A DNA stretch of 54,044 bases from an uncultured bacterium (GTDB lineage: Bacteria > Patescibacteriota > Minisyncoccia > Phycocordibacterales > UBA9973), in contig CAITSA010000027.1 of the NCBI GenBank assembly GCA_903894955.1, forward strand, positions 1-54,044, read 5' to 3'. Below the pieces are notes generated by a model. The model saw nothing but the letters and a program-made list of their open reading frames with translations, was not told the DNA's origin and did no database searches. Both the position numbers and the translations under genes were made by a program. This document shows positions 1 through 54,044 of the stretch, one piece after another (the stretch's first letter is position 1; every line of letters starts with the position of its first letter).

Positions 1-343
1 ATCTTCTCGACGCTCGCACGCTTTCATTTTCTCCAAAAAAATCTTGGGAAATCCTTTTGAATGCTTGGGATTTTAATTCTCCCGCCACATTTACGCGCGA
101 AGCGCGCGATGCATTTTTGGGATGCTCTACTAACTGGCTCCCTCTATACGACAAACTCCGAACTTATTTTCAAAACAATACTGAAAGCTAATGTGTACGC
201 TCGACGTTTTTCTTAATTTTAATATTTCCACTACGCTCGGCTAATGTACTAATTCAAATGAACTCGGAAAATGGAAACAAAAGTTTTGGGGATTAGGATT
301 TTCATTTTCCTCGGCTGTATCTTTTGGCGAGATTTCAAATTCT

Positions 344-376
344 GCCCGCAAGAGGGGTTTGGGGAGGAATGCGGGC
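344..376. terminator. GC-rich hairpin immediately beyond the last gene of the R-M operon
   Basis: GCCCGCA (344-350) pairs with TGCGGGC (370-376). On the + strand it is followed by TTTATTTA. On the - strand it lies 6 nt after the DUF45 stop but has no clean T-tract. Confidence 0.35.
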
Positions 377-381
377 TTTAT

Positions 382-942
382 TTATCTTATATGCTTCCTT
401 AACATCTTACTTACCTGATTAAGATTCGGAATTTGAAGTTTCACTAAATCCCAGAATTTCTTTGAATGGTTAAATTCTTTTAAATGGCATAATTCATGAA
501 CGATCAGATAATCTTGTAGTTCTTTCGGAAGAAAGATAATTTTATAGTTAAAATTAAGATTTCCTTTTTTAGAACAACTACCCCAGCGTGTCTTTTGATT
601 TTTAATAGATATTTTGTTGTAATGAAATTTATAAAATTGATTAAAATACTCAACTCTGTTTTTAACTAATTCAAGAGATATATCTTTATTTTTTATATAC
701 TCTCTTTTTGTACCCTTAAAAACAGCAATATTTTGTTTTAAATTAAAAAAATCAATTTTTTCCTTAATCCAACTAATTTTATTTTCAATAACAGATAAAA
801 TTCGTGAAAAAAGGACATTTTCCGGATACACTGCCACGACTGAACCATCACAATATACTGCTATGCGCATACGCTTAGCTTTTTTACTTTTTTTGATATC
901 AACAGTTATGTTTTGATTTTTTATTAAAAGTTTTCTTTTCAT
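382..942 (-). CDS. DUF45/YgjP-like HExxH zinc metallopeptidase, terminal gene of the type I R-M operon
   Basis: 186-aa ORF. WGSCSKKGNLNFNYKIIFLP...LIVHELCHLKEFNHSKKFW matches the DUF45/YgjP signature with HExxH. The start lies 2 nt after the hsdR stop. Confidence 0.75.
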   Translation of the reverse strand: MKRKLLIKNQNITVDIKKSKKAKRMRIAVYCDGSVVAVYPENVLFSRILSVIENKISWIKEKIDFFNLKQNIAVFKGTKREYIKNKDISLELVKNRVEYFNQFYKFHYNKISIKNQKTRWGSCSKKGNLNFNYKIIFLPKELQDYLIVHELCHLKEFNHSKKFWDLVKLQIPNLNQVSKMLRKHIR

Positions 943-944
943 AA

Positions 945-3863
945 TTAAAACTTCTTAAGAATTACATCAATTAATCTGTTTAAATACTTTTGAAAATCAC
1001 GAACCATTAGACTGTCTTTATATTCTTGTAAGAGCATTTGTTGAACCTGTCTCTTTATGTCTTTTAGAAAATCTTCTCTGCGAGCTGTGTCTTGCCAGCC
1101 TTCGTCAAGCAAATCGTTTAAATATAGAGCTAAATCAATTGAAAATTGCTTTAGCGAATCTTTTTCAATTTCTCTGACATATCCTTCTTCTTTGGAAAGA
1201 GAATAGAGCGCAAATTGTTCCATATTGAGACCTAAATCTTTTGCTTCAAGATCAACTTTCTTAATATCTCCTGCCAAGTTATATAGTTTTTTTAATGTCT
1301 CTTGTAGTGTCGTCTGTCGTTTTTCAAACTCTGTTTTAATAATCATTAATCTTTCAGAAAACTTTTTAAATATCGGACTAGTGTCTAGGTTTATTGAGAT
1401 TTCATAATTCAAAGCTCGTTCAAGCATTCTAGCTTTGTCTTCATCCTGATCTTTGTATTTTTCAAGTTCTGCGAACTGGTCAAGCCGAACCGGAGTATAA
1501 TTTTTTGTGATTCCTTCAAAATCTACCTTAGATTGAATAATTCCTTTTAGTTTTGAACCATATTCAGAAAGTAGAGCGTAAACATCTCTAGTGTCGACTT
1601 CAAATTCTTTTTTAAATGCTATATAAAAACAAGCAAACCATTCTATCTGTCTTGTAAACGGCAAGAGATATGGGTCTGGAGAAATTATTTCATAAAAGAG
1701 TTTCAATTTATTCCATCCTTCTTTAAAATCTTCTTGTTTTTCAGGATTATCTCTAAAAATTTCAAAACATTTTCGCAAGTTTTCCATTGACGGATTTTCT
1801 GTATTTATTCCTTTGAAAATACTATCTACTTTTTCAAAGCTGGTTTCAAATTCTTTTTTAATAGAATTCATATCTATCATTGATTCCGCTATCTCGTCTT
1901 CGTCAAAATCCAACGCATCTTTTAAATTTTTAGTGATTCCATAATAATCAATTATCAAACCATTTGATTTTTGCGGATATGTTCTATTTGTACGAGCTAT
2001 CGCCTGCAAAAGGTTGTGATGTTGCAGTGGCTTATCTATATACATCGCTTGTTCAACTGGAGCATCAAAACCAGTCAAAAGCATATCGCACACAAGCAAA
2101 AATTTAAGCGGTTGATTTTTATCTTTGAATTTCTTTATAACATCTTTTATTTCGTTCTTAGTTTTATTGTATTTACTAAGTTCTTCTGTGTCGGTATTTA
2201 CTTCACCCGGAGAATAAATAACCTCCGAATATTCTTTCGGCATTATTTGGTCAAAAATTTCTTTATATCTAGCTGTTGTCTCTCGATCATAGCAAACGAC
2301 TTGAGCCTTAAACCCCGCAGGGGCAACATAGGTATTGTAATGCTCATAGATATCTCTAGCCACAGCTTGCATTCTTTTTTCTAGTTTAGTAAAGGCTTGT
2401 TTTCTGCTGTATTTTTTAGAAAGTAAATCTTTTTGTTCTACTGACAAATCACTTGTCGACAAGTCAAACTGTGCGTCAACTTCTTTCTCGTCTATAGAAA
2501 ATTTTGATAGTCTTGCCTCGTACACCACCGGAACCGTCGCATTGTCTTCTATTGCTTGTTTTATTGAATAATAATCAAGATATCTCTCTGGGTTACCAGA
2601 AGTCAAAAGACCAAATTCTTCGTGTGTTTTAGATATAGGAGTACCGGTAAAGCCTATCATACTAGCGTTTGGTAAAGAATGTCTTAGATATATTCCTAGG
2701 CTTCCATATTGAGTACGGTGCGCTTCATCAATTAAAACAATAATGTTTGAAGCCTCATTTTTTATATCTTTAATATTTTCATCAAACTTGTGAACTGTTG
2801 AAATAAAAATCCCAGCTTCCGGAGAACTGACGACTTTGAGTAATTGTTCCCTTGATGTCACACGTTCAACATTTTCTCCTCCGCAGTTTATGAAAGTCTC
2901 AAAAATCTGATCGTCCAAATCAACTCTATCTACGAGTATAAAAATTTTAGGATTTTCTAAAAGTTTTTCATAGCGTAATTTCCACGCTGTGAAAAACATC
3001 GTCAAACTCTTTCCAGACCCTTGAGTGTGCCAAACAAGCCCTCTCTTATGCTTGCCTTCTTTTATTCGTTCAAAAATTTTATTAGTTGCTCGAAATTGCT
3101 GATATCGCGCGATTTTTTTTACCAAACCATCATCTGTGGCTTCAAAAACTATAAAATTTTGAATAATATCTAATAAATTACGTCCAGCCAAAAGCGCAAC
3201 AAGAGTGCTTTCCAGTTTTCCCTTATATTCTTCTTCAATTTCCTTATCTTTCCATTCTAGAAAACCTTGCTCCGGTGAATATGTTGTTCCATATACAGTT
3301 TTAATTCCATCTGTGGCTATATTAAAACAATTAGGAATAAAAAGACTTTTAGCATTTCGCTCATAACGCTTTATCTGCCCTATGGCAATAAAATAATCAA
3401 CTTGTTCGGAAGCTGTCGGGCTTTTTGCCTCAATATCAATTATCGGGATTCCGTTCAAGAAAATTAAAATATCTGGTCTAATATTTTCAGCATTTCCGGC
3501 AAAATAAAATTGATTAGTAACGACAAAATGATTGCTATCTACATTATCAAAATCCACAATCTTATAATTTTTTGTCTTACGAGTTTCAGAATCAATCAAG
3601 TCAACGCCATTTCTCATTAGCTCCAAAAATTCCTTATTGGTTTCAATTCCACGAATTATCTGAACAATATTCCTCATTTCACCGCTTTCAACTTTGCCAT
3701 TAATCCGGCGAATAGCATCCTGCAAAAGTGGTTCGGCAATATACTCATTCTCGTAATGTCGCAATTTATCAAAAATCTCCGGCTTAATGTATTCAAAACC
3801 AAGTTCTTTTTGAATAAATGTAATAATGTGATTTTCTATTGTATATTGTTCGTTGAATTTCAT
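945..3863 (-). CDS. hsdR: Type I restriction enzyme R subunit (nuclease-helicase)
   Basis: 972-aa ORF with an N-terminal D...ExK nuclease region (RPDILIFLNGIPIIDIEAK). SF2 motifs: HTQGSGKSLTM (Walker A), VLIDEAHRTQYG (DEAH), GFTGTP and LQAIARTNR. Confidence 0.93.
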   Translation of the reverse strand: MKFNEQYTIENHIITFIQKELGFEYIKPEIFDKLRHYENEYIAEPLLQDAIRRINGKVESGEMRNIVQIIRGIETNKEFLELMRNGVDLIDSETRKTKNYKIVDFDNVDSNHFVVTNQFYFAGNAENIRPDILIFLNGIPIIDIEAKSPTASEQVDYFIAIGQIKRYERNAKSLFIPNCFNIATDGIKTVYGTTYSPEQGFLEWKDKEIEEEYKGKLESTLVALLAGRNLLDIIQNFIVFEATDDGLVKKIARYQQFRATNKIFERIKEGKHKRGLVWHTQGSGKSLTMFFTAWKLRYEKLLENPKIFILVDRVDLDDQIFETFINCGGENVERVTSREQLLKVVSSPEAGIFISTVHKFDENIKDIKNEASNIIVLIDEAHRTQYGSLGIYLRHSLPNASMIGFTGTPISKTHEEFGLLTSGNPERYLDYYSIKQAIEDNATVPVVYEARLSKFSIDEKEVDAQFDLSTSDLSVEQKDLLSKKYSRKQAFTKLEKRMQAVARDIYEHYNTYVAPAGFKAQVVCYDRETTARYKEIFDQIMPKEYSEVIYSPGEVNTDTEELSKYNKTKNEIKDVIKKFKDKNQPLKFLLVCDMLLTGFDAPVEQAMYIDKPLQHHNLLQAIARTNRTYPQKSNGLIIDYYGITKNLKDALDFDEDEIAESMIDMNSIKKEFETSFEKVDSIFKGINTENPSMENLRKCFEIFRDNPEKQEDFKEGWNKLKLFYEIISPDPYLLPFTRQIEWFACFYIAFKKEFEVDTRDVYALLSEYGSKLKGIIQSKVDFEGITKNYTPVRLDQFAELEKYKDQDEDKARMLERALNYEISINLDTSPIFKKFSERLMIIKTEFEKRQTTLQETLKKLYNLAGDIKKVDLEAKDLGLNMEQFALYSLSKEEGYVREIEKDSLKQFSIDLALYLNDLLDEGWQDTARREDFLKDIKRQVQQMLLQEYKDSLMVRDFQKYLNRLIDVILKKF

Positions 3864-4594
3864 ATCTTTTTTGATAGTTCGCTAATAATTACTTTTGCAA
3901 AGTCAAGAAACACACGCTTAAAATTCTCATACTCTTCTTTTTCTAATTTTATTTCTTCCTTATCTTTATATTTAGTTTTATAGGTAGTATCTCTTACTTG
4001 GTTCAAAAAACCATGATCAACTTTACTATTATTGTGAACAATAATATTTCTCAAGGCTTCTCCAAGAATCATTAAATCTTTTCCGGAATCTTCTAATTCG
4101 ATATTTATACTCAAATATTCTTCAAAAAATCTTAGTGTACTTTTTAAATCTTGAAAATTTACTTCACCCTTTAGCGAAGTCAAAACTAATTCACCAACAG
4201 TTGGAGCAGAGTATCTTAATAAAGTTACATCCACGGGTAATTTTTTCTTTGATTCTGGCCAAGTTATAATACTTGGATATTTATCTATTATATTTTTTAC
4301 CAAACTATTTAAAAAAGACTCAAAATTTTCAACAATTAACACCAATGCTTGATTGTGAATAATTTCATATTTCTTTTTTAAAGATTTATGCTCTTTTATA
4401 TTACGGATTGTTTCAATTGTAGTATTTAATTTGTTTTTATACTCAAGAAAAGCAGGCATATTCTCATACTTCTTTTCTAAACCTTCCAGAAGTGAAACAA
4501 CTAAATTACCCACATCATCACCAATATTTATAATTTGATCTATCATTTTTAGATTCTCCTCAAAATTTTCTTTTACAGAATTTAAGTTTTCCAT
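3860..4594 (-). CDS. Uncharacterised helical protein with HEPN-like R-x4-H motif, inserted between hsdS and hsdR
   Basis: 244-aa ORF with an ATGA overlap with hsdR and a 1-nt overlap with hsdS. GEALRNIIVHNNSKVD (nt 4031-4057) gives R-N-I-I-V-H in the C-terminal third. The family call is tentative. Confidence 0.5.
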   Translation of the reverse strand: MENLNSVKENFEENLKMIDQIINIGDDVGNLVVSLLEGLEKKYENMPAFLEYKNKLNTTIETIRNIKEHKSLKKKYEIIHNQALVLIVENFESFLNSLVKNIIDKYPSIITWPESKKKLPVDVTLLRYSAPTVGELVLTSLKGEVNFQDLKSTLRFFEEYLSINIELEDSGKDLMILGEALRNIIVHNNSKVDHGFLNQVRDTTYKTKYKDKEEIKLEKEEYENFKRVFLDFAKVIISELSKKI

Positions 4595-5736
4595 TATTTT
4601 ACTCTGACTTTTCCGTTCAAGAGATCCGACATTAATCCCTTTTTTAATTGGATAAGTTTTTCTTTTAACTTTTTGTTAACTGTAATTTTTTCATCTACAC
4701 TCGAAAGAATTTCTGTAATTTTTTCTTGTTCAGGTTTTTTGGGAACAGCAAAAATAGCTTGTTCCAAATATTTAAAATGACGATTATATCCTGTGTTTGG
4801 TATATCTAGTTTTAATAATGAATAAAATAAAAATTTAGGATCATTTTCTTTTTTTGCCCAAATTATTTTAGTTCCATCATTTCCTAATACATAAGGAAAA
4901 TCTATATATTTTAGTATTCTTGTGTGGTCACCAAAAATTATTGTGGGGATTTTTTCTTGAAGCAAATCATTGCTATCTGTGTATCCTGTAATAAAACTTT
5001 GTGCTTGGTCAATTATTGGATATCTCCCTTGTTCTTTGTAATCAGACTTTTTTAACCCTTGTAATTTAGAAGCAACGTCAAAACAATCATTAAATGATTT
5101 TACTTGCCAATTTTCTGGAATTTCTCCAAGTTTTGTTTTTTTGAATTTAGTATGTCCAATACCTTTTGTTAAAAGCTCTTGCATTAAACCTGACTTTATT
5201 TTTCCAGTTTCCTCAATAATTTTCTCCGTCTTTTCAATATCTTCATCCACCTTACTTAAAATTTCAGCAATTTTTTCTTGCTCAAGTTTTAATTTCGGCA
5301 AACAAACAGGTAATTCCATCAATACTTCTTTATTTAATTTTTTCCTAGTTCCACCAGTTGTGTAAATATCTAAATTTACCCAATTTAAATATTGTTCAAG
5401 GTAAATATTAGAAGATAATCCTTTTGCTTTTAAGACATGCGCATGATTATTTACCCAACTTTTACCTTTTACAATAAAAGACTTATTAACGAATGGTAAC
5501 CAATCAGCACCGTCCTCCCCAATAACAAGAATTTCTTCGTCAAAAATAAAATCACCAACATAATCAATAATTCCGGTTGCACCATAATAAGGAATATCCC
5601 CAGAAACTCTGTCAGATTTAGTAATAGGGATTCTTCTATTGTCTAAGTTGTTGCATAAATTAGAAAGTGGTAATATTTGCCACCCATCCGGAATATTTTT
5701 TTCTTTTAAATTAATCATTTTATATACTAAAAACAT
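4594..5736 (-). CDS. hsdS: Type I R-M specificity subunit
   Basis: 380-aa ORF with two target-recognition halves. Each half is followed by a conserved helical spacer (LEQEKIAEILSKVDEDIEKTEKII...LMQELLTKG and PEQEKITEILSSVDEKITVNKKL...LMSDLLNGK). An alternative start, MINLKEK at 5718, lies 1 nt after the upstream stop. Confidence 0.9.
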   Translation of the reverse strand: MFLVYKMINLKEKNIPDGWQILPLSNLCNNLDNRRIPITKSDRVSGDIPYYGATGIIDYVGDFIFDEEILVIGEDGADWLPFVNKSFIVKGKSWVNNHAHVLKAKGLSSNIYLEQYLNWVNLDIYTTGGTRKKLNKEVLMELPVCLPKLKLEQEKIAEILSKVDEDIEKTEKIIEETGKIKSGLMQELLTKGIGHTKFKKTKLGEIPENWQVKSFNDCFDVASKLQGLKKSDYKEQGRYPIIDQAQSFITGYTDSNDLLQEKIPTIIFGDHTRILKYIDFPYVLGNDGTKIIWAKKENDPKFLFYSLLKLDIPNTGYNRHFKYLEQAIFAVPKKPEQEKITEILSSVDEKITVNKKLKEKLIQLKKGLMSDLLNGKVRVK

Positions 5737-6571
5737 TATTGCCTATATCTTTACTACATTCATCACAATAACTATTGTGACCATAATTAGATGCTGATAA
5801 CCAGTTTCTTGTAAATTGCTTTCCGCATTTTATACACTTTTGAGATCCCAAAGATGCCAAGCGTATCCCATTATTAAGTTCTGCGGAAGTAACTATATTA
5901 ATAGGCTCACTCAACACACTTGACCCCCAAACAACACCATGGGTTGATTGAGAACGATCTTTTTTTATTTCCTTAATTTGTTTTTCTAAATCACTAATTT
6001 TTTTCTTTAATTCCTGTTCAATTTTCTCATCATTTGCAGAAGCTAACTCTTTTCTCTTTTCAAGAAGTTCAATCATCACAGATTGTGCTGCATCTTTATA
6101 TTTCTTTTCAATTTCAGCTTCTTTTTCACTTTTTTCTTTTAATTCTGGGACAATATCTATCCAATCTGCTAAACCAGAAGCAATATTGAGTTCAATTGTT
6201 GAAATATGCCTATTAATTTCTTCTAATATATTTTTACCCTCTGTTTTTTTAGTTTTTTTTAAAAAATCATCAACCCAAATTTTTACATTACAAAGCTGTG
6301 TACTAATACCTTGTAGATTACGAAGGGCAGATCTTCCTTTCTTTTCTAAAATATTTTGCCCGACTATTTTTTCATAATCATCCTTTACAAAACTTCCAGC
6401 AAAACCAGCAAAGAAGCTCCCGAGAACAGTAAGCAATGTTGAAAAAAGAGTATTGTCTTTAAAAAAGTATGCAAAAATCAAACTTAATACAGTAAAAAGA
6501 CTAAAAATAGCAGCCCCAGGACTAGAGGTAACGTTCCAAAATATTTTCCACTTTTCTTTTTGAGTTTTCAT
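5720..6571 (-). CDS. Uncharacterised 2-TM / coiled-coil / C-terminal zinc-ribbon protein inserted between hsdM and hsdS
   Basis: 283-aa ORF with two hydrophobic helices (AAIFSLFTVLSLIFAYFF, LLTVLGSFFAGFAGSF) and a long Lys/Glu heptad-like stretch. The C-terminus has CIKCGKQF...17 aa...CDECS (CxxC...CxxC). I recognise no family. Confidence 0.6.
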   Translation of the reverse strand: MKTQKEKWKIFWNVTSSPGAAIFSLFTVLSLIFAYFFKDNTLFSTLLTVLGSFFAGFAGSFVKDDYEKIVGQNILEKKGRSALRNLQGISTQLCNVKIWVDDFLKKTKKTEGKNILEEINRHISTIELNIASGLADWIDIVPELKEKSEKEAEIEKKYKDAAQSVMIELLEKRKELASANDEKIEQELKKKISDLEKQIKEIKKDRSQSTHGVVWGSSVLSEPINIVTSAELNNGIRLASLGSQKCIKCGKQFTRNWLSASNYGHNSYCDECSKDIGNNVFSI

Positions 6572-6575
6572 TTTT

Positions 6576-8273
6576 CTAATATTTTAATTCTTTTAAATAC
6601 CCCTCGACTTTTTTGTTAATTTCTTCTTTTTCTTTCTCAATTTGCTTTAATTCTTTCCACACGACTGAAACATCAATTTTTTCCTCTATTTCCGATGAGT
6701 CAATGTATCGGCGAACATTTAAGTTATAATCATTTTCTTTTATCTCTTCTGCACTGATTACTCGTGCATATTTATTTATATCCTTCCAGTTATCAAAAGC
6801 AGAAGCAATTTTTTCTATATCTTGGTTACGAAGCGAGTTTTGATTTTTTCCTTCTTGATAATCACGCTCGGCATCTATAAACAGAATTTTATTCTTGTGA
6901 TTTGCCGGTTTTGTTTTATTTAAGATTAACAAGGCTACAGGAATACCTACTCCGAAGAAAAGCTTGGAAGGCATAGCGATAACTGCTTCTATTAAGTCAT
7001 TTTTTAAAACTTGTTCACGAATTCTGCCAGAAGTGTCGGATTTAAAAAGCACGCCGTGGGGCACAACAATACCGGCTTTGCCATTTTCGTTTAAAGATTT
7101 AATGATGTGGAGAATAAAAGCATAATCAGCATTTTTCTTTGGTGGGAGTTCATATCCATCTGTGCGAGCGTGTTTATCATGCACAAAAGTGTCCCATTCC
7201 CATTCTTTTATAGAATAAGGGAAGTTTGCAACAACGTGGGAAAAAGTCTGCATTTTTCCAGCTTTGTCTAGAAATTGAGGGTCTGCAAGAGTATCTCCTC
7301 GGCGGATGTCGGTACTTTCAAGTCCGTGCAAGAACATATTTATTTTTGCAATTCCGAAAGTTCCAATTTCTATTTCTTGGCCAGACAAGTACATCTTGCG
7401 AGCTTCTTTATCACTAAATTTTTCACGAACATAATGATAAGCTTCAAGTAGAAAACCTCCCGAGCCACAGGTCGGATCATGGACATGACTTTTTGCATCC
7501 GGTTTTATTATTTTCATTATTACTCTTTCAATTTCTCTCGGACTGTAGAACTGGCCTCCTTTTTTGCCGGAGTCGGAAGCAAATTGCTTTATAAGATATT
7601 CATAAGCATCACCGAGAATATCAGAATTTATATAAGTGTTTCCAAAATTATATTTTGAAAAATGATTTACAAGACGTTGAAGTGTTTCATTGGGAAAACG
7701 GTCTTTGTCAGCAAAATTTAAATTATTAAAAATTTTATCAAGCTTTGGACTATTGGCGGTAGTTATTTTATCAAAAACATCATTAAACTTTGCGCCTATG
7801 TTGATAGCTTCTTTCTGAATCTCAGACCAACGACAATCTTTAGGAACTTGAAATTTATGATTGTAATCTGCGTGAGCAAGTTCTTCGTCGTGAAATTTTT
7901 CTAAAATACTTTCATATTCTTCATCCCAGACATCACTTATTCTTTTATAAAATAGAAGTCCGAAAATATAAGTCTTGTAATCTCCACTATCAATTTTCCC
8001 TCGGAGAATGTCTGCGCTTTTCCAAAGAAAAGATTTAAGAACTTCAAGCGACATTTTTTCTTCTTTCTCCGGTGCATCTTTGTCTAAATTCATAACAGGA
8101 TGGGCTAATCCTTTATCAACTATTTTATTTATGATATCTTGTGTATATCTTCGGTCTTGCCTTTTACCCACGCGTAGAGGTTTGATAAGACCCTGGTCTT
8201 CCCAATTACGGAGAGTATCTTCATGAACGCCTAAAATTTTCGCTGCTTCTTTTATTGAATAATTATTGGTCAT
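6576..8273 (-). CDS. hsdM: Type I R-M N6-adenine DNA methyltransferase subunit with fused N-terminal MerR/excisionase-type HTH
   Basis: 565-aa ORF with the SAM motif DPTCGSGGFLLEA and the catalytic motif VVANFPYS (NPPY-like). The first ~55 aa (YSIKEAAKILGVHEDTLRNWEDQGLIKPLRVGKRQDRRY) look like a MerR/excisionase HTH. Confidence 0.93.
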   Translation of the reverse strand: MTNNYSIKEAAKILGVHEDTLRNWEDQGLIKPLRVGKRQDRRYTQDIINKIVDKGLAHPVMNLDKDAPEKEEKMSLEVLKSFLWKSADILRGKIDSGDYKTYIFGLLFYKRISDVWDEEYESILEKFHDEELAHADYNHKFQVPKDCRWSEIQKEAINIGAKFNDVFDKITTANSPKLDKIFNNLNFADKDRFPNETLQRLVNHFSKYNFGNTYINSDILGDAYEYLIKQFASDSGKKGGQFYSPREIERVIMKIIKPDAKSHVHDPTCGSGGFLLEAYHYVREKFSDKEARKMYLSGQEIEIGTFGIAKINMFLHGLESTDIRRGDTLADPQFLDKAGKMQTFSHVVANFPYSIKEWEWDTFVHDKHARTDGYELPPKKNADYAFILHIIKSLNENGKAGIVVPHGVLFKSDTSGRIREQVLKNDLIEAVIAMPSKLFFGVGIPVALLILNKTKPANHKNKILFIDAERDYQEGKNQNSLRNQDIEKIASAFDNWKDINKYARVISAEEIKENDYNLNVRRYIDSSEIEEKIDVSVVWKELKQIEKEKEEINKKVEGYLKELKY

Positions 8274-8396
8274 AGGGGTAGTATATACCTATTCGTTTCA
8301 AATGTCAAGTGTATTACACTTTTTCCTAACTCTTCCTATGTTGCTAACCTAGGAATAGGTAAAAGTTAATAGTTTTATTAATATAAGGTATTTGCC

Positions 8397-8987
8397 TTGT
8401 TTAAATATATGCTACAATACCCATATATGTCCGACGAACCATTAAATAACGAGCAAATAGAGCCTTCTAGCCCATTACCCATAAATACAATGGGTTCTGA
8501 GCCTATTAATATGCCCCCTGAAGCCCCAGAATCCCCTAAAAACGCAGAGATACCCGTTTCCCTCAATAATGATAATCCAGAAAATGAGCCTATTTCCACC
8601 CCTAGCCCCGAGGAAGCCATCCCATTAGAATCAACGGATCTGCCAGCAAATCCTGCTTCAAACGGAACAAATGAACCCTTGGTTGAGCCAGTTTCCGAAA
8701 CCCGAACGGCTCAAGTACCAGTAAATGAGCCGTTGGTGAAAATATCTCTCGCTCGTGAACTTCTCGTTAAAGCTAGAAATATGATTCAATTTCGAAAAAG
8801 AAAGAAATTAGATCGTGTTATGACTTTGTTTTTGAAAAAATCTAAAATTACAAATGACGAAGTTAGAGAATTTTTGCACGTATCGGATGCAACGGCTGAA
8901 AGATATTTAAATGCTTTAGAAAAAGAAAATAAAATTAAACAAACCGGAAAAACTGGGCACTCGGTATTTTATCAAAAAGTAATATAA
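8397..8987 (+). CDS. Pro/Glu-rich protein with C-terminal winged-helix DNA-binding domain
   Basis: 196-aa ORF with a low-complexity N-terminal half. The C-terminus ITNDEVREFLHVSDATAERYLNALEKENKIKQTGKTGHSVFY looks like a DeoR/MarR-style wHTH. The true start is uncertain (Met at 8397, 8409 and 8427). Confidence 0.55.
   Translation: MFKYMLQYPYMSDEPLNNEQIEPSSPLPINTMGSEPINMPPEAPESPKNAEIPVSLNNDNPENEPISTPSPEEAIPLESTDLPANPASNGTNEPLVEPVSETRTAQVPVNEPLVKISLARELLVKARNMIQFRKRKKLDRVMTLFLKKSKITNDEVREFLHVSDATAERYLNALEKENKIKQTGKTGHSVFYQKVI
8702..8737. repeat. 36-nt hairpin-forming element inside the wHTH gene, inverted copy of 9777-9812
   Basis: ccgaacggctcaagtaccagtaaatgagccgttggt. The reverse complement of 9777-9812 matches at 34 of 36 positions by my manual alignment. 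Confidence 0.8.
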
Positions 8988-8998
8988 TTTATTTATTT

Positions 8999-9496
8999 AT
9001 GAAATGGGTCGCTATCGCCGGAGCTTGGAGAAAAACAAATAAGCAAGTCGAAGAAGACGTCAGAAAAACGGTTAAAGAAATAATTTCTCAAAGAAACGGA
9101 ATAATATCCGGCGGAGCTTTGGGAGTTGACTATTTTGCAACCGATGAAGCCTTGAAACTTGGCTGTGATTCAAAACAAATTAAAATTTTTATTCCCTCAA
9201 CTCTTGAAATTTATAAAACTCATTATTTTAATCGAGCCAAAGAAGGAGTTGTAACAGAAGAACAGGTAAAATCTCTTATTGCTCAATTAGAAAAAATAAA
9301 AGAGCTGAATGCATTAGTAGAAGGAAAAGATATTATTTTAAATAAAGAAATATATTTCAATAGAATTACGGAAATTATTAAAAATGCCGATGAATTGGTT
9401 GCTTTTCATGTAAATAAAACCGAAGGAACCCAAGACACGATTGATAAAGCAAACAAGAAAGGGATTTCTGTTAAGATATTTGAATATTCTATCTAA
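8999..9496 (+). CDS. SLOG/DprA-like Rossmann-fold protein (predicted nucleotide binding)
   Basis: 165-aa ORF. VAIAGAWR...GIISGGALGVDYFATDEAL resembles the GGxxGxD loop of DprA/YpsA/LOG-type SLOG domains. Tentative. Confidence 0.45.
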   Translation: MKWVAIAGAWRKTNKQVEEDVRKTVKEIISQRNGIISGGALGVDYFATDEALKLGCDSKQIKIFIPSTLEIYKTHYFNRAKEGVVTEEQVKSLIAQLEKIKELNALVEGKDIILNKEIYFNRITEIIKNADELVAFHVNKTEGTQDTIDKANKKGISVKIFEYSI

Positions 9497-9905
9497 GGGA
9501 GCAAGCCGTCCCCTCTTTTCCTCACGGCGGTTTTGTGCGCGAATGGGAGGGTGGGTCAAGCACATGCATTTTCCGCCTCGGGCATTTCCGCTAGGGTGTC
9601 CACGACTAAAGGACGAGTGCCTGACCCGAATTGCAATCCAGAAATCGAAAGCGAAAGCTACACACTAAACACAATATTGTAAAACGTAGAGTGGGGATGG
9701 CGAGGGCAGACTCCGACTCTGTCGGAGAGCCCGACCCGGGGAGAGGAAACTTCCTCTCCCCAAGAAGCGCGGAAATCCGAACGGCTCATTTACTGGTATT
9801 TGAGCCGTTCGGCTTTTCCGCTCATAGGCATCTAGGCACTCGTAGCCCTAGCAGAAATGCCCGAGGCGGATGCCGAGGGTGTACTCCTACCAACGTTGCA
9901 TAGCG
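9497..9905. ncRNA. GC-rich, heavily base-paired non-coding element (unclassified structured RNA or MITE-like insertion)
   Basis: G+C jumps sharply relative to the flanks. A long-range helix pairs 9573-9596 with 9846-9869 (24 nt, 1 mismatch), and 9613-9622 pairs with 9834-9843. Internal hairpins sit at 9711-9727, 9738-9761 (9 bp) and 9777-9812 (11 bp). Its ORFs are Arg/Gly/Pro junk. Confidence 0.45.
9777..9812. repeat. 36-nt hairpin, inverted partner of 8702-8737
   Basis: ccgaacggctcatttactggtatttgagccgttcgg, an 11-bp perfect stem. Confidence 0.8.
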
Positions 9906-9917
9906 AAAGGATTTTCT

Positions 9918-10280
9918 ATGAGAGTAGTTGGTGTAAATAAAAATAATAAAGAAATTCAGGGTGTTGAACTTGTCGATCTAGAAACATTGTTAAAAGAAAG
10001 TGATGTTATTGTAGTAACCGTTCCACTCACTAATAAAACAGAAAATCTATTATCTTCAAAAGAGTTTGATTTAATGAAAAAAGGGGCTATTCTTGTTTCT
10101 ATTTCTAGAGAGAAAATTATAAATAAAGACGCAGTGTTGAAGGCTATAGATACAGGAAGTATCGCTGGTTTCGGCATTGACGCAGATATTACGACCCCGA
10201 TTGCAAAAGATGATCCGTGGTTATTGTCTATTGTATCAAAAAATTTAAATTGCAGGTTTAAATATCCCTTTTTCTTCTAA
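9918..10280 (+). pseudogene. Fragment of a D-isomer-specific 2-hydroxyacid dehydrogenase (part of the NAD-binding domain only)
   Basis: ESDVIVVTVPLTNKTENLLSSKEFDLMKKGAILVSISREKIINKDAVLKAIDTGSIAGFGIDA is typical of this family. The N-terminal catalytic and GxGxxG part is missing, as is the C-terminal catalytic His region. The fragment abuts the GC-rich element. Confidence 0.6.
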
Positions 10281-10395
10281 TATACTCATTCGAACATCTC
10301 ATTCGAACCTGAAGACTCTCAGAGTCTGAATGACATCCCAGGTTCGGAGTAAACTATGATATAATTTACTTAATTATTATTTTAATTGTAAAAGT

Positions 10396-10551
10396 ATGAT
10401 AAAAGGAAATTTTCTTGGGGCGGCAATTGTTGCGATAGTTTACACAATCTATATTTTATGGAATCCCCTTCCACTAAAATGGCAAATGGCGTTAATCTTG
10501 GTGATTCTGAATGCTTTAACTATCATCTTAATGGCTTTTGCCTTCAAATAA
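10396..10551 (+). CDS. Possible 51-aa two-helix membrane peptide
   Basis: ATG...TAA ORF MIKGNFLGAAIVAIVYTIYILWNPLPLKWQMALILVILNALTIILMAFAFK. It is preceded by the extended -10-like tgatataat (10356-10364) and is below the ORF-track cutoff. Confidence 0.3.
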   Translation: MIKGNFLGAAIVAIVYTIYILWNPLPLKWQMALILVILNALTIILMAFAFK

Positions 10552-10569
10552 TTTGCCACCAATAAAAAT

Positions 10570-11292
10570 ATGAAATTAAAAATATTATCTTGGAATATTT
10601 GGTGTGGAACTTATTTAGATGAAGTAATTAAATTTTTAAAAACAGCAGAGGCTGATATTATCGCTCTGCAAGAAGTGTCAGAGGACAATAAGGGAAACAT
10701 TGCAGAACTCATTGCAAAGGAATTGGGATATAAGTATGTCTACACCACCGATATCGATATGCCATTTAAATACCTCCCAGGATACAAAAAAGATGACGAA
10801 CAAACTATAAAAATGGGAAATGCGATTTTGAGTAAATATGAGATTGTAAGTAGTAAAGAGCATCGATTAGTGGAGAATCAAAAACGCACCGTGATAGAAG
10901 CCAATATTAAAATAGGAGATAATATTTTAAATGTTTTTAGTATCCACCTAAGACACACTCATCAAAAACAATTAGAATTACAAGATTTACAAGCAGAAAA
11001 TTTATTGAAATTTTTACCCACCAAAAATACCATAGTGATGGGAGATTTTAATTCATTGCCAGAAAGTAGTGTGATAAAAAAAATGAATGACTCATTACAA
11101 GATATTGAAATGGGCTCAAGCACACCGACGTGGTCAGTTTACAAAGAAGGATGTACGTGTCTGGTAGAAGATAAGATTATATATAAACTAGATTATATAT
11201 TTACTAGCAAAGAGATGAAGGCTAGCTCGTTCAAAGTTTATGATTCAAAGGCCTCTGACCATTTACCAATTTCAGTAATTATAGAAATATAA
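10570..11292 (+). CDS. Endonuclease/exonuclease/phosphatase (EEP) family protein
   Basis: 240-aa ORF with LKILSWNIW...IIALQEV at the N-terminus, GDFNS, and the C-terminal SDHLPI motif. Confidence 0.8.
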   Translation: MKLKILSWNIWCGTYLDEVIKFLKTAEADIIALQEVSEDNKGNIAELIAKELGYKYVYTTDIDMPFKYLPGYKKDDEQTIKMGNAILSKYEIVSSKEHRLVENQKRTVIEANIKIGDNILNVFSIHLRHTHQKQLELQDLQAENLLKFLPTKNTIVMGDFNSLPESSVIKKMNDSLQDIEMGSSTPTWSVYKEGCTCLVEDKIIYKLDYIFTSKEMKASSFKVYDSKASDHLPISVIIEI

Positions 11293-11301
11293 AAAATATT
11301 T

Positions 11302-12195
11302 ATGCAAAAAAAGAACCAGGACCAATCAAAGAATATTCTAAGTGTAGTTGGTAATACTCCCCTATTAAAAATAGGAAATATTTTTGCCAAACTTGAAACC
11401 ACTAATCCTACAGGAAGCGTAAAAGACAGAATGGCATTCTACATGGTGAAAAAAGCAGAAGAAAGAGGTGAACTAAAATCAGGCTCTGAAATAATTGAAG
11501 TAACTTCCGGCAATACTGGAATTGCTTTTGCAATGATTTCAGCTATAAAAGGATATAAATTTACCGCAATAATGCCAGAATCAATGAGTATAGAGAGGCG
11601 AAGAATGATGAAGGCTTTTGGAGCCAGACTAGTACTGACTCCAGCCAGAGAAGACATGGCTGGAGCAATGAATAAATATAAAGAATTAATAAATAAAAAT
11701 AAAAAAGCATGGTTACCAAGTCAATTTGAAAACCCAGATAATATTGCAGCCCACAGGGAAGGTTTAGGTCAAGAAATTCTAAAACAAATGAATGGTAAAA
11801 TAGATGTTTTTGTGGCTGGTACAGGTACTGGAGGAACTCTGATAGGAGTGGCCCAAGCGCTTAAGAAAGTAAATCCGAAAGTAAAAATTATTGCAGTGGA
11901 GCCCAGCGAATCAGCTGTATTGTCTGGCAAGAAACCAAGAATACATAAAATTCAAGGAATAGGAGAAGGATTTATACCAAAAATATTAATGGATAATATT
12001 GGCTTGATTGATGGAGTTATTACTATTAAAAGTAAAGATGCCATAAATAAAAGAAAAGAATTGGCAACCAAAAATGGAATTTTAGTAGGAATAAGTTCGG
12101 GAGCCAATATTCTTGCAGCTTTAGCTTTAAGTAAAAAATATAAAAAAGTGGTAACAATTCTACCAGATAGAGGAGAGAGATATTTAAGTGAATAA
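11302..12195 (+). CDS. cysK: Cysteine synthase / O-acetylserine sulfhydrylase family (PLP-dependent)
   Basis: 297-aa ORF with NPTGSVKDRMA (PLP lysine), SGNTGIA and the GTGGT loop. Confidence 0.85.
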   Translation: MQKKNQDQSKNILSVVGNTPLLKIGNIFAKLETTNPTGSVKDRMAFYMVKKAEERGELKSGSEIIEVTSGNTGIAFAMISAIKGYKFTAIMPESMSIERRRMMKAFGARLVLTPAREDMAGAMNKYKELINKNKKAWLPSQFENPDNIAAHREGLGQEILKQMNGKIDVFVAGTGTGGTLIGVAQALKKVNPKVKIIAVEPSESAVLSGKKPRIHKIQGIGEGFIPKILMDNIGLIDGVITIKSKDAINKRKELATKNGILVGISSGANILAALALSKKYKKVVTILPDRGERYLSE

Positions 12196-12322
12196 ATTAT
12201 TTTATAATGGTTAATTTGCCCATCTCCTATAAAGTTTAAATTTTATCTTTTGATTTTTTAAATTTTGTAATATAATTCAGTTATTAATTGACTTATGGCT
12301 AGTTTGAATAAAAAATTAAATT

Positions 12323-13201
12323 ATGATACAAAAACAAGCGAAAGAGCAAATAGCAGTCAAGACAATATATTTCAGTATGCTAGGAAGTATGTTGCTGGCT
12401 ATTCTCAAATGGATGGCTGGTATTTTAGGAAACTCACATGCGATTATAGCCGATGCTGTTGAATCAACCACTGATGTGTTTTCCTCTGGCTTTGTTTTAT
12501 TTGGCATTAAATATTCAAACAAACCTGTCGACAAAAATCATCCATATGGGCATGGAAGAGCTGAAGCACTAATAACATTTATCGTGGCTGGCTTTTTAGC
12601 TGTTGCTGCTTTTATCATTATTTACCAAGGAATTAAAGGTATGGGAATGCCTCGCGTTTTACCAAAATCCTGGACACTTATTTTTCTGGCTGGAGTAATT
12701 ATTTGGAAAGAGATTTCTTATCGTTTGGTATTGAAAAAAAGTAAAGAGACCAATAGTTCTTCTCTGAAGGCAGATGCTTGGCACCATAGAAGTGATGCTG
12801 TTACCTCTCTAGCGGCATTTATAGGAATCTCAATAGCTTTAATCTTTGGTAATAATTTTAAATATGCAGACAACTGGGCTGCTATTTTTGCTGCTGGATT
12901 TATTTTATATAATAGTTATTTAATTTTTAGACCAGCTTTGGGAGAAATTATGGACGAACATTTATATGAAAATCTTGAGGTAGAAATCAGAAAAGTGTCG
13001 CTCGGTGTTCCAGGGATACTAGATATTAAAAAATGTTTTATTCGTAAGGTAGGAATGAAATATTATATTGATCTTTCTGTGGTTATGAACTCAAATATGA
13101 CAGTAAGACAGGGACACGACTTGGCGCATAAACTAAAAGATACCCTGCTAGAAAAAATTAATAATATCAGCGATGTTTTGATACACGTTGAGCCGAATTA
13201 A
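12323..13201 (+). CDS. Cation diffusion facilitator (CDF) family metal efflux transporter
   Basis: 292-aa ORF with six hydrophobic segments. It has HAIIADAVESTTD and HHRSDAVTS metal-site motifs and a C-terminal cytoplasmic domain. Confidence 0.85.
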   Translation: MIQKQAKEQIAVKTIYFSMLGSMLLAILKWMAGILGNSHAIIADAVESTTDVFSSGFVLFGIKYSNKPVDKNHPYGHGRAEALITFIVAGFLAVAAFIIIYQGIKGMGMPRVLPKSWTLIFLAGVIIWKEISYRLVLKKSKETNSSSLKADAWHHRSDAVTSLAAFIGISIALIFGNNFKYADNWAAIFAAGFILYNSYLIFRPALGEIMDEHLYENLEVEIRKVSLGVPGILDIKKCFIRKVGMKYYIDLSVVMNSNMTVRQGHDLAHKLKDTLLEKINNISDVLIHVEPN

Positions 13202-13303
13202 TTTGTGAATGAAAAACATCTTGGTAGAAGTTCAAATCTATGATATAATCTGGATTATTAGTAAAAGTTAGAAAGTTTATTTAATAAAGTAGTAAATAAT
13301 AAA

Positions 13304-13489
13304 ATGGATAAAATAATTATTAACAATCAAGAAGGTTTCTTTTGCTCATTGTGGTTTATTGGTTGGCTTTTTACGATAGGTTATTTAAAGCTTTCCTTCT
13401 GGAAAGGAGTTCTAGCCTTAATAATTTGGCCGTATTATTTGGGAGTAAAATTTCATCAAGAATATACGGACAAGAATCTTAATAAATAA
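13304..13489 (+). CDS. Small membrane protein, paralog A
   Basis: 61-aa ORF with the core FFCSLWFIGWLFTIGYLKLSFWKGVLALIIWPYYLG. Confidence 0.5.
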   Translation: MDKIIINNQEGFFCSLWFIGWLFTIGYLKLSFWKGVLALIIWPYYLGVKFHQEYTDKNLNK

Positions 13490-13490
13490 A

Positions 13491-13661
13491 ATGATTGATA
13501 TGCAAAAAATTAAAATTGAAAATCATATGTTTGCAGGAGGTTTCTGGTTTGCAGCTTGGCTTTTTACTATAGGCTTTTTACATTTAACTTTTTGGAAAGG
13601 AGTATTAGCACTAATTCTCTGGCCATATTATTTGGGTATTGCTTTGTCACTTTTTCATTAA
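13491..13661 (+). CDS. Small membrane protein, paralog B (not in ORF track)
   Basis: 56-aa ORF MIDMQKIKIENHMFAGGFWFAAWLFTIGFLHLTFWKGVLALILWPYYLGIALSLFH. It starts 1 nt after the paralog A stop and shares the WLFTIG(Y/F)L.L(S/T)FWKGVLALI.WPYYLG core. Confidence 0.5.
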   Translation: MIDMQKIKIENHMFAGGFWFAAWLFTIGFLHLTFWKGVLALILWPYYLGIALSLFH

Positions 13662-13677
13662 AATCTTTAGAAAATAC

Positions 13678-13887
13678 ATGGAAAATATGGGAAAATATTC
13701 GAATTTACGTAAATTCCCGACAGGGATTAATTTAGAGTTAAAACAATTACAAATATCAGAATTAAAATCTAAAAAATTAGAGGATAAGTCTAATAATGGA
13801 GAAGTAGTTAGTATATCAGAATTAAAAGAGAAAAGAGAAAAAGAAAGAATAAAAGAAAATTATAAAAAATTTTTAAAACCAGAGTAA
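13678..13887 (+). CDS. Possible small Lys/Glu-rich protein
   Basis: ORF 13639-13887, with MENMGKYS the likely start. Low complexity and no recognisable family. Confidence 0.25.
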   Translation: MENMGKYSNLRKFPTGINLELKQLQISELKSKKLEDKSNNGEVVSISELKEKREKERIKENYKKFLKPE

Positions 13888-13916
13888 AAGAAATGTTTCC
13901 TCCGAGATATTAGCAT

Positions 13917-15001
13917 CTAATAGTCAACAAATTTTGAAATAGTTTTCCAGATAAGAGGATCTTCCATCCCAACAATCCAAAGTGAAATACCTCTAATCTT
14001 GGCTGATTTAGCTAAAGAAAGTTTTGTTTTAAAACTCGCTGCATTTTCATACCAAAGTTTATAATGAACCAGACTTGTTCCTGTGCCTTGTGTATAAGTA
14101 ATCCAGGAAGTTTGCGAAGTCTTGTTAAAACCCTTACTTATATAGCTTTTACTATCAAGAAGATCTTGAACTTTTTGATAGGACATACTTCGGATCATCT
14201 TATTTGTATCGGTATTCCACAACCACCCATACGTCGGAATACCTAAAGAAATTTTAGATTTGGCAATGTGCTTTTCAGCATAAGTAAGAACTTTTTTAAC
14301 CCAGGGCAAGCTTGCAACCGGACCGATAGACGCTGGCTGGTCATATGCCATCAGGGTCACAAAATCTGCTACTTTGCCAATCCGAGTGTAATCAAAAACT
14401 CCTGCCCATTTATCCCACGATCCTGCAGGAAGATCGCTTGGTTTATCAGAGAAACGTGCAATCAACGCGACTGATAACTTGAGTTTTTCTTTATGGAGCT
14501 TTTTTGCAGTTAACTCGACAAATGAAGAGAAAAGATTCAGGTCTGTTGCCATAATATGTTCAAAGTCAAATTGCCAGCCAATATAATTTTTTGATTTTGC
14601 TTCTGCAATTAATTCTTTTATAATTTTATTTTGTAAATCAACTGATTTTAAAATTGTATGCATGGTGTATCAGGATCGAAATTTGCATTAGACACCAAAG
14701 GCATAATAGGCGTTTTGTTTTGGTTTACAACTTCAAGCGCTACATCAGAAATAGATCCAGTCAGTATGCCACTCGCATCAACTTTATAAACTTGGGGCGC
14801 AAAAATATTAGCTTTATTTCCATTTGCCTGCAAGGAATAGAAGGTTGAGAATCCAGGAACATAATAGAATAATTTTTCTAAAGGCTTTACAGCAGTAGTT
14901 TTTTTAGTAGTAGATACTGTAGAAACAGCAAAAGCTGGCATCGTCGTGCTAAGGAAAAAAATGATTATAGATATAAAAAATAGCATTCTTTTAGAGGTCA
15001 T
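13917..15001 (-). pseudogene. Glycoside hydrolase family 18 (YaaH/YdhD-like), split by a frameshift near 14648-14663
   Basis: The upstream ORF has a signal peptide (MTSKRMLFFISIIIFFLSTTMPAFA) plus the N-terminal barrel. The downstream ORF has the catalytic GWQFDFE, MAYD and LGIPTYGW motifs. The two ORFs overlap by 16 nt in different frames. Confidence 0.65.
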
Positions 15002-15107
15002 AACTTTATTATACACCCCTTTTGCCTTCTTGCCCCGCCTGCAAAAGTTATACTTTAGCATTGCGGGCAGGCTTAGTAAAAATTTTAACCTGTAGTATAA
15101 TTAAAGA

Positions 15108-15809
15108 ATGAAAAATTACTTAAAAATAATGGTGTTGGTGTTAATCGTAATTATTATAGGCGTTTTTGTTTATTGCCAAATATATATACAAAAGATTACA
15201 ACCGTTCCAGTAGTTAACCAAGTGAACAATGGGATTATAAATTCTGTAACTTTTAATTGTGCAGAAAATAAAACCATTCAAGCAATATTTTTTAAAGATA
15301 AAGTAGAACTTAATTTAAGTGACAAGAGAAGTATGTTACTCCTTCAGTCAATCTCGGCTTCTGGAGCACGTTATGCAAACTCAGATGAATCATTTGTTTT
15401 TTGGAATAAGGGAGATACCGCTTTTATTACCGAAGGAGATCAAACTACTTTTAAAGATTGTTCGATAACTCCAGTTGTCGATAACACTACAACAGGAATA
15501 GCTAACCCAGCCTCAGTTAATTGTACAAAAGTTGGAGGTAACTTAACAATAGAAAAAAATGGAACTGGAGGTGAATATGGCTTGTGCTATTTTGAAGATA
15601 ATAGAGCTTGTGAAGAGTGGGCGCTCTTACGTGGAGATTGCCCTGTGGGCGGAATGAAAACAACTGGATATGACACCATTGATCAAAAATATTGCGCATG
15701 GTCTGGAGGTCAGACATTTGCAGTACCTAATTCCGTATGCACTTTCAAAAATGGTTCTAAGTGTCCAACAATAGATTTCTATAACGGAAAATGCTCTGCC
15801 TCACAATAA
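15108..15809 (+). CDS. Secreted or anchored protein with MliC-like lysozyme-inhibitor domain plus DUF333-like Cys-rich domain
   Basis: 233-aa ORF with an N-terminal TM or signal segment. SISASGARYANSDESFVFWNKGDTAFI is MliC-like. IANPASVNCTKVGGNL...GLCYFEDNRACEEWALLRGDC is DUF333-like. Confidence 0.6.
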   Translation: MKNYLKIMVLVLIVIIIGVFVYCQIYIQKITTVPVVNQVNNGIINSVTFNCAENKTIQAIFFKDKVELNLSDKRSMLLLQSISASGARYANSDESFVFWNKGDTAFITEGDQTTFKDCSITPVVDNTTTGIANPASVNCTKVGGNLTIEKNGTGGEYGLCYFEDNRACEEWALLRGDCPVGGMKTTGYDTIDQKYCAWSGGQTFAVPNSVCTFKNGSKCPTIDFYNGKCSASQ

Positions 15810-15885
15810 AAATTAACTCATAAAAATCATTTTGTTAAATAAAAATATTTGTTTATAAAAACAATATAGTATATATTATTACTAT

Positions 15886-16641
15886 ATGAAATTTACAGTT
15901 AAAATAGCTTCTTTTGTGGGACTTTTTTCTTTAGTTTTTTATGCTCTCCACCAAAGTGATTTCTATAACAACAAAATAATCTTGGCTGACCTTGGGGGTG
16001 TCCCCTGGCTGTATGCTTCTATCGGGACGTTATTTAGTATTCTGGCTGGTTTTATTATTCAAAAGGAATGGGAAAACTGGAACAACCTCGTCGATGCTGT
16101 TAATGATGAGATAAACTCTCTTAGAGAAATGTGGTTATGGTCTCGATATTTACCTTCTGAAACTGGAAAAATATTTCATAATTCAATAAAATCCTACTTA
16201 GAAGAAATGTCTGATAACGGTCTTTATAAAGGAGAGCAGAAAATCCAAAGCGTTCGCATCAATGAATCTTTTTCTGTATTAAGTGCAACTATGTTTGATA
16301 TGTTTAAAAATCAGCCAGCCATTGCCACCAATGCATTTGCCTTCTTTACTAAATTGATTGAAGATCGCTCCCGAAGAATGCGCTACAGTTCACATCACGT
16401 ACCCCAATCCATTAAACGTATTATTATTCTAGCGACCTCCATGATGGTAGGCCTTTCCATGTTTATTGGTGTAAAAAATATTTGGCTTGATTATTCATAC
16501 ACCATGAGCGTATCTGTCCTTGCGTATGTGATTTATCTTGTCATTGACGACCTTGATTATCCCCTCAAACCCGGTGGATGGCATTTGACCGCTCGTCCTT
16601 ATCGTAAATTACTTGAAGAAATTTCCATTAATAAAAAATAA
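15886..16641 (+). CDS. Integral membrane protein of unknown function
   Basis: 251-aa ORF with hydrophobic helices at both ends and a soluble helical middle. No family recognised with confidence. Confidence 0.5.
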   Translation: MKFTVKIASFVGLFSLVFYALHQSDFYNNKIILADLGGVPWLYASIGTLFSILAGFIIQKEWENWNNLVDAVNDEINSLREMWLWSRYLPSETGKIFHNSIKSYLEEMSDNGLYKGEQKIQSVRINESFSVLSATMFDMFKNQPAIATNAFAFFTKLIEDRSRRMRYSSHHVPQSIKRIIILATSMMVGLSMFIGVKNIWLDYSYTMSVSVLAYVIYLVIDDLDYPLKPGGWHLTARPYRKLLEEISINKK

Positions 16642-16714
16642 AAGTTTTGCATTTAATCGTTTGGTTTGGTAATATGTAAAAGTTATATATTTTGGTCGTT
16701 AGACTTAGGTATAT

Positions 16715-16787
16715 GGGCCGTTAGCTCATCTGGTAGAGCACCTCATTTGCAATGAGGGGGTGGCAGGTTCGAGTCCTGTACGGTCCA
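16715..16787 (+). tRNA. tRNA-Ala (anticodon UGC)
   Basis: Manual cloverleaf: acceptor GGGCCGT/ACGGTCC with the G3:U70 Ala identity pair, D arm GCTC-ATCTGGTA-GAGC, anticodon arm CCTCA-TTTGCAA-TGAGG, and T arm GCAGG-TTCGAGT-CCTGT. CCA is not encoded. Confidence 0.92.
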
Positions 16788-18279
16788 CCCTAGAGTACGA
16801 AGACGCAGAAATTGCGTCTTTTACTTTGAAAACATTGGCTACTTCTTGTGTTCCAAATATTCTATTTTCAAATGTCAGACCTTGTGGAAATTGGAACCAC
16901 TGCAATTTAATTTTTATTCCTATCTTTTTTATTTCAGACCATGTTTTACTTGGTTGTTTTAAGTATTCTTCCATAAATTCAATCATCTTTTCATAGTCAG
17001 CATCACTGTTGGGAATATTAGAAAGGGTGGAACTTGTTTCCATTAGTTGAGTTTCAATAAGTTCTAGTTGTTGCTTCAACACGTTATCACTAATTACTCC
17101 ATCAAGATTTTTCTTAATTATTGCAGATTGTTTTTCATTTAATTCATTCACACGTTTTTCTAGTTGTTCTCTCTCTTTTCGTTTTTCTGCTGTTGCTTTT
17201 ATTAAGTTGTCTCGTACAAGTATTTTAAGTTTTTGATATTTTGTTTCATCTAGTTTATATCTATCCATATATTTTTTGAAGTCGTCTTCAAAAACATCTC
17301 TCCTTAAACTTGATTTATCATTACCAAAACGATAAAACGGATATCGATTTCCTTTACCATTAGTAGACCAACTTCCTGTTAACACCTTACCTTCACTACT
17401 CTTTACAAATTTGCGAAGAGGAAAATCTGGATTATCTGTAAGATAAGCTGAATGCTTTCTTCCTCTTCTTTTTAATATTCTTTGTACTTGATTAAAAAGC
17501 TCTTCTGATACAATTGGCTTAAAATTTCCCTTATGTTTTTCTCCAAACTTAATAATCCACCCTGCAAAAAGTTCATTGGTAAGCATTGAATAAAAATATG
17601 ATTTTGAAAAAGGGTTACCTTTTTTATTTAACAAACCTTCCTTTGTCATCATCCTTCTAATTTCTTCTGTTGGATAGGTATCCAAAGATATAAGCTCAAA
17701 TGTTTTTTGTATTAGAGGAGCCATTATTTCATCTTGCACAATAGTAGCCCTTCCAGCTATTGTGGTATTTTTATAACCAACTGTAGCCATCCACACATAG
17801 CGACCATCACGCATAGCATCCTTCATTCCCCCTGCACAGCGTTCAGAACGTATATCATTATCAAACTGTGCAATGTTTGCCATTGTATTTTCCATAAAAC
17901 GACCAGCAGGGTTGTCTCCGAAAAACTCCGAAGTGGATTTTATTTCTACTCCATATTTTTTTAATAAAATACGAAGATAGCTATAATCATCCACCCTGCG
18001 AGATAGACGGTCTAACTTATAAATTATAACTGCCCTTATTCCATTCTTTTTGTTTGCACAATAATTGAGTAATTTTTGAAGTTCTGTTCTGTCTGCTGTT
18101 TTTGCACTTTCTCCCTGTTCAATGAATATTTCAGCTATTTCATAATCATTTTTTAAACAATATTCTTTACAAATTTTTTCTTGAGTACTTAAACTGTTTC
18201 CCTCATCAACTTGTTCTTTAGTGGAAACTCTAACATAGATAACTGCTTTCTTTCTAGAAACATAATTTATTTCGTTCAT
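16726..18279 (-). CDS. Large serine recombinase (integrase type)
   Basis: Resolvase catalytic domain KAVIYVRVSTKEQ...(Ser nucleophile)...IIYKLDRLSRR, followed by a recombinase domain and a long coiled-coil C-terminus. The likely start is MNEINYV at 18279. The last ~20 codons are the antisense of tRNA-Ala. Confidence 0.85.
   Translation of the reverse strand: MNEINYVSRKKAVIYVRVSTKEQVDEGNSLSTQEKICKEYCLKNDYEIAEIFIEQGESAKTADRTELQKLLNYCANKKNGIRAVIIYKLDRLSRRVDDYSYLRILLKKYGVEIKSTSEFFGDNPAGRFMENTMANIAQFDNDIRSERCAGGMKDAMRDGRYVWMATVGYKNTTIAGRATIVQDEIMAPLIQKTFELISLDTYPTEEIRRMMTKEGLLNKKGNPFSKSYFYSMLTNELFAGWIIKFGEKHKGNFKPIVSEELFNQVQRILKRRGRKHSAYLTDNPDFPLRKFVKSSEGKVLTGSWSTNGKGNRYPFYRFGNDKSSLRRDVFEDDFKKYMDRYKLDETKYQKLKILVRDNLIKATAEKRKEREQLEKRVNELNEKQSAIIKKNLDGVISDNVLKQQLELIETQLMETSSTLSNIPNSDADYEKMIEFMEEYLKQPSKTWSEIKKIGIKIKLQWFQFPQGLTFENRIFGTQEVANVFKVKDAISASSYSRVDRTGLEPATPSLQMRCSTR
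16801..16822 (+). terminator. Intrinsic terminator after tRNA-Ala
   Basis: AGACGCA-GAAAT-TGCGTCT followed by TTT. Confidence 0.55.
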
Positions 18280-18472
18280 ATTCTTTTTTATCCAAAAATG
18301 CCTCAACTAAAATACTTGCCAAATAATCTAGTGATGCGTTTTCAGATAAGTTATTAATAATACCAAAAGAGGGACAACGAAGTGAGTTTTTACTGCTACG
18401 CAAAAGCTCTCGTTGCCCCTCTTTGGGTATAAAATTATTCTCACCTATTAAACTTTTGCGTAGCATTTCCAT
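18254..18472 (-). CDS. Hypothetical small protein upstream of the recombinase
   Basis: 72-aa ORF on the same strand, overlapping the recombinase start. No family recognised. Confidence 0.3.
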   Translation of the reverse strand: MEMLRKSLIGENNFIPKEGQRELLRSSKNSLRCPSFGIINNLSENASLDYLASILVEAFLDKKEYERNKLCF

Positions 18473-18476
18473 TATA

Positions 18477-18833
18477 TCAAATTTTCAAAGAAATTTCACC
18501 AATAACTAAACCTTTAATACTCTTATCGCATTCTTGATTTTGACACCCTTTAAATTGATTTTTCCCCTTTTTTTCGTTCTCCTCAAGGGTGTTTGTAGTG
18601 AGTTCTAAAAAATCAATAAGCCCTTTTTTATCAGCTTTATCATATTCCTCTTCAGGCATTAATTCCTTAAATGCCTTCAGTAAATTTTGACGTGAAAATC
18701 CTTGACCTCGAACCGCCCTAACGAGATTAATAGAGGCTCCATGAAATGGATTTTTATGTTCTTGTTCTTCAAACCTTGCTTTTATACTTCTCATACAGAC
18801 TATTATATGTGAATACGGACATCCCATGAACAA
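18477..18833 (-). CDS. Hypothetical protein
   Basis: 118-aa ORF (alternative start MRSIKARF at 18794) on the same strand as the recombinase. No family recognised. Confidence 0.4.
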   Translation of the reverse strand: MFMGCPYSHIIVCMRSIKARFEEQEHKNPFHGASINLVRAVRGQGFSRQNLLKAFKELMPEEEYDKADKKGLIDFLELTTNTLEENEKKGKNQFKGCQNQECDKSIKGLVIGEISLKI

Positions 18834-18885
18834 AAAGTGGATAACTTTTTGCTTTAAATTATGTTAGTATGTGCTTACAACTAAA

Positions 18886-19042
18886 TATGTATCAAGAGTG
18901 GCGGTAGAGAATTGGCTCGATAACCCCACAGCAACCTGCAAATGTAAGGTGCTAAATCCAACCAGACACGAAAGTGTCAGGAAAGATAAGTTTGCGTCTA
19001 GTCCACGTAAAAAATCTTTCCTCTTTATTAGAGGAATTTTTT
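18886..19042 (+). promoter_or_regulatory. SAM-I (S-box) riboswitch with terminator expression platform
   Basis: TATCAAGAG-TGGCGG-TAGAGA-ATTGGCTCGATAA-CCCCAC-AGCAACC...AAGGTGCTAAATCC...AAAGATAAG follows the SAM-I consensus blocks. Hairpin TTCCTCT-TTATT-AGAGGAA (19018-19036) plus TTTTTT precedes the ATG at 19053. Confidence 0.8.
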
Positions 19043-19052
19043 ATTTATAAGT

Positions 19053-19469
19053 ATGAACAATAAAGAACTTGTTAAAACACTTAATACAGAAACTCTTTTA
19101 ATCTCAAGAAAACATTTCGGTATGTTTGATGTTCAATATGAAATTGATGGTGTCTACGATGGATACATAACGATATTGGTATTTAGACCCAAAAACCATC
19201 ACACAACGATAGAACAACTCTCTAAGGATATACGAGAAGGTATAAAATATTCTTTACCAGTCAATCTTCTTAATAGTGTTATGATTTTTCATTTTATCGA
19301 TTTAGAAAAATGGAGTGTTTCAGAAAATAAAAACATAGAAAATCGAGAAAAAGAAGACTACCTTATCTGTACAATTGTTATTTCTGATAATGGACGGCTA
19401 ATTAAACAATACTCTAATAGTCGTTCGGTTTCAGAAATGAGTGAACTTGACTATTTTAGAAACAATTAA
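19053..19469 (+). CDS. Uncharacterised 138-aa soluble protein downstream of the SAM riboswitch
   Basis: ORF only. No motif recognised. Confidence 0.6.
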   Translation: MNNKELVKTLNTETLLISRKHFGMFDVQYEIDGVYDGYITILVFRPKNHHTTIEQLSKDIREGIKYSLPVNLLNSVMIFHFIDLEKWSVSENKNIENREKEDYLICTIVISDNGRLIKQYSNSRSVSEMSELDYFRNN

Positions 19470-19530
19470 TCTAGGTTAACAATAGGTCGAATTCTTGATA
19501 TGATGTACTTATAAAACTTAATATTAAAAG

Positions 19531-19694
19531 TAGCCTAAACCTTAAGTTTTCTTAGGGCATGGTGAGAATCCCGTGAAGCATAAAGAACTCTTAGTCAGAG
19601 TTCGCCTTCACGGGTCATACTTGGAAACGAGTATGGGTGGTCTAAAAAACCATCAATCTGGCTAAGAGCTTTTTGCGTTTTAGCCTATAAAATC
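19531..19694 (+). promoter_or_regulatory. Candidate structured 5' leader (unclassified)
   Basis: 9-bp helix CCCGTGAAG/CTTCACGGG enclosing AACTCT-TAGTC-AGAGTT. 8-bp helix CATACTTG-GAAA-CGAGTATG with a GNRA tetraloop. Further helices GGTGGT/ACCATC and GGCTAA/TTAGCC. It ends 10 nt before the ATG at 19695. Confidence 0.4.
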
Positions 19695-20153
19695 ATGAAA
19701 ACATTAGGAATAATTTGGAACGTGATTGTAAATATAATAACCGTAGCTATTGTTTGGGGTATTTTTTCTATTGCTTCAACTAATTTTGAAACTATTGTTA
19801 TAGCTGTCTTAGTTTTAATTTATCTAAGCATGCAAACTTTTGCGTCTGGGTTAAGTTTATCCCAATTAAAGTTTATGGAGGCACTTGATGCTGAATTTAG
19901 AAAGGTAAAAAAAATAATAAAAAATGACGTAGATAGAGAAGAATTAATGAAAGAAGCACAAACGCTTGACCAAATTAACAATATTATGACGACACCCTTA
20001 ACAGAAAAAGAAAAAGAAGAGAAAGAAGAAAGAGAAAAAATAACAAAAGTAATTCAAAAACAAACAACTGAGTTTTATATAAATGCTGTCTTTCAAGTCA
20101 TTATTTATATAATTGCTCTTTATCACATATTAACAGCTCTTTCAGTTTTATAA
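19695..20153 (+). CDS. Membrane protein with central Lys/Glu coiled-coil
   Basis: 152-aa ORF with two N-terminal helices, one C-terminal hydrophobic helix and a charged middle. Confidence 0.55.
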   Translation: MKTLGIIWNVIVNIITVAIVWGIFSIASTNFETIVIAVLVLIYLSMQTFASGLSLSQLKFMEALDAEFRKVKKIIKNDVDREELMKEAQTLDQINNIMTTPLTEKEKEEKEEREKITKVIQKQTTEFYINAVFQVIIYIIALYHILTALSVL

Positions 20154-20183
20154 TTTACGAAAAATTAGAAGGTTAACAAAATT

Positions 20184-20978
20184 ATGTGGCTTAAATTAAA
20201 AACAAAAAAGTTTTACATCCCTGCTATCTTAATAATAGTAATTATCGTTGTTGGTGTTTCCTTTCGTTTTCATAAAAAGAAAAATTGTTCCGAAAGTGTC
20301 GCTGTTATTCCCATTACTGGTTATCTGTATTCTTCACCTCAATACAATAGCGATGGTTCTGTTGATAAAAACAATGTAATTTCTCTCGACATAGTAGCTC
20401 AAATAAGAAAAGCTGATGAAGATAAAAGAGTTACAGCTCTAGTTTTTGTAATTGATTCTAGTGGAGGAGAAATATTTACTGCTGAAGAAATTACTAGAGC
20501 TATAAAAGAAGTAAGGAAGCCTACAGTAGCCTTGATTCGTGCCAGAGGTGTATCTTCAGCTTATTGGATTGCTTCGGCTACGGGACGCATATTTGCTTTA
20601 CCGGTATCGGAGGTTGCAGATATTGGGGTTACAAATTCTTACACCGATAATGCAAAACAAAATGCAGACAATGGCATAACCTTTCATCAATTATCTTACG
20701 GAAAATATAAGGATACATTTAATACCGACAAACCACTTACCCCAGATGAGGAAAAACTAATCATGGAGCAAACGACAGAGCAAGCTAATGTGTTTATTAA
20801 AGAAGTTTCAGAAAATAGACACTTGCCAATAGAGAAAGTCCAAGCCTTAGCTGACGGTTCTGAGATACTAGCCCAAGATGCTGTAAAAGACCGTCTAATT
20901 GACGAGATTGGAAGTTTTGCGGATGTTGATAGATACTTATCTAAAACACTTAAAAAGAACGTGGAAATGTGCATTTAA
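20184..20978 (+). CDS. sppA: Signal peptide peptidase SppA (S49 family, 36K type)
   Basis: 264-aa ORF with an N-terminal TM segment. VFVIDSSGGEIFTAEEI...ARGVSSAYWIASATGRIFA is typical of the S49/ClpP-fold SppA. Confidence 0.8.
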   Translation: MWLKLKTKKFYIPAILIIVIIVVGVSFRFHKKKNCSESVAVIPITGYLYSSPQYNSDGSVDKNNVISLDIVAQIRKADEDKRVTALVFVIDSSGGEIFTAEEITRAIKEVRKPTVALIRARGVSSAYWIASATGRIFALPVSEVADIGVTNSYTDNAKQNADNGITFHQLSYGKYKDTFNTDKPLTPDEEKLIMEQTTEQANVFIKEVSENRHLPIEKVQALADGSEILAQDAVKDRLIDEIGSFADVDRYLSKTLKKNVEMCI

Positions 20979-20986
20979 GAACTAAT

Positions 20987-21210
20987 GTTAAGTTATGTTA
21001 AGTTAGTAAAACTTAATAATTCTATTACTAAAAGCAAGGTTTTACTAGGTTCCCATAATTTTCAATAATGATAGGTTTTGATAGGTTGTAGGTTTTCGTA
21101 GGTTTTCGTAAGTTTTTCTTATTTGCGTACTTATCGCAAAACTCGACACAATCTTAGGTTTTCTTAGGTACATAACAATCCCTTAAATGTTAAGTTTTGT
21201 TAGGTTCTAA
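20987..21210. repeat. Iteron-like array of short direct repeats (TAGGTT / TTAAGTT family)
   Basis: atgttaagtt x2 in tandem (20987-21006). Then ctaggttc, gataggtttt, gataggttg, taggttttcg x2, taagtttttc, cttaggttttcttaggt, atgttaagttttgttaggttc. By eye there are at least 11 copies in about 225 bp of non-coding DNA. Confidence 0.7.
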
Positions 21211-21413
21211 TCATTAGTAGTAGTTAAAACAATTCTCTTTTATTTGTAATATTCAATTTTTGTCTATATAATTAACAAAACTTGACTGTTAATTAGACCT
21301 TATTCCTTAGCTTCCTTTAGGATACTGACTAGATATTCGCTTTCTCTGGCAAACCTGTTCCAAAAAACAATATCTAAGTCCACAAAAATTACATTTAGGT
21401 TGCTACCTAAACA

Positions 21414-21902
21414 TTATTTATTCTTTAAATGTTCTAAATCTGCAAGTATTTTTCTTAAGTCTTGCGCTAATTGTTCAATATTAATTGACCTTATTTTTAT
21501 ACGTTCTTCTTCGGTTTCTTCAGTAATTTCTTCGACATCTTCCTGAATTTCATCAACATCTTTTTGAATCTCATCAACATCTTCCTGAATTTCATCAACA
21601 TCTTTTTGAATCTCATCAACGTCTTGGCTAATCTCCTCAACGTCTTCCTGAATTTCATCAACATCTTCACTAACTTCTGCAAGTTCTTGTGCCTGCCTGT
21701 TTACAGATATTTGAATAAATATTGCTAGATAGATTGCCTCGAGCGACACGATTGTTGTTAAAGTAAGGAGCATTATATCCCAAGAAACAATGTGGCAAAC
21801 AGATAAAACAAAAGCCACAATAAATAAAAGTGTATGTGCAATAAGTGAAGGCACTGATCCAACACCAATAATTATTTTTTCTATAAATTTTTTCTGTTTC
21901 AT
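21414..21902 (-). CDS. DUF1003-like membrane protein with acidic tandem-repeat tail
   Basis: 162-aa ORF with two TM helices and SLEAIYLAIFIQISVNRQA (DUF1003-like). The tail is DVDEIQEDVEEISQDVDEIQKDVDEIQEDVDEIQKDVDEIQEDVEEI. Confidence 0.6.
   Translation of the reverse strand: MKQKKFIEKIIIGVGSVPSLIAHTLLFIVAFVLSVCHIVSWDIMLLTLTTIVSLEAIYLAIFIQISVNRQAQELAEVSEDVDEIQEDVEEISQDVDEIQKDVDEIQEDVDEIQKDVDEIQEDVEEITEETEEERIKIRSINIEQLAQDLRKILADLEHLKNK
21531..21668. repeat. Tandem 24-nt (alternating, 48-nt) coding repeat
   Basis: catcttcctgaatttcatcaacatctttttgaatctcatcaa is reiterated and encodes (D/E)V(D/E)EIQ(E/K)D octads. Confidence 0.8.
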
Positions 21903-21945
21903 AATTAAGCAATTAGTCTATGATGGTCATTAAAAATAAATTTAG

Positions 21946-22758
21946 CTACGGATAGTATATTTCTATATTTCTCTTATGCTCTTCATAAGTCTTGGAGCAA
22001 TGTATTTGTCCATGTTTGTCGTGTAAATAAAATAGGCAATCTGTTTTTTGTGGATTGTAAGCAGCTTCGATAGCGTCAAGACCCGGGTTATCAATAGCAC
22101 CTGGTGGAAGTCCTGCATACAGATAAGTATTATAAGGAGAATTTATTTTAGTATCCCCTTTATTAACTTGCTCCCACCAACCATCCTCTTCGTTCCCTTT
22201 CGCATATTGCACCGTAGCATCAATTTGTAATTTCATTCCACTCCAAATACGATTCCAAATAATACCAGAAATTAATTTCATATCAGCCTTACTACCGTTA
22301 CTCTCTCGCTGAATAATAGATGCAATTTTCAGAGCCGTATCTGGATTGACTATCTTTTTAGATATTGGCTGTTTAATATTTTCAGTTTTTTTTGAAAACT
22401 CATCGAACATAATAGTACTGACAGCTGATGGACCTTCGTCTTTATTGATCAAATAAGTCTCTGGAAAATAATGCCCTTCTTGATTGGTAGTGTTTAGGGC
22501 CAAATGCACATTGATAAAGTCATTTTTAGCGTTTGCGTCCCAGCCTAATTTATTAGCCATCACGTCCGCCACTTCTTCTTTACGCAAACCTTCTTGGATA
22601 CGAACTATTCGAACTGAAGGATTGGCTAAATCTAAATAAAAAGAAATCTTGGCAAGAAGTGCTGGATCTAGGCTGTAATAAAACAAGATAGACACTATTA
22701 CCCCAAAGCCCAAAACAATTAACACTAGAAAAACTTTAAATTTTTTTAATTTCTTCAT
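21946..22758 (-). CDS. mltG: Endolytic murein transglycosylase MltG (YceG-like)
   Basis: 270-aa ORF with an N-terminal TM segment. ASIIQRES..., PYNTYLYAGLPPGAIDNPG and FYLHD...H...TYEEH are typical YceG blocks. Confidence 0.85.
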   Translation of the reverse strand: MKKLKKFKVFLVLIVLGFGVIVSILFYYSLDPALLAKISFYLDLANPSVRIVRIQEGLRKEEVADVMANKLGWDANAKNDFINVHLALNTTNQEGHYFPETYLINKDEGPSAVSTIMFDEFSKKTENIKQPISKKIVNPDTALKIASIIQRESNGSKADMKLISGIIWNRIWSGMKLQIDATVQYAKGNEEDGWWEQVNKGDTKINSPYNTYLYAGLPPGAIDNPGLDAIEAAYNPQKTDCLFYLHDKHGQIHCSKTYEEHKRNIEIYYP

Positions 22759-22853
22759 GTCTCATAATTATAACATAAAAACCCGGTAGTGAGACTTTGT
22801 GACGCTCTGATTTTATCAGAGCATATTTTGATATATCACAAAGCTCTACTATC

Positions 22854-22890
22854 GGGAAAAAACAAACCCCGTCGCTCGCGAGCGACGGGG
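22854..22890 (-). terminator. Intrinsic terminator on the minus strand, upstream of mltG
   Basis: Perfect 24-nt palindrome CCCCGTCGCTCGCGAGCGACGGGG (22867-22890). On the minus strand it is followed by TTTGTTTTTTCCC. Confidence 0.55.
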
Positions 22891-23029
22891 TTTGCGGCAC
22901 TTATGTTGTTTGTCTACGACTACGATAAATGTAAGTCAAAAAATCTCTTGCCCTACACTCACGAGAGTAGTATAGCATATTAAAATAAAAAAGCAACTGT
23001 ACGACAAGAAGAAAAGATGTTATAGTGCA

Positions 23030-23352
23030 AGAGCAGGTATCGGATAACTACTCTTTTATTTGCTTAGGGCTTGCCCTGAGTTTGTCGAGGGGAGGAAAGT
23101 CCGAACACAGATCCCGCCATCGGCGGGAAAAAGTAAAGGGTAATTCCCTTCCATAGCGATATGGAGTTGCGAACAGAAACGACCCGGTTAAGTCCGGCTG
23201 AAACGGCTAAATACTTACTCCTGTGCAAGATCGTGCTCCGACTTTAGGTTGGAGAGAATCGCTTGAGTCCCGCAGTAATGCTGGACCTAGATAAATTGTT
23301 ATCGCTTTGACTTCGGTCAGAGAACAAAATTCGGCTTATAAATACCTGCAAG
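23030..23352 (+). ncRNA. rnpB: RNase P RNA
   Basis: Universally conserved GAGGAAAGTCCGAAC (CR-I) and ACAAAATTCGGCTTAT (CR-V-like). P1 pairing is GCAGGTAT (23033-23040) with ATACCTGC (23342-23349). Multiple GC-rich helices in an AT-rich context. Confidence 0.85.
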
Positions 23353-23360
23353 AAAACGAT

Positions 23361-23398
23361 AATCCCCTGCTCAAAATGCGGGGGATTTTCTTTTCTTT
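23361..23398 (+). terminator. Intrinsic terminator after rnpB
   Basis: AATCCCCTGC-TCAAAAT-GCGGGGGATT followed by a T-rich run. Confidence 0.7.
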
Positions 23399-23508
23399 AG
23401 TTCTCTTTGAATTTCCTTGACAATATTTTCAGTTGCCCTACAATAACACTATTATAATTATTTAGGTTTTAGAGAAATTTATATTTTTCTATTTTAAAAA
23501 AAATTAAA

Positions 23509-25002
23509 ATGAAGAAAAAATTTAATCACAAAATATTAATCATTGGTTACGGTTCGGTATCGCAATGCACCCTTCCGATTTTATTAGAAAAAATTGATGT
23601 TCCATTAAAAAATATCACCATCATCGATTTTGAAGATAAAGCTAAGGCTTTAAAGAAATACACAAGCAAAGGAATAAAATTTGTTCGAACCAAAATTACA
23701 GAGGAAAATATCAATAAAATCTTAGCCGAAAATGTAGATGATGGAGGACTCATCATTGATTTAGCTTGGAATATTGGTTGCAATACTATTCTAAAGTGGT
23801 GCCACGATCACCATGTTTTGTATGTGAATACTTCTGTTGAACAATGGGATCCAATGAAAGGAATAGATAAAAAAAGTCCCTTTGAAAAGTCCCTTTACTT
23901 CCGACAAATGCAAATGCGAGAAATGTCTAAGGCTTGGCCTAAAGATTCTACTTCCGCCGTAGTGGACCATGGCGCAAATCCTGGACTCATTTCACATTTC
24001 GTAAAGCAAGGTTTAGTAGATATAGCGACAAAATTAATTAAAGATAAAAAAGTATCCGCCAAAGGCGGACCAGCCTCTGGCTGGAAAGAAAGAGATATTG
24101 CGAAATTAAAAAATTATATAAAAAATAGAGAGTTTAATAAATTGGCCAAAGAGCTCAACGTAAAAGTTATTCATTGCAGTGAAAGAGATACCCAAATAAC
24201 TAATAGACCAAAAGAAGTAAATGAATTTGTCGGCACTTGGAGCATCGAAGGCCTCCGTGAGGAAGGCACTGCGCCAGCCGAAATGGGCTGGGGCACTCAC
24301 GAAAAGAAACTTCCTGCTTTAGCTCACATACCTAAAGTTGGTCCTAAAAATCAAATTTTCTTGGCACAAATGGGAATCAATACTTGGGTCAGATCTTGGA
24401 TACCTGATCAAGAAATCGTGGGAATGGTTATCCGACACGGTGAAGCCTTTGGACTTTCTGATCGCCTGACTGTTTGGCAAGATGAAAAAGCCAAAAAAAA
24501 TGCACTGTACCGACCAACCGTACATTATGCCTATATGCCCTGCCATGAGACATTGTCCAGTCTTTGCGAATTACGTGGACTCAATTACAATCTTCCATCC
24601 AAACTCCGAATTATGGGTGATGAGATTACCTCTGGAGCAGATATCTTGGGCGCACTTTTAATGGGACATCCATATAAATCTTGGTGGACCGGAAGTGATT
24701 TAAGTATCGAAGAAGCTCGACGCTTAGCTCCAGGACAAAATGCTACTACCCTACAAGTAGCCGCTGGGCTCATGGGAGCAGTTCTTTGGATGCTAGAAAA
24801 TCCAAAAATGGGAATTAATCTTCCTGATGATTTACCTCATGATTTTGTTCTAAAAGTTGCTAAGCCTTATCTCGGTAAATTTATTTCTACTCCTTCAGAC
24901 TGGACTCCTGTAAAAAATAAAACAGTTTATTTTAGAGAAAATCCAGCTAGTAAGCCAAACAAGGACGCTTGGCAATTTGAGAATTTTAAATTTTTACCAT
25001 AA
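23509..25002 (+). CDS. hss: Homospermidine synthase (bacterial Hss type)
   Basis: 497-aa ORF with the N-terminal Rossmann ILIIGYGSVSQ. Blocks HGANPGLISHFVKQ, SERDTQ, TWSIEG, AEMGWGTHE, YRPTVHYAY.PC and GQNATTLQVAAG match my recollection of bacterial Hss. Confidence 0.85.
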   Translation: MKKKFNHKILIIGYGSVSQCTLPILLEKIDVPLKNITIIDFEDKAKALKKYTSKGIKFVRTKITEENINKILAENVDDGGLIIDLAWNIGCNTILKWCHDHHVLYVNTSVEQWDPMKGIDKKSPFEKSLYFRQMQMREMSKAWPKDSTSAVVDHGANPGLISHFVKQGLVDIATKLIKDKKVSAKGGPASGWKERDIAKLKNYIKNREFNKLAKELNVKVIHCSERDTQITNRPKEVNEFVGTWSIEGLREEGTAPAEMGWGTHEKKLPALAHIPKVGPKNQIFLAQMGINTWVRSWIPDQEIVGMVIRHGEAFGLSDRLTVWQDEKAKKNALYRPTVHYAYMPCHETLSSLCELRGLNYNLPSKLRIMGDEITSGADILGALLMGHPYKSWWTGSDLSIEEARRLAPGQNATTLQVAAGLMGAVLWMLENPKMGINLPDDLPHDFVLKVAKPYLGKFISTPSDWTPVKNKTVYFRENPASKPNKDAWQFENFKFLP

Positions 25003-25018
25003 AAAAATAAATATTTAA

Positions 25019-25894
25019 ATGCCTTACTATTTAGGAATTATTTTTGCAGTTGTGGCTTTATTCTCTTGGGGATTTTCGGATTTCTATATTCAAAAATCTT
25101 CTAGGTCAGTGGGCATTTGGAAAACTCTCTTTACGGTGGGTGTTGTTGGTTGTATCGCCTTATTCCCTTTTATAAGAAATGAATTTTCTATCATAGAACT
25201 AAAAGACGTAATTCTTTTATCTATTTTAGGTATGGTGATTTTCTCTGCCTCATTGTTAAATTTCGCAGCACTTAAAAAAGGCAAGATCGCTATTGTAGAA
25301 CCTTTAATCGGAATGGAACTTCCTATCACCGTTGCTTTAAGTATTGGTTTTGGCAAAGAACATTTAACTTTGATTCAATTATTTTTAGTCGCAATTGTTT
25401 TCGTTGGTTTACTAATGGTTATTACCATGCACCATAAACACCTACACCAGACCCGAAGCACTATTGAGAAAGGCATCTTTCTCGCCCTAGGAGCAGCTAT
25501 TGGACTCGCTTTGACTAATTTCTTGGTTGGATTTTCCAGCAGGCAAATTTCTCCTCTAATGGTAATTTGGTTTGCTCAAACAATGTTATTTATTATTTCC
25601 ACAATATATTTAATATATACAAAACAATTCCACACAATGTTCTTGGATTTAAGATATCATTTAAAATCTACCTTGGGTCAAGGTGTGCTTTATAATTTAG
25701 GTTGGATTGCTTTTGCTTTTGCTACTACTATCCTCGCCACTTCCATCGTCACTGCCGTGAGTGAAAGTTATATTATTTTAGGTGTAATTCTTGGTATTTT
25801 TGTAAACCGCGAAAAATTGCGCCTGCATCAATTTATTGGTATTATTCTTGTTATCATTGGTATTCTTGGTCTTGCCGTATTAACAACTAGTTAA
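25019..25894 (+). CDS. EamA/DMT-family transporter
   Basis: 291-aa ORF with ten hydrophobic segments arranged as two EamA-like halves. Confidence 0.8.
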   Translation: MPYYLGIIFAVVALFSWGFSDFYIQKSSRSVGIWKTLFTVGVVGCIALFPFIRNEFSIIELKDVILLSILGMVIFSASLLNFAALKKGKIAIVEPLIGMELPITVALSIGFGKEHLTLIQLFLVAIVFVGLLMVITMHHKHLHQTRSTIEKGIFLALGAAIGLALTNFLVGFSSRQISPLMVIWFAQTMLFIISTIYLIYTKQFHTMFLDLRYHLKSTLGQGVLYNLGWIAFAFATTILATSIVTAVSESYIILGVILGIFVNREKLRLHQFIGIILVIIGILGLAVLTTS

Positions 25895-25900
25895 AAATTT

Positions 25901-26482
25901 ATGAAAGAATCATTAAACCAACCATCAAAACCAGAAACAATTTTTATTCATCTTACTGATGAAGAGGGGGCTTTAGGTAATCGAAAAACACTATCTAAGG
26001 TGGATAAAGATAAAAAAGGTATCGAAGAGCCATACATTTTTGAAGAGCCATTGAAAGGAATGCAAACCGTAGACTTTTTAGAAAAAACACCGGACAATAA
26101 AATACACGAACTTGGATTTTGCACTTTTAAGATTTACGAAAAACCAGTTCCCTTTGTCTATCTCTCTTGGACTGTTAAAGAAAATGACCCCTTGGCAAAA
26201 GAAGTCATCCCAGAAGATACAACAGTTGGAGATAAAATTATCCAAAAACTTAACTCTATTATAGAAGAAAAAAAATTATTTGGTGTTTTGGGAAGCATAA
26301 TTCCAAAAGGTACCTCTGCCTATAGTCTCTATGAAAGAAATGGATGGAAAGAACTCCGTGAAGATGCGGGTACTGTCTGGATGGGATATAATTTACCCGA
26401 AAACCTAGCTCCAGAACAAATAGCAGAAATTATAAAAGAAACTAAAGCTGACGATCCATATTTTGCCTCTCATGGAGGATAA
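25901..26482 (+). CDS. Uncharacterised protein, weakly GNAT-like
   Basis: 193-aa ORF inside the polyamine operon. The C-terminal SLYERNGWKE resembles the GNAT beta6-7 region. Weak. Confidence 0.45.
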   Translation: MKESLNQPSKPETIFIHLTDEEGALGNRKTLSKVDKDKKGIEEPYIFEEPLKGMQTVDFLEKTPDNKIHELGFCTFKIYEKPVPFVYLSWTVKENDPLAKEVIPEDTTVGDKIIQKLNSIIEEKKLFGVLGSIIPKGTSAYSLYERNGWKELREDAGTVWMGYNLPENLAPEQIAEIIKETKADDPYFASHGG

Positions 26483-26486
26483 TATA

Positions 26487-27434
26487 ATGACTGAAAAATT
26501 TACTAATAAAAAAATTTCTCCCGCTTCCTCTGTTAAATTAGAGGCAAACCAAACTGTTTTACAAGAAAAACTAAAGCAAGATTTTTCTGATTGTGCAACC
26601 ATCCAAAACTTAAATACTAATGAATTCCCTGGCAAAGAAGTATTTTCAATAGATGTAACAAATCCAGAAATTTGGAAATCGGCTGGTAAAGAAGAGCAAC
26701 TTTTAAAATATTTTGGTGAATTAAGTTTTATCGCTTTTGAACCACGAGACACCACTAGAGTATATAATTTACAAGACTCCGAAATTAAGAAGGACGCAAC
26801 CATAGATCTTGCAGAGGTAAAAGAATTTCAAAAGATATTAGTGATCGCAGAAAAAGAAAAAATTTTAGGATTTGCGGGAAGCCTTATGATACAAAAAGAC
26901 AATTTAAAGATGTCACTATTGTCTCTAATAGTAATAAATCCTGCACAACGTGGAGAACCTTTTTCAAAATTCTTAAATGAAAAATTTCTTTCCCAAGAAA
27001 ACATAGACGCTTATGGAGCTATAACCCATACCCCAGCCGCCATTAAAGCGCTCCTCAATGAAGGTCAAAGGCTAGGCAGAATTTCTTATTTTTGTGGACG
27101 AAAAGAAGGAGAATGGGGCAATTTGGGCAACAAGGAAGAACAAAATCGCATGCAATTTTTCGATAAAATTATACGAAATAACTACAAACTAGAATATGGA
27201 GACAGGTGCATAAGCGATATACCAGGATATTGTGGTATAAAAAAGTTAAATCAACCCGGAGTAATTGATCCTATCCCTCCGGTGAAAGAAGAAGAGTTAA
27301 AATTTGGAGGAAATAGTTTACTGGGACAAACATTTAGAAACGGACTATTAAAAATGAACGAAAAACATAAACCTCATACTATTTACGGGGTTTATGTTAG
27401 TTTTAAAAAGGACAAAATCATTGACAAACAGTAA
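26487..27434 (+). CDS. Uncharacterised protein, weakly GNAT-like
   Basis: The ORF track starts at 26463. ATG 26487 is preceded by GGAGGA at the proper spacing and follows the upstream stop. LIVINPAQRGEPFSKFLNEKF resembles GNAT motif A. Weak. Confidence 0.45.
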   Translation: MTEKFTNKKISPASSVKLEANQTVLQEKLKQDFSDCATIQNLNTNEFPGKEVFSIDVTNPEIWKSAGKEEQLLKYFGELSFIAFEPRDTTRVYNLQDSEIKKDATIDLAEVKEFQKILVIAEKEKILGFAGSLMIQKDNLKMSLLSLIVINPAQRGEPFSKFLNEKFLSQENIDAYGAITHTPAAIKALLNEGQRLGRISYFCGRKEGEWGNLGNKEEQNRMQFFDKIIRNNYKLEYGDRCISDIPGYCGIKKLNQPGVIDPIPPVKEEELKFGGNSLLGQTFRNGLLKMNEKHKPHTIYGVYVSFKKDKIIDKQ

Positions 27435-27498
27435 AATAAAAAATAAAATTAAGGCTCGTTATAAACTTATCAGTAAAAAACTTTAAACGAAAAAAGAA

Positions 27499-28854
27499 AT
27501 GATTAACGCTCAACAAAAAAAATTATTACAAGATCTCGCTGCCAAACATGGTACGCCTGTTTTGGTGGTGGATCATGAAAAGCTTCGGCAGAATTATTTA
27601 GAATTCAGAGAAAAATTACCAACAGTCCAAGCGTATTTTGCGGTCAAAGCTAATTCTGATCCAGCCATTATTAAAACAATGTATGACATGGGCGCTAGCT
27701 TTGACGTGGCTTCTTTTCAAGAATTCATGAAGGTCTACAACAACATCAAACATCTACCTGAAAAAGATCGACAACAATTTATTTGGGATAATATAATTTA
27801 CGCCAATACTATCAAACCAGCTTCTATTTTGAAAAAATTAAATATCTACAAGCCCTTAGTTACTTTTGATAACATTGAAGAATTAAAGAAAATAAAGAAA
27901 AACGCTCCGGATGTGCGTCTGGTCTTGCGAATTCGTGTACCCAACACTGGCTCGATGGTAGAACTATCTAGTAAATTTGGAGTTCATCCAGGCGAAGCAG
28001 TTGATTTAATGGAGGAAGCAATCAAAATGGGACTAGGAGTAGAAGGTATCAGCTTCCATGTGGGTAGCCAATGCAATAATTTTGAAAACTACGTCTTGGC
28101 TCTTTCCTTGTCTTCTTCTATTTTTAAAGAAGCAAAATTAAGAGGACTAGATATCGGCTTCACAGATAAAGACGGCAAGAGAATGAAAGTCTTAGACATT
28201 GGTGGCGGCTTCCCTGTCAAATATACACCGGATGTAAAGTCTTTCACCTTGCTCGCAAAAAAAATAAATTCAGAAATAAAAAGAATGTTTAATGGTGATG
28301 TCGACCCAATCGCCGAGCCAGGAAGATTCATGGTGGCCAATGCTTGTACTCTAGTTACAAAAATTATCGGCAAATCAATTCGCGACGGAAAAACTTGCTA
28401 TTATTTGGACGATGGAGTCTATAATACTTTTTCTGGCCAAATTTATGACCATCAGAGCTACCCTCTTCATTCTTTCAAAGATGGAGAGAAGAAAGTTTGT
28501 GCCACTTTTGGTCCCACTTGTGATGCCTTTGACACTATTTCCTTGTCAGATGAGTTGCCAGAAGATTTAGAAATTGGAGACTTGCTCTATGCAGAGAATA
28601 TGGGTGCTTACACCACTGCTTCTTCTTCTTTCTTTAATGGCTTTAAACCAACTAAAATTATTGCCATCAATAAATATGCTCCATTCGACCCATGTCCTTG
28701 TGGTAGCGGTAAACAATTTAAAGATTGTGGAATTCTAAATACAGAAGAACACACTTCCCTCCATCACTTGATGTCTAAAGACACAAATGGAAAGGAATCT
28801 AAAGAAAAGAAATCTGAAACCAAAGTTGTTGAAAAAGAAAAAGCACAAAAATAA
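27499..28854 (+). CDS. PLP-dependent ornithine (Orn/Lys/Arg group IV) decarboxylase with C-terminal SEC-C zinc motif and Lys/Glu tail
   Basis: YFAVKANSDP (PLP lysine), DIGGGFPV, EPGRFMVA and GPTCDAFD. The C-terminus adds PCPCGSGKQFKDCG (SEC-C motif) and a KE-rich tail. Confidence 0.85.
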   Translation: MINAQQKKLLQDLAAKHGTPVLVVDHEKLRQNYLEFREKLPTVQAYFAVKANSDPAIIKTMYDMGASFDVASFQEFMKVYNNIKHLPEKDRQQFIWDNIIYANTIKPASILKKLNIYKPLVTFDNIEELKKIKKNAPDVRLVLRIRVPNTGSMVELSSKFGVHPGEAVDLMEEAIKMGLGVEGISFHVGSQCNNFENYVLALSLSSSIFKEAKLRGLDIGFTDKDGKRMKVLDIGGGFPVKYTPDVKSFTLLAKKINSEIKRMFNGDVDPIAEPGRFMVANACTLVTKIIGKSIRDGKTCYYLDDGVYNTFSGQIYDHQSYPLHSFKDGEKKVCATFGPTCDAFDTISLSDELPEDLEIGDLLYAENMGAYTTASSSFFNGFKPTKIIAINKYAPFDPCPCGSGKQFKDCGILNTEEHTSLHHLMSKDTNGKESKEKKSETKVVEKEKAQK

Positions 28855-28890
28855 TTTATTTATTTAAACTCCAACTTTTTACGTACATTG

Positions 28891-28909
28891 GCCAAAGCCT
28901 TGCTTTGGC
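28891..28909. repeat. REP-like hairpin copy 1 (GCCAAAGC-CTT-GCTTTGGC)
   Basis: 8-bp perfect stem followed by AACTTTTT. It lies between the ODC stop and the transposase stop and could also act as a + strand terminator. Confidence 0.8.
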
Positions 28910-28915
28910 AACTTT

Positions 28916-29605
28916 TTATTCTTCAATTTTTATCCAATCAAAAATTTCTTTTTGAAAATCATGTTTAGTTTTAAAATAATCTAAAAAATTAATTCTATTT
29001 ATAATTTTATTTTCTGGTCTAATAATTTCTAAATAATCAGTGTAACTACTCCATTTATATGAATTCAAGAAAAATATAGCTTTCTTTTTATTTTTTATGC
29101 CCTTTTCTTTCCACTTAGAATCGATAAGCTTTAATGGATTAAGATGCATATATGAAAAAAGATATTTAGCTTGATTATCTTTGTTTATATGCACAGATTT
29201 AAATTTTCCTTCAAACAAAGATCCAGTTCTCTGGTATTTAGCATTAAAATATTTTGAATAAGCAGTTAAAACTTTATGCATAAAAATACTGATAGCATCA
29301 TCCTGCCAAAGCCTTGCTTTGGCAACTTCAACATTTGTTGTTAAATATAAATGAAAATGATTAGGCATAAGAACCCACGCACCGATAGAAACTATAGGTA
29401 TTCCCTTTTCAAAATCCCAAACATTAATCTTGGCTCTTATAATTTGTTCTCTAAAATTAACACTGCGTTCAGAATTACAAAGATATAAAAGTTGTAAAAA
29501 TCTTTCTCGGTCTTTATTATCTAAGAAAATTTTTTGCTTACTATTGCCTCTACTAAAGATATGATAGTATTCACCACCAACTAATGGTATTTTACGTATT
29601 GACAT
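28916..29605 (-). CDS. IS200/RAYT-like Y1 (HUH) transposase
   Basis: GEYYHIFSRGN..., the HUH motif in LMPNHFHLYL, and YSKYFN...GSLFEGKFKS...YMHLNP. The track start (29635, TTG) lies inside hairpin copy 3, so MSIRKIP at 29605 is the more likely start. Confidence 0.75.
   Translation of the reverse strand: MSIRKIPLVGGEYYHIFSRGNSKQKIFLDNKDRERFLQLLYLCNSERSVNFREQIIRAKINVWDFEKGIPIVSIGAWVLMPNHFHLYLTTNVEVAKARLWQDDAISIFMHKVLTAYSKYFNAKYQRTGSLFEGKFKSVHINKDNQAKYLFSYMHLNPLKLIDSKWKEKGIKNKKKAIFFLNSYKWSSYTDYLEIIRPENKIINRINFLDYFKTKHDFQKEIFDWIKIEE
29305..29323. repeat. REP-like hairpin copy 2, inside the transposase coding sequence
   Basis: Identical GCCAAAGCCTTGCTTTGGC followed by AACTT. It encodes AKARLWQ in frame. 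Confidence 0.8.
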
Positions 29606-29630
29606 AAAAGTATTGTAAACTATTCCATCT

Positions 29631-29649
29631 GCCAAAGCAAGGCTTTGGC
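29631..29649. repeat. REP-like hairpin copy 3 (loop inverted: GCCAAAGC-AAG-GCTTTGGC)
   Basis: Same stem with the loop complemented, followed by AACTTTTTT. It lies between the transposase start and the giant-gene stop. Confidence 0.8.
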
Positions 29650-29656
29650 AACTTTT

Positions 29657-32600
29657 TTAAGGTGTCAAAGTTGTTGAATCAGTGGAAGGAATTACTGCAG
29701 ATGTTGCTGGTAGTGAGCTTGTTTGCCCTGAGTCTGTCGAAGGCGTTGTCACTTCTGGCGTTGGAGTCTCCACTACTGGCTCGACCGCCGAAGCTGAAGT
29801 GGAGGGGGGAGTTGCTGGTTCTGTTGGTGCTGGAGTTTCAGCTGAAGGCTGGTCAGTCACTGGCTCTGACGTTGTACTTGGAGGATGTGCAAGCAAAAGC
29901 AGAGCGTGAACATCGTCTTTGGTTAAACACTCCCCATCCACACAAATTTTTTCTTTAGCATTAAATACATTTGCAAACACATTTCCGATACCATTCCCCG
30001 CATCCGCCAACCAAGTACCAATTTTAATTTTAATATTTGTAAAGAAAGCAGTCACAAAAGATTCCGAAGATGAACCAGGGATTGGGGTGACAGTGCCAGC
30101 CACTCCTTCTAAATTCAAATTCAATTCTTGAATAGCTTTAATAGCAATAGGAACCATTCCTATAGAATTTAAAGATTTCATTCCTTCTTCGTCAGTAGAA
30201 ACTAATTTAGGAACCAAGGCTTCAACTTCTTGAGCAATGAAACCGAGATTTTTAACTGAACCATCTGTTTCATAATTCCAGTTATACAACACAGGCCTTA
30301 AGGACATAACCGTACTTAATCCATAATTCATATCTTCAACATTTTTCTTTAATCGAGCATCGGAACTGCAAGCAATTAAACCTCCAGAAGAGAAAGTACA
30401 GCTAGTGGTATCACTAGCATCCGTAAATTTAGCAATAGTGGCATGAGTAACACTGCCTTTAACTTCTAAAGGAGCTCCGGGAGAGGTCGTCCCAATTCCG
30501 ACGTTGCCAGCAAAATAGTTTTTATCTGACGCACCGGCTTGATATAAACCAAATGGAGAATTTGTCTGTATGCCAGCTGTCTGCGACTCAATATAAACGC
30601 CATAGGTATTTGTCACTGTTCCTCCCGACCCATTATTTAAACCACCGGCATATAATGAATATGCGTTAGAAATTACAGCGCCAGCTACCGTCCCTTGATT
30701 CATCACAAAAGAATAAACTCCGTATGCATTTGTTAATACATTCGTATTTCCCGCACCTGGTGCATTGTATACAGCAAAATTGAGACCGTAAGCATTCGCC
30801 AAAGTGCCAGTTCCTTGGTGTTGGGCTTGCCCATTAATACCCATGATGTTTCCCGTATTATTATATGAACCCTGTTGCACTGCCTGAAAAACTCCAGCTC
30901 GATAGCTACCTGAGGTGCCTGCTGTCGGATTAGAATAGATTATAGGATTATCGGTCATGCTTGTCCCTGATGTAGTGGTATACGTTAGACTCGAAGTTAT
31001 CTTAGTAGCAGTGATTGCCCCAGCCGAAGTTACGTTAAATTGAGAAGATGAACCAACAGATAGCATTTGGGTTGGGCTTGTCGTCCCCACCCCCAATCTA
31101 TTATTTGTATTATCCCAGAAAAAATTAGCATTGTTCTGGGTCAGATATCCACTAGTTGTAGAAATAAAAGGTATTGAGCCAGCAGTTAAAGCAGTAGAAC
31201 CTGAAACTTGGGCTAAGATATTTCTAGTGGTCGAAGGGCTGAAATACAATTGTGTTCCATCATACTCCATTGCTCCAGCTTCGGCTGTTGTAAGATTTGT
31301 GCCGGATGTGAATTTGAGTGGAGCAGTAGAAGCAGTGGCTGTTCCAGCATTTAAATGAAGATAAGCAGTTGGAGAAGAGACTCCCACACCAACGGAACCT
31401 GTATTTGTTATTCTTAAACCATAATTACCCCAAGGTCCAATGACTAAATTACCAGTATTGACAGAGCCATTTGTAAAAATAAGTGCTGAATCGCCTGCTT
31501 GTGTAAGTCCGTTAAAAGAACCCACCGCAAGACTAGGATAAAGACGAATGGCATGACTATCAGAACCCGTAACTGAGAAAATACCTACAAATGATTGGCT
31601 TGCACCAGTGTCCAACGTCAAATTTCCCGAAAAATGACCAGCGCCAGCAACATCCAATTTATACCCTGGCGTCGCCGTCCCAATTCCGACGTTACCTCCA
31701 CTAAATGTAGCTGCATAATTAGTCGTACCTCCGGTTGCATTAACTACTAAACCAGTATTGACTGCAGAAGTCCCATTCCAAGTTCCAGTGCTTTCAATGT
31801 CCATTCCTATTTTGTTAATTGAAGCAGTACTTGAAGTATCGGTGACATTATGAAGGATACCAGTGTAGGCTGTGGTTTTTGCTGCTGAAGATACTGTGTG
31901 AAGTAGAGAGGTTGGAGAAGTGGTGCCGATACCGACGGAGCCGTTATTATTTATCGTCATTGCTAGTGTTGCACTACCAGCATTGTAAGGGTAGAAAACT
32001 AAATTTCCTGTATTGTCTGCCCCGTTTCTTACGGCTCCAATAGAACCAATTGGATTAATAACTCCTGCATCATCTTGAATATTAAAAGCTAATGCTGTCC
32101 CAAACCCATCTCCCATGTCAGAAGTTTTGGTTGTTAATACCCGAACACCCGCAAAAATAGAGTTCGATGTCTGACCACTTCTCTCAAATATTGCGGTGGA
32201 AGTAAGCGCTGAATTGACAGCGTGCAAAATTCCACTTGGCGTCGTCGTCCCAATCCCCACATTCCCACCACTAAAGGTTGCTGCATAATTGGTCGTACCT
32301 CCAGTGGCATTAACTACTAAACCAGTATTGACTGCAGAAGTTCCATTCCATGTACCAGTGCTTTCAATATCCATTCCTATTTTGTTAATTGAAGCAGTAC
32401 TTGAAGTGTCTGTGACACTGTGAAGGATGCCAGTGTAGGCTGTGGTTTTTGCTGCCGAGGAAACTGTGTGGAGCAGAGAGGTTGGAGCGGTTATGCCGAT
32501 GCCAACGTTGCCACCAAAATAATTAGTTCCACTAGATGAATAAAGTGCATAGTTAGCTGTAGCAGCTCCCGAGATATCCCCTATATACAATCCATATTTA

Positions 32601-35600
32601 TTCGTTCCGCTTGAAGCTGTATTAGAAGTTACATAAATTGCATAACTGTTCACTGGAGTACCACTGTCTGACATAGATGAGATGTCTAATCCTTTTATGG
32701 TATTTATTACTCCGGTTCCGGTTCCATAGGCTCCCAATTTCGCCAAACTTAAATTAGTAATATTCCCCGTACTCATAACTCCTCCGTAAAATAACATACC
32801 ATACCCATTTGTAATTGTGCCTGTCCCATAGTGATAAAGTGATCCGGCTATTCCTCTCACGCTCCCAGTATAATTTTGCGAACCATATGGGTTTATACCA
32901 AAATTTCCGGCAAAATGATCATACGTATCTGTGCTTAAATTATTGGTTATCTTAACATAGCTTCCGATACCTAGCACCGCGGATGTAGGATTTGTGACAT
33001 CATTATTAACATATAATTTATAAGTCGGCGTCACCGTTCCAATGCCGACGTTGCCTGAACTTAAAATTCTCATTCTCTCTGTCAGCGCCGTATCACCAGT
33101 AGCATTTCTGGTTGAAAATGCTAGATCTCCAATTGTATTTCCAGTTCCATTGGTAAGTAGCCCCTTTATAGCAGCATAACCGATGGAACTTACAGTTTCT
33201 GATTGAGAATTTCCAAAAACTATCGCACCACCCGCACCAGCAGAACCAGAATTTGAATTTATGGCGAGAGTTCCTGTTTTTACTCCCGCATCAGTTAGTG
33301 CAGCAGTTAATTGACCAGCTCCATATATTTCTGTTTGTGCCATAGGCGTCGCCGTCCCAATCCCCACATTCCCACCACTAAAGGTAGCCGCATAATTAGT
33401 CGTACCTCCGGTTGCATTAACTACTAAACCAGTATTGATTGCGGAAGTTCCATTCCAAGTTCCAGTGCTTTCAATATCCATGCCAATTTTGTTAATTGAA
33501 GCAGTACTTGAAGTGTCTGTGACACTGTGAAGGACGCCGGTGTAGGAAGTTGTCTTTGCTGCTGAAGATACTGTGTGAAGTAGAGAGGTTGGAGCGGTTA
33601 TGCCGATGCCAACAGAGCCGGCAGGTGTAAATGTTGCAATATCTATTTGACCTGTATTTTGTCCCTGTGAGGCATCTCCTGTGTATGTTCCTCCACGAAT
33701 TTTAAATCCACTTGAAACTGACGTGCCTGCTATAACACTATCAACATATGAGACAATGTTTGCTCCTTGTCTCCAAGTTGTCCCATCATAATAGAACGAG
33801 GACATTCCTTGACCGACATCATTTGCAACAACAGTAGTTGGCGATGCTTTTGTTCCTCCTGCAACCATAACATTAATCCCTTTTCCGCCATATGCTCCTG
33901 AACCGTAACTTTCAAATAATATTCCTCTATTGTAGCTTGCTGTAGCTTGCGATTGTGAAGCTAAAATATTCAAATTAGCCCCCGGACTCGTCGTTCCGAT
34001 CCCCACATTCCCACCACTAAAGGTAGCCGCATAATTAGTTGTACCTCCGGTAGCATTAACTACTAAACCAGTATTGACTGCAGAAGTTCCATTCCATGTA
34101 CCAGTGCTTTCAATATCCATTCCGATTTTGTTAATTGAAGCAGTGCTTGAAGTATCGGTGACACTGTGAAGGACGCCGGTGTAGGAAGTTGTCTTTGCAG
34201 CTGAAGATACTGTATGGAGTAAAGAGGTTGGAGAGGTTATACCGATGCCGACGGAGCCAGCATTATCAATACGCATTCGTTCAGTTAAGCTTGTCGCACC
34301 ATTAGTATTTGTAAAAAATGTTATGCGACTACCTTGTGCAGTATCAGTCCATGCTTCATCTGTCATAAAGTTAATCTGCGCTCGTGAACCCGAAGAATAA
34401 CCTGTTGTGCCGTATCCAAACATCCCGATAGAGCCAACTTGTGCTCCCGAAGCCAAAGCACTTGGACTTGCTGCCGTGCCAGCCGCTCGTCGAAAATCTA
34501 ATATTCCGATGCCAGAGTAGGTATCTATAACAGCACGGGTTGTTGCCGAGTCAGCTCCAACAAGGTGGAGATAAGTAGTTGCGGGTGGAGCAACGGGTGC
34601 GACCGTATTCGCATTTATTGTCATCAGAGAGTCCGGACTTGTCGTCCCCACCCCCACATTCCCACCTTTGAAATAGACACCCGTCGTGGATGAAGGTCCA
34701 ATCCAAGATTCAGCTAGAGTGGTTAAAGGATTGAGAGAAGTAGAGTTGGTAATACCTCCAGTCATCGTACCTCCAGCGAGCGGTAGGTCTAAAGAAGAAT
34801 GTCCGGTGAGAGAACCAGTAATCGTTCCAGCAGAGAAATTACCAGAAGCGTCACGAGCGACAATGGTGGAAGCAGTGTTAGCATCAGTGGCATCAGTTCC
34901 AAGAGTGACTCCAGTAGAACCGTTGTAAGAAGTTCCAGTCAGATGTGTGCCAAAAGTTAAGGTACTCAAGTTAGAACCGAGAGCGATGCCACTGATGGTG
35001 GAGTTGGCAAGCATTGCATTGGTGATGGAACTATTGGGTAAAGAAACTGTTCCAATAATGGTTAAGCCACCTGTCCCTTGAATAAGTCCGGATCCAGAAT
35101 TAACTCCGACTGCCGTGACCGCTCCTGCCGAAGAAACTTGAAACTGAGAAGTAGCACCGACAGAGAGAGGAGCAGAAGGCGTCGTCGTCCCAACCCCCAC
35201 ATTCCCATCTTTGAAATAGACACCCGTCGTGGATGAAGGTCCAATCCAAGATTCAGCTAGAGTGGTTAAAGGATTGAGAGAAGTAGAGTTGGTAATTCCT
35301 CCGGTCATGGTGCCTCCAGCGAGGGGTAGGTCTAAAGAAGAATGTCCGGTGAGAGAACCAGTAATCGTTCCAGCAGAGAAATTACCAGAAGCATCTCGAG
35401 CGACAATAGTGGAGGCAGTGTTGGCGTCAGTAGCATCAGTTCCAAGAGTGACTCCAGTGGAACCGTTGTAAGAAGTTCCAGTCAGATGTGTGCCAAAAGT
35501 TAAGGTACTCAAGTTAGAACCGAGAGCAATGCCACTGATGGTGGAGTTGGCAAGCATTGCATTGGTGATGGAACTATTGGGTAAAGAAACTGTTCCAGTA

Positions 35601-38446
35601 ATGGTTAAGCCACCAGTGCCTTGGATAAGTCCGGATTCAGAATTTAAACCAACAGCCGTGACTGCTCCAGTAGAAGAAACTTGAAATTGAGAAGTAGCAC
35701 CAACCGAGAGTGGAGCGGAAGGTGAAGTTGTCCCGAAGCCGACGTTGCCATCTTTAAAATAAATTCCAGTAGTGGAAGAAGGTCCAATCCAAGATTCAGC
35801 TAGAGTGGTTAAAGGATTGAGAGAAGTAGAGTTGGTAATTCCTCCGGTCATGGTGCCTCCAGCGAGGGGTAGATCTAAAGAAGCATTTCCGGTTAAAGAA
35901 CCGCTGAAAGTAGCCGCAGTAACAGTACCGCTCCCAGCATTAATAGAATTATTATTTGTTAAAAGTCCCGTCGTCCAAGTACCAGCTATTTCTATACCAG
36001 TTGTTCCAGTACCAGTGTTGTTTAAATAAATACCGTTTTCAGTTACGCCGGTACCAGTATTGGAAAGTGAAAGAAGTTTTTGGGTACCACTTGTAGTGTT
36101 GTTAGTTAAATTACCAGAAAGCAAATTAACATCTGCGCCTATGGAAGTATCGTCAACTGTGTAGCTAGCGTTAAAAGGATAATTAGTATTGAAATAACGC
36201 AAGTCAGAAAGACCAGAATTCCATTGAAGGGTCGCATTACCAGCTCCAAGATTATTTCTATAAAAAATTAAACTTTCTTTCACGTCAGAAGTTTGAGTAG
36301 AACCAATAGTCCAAGAAGTGGAAGAAGTAGCTCCACTGGCCACCACTCCTGCGATATTATTTGCAGTGATTTGGTCAAAGTATCCATTTTTCCAATAATA
36401 AGTTGGTGAACCAATCGTATTGGTATTTGATGTTGCTGAAGTAGTTGGTCGTAATGCTCCTGTGGAGTCAAAAACGATTCGTTGATTAACTCCTGGGTTA
36501 AGATCTAAAACATTTTTTTCTCCGCTTCCTGTTCCTGCTCCACTGACTGCTATTTTTAAACCGGTATAACCACCTCCGGCAGTCGTGGCATCAGTAACGG
36601 TGATGATTTGACCATTACTCATCTCTCCATTCCCTGCATTCGCCGTCAAAGTATTGCCAATCAGAGTTCCATTAGTGATAGCATTATCAGTCACTGAAAA
36701 AATAGTGCCAGTAGGAACAGATGAAGTGATGGATGATGTTCCACTATTTTGTTCGTAATTGGTAACATAGAGATTCGGAATAGTAATGTTGCCAGTACCA
36801 AATGTTACGGGTCTATTGTTCACTGTGTTAATGGAAAGAGTGGAAGCAGAATTTAAATCAATGATTGGATTAAAAGCGGAAATATTCGTACTAACGTTTT
36901 TTAATTCCACCGCTCCAGTGCCAGTACTGAAAGTATTACTACCAGTCACCGTCGTTGCTCCGTTTAAAGAAACTGCTCCGGTACCAGTACTGAAAGTTCC
37001 AATCCCTGTTTGAGAAAAATTAGAATCGTTTTGGATGGTAATTGCTCCGTTAGAAGTCAAACCAGAAGTAGCAGTGACCAATCCAGAAATAATCGGAGTG
37101 GCTGTCCAAGCGGTAGGATTAATTGTCAAAGTGGTAGCTACTTTACCCAAATTGGTAGCAGTGGAATTAACAGTACCAAGATTAAAAATTCCCGCTGAAT
37201 CAATTGCCATAGTTCCAGAGGTATTTGTCTGAATAGTTAAGTCACCTGCTGTATTCGTCCAACCTGACGCTCCGCCAGAAGCAAGATTTAAAATTCCCGT
37301 AGAGTTTCCAATATTGGTGGCTGCAGTTCCGGTAGCATTGATATTAGTTATTCCCGTTTGAGTAAAAGTATTATCAAGAGTGGTCGCTCCGTGAATCGTT
37401 ACCGTATCAGTTCCAGTATCTCCTAAAGTAGTATTACCAATGACAGTTAAAAGTTTTGTGCTGACTGCTTCGTGCAATGCGTCAGAAAGACTTTCGAGAT
37501 TGTTGCTTATAGAATCAAATATTCTGTTAACTTGCTTATTTAAAAAACTATTAGAAATAAAAGAAGATGTGTCAATGTTATTACTGCTACCAGCTGGACC
37601 CATAGGTCCTTGGGAACCTGTAGCTCCTTTAGGACCAGCAGGACCACGCAAGGTAATAATCTTCGCTGGAAGAGAGGAGGAAATCCCCGCCGTATTTTTA
37701 ATTCCAGGTTTAGAGATATAATTTTTAAAAAATGAATTTAGATCAGAGAGGGAGAGAGTGGCTTTGGGTGAAAGATAGTTTTTAAAAGCATTTGCCAAAG
37801 TATCGTAATTGAGGGGAGGATTAACTTCTGATTTAACTAAAATAGCAGACAATAAATTCCCTGGGAAGGAAGCAATTTTTTTAGAAAGAGCAGATAAATT
37901 AAAATTGCTTAAATATGAGATTCCAAGAATGAGAAGAAAAGTGAGAACGAGTTGCGCTCCTTTTCTTCTAATGAAAGAGATTTTTTTACTAGGAATTTTT
38001 GCAATCTCTGGTAGTTGAATTTTATCCGCTAAAACAGGTTCCGGCTCTGGGATTTTTTTATTTATACTATCTGAATCAGACTTAAACTCTAAAAGTGGTT
38101 CTAATTTAAGTGATGAACTATTATATTTAAGAATTGATTCTTCCCCGACGTACCAAACACGACCAACTCTTTTAGAGTCAACTTTATGATCTCTGGCTAG
38201 TTGGCCAATATAGTCTCTGGAGTAGCCCGTCAAGGCGCTAGCTTCCTTGGCAGAAATGTACTTCTTAAAATTATTATATTTAAGAATTGATTCTTCCCCG
38301 ACGTACCAAACACGACCAACTCTTTTAGAGTCAACTTTATTACCCCTTACCAATTGACCAATATAGTCTCTGGAGTAGCCTGTAAGAGCACTGGCCTCCT
38401 TGGCAGAAATATACTTCTTGTTATCAAAAAATAGACTAGGGCTCAT
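29657..38446 (-). CDS. Giant (2,929 aa) membrane-anchored tail-fibre-like surface protein
   Basis: Uninterrupted ORF. In order: two tandem 51-aa excisionase/MerR-like HTH copies, one TM helix (LVLTFLLILGISYL) and 7 collagen-like G-X-Y triplets (GPAGPKGATGSQGPMGPAGSS). Then more than 2,300 aa of G/T/S/N-rich repeats. An S74-like intramolecular chaperone segment follows (SDARLKKNVEDMNYGLSTVMSLRPVLYNWNYE...GFIAQEVEALVPKLV), and the protein ends in a Pro/Thr/Ser tail. Confidence 0.9.
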   Translation of the reverse strand: MSPSLFFDNKKYISAKEASALTGYSRDYIGQLVRGNKVDSKRVGRVWYVGEESILKYNNFKKYISAKEASALTGYSRDYIGQLARDHKVDSKRVGRVWYVGEESILKYNSSSLKLEPLLEFKSDSDSINKKIPEPEPVLADKIQLPEIAKIPSKKISFIRRKGAQLVLTFLLILGISYLSNFNLSALSKKIASFPGNLLSAILVKSEVNPPLNYDTLANAFKNYLSPKATLSLSDLNSFFKNYISKPGIKNTAGISSSLPAKIITLRGPAGPKGATGSQGPMGPAGSSNNIDTSSFISNSFLNKQVNRIFDSISNNLESLSDALHEAVSTKLLTVIGNTTLGDTGTDTVTIHGATTLDNTFTQTGITNINATGTAATNIGNSTGILNLASGGASGWTNTAGDLTIQTNTSGTMAIDSAGIFNLGTVNSTATNLGKVATTLTINPTAWTATPIISGLVTATSGLTSNGAITIQNDSNFSQTGIGTFSTGTGAVSLNGATTVTGSNTFSTGTGAVELKNVSTNISAFNPIIDLNSASTLSINTVNNRPVTFGTGNITIPNLYVTNYEQNSGTSSITSSVPTGTIFSVTDNAITNGTLIGNTLTANAGNGEMSNGQIITVTDATTAGGGYTGLKIAVSGAGTGSGEKNVLDLNPGVNQRIVFDSTGALRPTTSATSNTNTIGSPTYYWKNGYFDQITANNIAGVVASGATSSTSWTIGSTQTSDVKESLIFYRNNLGAGNATLQWNSGLSDLRYFNTNYPFNASYTVDDTSIGADVNLLSGNLTNNTTSGTQKLLSLSNTGTGVTENGIYLNNTGTGTTGIEIAGTWTTGLLTNNNSINAGSGTVTAATFSGSLTGNASLDLPLAGGTMTGGITNSTSLNPLTTLAESWIGPSSTTGIYFKDGNVGFGTTSPSAPLSVGATSQFQVSSTGAVTAVGLNSESGLIQGTGGLTITGTVSLPNSSITNAMLANSTISGIALGSNLSTLTFGTHLTGTSYNGSTGVTLGTDATDANTASTIVARDASGNFSAGTITGSLTGHSSLDLPLAGGTMTGGITNSTSLNPLTTLAESWIGPSSTTGVYFKDGNVGVGTTTPSAPLSVGATSQFQVSSAGAVTAVGVNSGSGLIQGTGGLTIIGTVSLPNSSITNAMLANSTISGIALGSNLSTLTFGTHLTGTSYNGSTGVTLGTDATDANTASTIVARDASGNFSAGTITGSLTGHSSLDLPLAGGTMTGGITNSTSLNPLTTLAESWIGPSSTTGVYFKGGNVGVGTTSPDSLMTINANTVAPVAPPATTYLHLVGADSATTRAVIDTYSGIGILDFRRAAGTAASPSALASGAQVGSIGMFGYGTTGYSSGSRAQINFMTDEAWTDTAQGSRITFFTNTNGATSLTERMRIDNAGSVGIGITSPTSLLHTVSSAAKTTSYTGVLHSVTDTSSTASINKIGMDIESTGTWNGTSAVNTGLVVNATGGTTNYAATFSGGNVGIGTTSPGANLNILASQSQATASYNRGILFESYGSGAYGGKGINVMVAGGTKASPTTVVANDVGQGMSSFYYDGTTWRQGANIVSYVDSVIAGTSVSSGFKIRGGTYTGDASQGQNTGQIDIATFTPAGSVGIGITAPTSLLHTVSSAAKTTSYTGVLHSVTDTSSTASINKIGMDIESTGTWNGTSAINTGLVVNATGGTTNYAATFSGGNVGIGTATPMAQTEIYGAGQLTAALTDAGVKTGTLAINSNSGSAGAGGAIVFGNSQSETVSSIGYAAIKGLLTNGTGNTIGDLAFSTRNATGDTALTERMRILSSGNVGIGTVTPTYKLYVNNDVTNPTSAVLGIGSYVKITNNLSTDTYDHFAGNFGINPYGSQNYTGSVRGIAGSLYHYGTGTITNGYGMLFYGGVMSTGNITNLSLAKLGAYGTGTGVINTIKGLDISSMSDSGTPVNSYAIYVTSNTASSGTNKYGLYIGDISGAATANYALYSSSGTNYFGGNVGIGITAPTSLLHTVSSAAKTTAYTGILHSVTDTSSTASINKIGMDIESTGTWNGTSAVNTGLVVNATGGTTNYAATFSGGNVGIGTTTPSGILHAVNSALTSTAIFERSGQTSNSIFAGVRVLTTKTSDMGDGFGTALAFNIQDDAGVINPIGSIGAVRNGADNTGNLVFYPYNAGSATLAMTINNNGSVGIGTTSPTSLLHTVSSAAKTTAYTGILHNVTDTSSTASINKIGMDIESTGTWNGTSAVNTGLVVNATGGTTNYAATFSGGNVGIGTATPGYKLDVAGAGHFSGNLTLDTGASQSFVGIFSVTGSDSHAIRLYPSLAVGSFNGLTQAGDSALIFTNGSVNTGNLVIGPWGNYGLRITNTGSVGVGVSSPTAYLHLNAGTATASTAPLKFTSGTNLTTAEAGAMEYDGTQLYFSPSTTRNILAQVSGSTALTAGSIPFISTTSGYLTQNNANFFWDNTNNRLGVGTTSPTQMLSVGSSSQFNVTSAGAITATKITSSLTYTTTSGTSMTDNPIIYSNPTAGTSGSYRAGVFQAVQQGSYNNTGNIMGINGQAQHQGTGTLANAYGLNFAVYNAPGAGNTNVLTNAYGVYSFVMNQGTVAGAVISNAYSLYAGGLNNGSGGTVTNTYGVYIESQTAGIQTNSPFGLYQAGASDKNYFAGNVGIGTTSPGAPLEVKGSVTHATIAKFTDASDTTSCTFSSGGLIACSSDARLKKNVEDMNYGLSTVMSLRPVLYNWNYETDGSVKNLGFIAQEVEALVPKLVSTDEEGMKSLNSIGMVPIAIKAIQELNLNLEGVAGTVTPIPGSSSESFVTAFFTNIKIKIGTWLADAGNGIGNVFANVFNAKEKICVDGECLTKDDVHALLLLAHPPSTTSEPVTDQPSAETPAPTEPATPPSTSASAVEPVVETPTPEVTTPSTDSGQTSSLPATSAVIPSTDSTTLTP
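31676..34260. repeat. Four dispersed ~270-nt near-identical coding repeats within the giant gene
   Basis: Protein module (G/S)VGIG(I/T)T(S/A)PTSLLHTVSSAAKTT.YTG(V/I)LH.VTDTSSTASINKIGMDIESTGTWNGTSA(V/I)NTGLVVNATGGTTNYAATFSGGNVGIGT occurs four times. The DNA copies start near 31676, 32247, 33352 and 33985. Confidence 0.8.
34625..35890. repeat. Tandem 543-nt (181-aa) coding repeat, about 2.3 units
   Basis: Shadow ORFs at 34686, 35229 and 35772 are spaced exactly 543 nt apart with near-identical translations. The protein unit is SLDLPLAGGTMTGGITNSTSLNPLTTLAESWIGPSSTTG...GSLTGHS. Confidence 0.85.
38120..38425. repeat. Tandem 153-nt duplication encoding the two N-terminal HTH copies
   Basis: ttaagaattgattcttccccgacgtaccaaacacgaccaactcttttagagtcaacttta occurs twice about 153 nt apart. 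Confidence 0.8.
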
Positions 38447-38508
38447 TAGTATTATTATACCTTTGGCAATTTTCTAAAAACATCAAAATAGGTGGAAAAC
38501 AAAAAACA

Positions 38509-38540
38509 TCTCGGCTAAATCTCGGGTAATCTCGGGTAAC
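38509..38540. promoter_or_regulatory. Triple direct repeat TCTCGG(C/G)TAA in the divergent intergenic region
   Basis: tctcggctaaa tctcgggtaa tctcgggtaac, three copies at 10-11-nt spacing between the giant gene and the MerR-like gene. Confidence 0.35.
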
Positions 38541-38820
38541 TTTTAATAGATAAAATTTATCTAAAAATAACATCGAGGCAACCTCTAAAAAATCTTCACT
38601 TTGGCAAAAAGAATATAATCTAAGTTATTAAATTATATTTAATGTTAAACCATAATTTATTGACCTAAAAATAGATAAAAATTAAGCTGAAATTTAAAAA
38701 TGTTCAGAATATAGACTGATCTGAAAGATATCTTTGTTATACACATCAAAGATTGCAAAACTTTACAAAAGTTTATATGATTAGGATGTACCTTTAGTAA
38801 GGTTTATAAAAGTAAAAATT

Positions 38821-39063
38821 ATGTCTGATCAATTTATTACAATAAAACAAGCCGCTAGTATTCTAGGAGTTTCTCCCCTGACCCTCCGTAATTGGGACAA
38901 GAATGGAAAGTTAAAAGCTTATAGACACCCTATGAATAATTATAGAGTTTACAAAATTGAAGACTTAGAAGCTGTTATCGGAGAGATAAAAAGTGGCACA
39001 GGATACAGAAAAAACGCAAAAAGAGAGTTCAGAAAAATCATTGTAAGGCATCTATCGGATTAA
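38821..39063 (+). CDS. Small MerR/excisionase-type HTH protein
   Basis: 80-aa ORF. ITIKQAASILGVSPLTLRNWDKNGKLKAYRHPMNNYRVYKIEDLEAVI matches the HTH found at the HsdM N-terminus. Confidence 0.7.
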   Translation: MSDQFITIKQAASILGVSPLTLRNWDKNGKLKAYRHPMNNYRVYKIEDLEAVIGEIKSGTGYRKNAKREFRKIIVRHLSD

Positions 39064-39110
39064 CAATACAAAATAAATATTTTTGGTTGTCAATGGTGAA
39101 ATAATAGGAA

Positions 39111-40487
39111 TTAGCCTAAATATTCTCTTAGGAATTTTTCTTTAAATTCAAAAAAGTTTTCTTCTAAAATTGATTGTCGAATTTTTTTTACTAAGTTAAC
39201 AATAAAATATAAATTGTGAATAGAGGCGAGTGTCCCCGCTAGCATTTCTTTCCCATGAAAAAGATGCGCGATGTATGCCCGAGAATACCCCGAACGAGAG
39301 CCTTCAGCTCCGTACGAGGCAAAATTCTTACAAGTAAAACAACCACACCCTTCATCTAGTGGACCGAAGTCATTTCTGAATTTTGTATTCATGATAATTA
39401 TTTTCCCATTTTTAGTATAAATAGTTCCATTCCTCCCCAACCGCGTCGGAGCCACACAATCAAAAAGATCCACTCCATTTTCAATCCCCATAAATAAATC
39501 TTCCGGTTCTCCAATGCCAAGCAAGTGACGAGGTTTTTCTTCCGGCAAAATTTCATTGACCCATTTTACAGCCGTAGACATATCCTCTTTCGCGAAACTC
39601 CCACCAATACCAAAACCATCAAAATATGTTCCATCTACATTTATTTCTGAAATAATTTTTGCAGATTTTTTCCTCAAACTCTCTTCCCTTCCCCCTTGCA
39701 CGATACCAAATAGCGCGGGAGAAAATTCTCTTTTTTGGGGTGTCTCGCAGGCTGACGAGCCGAGAGGCAGTGCTGGGACAGCAGTCCCAGACAGCGACCC
39801 CAAAGAAGAACCTTTTTCCTCTTCGCCTAATAATTTCTGATGCTCCATCAAACTCCTCTCTGCCCATCTGTGCGTCCTCTCTAATGCTTCTTCTTGATAT
39901 TTTAAATCTTCACTCGGAGAAGTACATTCATCAAAAGCAAAAATTATATCTGCTCCAAGGTTGTGCTGAATTTGAATTGATTTTTCGGGAGTGATGTAAT
40001 GAATAGAACCATCTAAATGTGACTTAAAAGAAACACCGTCTTGTCCAATCTTTGCTAAACGAGGAGCATCACTATCATCAAAACGTTCCGGAATTAACAA
40101 TGATGGATCGGTAATTTTGGAAAGATGAATCAATTTAGAAATATCTTTTCCGAAAGCAGCCCCCAAAGAAAATACTTGGAAACCCCCAGAATCAGTCATG
40201 GTGGGACCTTTCCAGTTCATAAATTTACCAATCCCACCTGCATCACGCACAATTTCATCTCCAGGCTGTAAATACAAATGATAAGTATTGCCAAGCACTA
40301 CTTGGGTACCAGCATCTTTCACCTGTTCAGGATTTAAAGATTTTACCGTAGCCTTGGTTCCGACTGCCACAAAAGCTGGAGTCAAAATATCTCCATGCGG
40401 AGTCTCTAAAACCCCTACCCTGCCCAGATATGTTTTACCGGCTTCGCCTTTGCTATTTGTTAACTTTTTTTGTATTTTAAATTTCAT
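39111..40487 (-). CDS. tgt: tRNA-guanine transglycosylase (queuine tRNA-ribosyltransferase) with two GC-rich in-frame insertions
   Basis: 458-aa ORF with GVLETPHG, TDSGGFQVFSL, GIVQGG and the zinc site CGCFTC...H. It carries the extra segments GSSLGSLSGTAVPALPLGSSACETPQ and ASYGAEGSRSG. Confidence 0.9.
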   Translation of the reverse strand: MKFKIQKKLTNSKGEAGKTYLGRVGVLETPHGDILTPAFVAVGTKATVKSLNPEQVKDAGTQVVLGNTYHLYLQPGDEIVRDAGGIGKFMNWKGPTMTDSGGFQVFSLGAAFGKDISKLIHLSKITDPSLLIPERFDDSDAPRLAKIGQDGVSFKSHLDGSIHYITPEKSIQIQHNLGADIIFAFDECTSPSEDLKYQEEALERTHRWAERSLMEHQKLLGEEEKGSSLGSLSGTAVPALPLGSSACETPQKREFSPALFGIVQGGREESLRKKSAKIISEINVDGTYFDGFGIGGSFAKEDMSTAVKWVNEILPEEKPRHLLGIGEPEDLFMGIENGVDLFDCVAPTRLGRNGTIYTKNGKIIIMNTKFRNDFGPLDEGCGCFTCKNFASYGAEGSRSGYSRAYIAHLFHGKEMLAGTLASIHNLYFIVNLVKKIRQSILEENFFEFKEKFLREYLG

Positions 40488-40518
40488 TTGATGTATATTT
40501 TTATACCTGTGGATAACT

Positions 40519-40548
40519 TTGACTTTACGAACGTTCGTATGTTATACT
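40519..40548 (+). promoter_or_regulatory. Near-consensus sigma-70-type promoter with a palindromic operator in the spacer
   Basis: TTGACT (40519-40524), an 18-nt spacer, then TATACT (40543-40548). The spacer contains the perfect 14-nt palindrome TACGAACGTTCGTA (40526-40539). Confidence 0.5.
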
Positions 40549-40554
40549 GGAAAT

Positions 40555-40652
40555 ACAAAGAATTGTTGACCGAACTGTTACCGGACGGTGGCGTGGCTGG
40601 GACAACCAGCATAGGAAACAATCCGAGAAAAAACCCTTCGGGGTTTTTTCTT
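40555..40652 (+). ncRNA. Candidate ~100-nt small RNA (promoter-to-terminator unit without an ORF)
   Basis: Bounded by the promoter above and the terminator below. It has a GC-rich core with hairpin GCTGG-GACAA-CCAGC and is antisense to the tgt upstream region. Confidence 0.3.
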
Positions 40653-40655
40653 TTA
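40626..40655. terminator. Bidirectional intrinsic terminator
   Basis: GAAAAAACCC-TTCG-GGGTTTTTTC, with an A-tract and a T-tract on either side, directly after the DUF3800 gene stop. Confidence 0.7.
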
Positions 40656-41309
40656 TTTAAATTCCCATTCATCGTCAATTTTTTTCTTAATAATATTTCT
40701 ATAAATTTCCACATCCATTTTCAATCCATTTCTAAATTCAAAATATCTTCTTTCACTACCCGCAACCATATCTGCAAGTTGAATCAAAACATTCTCTTTT
40801 GAATCGACAAAACGCAAATTTTGCATAATTTTCTTTTCATCAGAATTTAAGTTTTTTCTTAAATAAGTAGAAAAATTTCTTTTAAAAACTCTATCACCAC
40901 TTCCATCAATTTTTATTGATGCATTTAAAATACAGTTGTTGCTATATTTTAACAACATTTTAATAACATAACTAAAGAAAGAATTTTTGTTGTGCTTTAA
41001 TTCATTACTGTGTATTTTCCTTTTATCAACAATTAAATATCTAATCTTAAAATCAAAAGGGGTAATTGTTCTAAGAAATTTTTCTCTAATTTTTCTTTTT
41101 GAGTTATTAAATTTAAATTCAAAAGCATCAGGAAAATGTTCCTTTCTCCTCATATCTTTTATAGCAACAGCAGTTTTTTCAGCTTCAAGAAAATCATCAA
41201 ATACAACAGCTACTATTATAAAATAAATACTTGAACCTTTTTCAAGCTTAAAACCAGCATCACCAGACTCATCAATAAAAACTAAAGATTGTAAACCTTT
41301 TTTTATCAT
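40653..41309 (-). CDS. DUF3800-family protein
   Basis: 218-aa ORF with N-terminal VFIDESGD and C-terminal LIQLADMVAGS, the two DUF3800 hallmark blocks. Confidence 0.65.
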   Translation of the reverse strand: MIKKGLQSLVFIDESGDAGFKLEKGSSIYFIIVAVVFDDFLEAEKTAVAIKDMRRKEHFPDAFEFKFNNSKRKIREKFLRTITPFDFKIRYLIVDKRKIHSNELKHNKNSFFSYVIKMLLKYSNNCILNASIKIDGSGDRVFKRNFSTYLRKNLNSDEKKIMQNLRFVDSKENVLIQLADMVAGSERRYFEFRNGLKMDVEIYRNIIKKKIDDEWEFK

Positions 41310-41436
41310 AAAGTGATTTTGCCTTTTTCCCCAAGATTACAATCCCGACATAAAATAAATAAATTACTTATTTCATGTTTTTTCACTATTTTCCAGAGGA
41401 TTTTGTGATCTATATGTAATTCAATTACCATAAATT

Positions 41437-42267
41437 TTACTGCTCCACTTCGACAAACTTAAGCTCCTGTATGTTCACCAGACTCGTCAATAATACTTTT
41501 TTAACAGGATCTCGAAGGTCAGAAATTGTTACAACAACCTCAGCCAAAACATAAGGATAAATCCCTGGCATTACCACTTGATCTCCTTTTTGCAACGTAA
41601 AATCTCTAGGCAGAATCATTTCAAAATTTCCTCCACCTCGTCCGATTAATTCTAAAAAAACATCACGACCGGCTTGCCCCGCCGAGGCGGAAGACACAAC
41701 TACTTGTGTTTTCTCACCTGCACTAGAAAAGAGAGTTACTTTGGAAGAACTATCATAAGCGAGGCTCACCCGCCCGATCGGTACATTCCCCAGAGCAAAA
41801 ACGATGTCGCCTTCTTTTATTTCTTGTTTTGTGCCCGCATCAATAACGAGCGTATCGTAAATACTTTGATTTGGCTTAGATAAAATAGCCGACAAAACCA
41901 TATTTGCCCTGGAGTCTTTACCTGCCTGCGCAGGCAAGCGATTCAAAATTTCTTTCAGACTAGCATTTTCCGCTACGACAGAATCGTAATTAGAATTTCG
42001 CGCATTATTGAAATCCACCTCTGCCTGTAGTTTTTGATTTTGGTTATAAAGATAATTCTTAGAAAGAAAATACGAACCAATATTTTTAAATTTTTCACCC
42101 ACATTGTTTCCCGCAATTAAAATTGGACGAAAAATTACTTGACTCACACTAGAGAATCCATTGAAAATACCAACTCTAAAATAGAATAAAATAATTAAAA
42201 CAACAACAGAAAATGCAATGTTTAAAAACTTTTTTCTTTTTATTTTTTTATCTAGGAGGTAGCTCAT
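41437..42267 (-). CDS. mreC: Rod shape-determining protein MreC
   Basis: 276-aa ORF with an N-terminal TM segment, a coiled-coil, then beta-rich domains. It lies directly downstream of and overlapping mreB. Confidence 0.85.
   Translation of the reverse strand: MSYLLDKKIKRKKFLNIAFSVVVLIILFYFRVGIFNGFSSVSQVIFRPILIAGNNVGEKFKNIGSYFLSKNYLYNQNQKLQAEVDFNNARNSNYDSVVAENASLKEILNRLPAQAGKDSRANMVLSAILSKPNQSIYDTLVIDAGTKQEIKEGDIVFALGNVPIGRVSLAYDSSSKVTLFSSAGEKTQVVVSSASAGQAGRDVFLELIGRGGGNFEMILPRDFTLQKGDQVVMPGIYPYVLAEVVVTISDLRDPVKKVLLTSLVNIQELKFVEVEQ
41921..41938. repeat. 18-nt GC palindrome copy (CCTGCCTGCGCAGGCAAG) inside mreC
   Basis: Encodes LPAQAG(K) on the minus strand. Confidence 0.85.
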
Positions 42268-43294
42268 CTTGGTTGCCGATCAAAACATCTTTATAAAGTG
42301 GAAGATCAGCTAAAATTACCCCTGTTCCACGAGCCACAGCCGAAAGTGGATCTTCGACGACATAGACTGGAATTTTGAGAACTTTTTGTAAAAGTTGATC
42401 AAGCCCAGGAATTAAAGCTCCTCCCCCAGATAAAGTAATTCCGCGGTGCATTATGTCAGACAAAATTTCGGGTGGGGTCGTCTCCAACATATCTTTTATT
42501 CCTTCTACCAAATCCCTAATAGATAAAGAAAATGCTTCACGAATATCAGAATCGGTAACAACCACTTCCCGCGGGAGTCCAGTCAGAAGATCTCGCCCGT
42601 GAACTTCTGTTTCCATGTACTCTCCAGGGATGACTGAACCAATGGCAATTTTTACCATTTCCGCAGTTCTTTCTCCAATCAATATCTTAAATTCATCGCG
42701 CATGTATGAAATGATATCGTTGTTTAACCTATCACCAGCTATTTTTAAATTTTTTGACTTTACAATTCCACCCAAGGAAATCACAGCGATGTCTGTCGTC
42801 CCACCACCAATATCTATAACCATCGAACCCACTGGATCCTTTATGGGAAGTCTGACTCCGATAGCAGCGGCCATTGGCTCTTCCACTAAGAAAACTTCTC
42901 GGGCACCAGCAGAGCGTGCAGCATCATACACGGCCCGCGTCTCAACATTGGTGGTGCCTGAAGGTACGCCAATCAGCACTCTTGGGCGAGCTAATTTTTT
43001 AGATATTTTATCTGCTTTATTAATTAAATATGAAAGCATTTCTTCGGTTATTTCAAAATCAGAAATAACACCTTCCACTAAAGGACGAACAGCTTTGATG
43101 TGCCCCGGTGTTCGGCCGAGCATTTCTTTCGCCTGTGCACCGACCGCTAAAATTTGGTTCGTCTTAATATTTACCGCTACGACAGATGGTTCATTGATGA
43201 CAATCCCATGACCTTTTAAATACACTAAAGTATTGCTAGTACCCAAGTCGATGCCAATGTCGTTGCTAACTAATTTGTAAAATTTTTCAAACAT
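42248..43294 (-). CDS. mreB: Actin-like rod shape-determining protein MreB
   Basis: 348-aa ORF with IGIDLGTSNTLVY, DIGGGTTD and GITLSGGGA motifs. Confidence 0.95.
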   Translation of the reverse strand: MFEKFYKLVSNDIGIDLGTSNTLVYLKGHGIVINEPSVVAVNIKTNQILAVGAQAKEMLGRTPGHIKAVRPLVEGVISDFEITEEMLSYLINKADKISKKLARPRVLIGVPSGTTNVETRAVYDAARSAGAREVFLVEEPMAAAIGVRLPIKDPVGSMVIDIGGGTTDIAVISLGGIVKSKNLKIAGDRLNNDIISYMRDEFKILIGERTAEMVKIAIGSVIPGEYMETEVHGRDLLTGLPREVVVTDSDIREAFSLSIRDLVEGIKDMLETTPPEILSDIMHRGITLSGGGALIPGLDQLLQKVLKIPVYVVEDPLSAVARGTGVILADLPLYKDVLIGNQDELPPR

Positions 43295-44573
43295 TTTTTA
43301 ATATTTTTATTAATTCATCTTCCGAAACAATCTTTCCTTTTTCTTCTGTGCGTTTTTTCAACTCTATCCCTTTTCCTATCTGCGCAGGCAGGTCTTTCAA
43401 ACTACGCACTGAAACTACCGCCCTCCATGGCATCCCAAGTAAATCTGCATCCGAGAATTTCTCTCCAGCCGATAGACCAATCCGATCATCAAACAAAACT
43501 TCAACTCCAGCCTTTAATAAACTTTCATAAATTTTATCAGCTTCTTTTAAAACTGTTTCGTCATCTCCTAGTGCTAGTAGATGAACAGCAAATGGCGCAA
43601 TAGATTGCGGCCAAACTATACCCTTATCATCAGCCAAGACTTCTACCACTGTTCCCATCAACCTACCAAGTCCTATACCATAACTGCCCATGATTATTAA
43701 CTTTTCTTCCCCTTTTTCATTTTTATATTTTAAATCAAAAGGCGCTGAAAATTTTGTTCCAAGTGAAAAAATATTACCCACTTCTACGGCTCTTTTTTCT
43801 ACTAAATTTTCCTTTTTTAACTGAAGAGATTCTAATACTTCATCAGTATAAACTTCCTTGTTAACAGCAATGGCTTTGTTTTCATCAATATAAATAGTGT
43901 CTTCCCCTGCCCCTGTCAAGGTCTGAAATTCATGTGAAAATTTTGAGAAAGATCCACCTGAAGCAAAAGTCATGTATGTCAAATGCCCGATACCAACCCT
44001 CCCAAAAATACTTTTATACGCTTCTTTAGCTTTTTCGTAAAACATTTCATGTTCTCTCTCATCTTTGGAAAAAGAATAAAGCGCTTTCCAATAAAATTCT
44101 CTTCCCCTTAAAATTCCAGACTTGCTCCTTGTTTCATTTCTAAAAATATTTTTAAAATCATACGGATACAGAGGCAAGTCTTTATAAGAGTTTACATATT
44201 GCTTTAAAATATCAGAATAAGCTTCTTCATTAGTAAAAGATAAACCGACTTCTCCTCCATTTTTTAATTTTGTTTTAAACCAATTATCTACAACTGCATC
44301 ATCCCATCTATTTGATTTTTCCCAAATTTCTTTATTTTGAAGAACAGATGTTCTCATTTCTGTTCCACCAATTTTATCCATCTCTTCTCGAATTATATTT
44401 TCAATTTTTTTAAGAACCTTAAGCCCTAAAGGTAGATAACTATATACGCCGGCCATTTCCTTGTGAATAAAACCTCCACGGATAAGAAGTTCAGCATTTT
44501 TTGATGTCTCATCTGCTGGCATCTCTTTCCGTGTTTTAGTAAAAAGTTTAGATTGTCTCATACTATTAGTCAT
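43287..44573 (-). CDS. proS: Prolyl-tRNA synthetase, short form lacking the INS editing domain
   Basis: 428-aa ORF with an N-terminus typical of bacterial ProRS (MRQSKLFTKTRKE.PADETSKNAELLIRGGFIHK..AGVYSYLPLG). Class II motifs are present, and the length is too short for an INS domain. Confidence 0.88.
   Translation of the reverse strand: MTNSMRQSKLFTKTRKEMPADETSKNAELLIRGGFIHKEMAGVYSYLPLGLKVLKKIENIIREEMDKIGGTEMRTSVLQNKEIWEKSNRWDDAVVDNWFKTKLKNGGEVGLSFTNEEAYSDILKQYVNSYKDLPLYPYDFKNIFRNETRSKSGILRGREFYWKALYSFSKDEREHEMFYEKAKEAYKSIFGRVGIGHLTYMTFASGGSFSKFSHEFQTLTGAGEDTIYIDENKAIAVNKEVYTDEVLESLQLKKENLVEKRAVEVGNIFSLGTKFSAPFDLKYKNEKGEEKLIIMGSYGIGLGRLMGTVVEVLADDKGIVWPQSIAPFAVHLLALGDDETVLKEADKIYESLLKAGVEVLFDDRIGLSAGEKFSDADLLGMPWRAVVSVRSLKDLPAQIGKGIELKKRTEEKGKIVSEDELIKILKNV
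43375..43392. repeat. 18-nt GC palindrome copy (CCTATCTGCGCAGGCAGG) inside proS
   Basis: Encodes LPAQIG(K) on the minus strand. Confidence 0.8.
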
Positions 44574-44676
44574 ACTTGCATCTTACCCGAAAAAAGTCTT
44601 TTTAGCAAAGATAAACCGTCTCAGTAAAATATAAGAAATATTTGCAAAAAGACTCGCTTTCTGCTATATTATTCAT

Positions 44677-45399
44677 ATGCAAAAAGTAGAAAACAAGAAA
44701 GATGTGGATACAATTATAGAGAAAATGTTTAAGGCTGGGGCACATTATGGCTATAGTAAAACCAGAAGGCACCCTTCTGTTTCAAAGTATATATACACCA
44801 CCAAAAACAAGAGCGACATAATTAACCTTGAAAAAACAAGCTTATTATTAGACGAAGCAACTCTATTTATAAAAAATTTAGGAGCCCAAAATAAAGTTAT
44901 TCTTTTTGTTGGCACAAAGCCTGAAGCCAAAGTTGCCATAAAGAACGTAGCTGAATCTTTAAATATGCCTTACGTTGTAGAAAGATGGATTGGTGGAACA
45001 CTTTCAAATTTTACAGAAATAAAAAAGAGAATTACTGAGCTAGAAAATTATCAAAAAGATATAGAAAAAGGTGGACTTGATAAATATACCAAAAAAGAAA
45101 GAGTGGTTATGGCAAAGAAAATGGAAAAATTAGCAAGATATTATACTGGCTTATTAGGTCTAAAAAAGGCGCCAGATGCACTTTTTGTTATAGACGCAAA
45201 AAATGAACACATCGCAACCAACGAAGCTAGAAAATCTGGTATTACCGTAGTTTCTTTGGTAAATTCTGATTCGAACATAAAAGGAATTGATTACCCTATC
45301 ATTGCAAATGATTCAGGAATACCATCTATCAAATTTTTCGCTAACGCTATTATAGATGCTTATAAAGAAGGCCAAAGCTCTACACTAGAAAAAAAATAA
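44677..45399 (+). CDS. rpsB: 30S ribosomal protein S2
   Basis: 240-aa ORF. KAGAHYGYSKTRRHPSVSKYIY and the rpsB-tsf gene order. Confidence 0.95.
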   Translation: MQKVENKKDVDTIIEKMFKAGAHYGYSKTRRHPSVSKYIYTTKNKSDIINLEKTSLLLDEATLFIKNLGAQNKVILFVGTKPEAKVAIKNVAESLNMPYVVERWIGGTLSNFTEIKKRITELENYQKDIEKGGLDKYTKKERVVMAKKMEKLARYYTGLLGLKKAPDALFVIDAKNEHIATNEARKSGITVVSLVNSDSNIKGIDYPIIANDSGIPSIKFFANAIIDAYKEGQSSTLEKK

Positions 45400-45404
45400 T
45401 ATTT

Positions 45405-46202
45405 ATGTCAATTCAAATCACTACAGAGCAAGTAAAAGAGCTCCGAGATGCAACTGGTATTTCAGTGATGCAATGCAAGCGTGCCCTCATTGAGGCTGAA
45501 GGAGATATGAAAAAAGCTCTCGCTATTTTAAAAAAATCAAGCTCAGACATTGCACTTAAAAAAGCTGATAGATCTTTAAATAGTGGCTCAGTCATGATAA
45601 AAACTGAAAACCTGCCTGCGCAGACAGGTAAAAAAGCTGTTTTAGTGGGTTTACTCTGCGAAACCGATTTCGTTGCTAAAAATGAAGACTTTTTAAATTT
45701 ACTGGAAAATCTTCTTAACAAAACCTTAAAAGAAGGAGTAGGAAAAATGAAGGCAGAGGCTAAAGAGCTAATTGACCCCATAATTCAAAAGACTGGCGAA
45801 AATATTCAATTAGGTGATGTATATGAAGTATCTGGAGAAGTATTGGGGATTTATGTGCATAATAATAAATCTGGGGTTATTGTTAGCCTAGAGGGTGGAA
45901 ATGCAGAGCTTGCAAAAGACATTGCGATGCATATAACCGCCATGAAACCAGAATACATAAAAGAAGATGAGATCAGCGAGGATGCCAGAAAAACAATGAA
46001 GGAAGTTTTTGAAAAAGAAGTTGCTAGCGTAGACAAACCTGCAGAAATAAAAGAAAAAATGCTTCTTGGGAAGATGACAACCTACTTCAAAGAAAAAACT
46101 CTAATGAATCAAGCATTTATAAAAAATGGAGAGGAGACAGTCGGAAAACTTTTAGAAAAAGCCGGAGCAAAAATCAAAGAAGTTAAGGTTTGTTCAATAT
46201 AA
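45405..46202 (+). CDS. tsf: Translation elongation factor Ts
   Basis: 265-aa ORF with the N-terminal UBA-like ITTEQVKELRDATGISVMQCKRALIEAEGDMKKAL and CETDFVAKNEDF. Confidence 0.93.
   Translation: MSIQITTEQVKELRDATGISVMQCKRALIEAEGDMKKALAILKKSSSDIALKKADRSLNSGSVMIKTENLPAQTGKKAVLVGLLCETDFVAKNEDFLNLLENLLNKTLKEGVGKMKAEAKELIDPIIQKTGENIQLGDVYEVSGEVLGIYVHNNKSGVIVSLEGGNAELAKDIAMHITAMKPEYIKEDEISEDARKTMKEVFEKEVASVDKPAEIKEKMLLGKMTTYFKEKTLMNQAFIKNGEETVGKLLEKAGAKIKEVKVCSI
45611..45628. repeat. 18-nt GC palindrome copy (CCTGCCTGCGCAGACAGG) inside tsf
   Basis: Encodes LPAQTG(K) on the plus strand. Confidence 0.85.
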
Positions 46203-46216
46203 TAAGATAAAAAATT

Positions 46217-46624
46217 ATGTATTTTCTTTTAATTTTGTTTTTTAGTTCACTTATTGGAATTACTTTTATGATCGGTAATAAGCTCTTGATGCTCCAAAAT
46301 GGACAAATGACCTATGAGGAGAGTGCAGAAACTTTCTTAAAAGCTCAACATTTAGAAGAATTAAAGCATTCAGCTATAAAAACAATCAAAAAATACAGTT
46401 ATGCTGGGCTAGTAGCAACAATTAGATTTTATTTTCGGGGAATATTCTTTTTGAAAAAAAAATATCAGGAAATAAAAATTAAAGTAAAAAGTATGCATAA
46501 TAAAAATCCAATTAAAGATTCTGAAAACAAACAAGAAATTTCCAAATTCTTAAAAATCATTTCCGAATATAAACAAAAGATTAGAGCGATAAAACACCGA
46601 ATAAAAGAAGAAGAAAATTTGTAA
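46217..46624 (+). CDS. Small membrane-anchored basic protein of unknown function
   Basis: 135-aa ORF with an N-terminal TM helix and a Lys-rich remainder. Confidence 0.5.
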   Translation: MYFLLILFFSSLIGITFMIGNKLLMLQNGQMTYEESAETFLKAQHLEELKHSAIKTIKKYSYAGLVATIRFYFRGIFFLKKKYQEIKIKVKSMHNKNPIKDSENKQEISKFLKIISEYKQKIRAIKHRIKEEENL

Positions 46625-46636
46625 AAAATAACGCTG

Positions 46637-46709
46637 AGCCGGCACGAGGGATCGAACCCCGGACATTTCGCTTACAAAGCGAATGCTCTACCAACTGAGC
46701 TATGCCGGC
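46637..46709 (-). tRNA. tRNA-Thr (anticodon UGU)
   Basis: Manual cloverleaf on the reverse complement: GCCGGCA-TA-GCTC-AGTTGGTA-GAGC-A-TTCGC-TTTGTAA-GCGAA-ATGTC-CGGGG-TTCGATC-CCTCG-TGCCGGC-T. Confidence 0.92.
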
Positions 46710-46827
46710 TTACTGTCTTTTAGATTAGCATATATTACTCCAAAATCAAAATACTATTTAAAAAAAATAAATAAGTTTTATCCCTTGCAGACCATCATAT
46801 ACCCATTGGTTGTGGTATACTTAAGGA

Positions 46828-47247
46828 ATGAAAAATTTAAGATTTTGTGCTGGATGTGGAACTCAACTTTTAGTTAGACATAAAATAAAATTTTGTTCAA
46901 ATAAATGCCAGTGCGATTTGGAATATAGGGAAAATGTTGATTTGTGGAAGAAAGGAAAACTAAGCGGTGGAGTTGGAATAACTGCAAGAAATTTATCAAA
47001 CTGGCTTAGAAAATATTTGATTAAAAAATATGATAACAAGTGTTCTGTCTGCGGATGGAACAAAAAACACCCCCTAACGGGTGTGGTCCCACTTGAAGTG
47101 GATCATATCGACGGTAATTCAGAAAATAATAAAGAAGGCAACTTAAGATTATTGTGCCCAAATTGCCACGCATTAACACCTTATTATAAAAATATGAATA
47201 AAGGGAAAGGAAGAAAATGGAGAATGAAAAAATATATTAGAAATTAG
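46828..47247 (+). CDS. HNH endonuclease
   Basis: 139-aa ORF with an N-terminal Cys cluster (CAGCG...C..KC). The HNH core is CSVCGW...LEVDHIDGNSENNKEGNLRLLCPNCHAL. Confidence 0.8.
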   Translation: MKNLRFCAGCGTQLLVRHKIKFCSNKCQCDLEYRENVDLWKKGKLSGGVGITARNLSNWLRKYLIKKYDNKCSVCGWNKKHPLTGVVPLEVDHIDGNSENNKEGNLRLLCPNCHALTPYYKNMNKGKGRKWRMKKYIRN

Positions 47248-47254
47248 AAGCGAA

Positions 47255-47283
47255 GATCCTCAGTTCGAATCTGAGAGGCGGCT
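47255..47283 (+). other. Orphan tRNA 3'-half-like fragment (T arm plus acceptor 3' strand)
   Basis: CTCAG-TTCGAAT-CTGAG followed by AGGCGGC-T. No matching GCCGCCT 5' acceptor strand was found upstream. Confidence 0.4.
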
Positions 47284-47306
47284 CAAAGAATATCTAAATT
47301 TAGCAG

Positions 47307-47993
47307 TTAGTTTTTCTTTGCTGGTAGTGATGATGATGTCCCTTGAAGCTTAAAGGACTCCTTAATTCGAGATTCTAGATCATTTAAATCATGGAAACCA
47401 GTTAAGACATTGTCATCTATAACTAACGCCGGGAGTGCGGTATCTTTTATTTTATAAATTTGGAGCATTGAGGTAATAGCTGAAAGGTCAGTACTATAAT
47501 CAAAAGAATAAACACGAAGTTCTGGATATTCAGTACGTAGAGCTGAGAGGACTAAGCTTTCCTCTTGACACAAACTACAATTAGCCGCGGTGGTATAAAA
47601 ATAAAGAATAAAGGCAGACTTTACCCCACAACGCGTAGAAATCTTTCTGGCTAATAAATAATCTTTAATTTGTAGTAATGAGTAATATTTTCTTAAATAA
47701 GAAACTTCATCCGTAGCACCTAAATTTTCTTGACTCCAAGCTAGTTTGTTTCCTAGTTCTCCTAATTCACTAGAAAAAACAGAATCAGAAATATTTTTAC
47801 AAGAGAGTTCGGAAAGTAAAGAGAACTGAGTTTCAGAAGAGAGAATATCAATTGCTATTTTGTCTTGAATAGTTTTTAATTGATTGATCTTTTGATTGCC
47901 AAAATAATTACTTAAGTAACTAGCGCAAACAAAAAGACCTACGGTAATTAAAAAAACAATTAAATATTTTTTCCAATCAATATTGTTATTCAT
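47307..47993 (-). CDS. Membrane-anchored thioredoxin-fold-like protein (CxxC)
   Basis: 228-aa ORF with an N-terminal TM segment. CSLCQEE is followed by a beta-alpha pattern (LRVYSFDY...LPALVIDD). Confidence 0.5.
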   Translation of the reverse strand: MNNNIDWKKYLIVFLITVGLFVCASYLSNYFGNQKINQLKTIQDKIAIDILSSETQFSLLSELSCKNISDSVFSSELGELGNKLAWSQENLGATDEVSYLRKYYSLLQIKDYLLARKISTRCGVKSAFILYFYTTAANCSLCQEESLVLSALRTEYPELRVYSFDYSTDLSAITSMLQIYKIKDTALPALVIDDNVLTGFHDLNDLESRIKESFKLQGTSSSLPAKKN

Positions 47994-48000
47994 GAATTTC

Positions 48001-49266
48001 TTAAAAATTACTATTAACCCCCTGTCTCCAGTCAGGCTTTCTCTGTAAAATAGTATTATAAATTCCTTTTAAGAGTCCCAAGGGGGCGATCACCATAAAA
48101 ACTGGGAAAAAGTAGAGCATTTTATAAGAAAATAGTTTTTTTTCTTTGCTCATTTTACGTCCGAAAATTATTCCAAAAATAACTAAAACAGAGATGATCA
48201 AAGAAAGAAAAACAAGGGACTGAACGTTTATAAAAAATGGATCAAAAATAAAATTTTTAAGTTTAAAACTAAAACCAATTATTTTGTATTGAATAATTTT
48301 TAAATAAATAAAATTACCCAAATTATAAATCATTTTCCCAAAAAGGTAACTAACAGAAATAACTGAAACAGCCGCTAGGGGCAAGGTAAAGGTGGCAAAA
48401 TTGCCATATTTTTTACGAAAAATAACATCTCGATAATCGATTGAGTTGTTGATAAAACCATAGATCCAACGAAGTCTCTGGCCAAAAAGTTTCCTAAAGG
48501 TTTGAGGAGTGTTGGTGTGTACGAATGCATCATTACAATGATCTATCTTATAACCATTCTTCTGCATGCGAAAAGCCATTTCCATATCTTCGGTATTGTG
48601 ACCATTACGATAATAACCCAAATCATCAAAAACTTTTTTACGGAAAATTGTCAAAGGACCGGGCGTAACATTGATTGCGCCCAAAAATCCAAGCATTTTT
48701 TTAAGATAAACGCCCATATGATATTCTACTTTTTGTGCATTTTGAATAATATTTTTTGGATCTTCAACAAGCAAAGAAGGAGCTACAGCCATAACCTTAG
48801 GATCTTTTTCAAAATAACTCATAATGCGAACAAGTGATTCTCTATCTGCAAAAGAATCAGCATCCAAACATCCAAAAAAATCAGTCTCAGAATTTTTTAG
48901 CCCCAAATTAACTGCTGTGTATTTTCCACCATTTTCTTTATGAAAAATTTTTATATTCTCATAGGCTGTAAATTCATTTATAACATTCAAGGTATTGTCT
49001 GTGGATCCATCGTCCACCAGAAATATTTTAAGTTTATCTTGAGGATAATTTAAATTTAAAAGTGATTGTACTGTCCTCTCAACAGTAGTTTCCTCGTTCC
49101 AACAAGGAACCGTAATGGTCACTGATGGATAATCTTTTAATTTAATTATTCCATCTCTTACTACTATTTTTTTCCTATTTTCTAGAAAAGTAACAAAATA
49201 AAATACTTGTCCGTAAACAGACAAAAACACCAAAATATAGAAAATAATATCAAAAATTGAAGTCAT
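48001..49266 (-). CDS. Processive family-2 glycosyltransferase (membrane-embedded; cellulose/chitin/PNAG-synthase-like)
   Basis: VTITVPCWNEE, LVDDGSTD, CLDADS and Q(R)LRW (FGQRLRWIYG), plus N- and C-terminal TM helices. The likely start is MTSIFDII at 49266 (the track ORF extends to 49323). Confidence 0.8.
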   Translation of the reverse strand: MTSIFDIIFYILVFLSVYGQVFYFVTFLENRKKIVVRDGIIKLKDYPSVTITVPCWNEETTVERTVQSLLNLNYPQDKLKIFLVDDGSTDNTLNVINEFTAYENIKIFHKENGGKYTAVNLGLKNSETDFFGCLDADSFADRESLVRIMSYFEKDPKVMAVAPSLLVEDPKNIIQNAQKVEYHMGVYLKKMLGFLGAINVTPGPLTIFRKKVFDDLGYYRNGHNTEDMEMAFRMQKNGYKIDHCNDAFVHTNTPQTFRKLFGQRLRWIYGFINNSIDYRDVIFRKKYGNFATFTLPLAAVSVISVSYLFGKMIYNLGNFIYLKIIQYKIIGFSFKLKNFIFDPFFINVQSLVFLSLIISVLVIFGIIFGRKMSKEKKLFSYKMLYFFPVFMVIAPLGLLKGIYNTILQRKPDWRQGVNSNF

Positions 49267-49357
49267 ATAATTCGCCTTAATATAGCATTTCCTGACTAAA
49301 ATGTAAATAACCCAATCGCCCACAAACGACAGGGTTATTTAACAAAATGCATGTAGA

Positions 49358-49642
49358 CTAAACCTTTCCTTCCTTGTTTTCTACGGCACAACAATTAGCT
49401 TTTGCCTCCTTACACTTCTGGCAACAACAACCAAAAATTCCCCAAATTGCTGCAATGCCCACCAGCACATAAATTATGGCTTCGACAATTGGAAGAGAAC
49501 CAAAAATTATTTTCACAACATTCCAATTACTATTCATCAACATTCCAATACCAACTAAACCCCAATTCAAACCTCCTATAATCAATAATATTTTGGCAAT
49601 CTTTTTCCCAATACAACATCCTGCACATTGTTTATTACACAT
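49358..49642 (-). CDS. DUF378-like small membrane protein with Cys-rich termini
   Basis: 94-aa ORF with LIIGGLNWGLVG (DUF378 signature). The termini are MCNKQCAGCC and CCCQKCKEAKANCC. Confidence 0.65.
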   Translation of the reverse strand: MCNKQCAGCCIGKKIAKILLIIGGLNWGLVGIGMLMNSNWNVVKIIFGSLPIVEAIIYVLVGIAAIWGIFGCCCQKCKEAKANCCAVENKEGKV

Positions 49643-49766
49643 ATATTTTTGTTGCCCTGCTAAAACTTCAGCACAGGCAAATCAATTAAATTAATAATGT
49701 ATTAATTATATCATATTTCTAAAATATGCTATAATAGCACATTACAAATTATAACCAATAAAAGAT

Positions 49767-50516
49767 ATGCAAATTAATGATCAAAAACCAATAGTTGGGG
49801 CAATACTTGTAGTAGGATTACTAATCGCTGGAGCCATTTTATTAAAGGGTAATTCCAATTCCACACCTAAAAATGACAATGCAAATGGAATTCCAGTAAC
49901 TACAACCACCTTATCCCCCGTCGGAGCCCTTGATAGAACACTTGGAAATCCAAATGCAAAAGTCACCGTTATTATGTATGCTGATTTTCAATGTCCGTTT
50001 TGTGGGGCAGTTTCTGGTTTAATGCCATCTAACTCATCTCTAATCCAATCCTTAAAACAAAGAGATCCAAATTGGACTCCTTCTACCTCGGGGATTATTG
50101 ATAATTATGTAAAAAATGGAAGTGTGTTATTTGTTTATAGAGACTGGGCATTCTTAGGGCCAGAATCAGTAAAAGCCGCAGAAGCTGCACGATGCGCCGG
50201 AGATCAAGGAAAATTCTGGGAATATCATGATTATCTTTATTCTCACCAAAATGGAGAAAATCAAGGAAACTTTTCTGATCCACACTTAAAATCTTTTGCC
50301 AAAGAGCTTGGTTTAGACACCTCTAGTTTTGATAAGTGTTTAGATGGTAATAAATACACACAGGCTGTCACTGATTCTAAAAATGAGGGCACTACGGCTG
50401 GAGTCAATGGCACACCGAAAGGATTCATCTTAAAAAATGGAAAACTTGTGGGAACAATTGAGGGTGCAGAACCATTTTCTTCAGTAAAAACAAAAATTGA
50501 TGCTGCGTTGAAATAA
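49767..50516 (+). CDS. DsbA-family thiol:disulfide oxidoreductase (membrane-anchored)
   Basis: 249-aa ORF with an N-terminal TM segment, the active site FQCPFCG, and GTPKGFIL near the C-terminus (cis-Pro loop). Confidence 0.8.
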   Translation: MQINDQKPIVGAILVVGLLIAGAILLKGNSNSTPKNDNANGIPVTTTTLSPVGALDRTLGNPNAKVTVIMYADFQCPFCGAVSGLMPSNSSLIQSLKQRDPNWTPSTSGIIDNYVKNGSVLFVYRDWAFLGPESVKAAEAARCAGDQGKFWEYHDYLYSHQNGENQGNFSDPHLKSFAKELGLDTSSFDKCLDGNKYTQAVTDSKNEGTTAGVNGTPKGFILKNGKLVGTIEGAEPFSSVKTKIDAALK

Positions 50517-50588
50517 AACCACCTCGGCTTTTGAATTTAATTCCGCTCTTGAGGAATACTCACTACTGTTGGGAAGATGGATGTGTTT

Positions 50589-50633
50589 ATCCACCCCGCC
50601 TCGGATTACCGAGCCACCCCTCAAGAGGGGAAT
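50589..50633. repeat. Left ~45-nt inverted repeat flanking the DUF559 gene
   Basis: atccaccccgcctcggattaccgagccacccctcaagaggggaat. It contains nested palindromes and supplies the last 5 codons and the stop. Confidence 0.75.
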
Positions 50634-51094
50634 AATTCTAATTCCGCTTTCCTTTTGTGTATTGTTTCCAAAACTAATTTATAGACACTAGCTAAATTTT
50701 TCTTTACATCAGTATCAAGTATTCTAATAACTTTTAAATTTAAATCTTTCATAAAAGCATCTCTTTCAGTGTCATATTCTAGTTTATTATTATGACTAGA
50801 TCCATCTATTTCAAAGACTAAACCTAACTCTGGAATAAAAAAATCAACAATATAGTTACCCACAATAACTTGTCTATCTATATCAAAACCTAACTTATTT
50901 TTATTCTTAAAAGTTTGCCAAAATAAAACTTCAGATAAATTACCTGCTTTTCTTAAATCTTTTGCTCTATCTTTTAAAAGTTTATTCTTAGGAATTTCCC
51001 AATATGGATATAGAGATTTTGGATTCCAAAATTCCCCTCTTGAGGGGTGTCTCGATTTTAATCGAGACGGGGTGGATGATTTCTTTTTAAGCAT
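50621..51094 (-). CDS. DUF559 (Vsr-like endonuclease fold) protein
   Basis: 157-aa ORF. SEVLFWQ...FDIDRQVIVGNYIVDFFIPELGLVFEIDGSSH is the DUF559 core. The first ~20 aa are encoded by the right inverted repeat, so the true start is uncertain. Confidence 0.75.
   Translation of the reverse strand: MLKKKSSTPSRLKSRHPSRGEFWNPKSLYPYWEIPKNKLLKDRAKDLRKAGNLSEVLFWQTFKNKNKLGFDIDRQVIVGNYIVDFFIPELGLVFEIDGSSHNNKLEYDTERDAFMKDLNLKVIRILDTDVKKNLASVYKLVLETIHKRKAELELFPS
51031..51077. repeat. Right ~47-nt inverted repeat flanking the DUF559 gene
   Basis: The reverse complement atccaccccgtctcgattaaaatcgagacacccctcaagaggggaat aligns with 50589-50633. It shares GGGGTGTCTCG with the tgt insertion at 39737. Confidence 0.75.
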
Positions 51095-51451
51095 TTTGAG
51101 TTATATTTAAAACCATTTTTACTCTAGGAGTTCCGTCACCAAAATAATTTTCTTTTCTTTCTGTAATTTTAAAACCAAATGATTCATAAAATTTAACTGC
51201 TTTATTTTCTGGATGAGTCACAAGCCAGATTTTTGATGCGCCTGATACTTTGGCTATAAATTGTTTCATAATTTCTCTACTTAGTCCCTTCCCTTGAAAA
51301 TCTGGATTGACTGCCAACACATTTAAATAAACTTTGGTCCAGCTAGTTTTTTATCTAAAGCAAAAAAAGTTTCAAGATCTGCATCAGTGCCTTCTACTAA
51401 AGTAACTGGTCCTAGTTCTTGAGTATGTTTTATTTCATCTAAATTATCCAT
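51087..51451 (-). pseudogene. GNAT acetyltransferase interrupted by a frameshift
   Basis: The N-terminal piece (51323-51451; MDNLDEIKHTQELGPVTLVEGTDADLETFFALDKKLAGPKFI) ends in TAA. The downstream frame continues ...YLNVLAVNPDFQGKGLSREIMKQF...FYESFGFK (GNAT motif A). Confidence 0.55.
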
Positions 51452-51472
51452 ATATTTATTACAATTGCTTGT

Positions 51473-52732
51473 TTAGTCAAAATAGTTTTTAAGTCTCGCA
51501 ATTTTTTCGTGCTGGCGAAGTTTTTCATGAACCTTCGCTTCAATTTGACGAATACGCTCACGAGTTACACCAAACTCTTCCCCTACCCGCTCAAGGGTGT
51601 GCTGAATACCATCAAGAAGCCCGTAGCGCATTTCTAAAATTTTGCGTTCTTTTGGATTAAGCTCATCTAAAACTTCCCGAATCTGATCAGAGAGAATTCG
51701 GCGAGAAGATTCTTGGTCTGGACGTAAAATTTTATCATCTGGAATAAAATTCTCTAAGGTTGATTTATCGTCATCATCTCCCACTGGTTGCTCTAAGGAA
51801 ACAGTTTCTTGACTAATATTTTCAATCACGTGAATTTTTTCTACTGGAATACCCATTTCTGTTGCAATCTCTTCGGCTAATGGTTCACGACCCAAGTCCT
51901 GACTGAGGCGACGATGAGTTTGTTTATATTTGGAAATTGTTTCAACCATATGAACTGGAATACGGATGGTTCTAGATTGATCAGCCAAGGCACGAGTGAT
52001 TGATTGACGAATCCACCAAGTGGCGTAAGTGGAAAATTTATATCCTTTTGTCCAATCAAATTTCTCAACCGCTTTAAATAATCCTAAATTTCCTTCTTGG
52101 ATCAAATCAAGCAGAGTTAAGTTTGCACTTCTACCCACATATTTTTTTGCGATAGAAACCACCAAGCGAAGATTGGCGCGGGCTAATAAATTTTTTGCTT
52201 CTATGTCCCCACGTTCAATACGCTTGGCCAAATCTTTTTCATCGTTCGCCCGAATTAAAGCATACTGCCCTATTTCCTTTAGATACATCTGGATAGAATC
52301 ATGAATGCTTCCTTTGTTTAAATCTTTGTCGTTCAAATCAAGGTCTAAATTGAGCAAATTTCCCCCTTCTAATACATCGATAGACGCGGTTGAAAACTTT
52401 TCATAAAGTTCATCTAAGAATAAAATATTGTTTTCTATGTCAGGAAAAGTTTTTAATATCTCATCATAAGTAATAAACCCGCGCTTTCTTCCTTTTTCTA
52501 TGAGTACATTGGCCAAGCGATTTAACCCTTCTGCTTTTTTTTCAGCATAAGACAATTTCTTTGCCTGCCTCTTCGAACCAAGACGGGATTTTTTAACTTT
52601 TCCGCCTCTTCGGCGGATCGCCGTTGAGGCGATTTTCTTTTTCTTAATTTTCTTTTTTATTTTTTTCTTTTTCTGAATCTTTTTAACTCTTTTTACTGCT
52701 TTCTTTTTTATTTTTTTATTTTTCTTTTTCAT
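51473..52732 (-). CDS. rpoD: Primary RNA polymerase sigma factor (sigma-70 family) with poly-lysine N-terminal extension
   Basis: 419-aa ORF with region 2 ([16 protein letters not shown]), region 3, and region 4.2 ([23 protein letters not shown]). The first ~60 aa are almost entirely K/R. Confidence 0.93.
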
Positions 52733-54044
52733 GTTTTTGTTTGTTTAATTCTTGTATTTCTATTAAAAGCTTCGTTTCCCTGTCCTTATCTTTGATACTA
52801 CGCAATTCTTGCATCTTTCGCAAGAGCTCTTCATTTATGCGTTCTTTATCTAAATTAGCTAGTAATTCTCGTATTTCTTTTTCTAAATTCTCATGATCAC
52901 CGTAAAACACTTCCGCTTCAAATATTAAATCATTTTCTGAATCCTTGTATTTTTCTAAAAGTCCAGGAAGTAATTTTTCAAGTTCTTTGTCCTTCCTCCA
53001 TAAAGCTATGCCCAGTAATTTACGTTCGATATAATCCTTCCGGTGCAAAGTACTCAAGGCTTCTTTGGCTTCTTTTATTTCTTCCTTTTCATATTTAAAT
53101 TCTTTTTCAATTTTTTGCAAATCATCCTGCAAAGCATTAATCGGTATGCTTGACTGATCACTGATTATTTTTATAAAATGCATTTTTTCTATCGAGCTGT
53201 CTAGTGCATTCACGAAAGGTAATATTTTTTCTCTTATTTCCTTGCCTACTTTTCTCGCATCGTTGCCAAAATTCTTAAGAGCTTTATTCAAAAGAAATTC
53301 AATGATATGTTTAGAGTTTTTTATCGCTTCGCGCCAAGCATCCGCTCCATTTTTACTAATTAAATCAGCCGGATCTACACCTTCCGGCATTTCCACAACT
53401 TTCACGTCCATACCGAGAGATAAAGCAATCTTGCCTGCTCGGATTGTAGCATTGGCCCCAGCCTTATCCGCGTCAAAAGAGAGCACGATGTTGGAAGAGA
53501 GACGACGCACCAACCCAAGATTGGAAACGACATTTTCTTTGGAAACAGTCGAATCAGAAAGAGCCGTACCAGAAGTGGCTATTGTATTCTTATATCCCGC
53601 TTGATGTGACAAAATAAGGTCCATTTGCCCTTCCACCAATATGGAGAAATTATTCTTGCGGATGGAATCCTTGGCTTGGTCGATGCCATAGAGCACTGCG
53701 TGCTTGCTGAAAATCGGGGTCTCGGGACTATTTAGATATTTTGCCGACTTGCCGTCATCTGTGAAAATCCTACCAGAAAATGCCACAACGCGACCACTTG
53801 AATCCATAATCGGAAACATGATTCGTCCACGAAAACGGTCATAATATCCCTTATCTGTCTTTTTAACCAATCCTACTTTCTCTATTTCATTATCTGTAAA
53901 ACCTTTTTTCTGCAAATAAAAATACAACAACCGCCAATCATTGAGAGCGAAACCAATGCGGAAATCTCTAATACTCTTCTCCACTAGCCCACGGGATTTC
54001 AGATATTCCTCTACTTCTTTGTTGCCTTTTAAATTATTTTCATA
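52716..54044 (-). CDS. dnaG: DNA primase, partial (N-terminus beyond the window edge)
   Basis: The reading frame stays open to the window end (upstream of the track Met it reads ...[24 protein letters not shown]). TOPRIM motifs are [10 protein letters not shown] and [10 protein letters not shown]. It overlaps rpoD by 17 nt. Confidence 0.9.

Follow-up and report, generated by a model that had tools for sequence, protein, structure and literature searches.

A giant Patescibacteria gene predicted to encode a membrane-anchored surface fibre with a DNA-binding-type cytoplasmic head

To our knowledge, little has been learned of how cells of the Patescibacteria/CPR become attached to a host, and cultured members of the group are few. 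The window, by which we mean the whole 54,044-nt stretch of DNA that was analysed, comes from an uncultured member of this group and poses the question in an unusual form. One of its genes encodes a protein of 2,929 amino acids in which two helix-turn-helix (HTH) domains of a DNA-binding type stand ahead of a transmembrane (TM) helix and a very long fibre. What is such a head doing beneath a fibre? On balance, we think it probable that the giant is a type-II (N-in, C-out) membrane-anchored Patescibacteria surface fibre with a DNA-binding head, and this head design may link cell attachment to the bacterium's own DNA.

A preliminary description of the locus had placed a double HTH, a TM helix, a fibre and an S74 chaperone in a single open reading frame, and this was confirmed: the order is two HTH domains, linker, TM, collagen-like segment, fibre, Peptidase_S74 and an extra tail of ~140 aa. 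The gene, its -10 element and the head are as follows.

29657..38446, minus strand: gene for the giant protein, 2,929 aa plus stop, with an ATG start (ORF listing)
38454..38459, minus strand: TATAAT -10 box, 7 nt before the ATG
38273..38434, minus strand: winged HTH 1, aa 5-58, excisionase/MerR-type (HTH_17), from profiles, family HMM, AF2 and fold match
38105..38266, minus strand: winged HTH 2, aa 61-114, a tandem duplicate of HTH 1, from dN/dS, family HMM, AF2 and the repeat

The same description had allowed that translation might begin after the HTH region, or that the TM segment might be a signal peptide with the HTHs left untranslated; neither was borne out. In 16 related promoters a TATAAT precedes the ATG by 6-9 nt (by exactly 7 nt in 13 of them), dN/dS between the two HTH copies is 0.108, the N-terminus MSxxLFFDNKKYIS is kept at the same position in homologues, and no in-frame ATG, GTG or TTG occurs between aa 100 and 171. 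Because of this conserved TATAAT-ATG arrangement, the low dN/dS, the conserved N-terminus and the lack of an internal start before the TM, we consider the start codon secure and the HTH domains translated; the promoter, dN/dS and start-codon evidence also rules out an alternative start codon or an N-terminal signal peptide. The position of the TATAAT 7 nt ahead of the ATG further implies that the mRNA is leaderless. An Rfam scan of the 5' region of the gene returned no known RNA element.

The HTH pair is the product of a 153-nt tandem duplication, with copies placed at aa 10-55 and 61-106 by the family HMM and at aa 5-58 and 63-114 in the AF2 model (pLDDT >90 for both). By profile, the giant's HTH scored 25.5 bits with Pfam HTH_17 (cut-off 27) and 28.3 bits with TIGR01764 (cut-off 28.8); homologous heads exceed the HTH profile cut-off, at 34-41 bits. 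The AF2 model and fold matches place a helix-turn-helix with a beta-hairpin wing, the winged-helix fold, in both copies. Foldseek with the head model retrieved TraN (E 2.6e-4) as well as MerR-family proteins, Pukovnik Xis superposed on the HTH with an rmsd of 1.2 A over 46 columns, and a sequence search with the head found AM32/TraN (E 5.6e-4) at an identity of only 24%. As a unit, the two-domain model (pTM 0.40) did not superpose on TraN (rmsd ~11 A) and so lends no support to an internal dimer of the TraN kind. All the structural neighbours of the head are DNA binders, and aa 1-115 carry a net charge of +9. Fold and charge thus point, indirectly, to DNA binding as the most likely activity of the head. 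Its recognition helix reads GYSRDYIGQLxR, and the form GYSxDYIGQLxR is almost invariant across the head family; such constancy over thousands of proteins is equally compatible with a conserved protein partner or a conserved DNA site.

Beyond the head, the following features were located.

37973..38104, minus strand: disordered cytoplasmic linker, aa 115-158, pLDDT <55
37883..37972, minus strand: single TM helix/signal anchor, aa 159-188, hydrophobic core 162-185, N-in
37646..37882, minus strand: extracellular segment next to the membrane, aa 189-267, in which the motif [AF]FKNY[LI]S occurs twice
37583..37645, minus strand: short collagen-like run of 7 G-X-Y triplets, aa 268-288
30365..37582, minus strand: fibre shaft, aa 289-2694, Thr/Gly/Ser/Ala-rich, with GNVGIGTTSP 14 times
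34607..35932, minus strand: 181-aa tandem repeats, ~2.4 copies, aa 839-1280, identity up to 96%
34148..34501, minus strand: module, aa 1316-1433, with homology to the beta-helix domain of Bdellovibrio MAT fibres (8oml, 8on4)
30200..30364, minus strand: core of the Peptidase_S74 intramolecular chaperone, aa 2695-2749, catalytic residues S2695 and K2700
29888..30067, minus strand: conserved post-S74 module, aa 2794-2853, containing WLADAGNGIGNVFAN followed by C..C
29660..29887, minus strand: Pro/Thr/Ser-rich tail, aa 2854-2929

The linker varies between 50 and 200 aa among homologues. Flanking charges of +5 on the N side of the TM and +2 on the C side predict an N-in helix, and together with the start-codon and AF2 evidence they favour the anchor proposed earlier, with two translated DNA-binding-type HTHs on its cytoplasmic side. 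The giant is thus predicted to follow a bitopic plan: a cytoplasmic DNA-binding-type domain, one TM and an extracytoplasmic part. The [AF]FKNY[LI]S motif that follows the TM is conserved in the homologues P0001-P0003.

The term collagen-like stalk, used in the preliminary description, was an overstatement: Pfam Collagen gave 13.6 bits against a cut-off of 27.2, so that the profile was not passed, and no long G-X-Y run is present. Homologues have 5-13 triplets at the corresponding place. In the shaft, the internal repeats were found by comparing 150-aa chunks, as a self-BLAST of the whole protein gave the trivial match only. Searches against solved MAT structures matched the shaft to 8oml (E 3.6e-18, ~45% identity over ~110 aa), 8on4 (E 9.7e-17), 8ond (E 2.5e-10) and 8ojn (E 1e-4). 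By these alignments, the giant's fibre is homologous to the MAT prey-recognition fibres of Bdellovibrio.

At the C-terminal end, PF13884 scored 52.6 bits (cut-off 22) and covered profile positions 1-57 of 58, bearing out the S74 homology claimed for the protein. The dyad of the SDxxxK motif, as defined for S74 (PMC10769870), is intact (S2695-D-A-R-L-K2700), and an alignment of 17 relatives shows no variation at S2695, D2696, R2698 or K2700. The AF2 model of S74 is of moderate overall confidence (core pLDDT 81-92, mean 63); its best Foldseek match was MyRF ICA, 7dc3 (E 7e-4, prob 1.0, TM-score 0.55-0.62), and endoNF 3gw6 was matched weakly. The S74 is not at the extreme C-terminus. The conserved module beyond it is common to the giant and P0074, P0076, P0086, P0092, P0093, P0097 and P0098, and most relatives have a PF16403 Ig-like domain in place of the Pro/Thr/Ser-rich tail.

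S74 and MAT homology together suggest a trimeric-type surface fibre with a C-terminal chaperone, as had been supposed. In the explanation that we prefer, the chain would be exported through the single signal-anchor helix, and the extracellular S74 chaperone would trimerise and template the folding of a fibre made of MAT-type beta-helix modules with a short collagen-like segment near the membrane. Self-cutting at S2695 would free ~235 C-terminal residues and leave a trimeric fibre of ~100 nm (a rough estimate), whose distal modules would be presented to a host or partner cell for adhesion. The first 115 residues would stay in the cytoplasm as two basic winged-helix domains on a flexible linker of ~45 residues, where they may hold the base of the fibre to DNA or to the gene's own promoter region. 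In a trimeric fibre, six HTH domains would come together. Since the TM lies between the HTH domains and S74, autocleavage would free only the extracellular C-terminal piece and could not release the HTHs. The leaderless gene would be expressed from a promoter paired with a divergent MerR-like gene, with CCGAGAT repeats as candidate operators.

These upstream elements are the following.

38491..38499, minus strand: TTTTCCACC, a variant of the DnaA-box-like element TTATCCACA, 31 nt upstream of the -10 box
38508..38539, minus strand: three direct repeats (T)TAsCCGAGAT with a period of 10-11 nt, candidate operator
38821..39063, plus strand: divergent gene for an 80-aa MerR-like protein, conserved partner of the HTH-TM gene

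Between the TTATCCACA-type element and the -10 box, 15 of the 16 related promoters keep a constant spacing of 30-32 nt. In a metagenome-wide scan, however, the same box with a leaderless promoter preceded many unrelated genes, often for secreted proteins, and only 4 of the 120 metagenome matches were followed by HTH-TM genes. The box is therefore a general promoter element and gives no evidence for self-binding, and we rejected binding of the head to it. An apparent covariation between the box variant and Cys versus Ala/Val/Ile in the recognition helix across the 16 promoters was discounted as confounded by phylogeny. A canonical MerR-type promoter, with the operator inside a 19-20 bp spacer, was not seen at the giant or related promoters; a -35-like TTGnTn lies 21 nt from the -10, and this spacer is not conserved.

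The MerR-like gene had been noted earlier as having the giant's type of HTH. As a partner it is real and conserved: 16 of 18 related loci have it upstream of the HTH-TM gene, in divergent orientation in every case where the strands were compared, and its product scores 43.9 bits with MerR and 34.3 bits with HTH_17. The likeness extends to the superfamily but not to the recognition helix, which is the canonical MerR helix VSPLTLRNWDKNGK, unlike GYSRDYIGQLxR.

Might the giant then be a membrane-tethered transcription factor, similar to ToxR/CadC? Here the tandem HTH would bind the CCGAGAT repeats, its occupancy would be set by fibre trimerisation or load, and the gene would be autoregulated, with the MerR-like protein possibly acting alongside. 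The architecture, a cytoplasmic DNA-binding domain followed by one TM and an ectodomain, is of the right kind, and the repeats favour it as well. The proximal CCGAGAT copy lies at -68 from the ATG of the giant, and of 12 giant-type loci 9 have kept a CCGAGA motif at -68/-69; CCGAGA repeats were found at 10 giant-type loci and at none of 116 non-HTH promoters of the same class. Their 10-11 nt period would suit recognition by tandem winged helices as in TraN, a repressor of its own promoter, and MYRF provides a case in which S74-driven trimerisation can potentiate a DNA-binding domain. Three direct repeats are present at two double-HTH loci, whereas at loci with a single HTH there are one or two, or else palindromes; but the two double-HTH loci are orthologues and therefore count only once as independent evidence. 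It is just as possible that the conserved MerR-like protein has its operator in these repeats, and thousands of short proteins with the same head have promoters that lack them. In addition, a flexible fibre of ~2,400 aa on a single TM would be a poor transmitter of signals, S74 is across the membrane from the HTH, and no intramembrane protease gene was found among the genes neighbouring the giant gene. With the membrane between S74 and the HTH, the earlier proposal that a tethered factor reports fibre engagement or cleavage lacks support in that form; DNA binding that depends on fibre trimerisation is possible. Taken as a whole, we regard a tethered transcription factor as a tentative and rather unlikely account.

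The preferred reading, a surface fibre with a DNA-binding head, can be extended to the HTH-linker-TM heads of Patescibacteria in general, as membrane-tethered DNA binders that couple envelope proteins physically to the chromosome. In the giant fibres, the head would be the first part to emerge from the leaderless mRNA and, still nascent, would bind the CCGAGAT repeats that precede the transcription start of its gene by 60-95 bp, and so draw the gene to the membrane for co-translational export (a cis 'transertion'); later, the hexavalent heads under each trimer would feed assembly status to the promoter together with the MerR-like partner. We offer this extension as speculation that is more apt to fail than to hold by a wide measure.

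If the head were not a DNA binder, it could be a protein-binding adaptor that fixes the base of the fibre to a cytoplasmic scaffold or positioning system, much as the HTH of RodZ binds MreB. HTH, TM and SDxRxK occur together in at least 11 giants of 1,700-4,500 aa, so the HTH-TM-fibre architecture that had been singled out for a survey does recur in many Patescibacteria giants; an HTH head followed by a hydrophobic segment was present in 23 of 44 giant homologues. A full-text literature search found no description of the HTH-TM-fibre-S74 combination in Patescibacteria. The homologues and related loci are all from Patescibacteria, save one 2.6-kb contig binned as Nitrospira, in line with the small-genome host assumed from the start. 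The head is not peculiar to the fibre: the HTH-linker-TM family comprises 4,883 clusters at E<=1e-10, its best-scoring and commonest members are proteins of ~320 aa with other ectodomains, and by these matches the head is a generic module. A size near that of RodZ in those members, the near-invariant recognition-helix motif, which would fit one conserved partner, and mreC ~3 kb from the giant gene all speak for an adaptor. Against it, the excisionase/MerR/TraN fold class consists of DNA binders and is not the XRE type of RodZ, the head is strongly basic, and there is no mre synteny in the other loci. Moreover, in P0103 and P0115 a non-homologous integrase head, Phage_int_SAM_1, takes the position of the HTH head, and this alternative is also of a DNA-binding type. 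An adaptor role therefore seems improbable to us.

A further reading concerns the TM itself, which taken alone resembles a signal peptide: features of n-, h- and c-regions can be recognised in KKISFIRRKG-AQLVLTFLLILGISYL-SNFNLSALS, where the n-region is basic and a small-x-small motif (ALS) follows. Signal peptidase might cut here and part the fibre from the head; the segment would then be an internal cleavable signal peptide, the HTH-TM leader would stay behind, and the fibre would be freed and secreted or held in some other way. However, 160 residues that include two folded domains precede the segment, and no start codon would place it at the N-terminus. No LPXTG, Pfam-detectable cell-wall binding domain or beta-barrel was found in the giant that could serve as another anchor, and the head-TM arrangement is kept in the great majority of 118 proteins examined. 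We give this reading little credence.

Finally, that this is a tail fibre gene of a phage or prophage, or encodes a trimeric autotransporter adhesin, is suggested by the PHROG tail fibre match (2e-26), the S74 match and the names of homologues in source records ('tail fiber domain-containing protein', 'trimeric autotransporter adhesin'), but has next to no chance of being correct, given flanking housekeeping or cellular genes (saccharopine dehydrogenase, ornithine/arginine decarboxylase, tgt and mreC), a GC3 of 0.294 against 0.29-0.33 in housekeeping neighbours, the absence of the HTH-TM head from the 2.9 million viral contigs of IMG/VR, an N-terminal membrane anchor that is incompatible with a virion fibre, and the lack of any Pfam match to a YadA-type beta-barrel anchor. 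Its cellular neighbours, its GC3 and the lack of the head in IMG/VR lead us to conclude that the gene is native, chromosomal and cellular, and not of phage origin. A downstream 239-aa ORF encodes an IS200/RAYT-like transposase and lies outside the fibre system.

The giant family offers concrete candidates for attachment: its fibres are very long, share homology with those by which Bdellovibrio recognises prey, and have a predicted maturation step at S2695/K2700. A DNA-binding-type head under a surface fibre is unusual, and it recurs with two non-homologous head types; that of the giant belongs to an uncharacterised HTH-TM family, thousands strong, with a conserved MerR-like partner gene. If the head binds DNA, envelope and chromosome would be directly wired together in such small cells, and regulation of the attachment gene would be accessible through a defined promoter, repeats and partner. 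Coupling of the head to the chromosome, if true, would be a hitherto undescribed link of a surface attachment organelle to gene control in ultra-small symbionts.

Among known systems, the nearest relative of the fibre is the S74 subgroup of Bdellovibrio bacteriovorus MATs (e.g. Bd3182), which like the giant have a C-terminal S74 with SDxxxK. Shaft modules of Bd1334 and Bd2133 are homologous to those of the giant, the GNVGIGTxxP motif is found in both, and a mosaic, repeat-rich build is common to them. MATs are trimeric fibres encoded by a cell and not by a phage, and the bacterium that bears them lives on other cells; in these respects we liken to them the giant as predicted from its sequence. 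In all 21 MATs, a signal peptide is followed by a conserved beta-rich N-terminal domain of ~130 aa, which is thought to bind a surface element, and there is no TM or cytoplasmic domain (PMC10769870). The giant instead begins with HTH-HTH-linker-TM, is 2-3 times longer with a short collagen-like run, and has the extra conserved module and tail after S74; its host is presumably a monoderm Patescibacteria cell, whereas that of the MATs is diderm. Phage fibres and tailspikes (endoNF, 3gw6; the long tail fibre distal subunit, 6f45) share with the giant an S74 Ser-Lys dyad after a fibre that is trimeric (in the giant, by prediction), short collagen-like runs and tail-fibre PHROG similarity, but the giant is cell-encoded and membrane-anchored, with a cytoplasmic HTH head and an S74 that is not C-terminal-most.

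MYRF is the family known to us in which a single type-II membrane protein carries a TM helix as well as DNA-binding and S74/ICA domains. Its DNA-binding domain, of the Ndt80 type, is unrelated to the HTH_17 of the giant, and its order is DBD-ICA-TM, with a cytoplasmic ICA whose cleavage frees a trimeric DBD (PMC3742443). In the HTH-TM-fibre-S74 order of the giant, the S74 cut would be extracellular and the HTH would stay tethered; MYRF-like release was rejected, as the TM (aa 159-188) sits between HTH and S74. For aa 1-115, the best match is TraN/AM32 of Inc18 conjugative plasmids (4p0z, 4pm3, 6g1t), with tandem excisionase/MerR-like domains. TraN, a repressor with tandem winged helices, acts as a monomer, binds in two major grooves next to each other and regulates its own expression (PMC6158623); it is small, soluble and cytosolic, whereas the head of the giant is membrane-tethered and its domain orientation in the model differs. 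The overall plan of the giant is that of ToxR/CadC and RodZ, in which a cytoplasmic HTH is joined by one TM to an extracytoplasmic domain. The HTH is an OmpR-type winged helix in ToxR/CadC and of the XRE type in RodZ, and the ectodomains are small sensor domains. The giant, which is not OmpR-type, has an excisionase/MerR-type HTH and an ectodomain that is a fibre of ~2,700 aa with its own predicted self-cleaving chaperone.

The domain order proposed in the preliminary description of the large minus-strand gene, two helix-turn-helix (HTH) domains, a transmembrane (TM) helix, a collagen-like stalk, a fibre and a C-terminal S74 chaperone, is real, as indicated by profile matches and a single hydrophobic segment. 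The gene product, here called the giant, is encoded as follows:

29657..38446 (-), single uninterrupted ORF with an ATG start, 2,929 aa

Profile searches yielded Peptidase_S74 at aa 2695-2749 (52.6 bits, cut-off 22), HTH_17 on two stretches (25.5 bits, cut-off 27), and the excisionase model TIGR01764 (28.3, cut-off 28.8). A hydropathy scan found one hydrophobic segment, at ~aa 162-185, flanked by net charges of +5 on the N side and +2 on the C side. Two details required correction. The S74 domain is not at the very end of the protein, and the stalk had been overstated: it consists of seven G-X-Y triplets (aa 268-288) with a weak Collagen match (13.6, cut-off 27.2). Between the TM segment and this run, a juxtamembrane motif, [A/F]FKNY[L/I]S, occurs twice (aa 221-246, window 37709-37786 (-)); it is conserved in the homologous proteins P0001-P0003 and may be related to the cell wall.

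The main doubt raised beforehand was whether the HTH region is translated, and four lines of evidence indicate that it is. First, the HTH copies form a 153-nt tandem duplication with 20 nucleotide differences, 12 of them at third codon positions; the 13 synonymous and 7 non-synonymous differences correspond to a dS of 0.56 and a dN of 0.06 (dN/dS 0.108). Second, there is no in-frame ATG, GTG or TTG between aa 100 and 171, and thus no product can begin just before the TM segment. Third, exactly 7 nt separate TATAAT from the ATG of the giant, an arrangement also present before 15 related genes of other Patescibacteria (6-9 nt, with 7 nt in 13 of the 16). Because the -10 box is this close, the mRNA would be leaderless, starting at or next to the AUG. 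Fourth, the N-terminus MSxxLFFDNKKYIS is conserved, and for most of the family (96 members retrieved) the HTH begins near residue 10.

For aa 1-191, AF2 with 16 double-HTH homologues as input predicts two winged-helix domains, aa 5-58 and aa 63-114 (both pLDDT >90), then disorder over aa 115-158 (pLDDT <55) and a helix at aa 159-188; our AF2 models are monomers on shallow alignments. This cytoplasmic part, the head, is basic (net +9 over aa 1-115). Its top Foldseek PDB match is TraN of plasmid pIP501 (E 2.6e-4, prob 1.0), with further matches to the MerR-family DNA complexes MtaN, BmrR, GlnR, RacA and SoxR, and a single HTH domain fits mycobacteriophage Pukovnik Xis with an rmsd of 1.2 A over 46 columns. 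The best solved relative by sequence is again AM32/TraN (E 5.6e-4), in an alignment that spans both repeats.

The HTH-TM-fibre architecture recurs at two levels, among giants and through a head that serves as a generic module. Of 44 giant homologues (1,665-4,737 aa), 23 combine the head with a hydrophobic segment after it, and at least 11 of these 23 retain SDxRxK near the C-terminus; in other giant homologues an ordinary signal or TM segment at the N-terminus takes the place of the head. In the giants P0103 and P0115, HTH_17 is replaced by one or two Phage_int_SAM_1 domains, of the tyrosine-recombinase core-binding type, ahead of the TM segment (38.8 and 59.1 bits). Their heads thus place a domain that is non-homologous, yet also of DNA-binding type, at this cytoplasmic site, which argues that nucleic-acid binding is the selected property. 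We favor a head that most probably binds DNA and stays attached to the fibre; its rivals are a RodZ-like protein adaptor and, alternatively, a head that is removed by signal peptidase. As a module, the head profile matched 9,034 clusters at E<=1e-3 (4,883 at E<=1e-10) among 1.84 billion representatives, and the top 150 clusters are almost all double-HTH proteins of ~300-400 aa. The head was found in 96 of 118 proteins examined, nearly always with one TM segment 50-200 residues on.

Thr, Gly, Ser and Ala are abundant in the fibre shaft (aa 289-2694), whose repeats include a 181-aa unit in ~2.4 copies (up to 96% identity) and a ~90-aa module in four copies; the motif GNVGIGTTSP occurs 14 times along the shaft. 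The only solved structures significantly related to the shaft are the mosaic adhesive trimer (MAT) fibres of Bdellovibrio: 8oml (E 3.6e-18, ~45% identity over ~110 aa), 8on4 (E 9.7e-17), 8ond (Bd2133, E 2.5e-10) and 8ojn (E 1e-4). Among PHROG families, one of tail fibres matches best (2e-26). In the predatory Bdellovibrio, MATs form trimeric fibres for adhesion; 13 of the 21 have S74, with its SDxxxK motif, as their last domain, and Bd3182 was shown to cleave itself (PMC10769870). Scaling from the Bd2133 tip, in which 370 residues span ~142-150 A (PMC10769870), the shaft would, as a rough estimate, be of the order of 100 nm long.

By membership tests the S74 domain of the giant is a genuine one, and the S, D, R and K of its motif, S2695-DARL-K2700, are invariant in 17 aligned relatives. 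The AF2 model of this region (core pLDDT 81-92, overall 63) has as its best structural match the ICA domain of MyRF (7dc3, E 7e-4). Past S74 lies a conserved module (aa 2794-2853, WLADAGNGI...C..C) common to seven relatives, followed in most relatives by a PF16403 Ig-like domain and in the giant by a Pro/Thr-rich tail instead. Because this module and the tail extend past S74, the released fragment is predicted to be ~235 aa, compared with roughly 150 aa for the phage chaperone fragment. Two homologues, P0079 and P0093, have two tandem SDxRxK motifs ~190 residues apart near the C-terminus, suggesting two successive chaperone domains.

The giant gene belongs to the chromosome of a Patescibacteria bacterium, and phage or autotransporter origin is effectively excluded. 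Its neighbors are cellular (saccharopine dehydrogenase, EamA transporter, ornithine/arginine decarboxylase, tgt, a DUF3800 gene and mreC), and the head profile had no match in 2.9 million viral contigs. The G+C of the gene is 0.42 versus ~0.34, with the excess at second codon positions (0.54), and so reflects amino-acid composition; its GC3 (0.294) equals that of the neighbors. The organism is identified through homologues: every named one belongs to Patescibacteria, as do 9 of 10 GTDB loci, the exception being a 2.6-kb contig binned as Nitrospira. Other features of the window, the last three scoring above the Rfam gathering score, are:

28916-29635 (-), IS200/RAYT-like HUH transposase gene directly downstream of the giant gene (motifs MPNHFHLYL and YKWSSY)
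40560-40628 (+), DUF3800-IX RNA, 44.2 bits, adjoining a DUF3800 gene
19532-19654 (+), LOOT RNA, 86.3 bits
18886-18992 (+), SAM riboswitch, 61.4 bits

The transposase gene likely starts at the ATG at 29605, preceded at 6 nt by a TACAAT of its own, and a hairpin, TTGCCAAAGC-ctt-GCTTTGGCA, follows the stop codon of the giant. One homologue, P0039, is an HTH head fused to a fragment of this transposase type.

The regulatory surroundings comprise the following (L001 is the orthologous locus in another genome):

38821..39063 (+), MerR-like gene, 80 aa
38700-38820, ~120-nt conserved block upstream of the MerR-like gene, common to L001
38508-38539 (-), three direct (T)TAsCCGAGAT repeats with a period of 10-11 nt, likewise in L001
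38454-38499, promoter of the giant gene: box, 30-32 nt, TATAAT, ~7 nt, ATG
18802-18850, the same layout before an unrelated 105-aa ORF, 18794..18477 (-)
40508-40516 (-), exact TTATCCACA directly upstream of a TATAAA -10-like box before tgt (39111..40487), with a spacing unlike that of the promoter layout

A homologue of the MerR-like gene (46-78% identity) lies within ~1.5 kb upstream of the HTH-TM gene (head, linker and TM, giant or short) in 16 of 18 related loci, divergently transcribed wherever orientation was checked. The pairing holds for giant and short HTH-TM genes while other neighbors vary, and the MerR-like gene is a conserved partner of both. In loci L012-L014 and at the P0076 locus, which also has gatA/gatC, the pair adjoins gatB, hinting that short and giant genes may be positional counterparts. 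The intergenic regions of the window and L001 have two conserved blocks in common. A perfect palindrome, ACCTTACTAAAGGT, in the 38700-38820 block lies between the predicted -10 and the start codon and may be the MerR-like protein's own operator.

The promoter layout precedes all 16 HTH-TM genes examined, including loci L001-L014; its box is [T/C/G]T[A/T]TCC[A/C]C[A/C/T], with the exact DnaA-box consensus TTATCCACA in 9 of the 16. We rejected the box as a sign of self-binding by the head, because a metagenome-wide exact scan found the layout before many unrelated genes, often for secreted proteins, and HTH-TM genes accounted for 4 of 120 hits. About half of the real ORFs behind it begin with a signal peptide or TM segment, and the layout is a general promoter class. 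In contrast to the box, CCGAGA[A/T] elements just upstream of it are specific to giant-type HTH-TM genes and absent in 116 other promoters of the class. The proximal copy is at -68/-69 from the ATG in 9 of 12 loci, including other genera. Genes with a single HTH carry one or two copies or a palindromic form, and in other genera the element is sometimes the palindrome TCTCGGATAACCGAGA. This correspondence between HTH number and repeat pattern is suggestive, with the double-HTH loci (window and L001), as orthologues, counting as one independent observation; the repeats may be bound either by the head or by the MerR-like protein.

All results on the giant are computational, and from them we infer its trimerisation, export, cleavage, DNA binding and adhesion. 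In the best-supported account it would be a type-II membrane-anchored surface fibre homologous to MAT fibres: outside the cell, S74 would drive trimerisation and folding before removing itself, with the cytoplasmic tandem winged-helix head remaining attached. The topology is incompatible with the earlier proposal of a head reporting cleavage of the fibre. MYRF has its DNA-binding and ICA domains together on one membrane face, where cleavage releases the DNA-binding domain as a trimer (PMC3742443), whereas in the giant the membrane lies between the head and S74. Trimerisation of the fibre may bring six HTH domains together and so alter occupancy of the DNA at the repeats. TraN, a repressor of Ptra and of its own promoter, is a monomer whose two winged-helix domains insert their recognition helices into two adjacent major grooves (PMC6158623). 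The two domains of the head model do not superpose on it as one body (rmsd ~11 A, pTM 0.40), leaving a TraN-like internal dimer unsupported. Full-text literature searches found no description of an HTH-TM anchor combined with an S74 fibre in Patescibacteria. The shaft of the giant is homologous to MAT shafts, but because the MAT-defining N-terminus is absent we do not file it as a strict member of that family; it combines an S74 fibre of MAT/tail-fibre type with an HTH-TM anchor.

Follow-up and report, generated by a model that had tools for sequence, protein, structure and literature searches.

We analyzed a 54,044-bp contig (CAITSA010000027.1 of assembly GCA_903894955.1; here referred to as the window) with a GC content of 35% from an uncultured, ultra-small bacterium of the Patescibacteria (CPR). 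Based on Pfam and homology, the region of interest contains mreC, proS, which encodes a class II prolyl-tRNA synthetase (ProRS), and tsf, which encodes EF-Ts. Each of these three essential genes contains one copy of an 18-bp GC-rich palindrome with the consensus CCTGCCTGCGCAGGCAGG, i.e. (CCTG)2-CG-(CAGG)2, which forms a 7-bp stem with a GCGC loop (Table 1). In 100 dinucleotide-preserving shuffles of the window, none had a match to the consensus at ≤3 mismatches, confirming the original prediction that the three copies are real. Although mreC and proS are on the opposite strand to tsf, all three genes read the insert in the same frame as LPAQxG. The original prediction also noted an additional palindrome in mreC. 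We found that this palindrome is real and lies in a second, 21-nt in-frame GC-rich insert.

Table 1. Coordinates of the palindromic inserts and their host genes in the window
Feature	Coordinates	Strand	Sequence	Differences from consensus	Product or encoded residues
Copy 1, in mreC	41921..41938	-	CTTGCCTGCGCAGGCAGG (coding sense)	1 mismatch (synonymous CTG>TTG)	LPAQAG, MreC residues 111-116
Copy 2, in proS	43375..43392	-	CCTGCCTGCGCAGATAGG (coding sense)	2 mismatches (GCA>ATA)	LPAQIG, residues 391-396 counted from the MRQSK start
Copy 3, in tsf	45611..45628	+	CCTGCCTGCGCAGACAGG	1 mismatch (GCA>ACA)	LPAQTG, EF-Ts residues 70-75
Second insert in mreC (21 nt)	41668..41688	-			ASAGQAG
Additional palindrome in mreC	41679..41690		CCGCCGAGGCGG		
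mreC	41437..42267	-			MreC, 276 aa (PF04085)
proS	43287..44573	-			ProRS (PF00587 + PF03129); homologues start at MRQSK, window 44561
tsf	45405..46202	+			EF-Ts, 265 aa (PF00889)

To determine whether the three copies represent insertions, we compared the window with its relatives. A relative with the same gene order and about 88% nucleotide identity across mreC-tsf (L001) is empty at all three positions, with the precise junctions CG^T, GA^A, and AA^T in mreC, proS, and tsf, respectively. At the mreC site, L001 and a second relative (L002) read CGT|AAA or AGA|AAA, while at the proS site L001 reads GAA|AAA and the window reads GA-[18 nt]-A AAA. Thus, each copy is an exact 18-bp insertion after the second base of a codon without target duplication. 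Most of the 120 best homologues of each protein lack the insert; proS homologues at 93-95% identity are empty, and most EF-Ts homologues are 259 aa. The original prediction included the following Lys residue in the encoded motif; however, this residue belongs to the host genes and is present in the empty alleles (R|K in mreC, E|K in proS, and N-K-K in tsf). The 21-nt insert in mreC is also absent from L001 and L002. About 40 of 120 MreC homologues carry varied inserts of 5-20 aa at this codon (xxAGQAG, SPTGEAG, and others), and no significant fold remains in the window copy, which is probably an older, decayed hairpin-type insert.

The original prediction proposed that the inserts are tolerated in surface loops. 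In AlphaFold models, the EF-Ts insert forms the loop at the tip of a β-hairpin (E60-69/E76-85), and the ProRS insert is a coil between H385-389 and E399-402 of the anticodon-binding domain with a dip in pLDDT. The EF-Ts insert is a gap against E. coli EF-Ts (1EFU), while the alignment of ProRS to a solved structure simply ends at residue 390, immediately before the insert. The MreC insert is in the linker between the coiled coil and the β domain. At the RNA level, the hairpin of copy 1 is kept through a G.U pair (-13.9 kcal/mol), whereas that of copy 2 is essentially lost (z = 0.2); in total, two of the three copies have lost most of the hairpin.

We next searched for the palindrome in other genomes and identified the perfect 18-mer in at least 120 stretches. 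Based on record titles, about 71 of 120 are Patescibacteria and include WWE3, Microgenomates, Saccharibacteria, Paceibacteria, Dojkabacteria, Gottesman-, Woese-, Kaiser-, and Uhrbacteria and others, and 77 of 120 loci have a GC content <0.45. In a control search, another 18-nt GC hairpin from the window (in tgt) gave only chance-type hits in GC-rich contigs (GC 0.47-0.70). The 77 ORFs of ≥100 aa that carry the element in the LPAQAG frame encode almost exclusively non-homologous proteins. That the reading is always LPAQxG holds only for the three window copies; in low-GC loci of other genomes, the frames split 43 LPAQAG : 12 PACAGR : 5 CLRRQ (chi-square p = 1e-9). The minority frames are in real proteins (TruB, L15, PheT, Obg, UvrC, and GDH), and about one third of copies lie where no ORF of ≥120 aa exists. 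Except for the short length of the motif, nothing supports that the pattern reflects chance, convergence at the protein level, or an assembly or library artefact. Because the DNA, and not only the peptide, is identical, and the motif is found in assemblies from many laboratories and methods, always in a taxon-biased and frame-biased way, we consider this possibility effectively refuted.

The residue preceding the insert is D, G, or N in 38 of 49 cases. At the DNA level, a purine lies immediately 5' of the element on both strands (an R^Y step) in 83% of coding and 74% of non-coding flanks (p = 8e-5). The weak flank consensus (AGR^YRAA) is far too common to specify the sites, and the reconstructed empty sites are not significantly hairpin-like. 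The frame bias and the preference for turn-residue codons would not exist if the insert were not translated, and mutated copies that no longer fold stay in frame. These observations make it very unlikely that the 18 nt are removed or bypassed at the RNA level by intron-like excision or translational bypass, as may occur for GC-rich hairpin inserts in AT-rich mitochondrial genes such as the byp elements of Magnusiomyces. Moreover, variants found in genes are 18 or 21 nt long, while a 20-nt perfect palindrome was seen only as non-coding or GC-rich-contig copies. Copies inside tRNA sequences, where removal would be needed for function, are in duplicated or orphan fragments next to an intact tRNA.

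Two types of loci provide evidence for insertion events. First, in the tsf gene of locus L124, one copy is nested inside another (CCTGCCT[CCTGCCCGCGCAGGCGGG]GCGCAGGCAGG). Second, several copies are in the D-arm of duplicated tRNA genes or tRNA 5' fragments, and in a tandem tRNA-Gln pair in locus L041, the copy carrying the palindrome is predicted as a tRNA again once exactly 18 nt are deleted.

About 9-13% of MreC, ProRS, and EF-Ts homologues carry such inserts at the same codon. In NJ trees, carriers are scattered, with ≥14 state changes for 16 MreC carriers, ≥8 for 11 ProRS carriers, and ≥8 separate places for EF-Ts; because these are single-protein trees, the counts of gains are rough. The MreC carriers W, L238, and L239 share the junction, and each differs from the consensus by a different single base while keeping GC-rich codons against AT pressure. 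It could be argued that the inserts at the three codons are ancient, were present in the ancestor of this Paceibacteria group, and were lost by many precise deletions of an unstable palindrome, in which case the window copies would be survivors rather than recent arrivals. In agreement with this possibility, the unusual variant LPTGQAG occurs in two EF-Ts lineages (P0007 and P0009) separated by empty relatives, decayed versions exist at the same codons (LPAGAG, LPAEAG, LSAGAG, and LPEGVT in ProRS, and many at the second MreC site), and palindromes tend to be deletion-prone. However, we find this scenario doubtful. Parsimony puts the empty state at the root for MreC and ProRS, the homologues closest to the window (86-95% identity) are empty, and near-consensus copies with private single changes sit in MreC genes whose flanks differ by about 36%. 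Also, different subfamilies (an 18-nt type with a TGCGCA centre and a 21-nt type with a CCGG centre) occupy the same codon, and exact loss without flanking direct repeats would have to recur many times.

Altogether, these results support the inference of the original prediction of a mobile or templated palindromic micro-element. We suggest, with a probability of roughly 0.6, that the three sequences are copies of a very small, non-autonomous palindromic DNA element that is dispersed at low copy number through Patescibacteria genomes and filtered by selection. Movement is inferred from filled and empty sites, the nested copy, and the tRNA disruption rather than observed directly. We infer that the element is inserted by a sequence-specific trans-acting mechanism, which could be an as yet unidentified enzyme that recognizes the hairpin, or a template. 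Because 18 is a multiple of 3 and no frame has a stop codon, insertion would never break a reading frame, and the insert would be translated. Selection would then keep mainly copies that read LPAQAG and that split a turn-residue codon (Asp, Gly, or Asn) in a surface loop, and retained copies would decay by point mutation, as shown by the mismatches and weakened hairpins of the window copies. The repeated occupation of the same permissive codons in MreC, ProRS, and EF-Ts in different lineages points to strong site preference, to repeated gain and precise loss, or to both, and is hard to explain by near-random insertion plus selection. We note that no transposase-like or other partner gene was found, that no gene family is enriched near copies, and that an 18-bp unit with no terminal repeats beyond itself and no target duplication fits no characterized transposition chemistry. 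The copy number, about 1 extra copy per 85 kb of flanking DNA, is also unusual for a proliferating repeat.

The near-identity of the 18-mer across very deep CPR lineages could also reflect selection on the sequence itself. The alternative in the original prediction, a conserved DNA or RNA site, is not excluded, and a tentative version of it is a cis-site for a conserved CPR protein acting on DNA, e.g. a single-domain GIY-YIG ssDNA nuclease of the Ssn type that modulates natural transformation, or an uptake- or recombination-related signal. In genomes with almost no intergenic space, such sites would be forced into coding loops, and filled alleles would spread between lineages by DNA uptake, on which CPR bacteria likely depend, and recombination. 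The retention of GC-rich codons and the occupation of the same codons in many lineages are in agreement with this idea. In addition, single-domain GIY-YIG ORFs of 81-88 aa lie directly downstream of palindrome-bearing tRNA fragments in three loci (L030, L113, and L184), and a GIY-YIG ORF lies just upstream of the tRNA-Gln pair in L041. Ssn GIY-YIG nucleases bind and cut GC-rich hairpin repeats (NTS/SRM) as ssDNA and modulate transformation (Chenal et al. 2025, PMC11893778). However, GIY-YIG ORFs occur in only about 9 of 120 blocks and are mostly not adjacent to the palindrome, and in locus L040, an HNH gene and not a GIY-YIG gene follows the same tRNA-fragment-plus-palindrome unit. None of 133 copies fits the published SRM motif, and NTS is about 30 bp, asymmetric, extragenic, and present in hundreds of copies. 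The low density and the persistence of copies that have lost most of the hairpin also argue against a conserved site. Finally, a site cannot arise by point mutation in 35% GC DNA, so an insertion mechanism is still required.

The element fits no described repeat family (RPE, REP, SRM/NTS, or MITE), and we found no prior description of it. Rickettsia palindromic elements (Ogata et al. 2000/2002; PMC1458961, PMC10969869) likewise appear to be palindromic selfish repeats in a small AT-rich genome that insert in frame into essential protein-coding genes as well as non-coding DNA, are translated, end up on protein surfaces, and show patchy occupancy among relatives. However, RPEs appear to be about 100-150 bp, to occur in tens of copies, and to be confined to Rickettsia and Wolbachia relatives, while the element described here is 18 bp (variants 20-21 bp), spans a whole superphylum, and has no sequence similarity to RPEs. 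REP/REPIN elements are short GC-rich hairpin-forming repeats that depend on trans-acting RAYT (Y1 HUH) transposases, and the related IS200/IS605 "peel-and-paste" chemistry leaves no target duplication and excises precisely, which would fit the clean filled and empty junctions (PMC3733652; PMC3184786). REPs, however, are extragenic, occur in hundreds of copies, and carry a GTAG or CGTC tag, and IS200/IS605 inserts 3' of a fixed 4-5-nt target. By contrast, the copies studied here are mostly intragenic and low in number, have these tags only at chance level (4 and 6 of 125), and prefer only a purine at -1, and no Y1 transposase was seen. The mobile GC clusters of yeast mitochondria and the 18-nt PstI palindromes of Neurospora mitochondria (reviewed in PMC8811140, PMC5726470) also seem to be short GC-rich palindromes in a very AT-rich genome that are optional between strains, sit next to tRNA genes, occasionally lie in frame inside protein genes, and spread by an unknown mechanism; they are organellar and mostly intergenic with different sequences, and GC clusters are 30-50 bp and often have short target duplications. 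Similarly to the DNA uptake sequences (DUS/USS) of Neisseriaceae and Pasteurellaceae, the element is a fixed short motif conserved across a clade and found inside genes in preferred reading frames at tolerant protein positions. DUS/USS are probably 9-12 nt, arise by point mutation, and occur about once per kb, a density roughly 100-fold higher than that of the element, which is an 18-bp insertion occurring roughly once per 10^5 bp.

To determine how often the 18-bp palindrome occurs in the window, we searched for CCTGCCTGCGCAGGCAGG with up to 3 mismatches and found exactly the three sites of the original prediction, in mreC, proS, and tsf (see the table below). None of 100 dinucleotide-preserving shuffles of the window gave a match. 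Because the window has a GC content of only 35%, a motif with 14 of 18 G/C bases stands out. The three host ORFs encode MreC (PF04085), a class-II prolyl-tRNA synthetase (PF00587 and PF03129), and EF-Ts (PF00889), and all three read the insert as L-P-A-Q-x-G. An alignment of the 80-nt flanks of the three copies showed no similarity beyond the palindrome and, thus, gave no indication of a longer element. Similarly, Rfam identified nothing at the copies in the window and only neighboring tRNAs in 36 noncoding loci.

To test whether the copies are insertions, we compared the window with two syntenic relatives, i.e., L001 and L002/L003. L001 is about 88% identical in nucleotides across mreC-tsf and is empty at all three positions. 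In codon-level alignments, the relative reads CGT AAA in mreC, GAA AAA in proS, and AAY AAA in tsf, while the window reads CG-[CTTGCCTGCGCAGGCAGG]-T AAA, GA-[CCTGCCTGCGCAGATAGG]-A AAA, and AA-[CCTGCCTGCGCAGACAGG]-T AAA, respectively. Each insert is therefore the 18-bp palindrome itself, placed after the second base of a codon, and nothing is duplicated. The Lys that the original prediction counted as part of the motif is host sequence. The additional palindrome noted in mreC in that prediction lies in a second, 21-nt insert encoding ASAGQAG, which the relatives also lack.

The EF-Ts and ProRS inserts are located in loops in predicted structures. In the AlphaFold model of EF-Ts (pLDDT 89), residues 70-75 (LPAQTG) are at the tip of the beta-hairpin E60-69/E76-85 with a local dip in confidence, and Escherichia coli EF-Ts (1EFU) has a gap at this position. 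In ProRS, for which only the C-terminal anticodon-binding domain was modeled confidently, LPAQIG (residues 391-396) is coil between H385-389 and E399-402, while the alignment to a solved ProRS stops at residue 390. The MreC site is in the linker between the coiled coil and the beta domain.

Coordinates of the palindrome copies and other features in the window and in palindrome-bearing loci of other genomes (L numbers)
Sequence	Coordinates	Strand	Feature
Window	18886-18992 and 19532-19654		SAM riboswitch and LOOT RNA
Window	22863-22894		Perfect 32-nt palindrome, CAAACCCCGTCGCTCGCGAGCGACGGGGTTTG
Window	23032-23354	+	RNase P RNA (class A)
Window	29657-38446	-	ORF of 2929 aa
Window	38821-39063		Small MerR/HTH_17 gene
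Window	39726-39812 and 39288-39323	-	Two GC-rich in-frame inserts in tgt
Window	39773-39790	-	18-nt hairpin in tgt, CTGGGACAGCAGTCCCAG
Window	40560-41309		DUF3800 gene (40653-41309) with its DUF3800-IX RNA motif (40560-40628)
Window	41668-41688		Second insert in mreC, 21 nt
Window	41921-41938		Palindrome copy in mreC
Window	43375-43392		Palindrome copy in proS
Window	45611-45628		Palindrome copy in tsf
Window	46636-46709		tRNA-Thr
Window	46828-47290		HNH endonuclease ORF (139 aa, PF01844), followed by an orphan tRNA 3' fragment (T-arm plus acceptor, about 47250-47285)
L030	1735-2105		Orphan tRNA 5' fragment unit
L040	3540		Orphan tRNA 5' fragment unit
L045	372-487		Orphan tRNA 5' fragment unit
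L097	6021-6136		Orphan tRNA 5' fragment unit
L113			Orphan tRNA 5' fragment unit
L123	538-672		Orphan tRNA 5' fragment unit
L184	515-830		Orphan tRNA 5' fragment unit
L124	6160-6200		Nested insertion in tsf
L068 (Rhodanobacter)	1669		Core embedded in longer arms

The palindrome represents a family centered on Patescibacteria. By record title, about 71 of 120 loci are Patescibacteria of many classes, while the remaining loci include Bacteroidota metagenome-assembled genomes (MAGs) with several intergenic copies and a minority of GC-rich genomes, and 77 of 120 loci have a GC content of <0.45. As a control, we used another 18-nt GC hairpin, CTGGGACAGCAGTCCCAG, which is contained in one of two further GC-rich in-frame inserts in tgt that are absent or different in relatives. 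This hairpin gave 50 metagenome hits, all in contigs with a GC content of 0.47-0.70, which is what chance matches look like, and it is not a repeat family elsewhere. The 77 ORFs of ≥100 aa that carry the 18-mer in the LPAQAG frame almost all encode unrelated proteins. In about 934 kb of flanking DNA, we identified only about 11 further copies with ≤2 mismatches, i.e., about 1 per 85 kb, and the three copies within 3.7 kb in the window are a local cluster. We note that the 18-mer is not strictly confined to CPR. Some low-GC Bacteroidota MAGs, i.e., the Sphingobacteriales MAG JAAFJW01 (loci L015, L036, L074, L080, L086, and L105), Saprospiraceae (L007 and L046), and other Bacteroidota records (L108 and L115), carry several perfect copies that are all intergenic and lie inside longer repeated flanks; some of these extend the palindrome (GCGTGTTA-[18-mer]-TAACACGC), and some are followed by a T-run like a terminator. 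In viral contigs, the 18-mer and a 20-nt variant occur mostly in GC-rich contigs and in other contexts and were not informative for CPR, except for L184.

In low-GC loci, the longest ORF reads LPAQAG in 43 cases, PACAGR in 12, and CLRRQ in 5 (chi-square P = 1e-9), while no ORF of ≥120 aa exists in 36 cases. The minority frames are real, as TruB, ribosomal protein L15, PheT, Obg, UvrC, and glutamate dehydrogenase carry PACAGR. The residue preceding LPAQAG is Asp, Gly, or Asn in 38 of 49 cases, and the base following the insert is a pyrimidine in 80%; therefore, the split codon was mostly GAY, GGY, or AAY. Pooling both strands, the base 5' of the element is a purine in 83% of coding flanks and 74% of noncoding flanks (P = 8e-5), with a weak G at -2 and A at -3. 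Thus, a DNA-level preference for an R^Y step exists in addition to protein-level filtering.

Several loci provide evidence for insertion events. In the tsf gene of L124, a Nomurabacteria-type contig, a second, slightly different 18-mer sits inside the loop edge of the first, CCTGCCT[CCTGCCCGCGCAGGCGGG]GCGCAGGCAGG, and together they encode LPPARAGGAQAG. In L041, the second of two tandem tRNA-Gln genes carries the palindrome after nucleotide 10, and deleting exactly 18 nt restores an ARAGORN prediction of tRNA-Gln. Moreover, orphan 5' fragments of a tRNA with the palindrome inserted in the D-arm recur in different CPR genomes, each next to an intact tRNA (tRNA-Gln in L030, L040, L045, and L113; tRNA-Thr in L097; L123; and tRNA-Lys in L184, with the 20-nt variant). 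Several of these fragments are followed directly by a small free-standing, single-domain GIY-YIG gene (PF01541, 81-88 aa; L030, L113, and L184) or an HNH gene (L040), and this unit looks like a homing cassette that targets tRNA genes. A GIY-YIG ORF also lies near the palindrome in L041. In the window, an HNH endonuclease ORF lies next to tRNA-Thr and is followed by an orphan tRNA 3' fragment, and this whole cassette is absent from L001. Finally, variants keep the CCTGCC(T)/(A)GGCAGG arms but have a CCGG-type center; these are 20 nt as a perfect palindrome and 21 nt inside genes, where they encode LPAGKAG, LPAGEAG, LPTGQAG, or LPVGKAG.

Next, we examined whether homologs carry inserts at the same codons. 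Among the 120 best homologs, hairpin-type inserts at the same codon were present in 16 of 120 for EF-Ts, 15 of 120 for MreC site 1 (plus one unrelated 5-aa insert, NVNVQ), about 40 of 120 for MreC site 2, and 11 of 120 with ≥5 aa for ProRS (plus six with 3-4-aa inserts, LSS/LKSE), while the nearest homologs of the window proteins (86-95% identity) are empty. On NJ trees, the carriers are scattered, with at least 8 places for EF-Ts and, with an empty root, at least 14 state changes for MreC and at least 8 for ProRS. The DNA of two other MreC carriers, L238 and L239, shows the same junction, and their palindromes each differ from the consensus by a different single base (T7>C and A16>G, respectively), while the flanks differ by about a third. 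In other lineages, decayed, AT-drifted versions are present at the proS codon. Both young and old copies, therefore, occupy the same sites. This recurrence could reflect targeted insertion, repeated gain and precise loss, or allele transfer. However, the flank consensus (AGR^YRAA) is too common to define the sites, and reconstructed empty sites are not significantly more structured, nor is the junction more often in a loop, than at random sites (P = 0.12-0.13). The mreC-tsf block shows no sign of import by recombination, as its identity to L001 is 88% compared to 80-89% in the neighboring syntenic blocks. The DUF3800 gene with its DUF3800-IX RNA motif is inserted between tgt and mreC and is absent from L001, in which tgt abuts mreC.

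As RNA, the consensus folds at -11 kcal/mol. The mreC copy keeps the stem through a G.U pair, the tsf copy is weakened, and the proS copy no longer folds better than shuffles. Thus, the window gives no evidence that the hairpin is maintained once inserted.

We compared the palindrome with known elements. It works like the Rickettsia palindromic elements (RPEs) in being an in-frame, translated, and surface-located palindromic repeat, but RPEs are about 100-150 bp and belong to families RPE-1..8 of Rickettsiales, while the unit described here is 18 bp (variants, 20-21 bp) and its hosts are Patescibacteria. REP/REPIN elements are also short GC-rich hairpin repeats; however, GTAG and CGTC tags were present within 8 nt in only 4 and 6 of 125 copies, respectively, and about two thirds of copies lie in ORFs of ≥120 aa and are sparse in the flanking DNA analyzed, whereas REPs are extragenic with tens to hundreds of copies per genome. 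We note that in GC-rich Proteobacteria (L068, Rhodanobacter) and a viral contig (L150), the same core is embedded in CGTCATTCC...GGAATGACG-type arms that resemble CGTC-tagged REP/NTS repeats. The palindrome does not fit a miniature inverted-repeat element (MITE; 50-500 bp), as it has no internal segment and no target duplication, and a search for half-sites identified only loop variants rather than split ends of a larger insertion sequence around a transposase. It is far too sparse for a DNA uptake sequence, which occurs about once per kb and arises by point substitution, while the copies here are insertions. The exact junctions without target duplication at three genes and one tRNA, the clean empty sites, and the hairpin resemble IS200/IS605-type single-strand transposition; however, there is no fixed 4-5-nt target, and no transposase was seen, although no dedicated Y1 search was made. 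Similarly, clustering of all ORFs of ≥80 aa from the loci analyzed plus the window gave only housekeeping families and no enriched neighbor family in 934 kb of loci.

None of 133 copies matched the published SRM motif of the Ssn GIY-YIG nucleases (PMC11893778). In a jackhmmer search, GIY-YIG ORFs were present in 9 blocks, few of them adjacent to the palindrome and none in the window, and most copies have no such neighbor. Nevertheless, a functional cis-site, which could be tied to small GIY-YIG nucleases and to DNA uptake, remains a possible, although less likely, explanation.

Altogether, these results support the main interpretation in the original prediction, i.e., a mobile or templated palindromic micro-element, and the most likely nature of the palindrome is a non-autonomous palindromic micro-element that is translated through and filtered by selection (probability about 0.6). 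In the literature searched, no paper contains the sequence or the peptide or describes such inserts in Patescibacteria. If this interpretation holds, it extends selfish DNA inside protein-coding genes, known mainly from Rickettsia RPEs and fungal mitochondria, to a vast and poorly understood bacterial radiation and to a size limit of 18 bp, where no known transposition chemistry applies. It would also explain a class of small GC-rich insertions that inflate and diversify otherwise minimal CPR proteins, offer a marker of recent gain and loss for population genomics, and give a natural catalog of insertion-tolerant loops in essential proteins, while its unknown partner, whether nuclease, integrase, or template, could be a new DNA-manipulating activity. 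The recurrent occupation of identical codons in separate lineages raises the question of targeted integration versus allele spread by DNA uptake. More tentatively, Patescibacteria may carry a previously undescribed, clade-wide palindrome-insertion system, in which a conserved sequence-specific enzyme or template would place an exact 18-bp hairpin, the smallest mobile DNA unit known, into R^Y steps of single-stranded or transcribed DNA, without target duplication and with precise loss. Such a system would repeatedly hit the same loop codons of essential genes and the D-arm of tRNA genes and may be coupled to the small GIY-YIG or HNH homing cassettes and to natural transformation.

Other GC-rich hairpins in the window, near 23.1-23.3 kb, are explained by an RNase P RNA, which scores 93 bits (E = 7e-29), just under the Rfam gathering score of 100, and is, therefore, missed by the default scan. 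The perfect 32-nt palindrome in the spacer upstream of this RNA is probably a bidirectional terminator and is unrelated to the 18-mer. The SAM riboswitch and the LOOT RNA lie within 700 nt of each other. Finally, the giant 2929-aa ORF is more GC-rich than its surroundings (41-47%), has a duplicated N-terminal excisionase-like HTH segment and long internal repeats, and lies next to the small MerR/HTH_17 gene.
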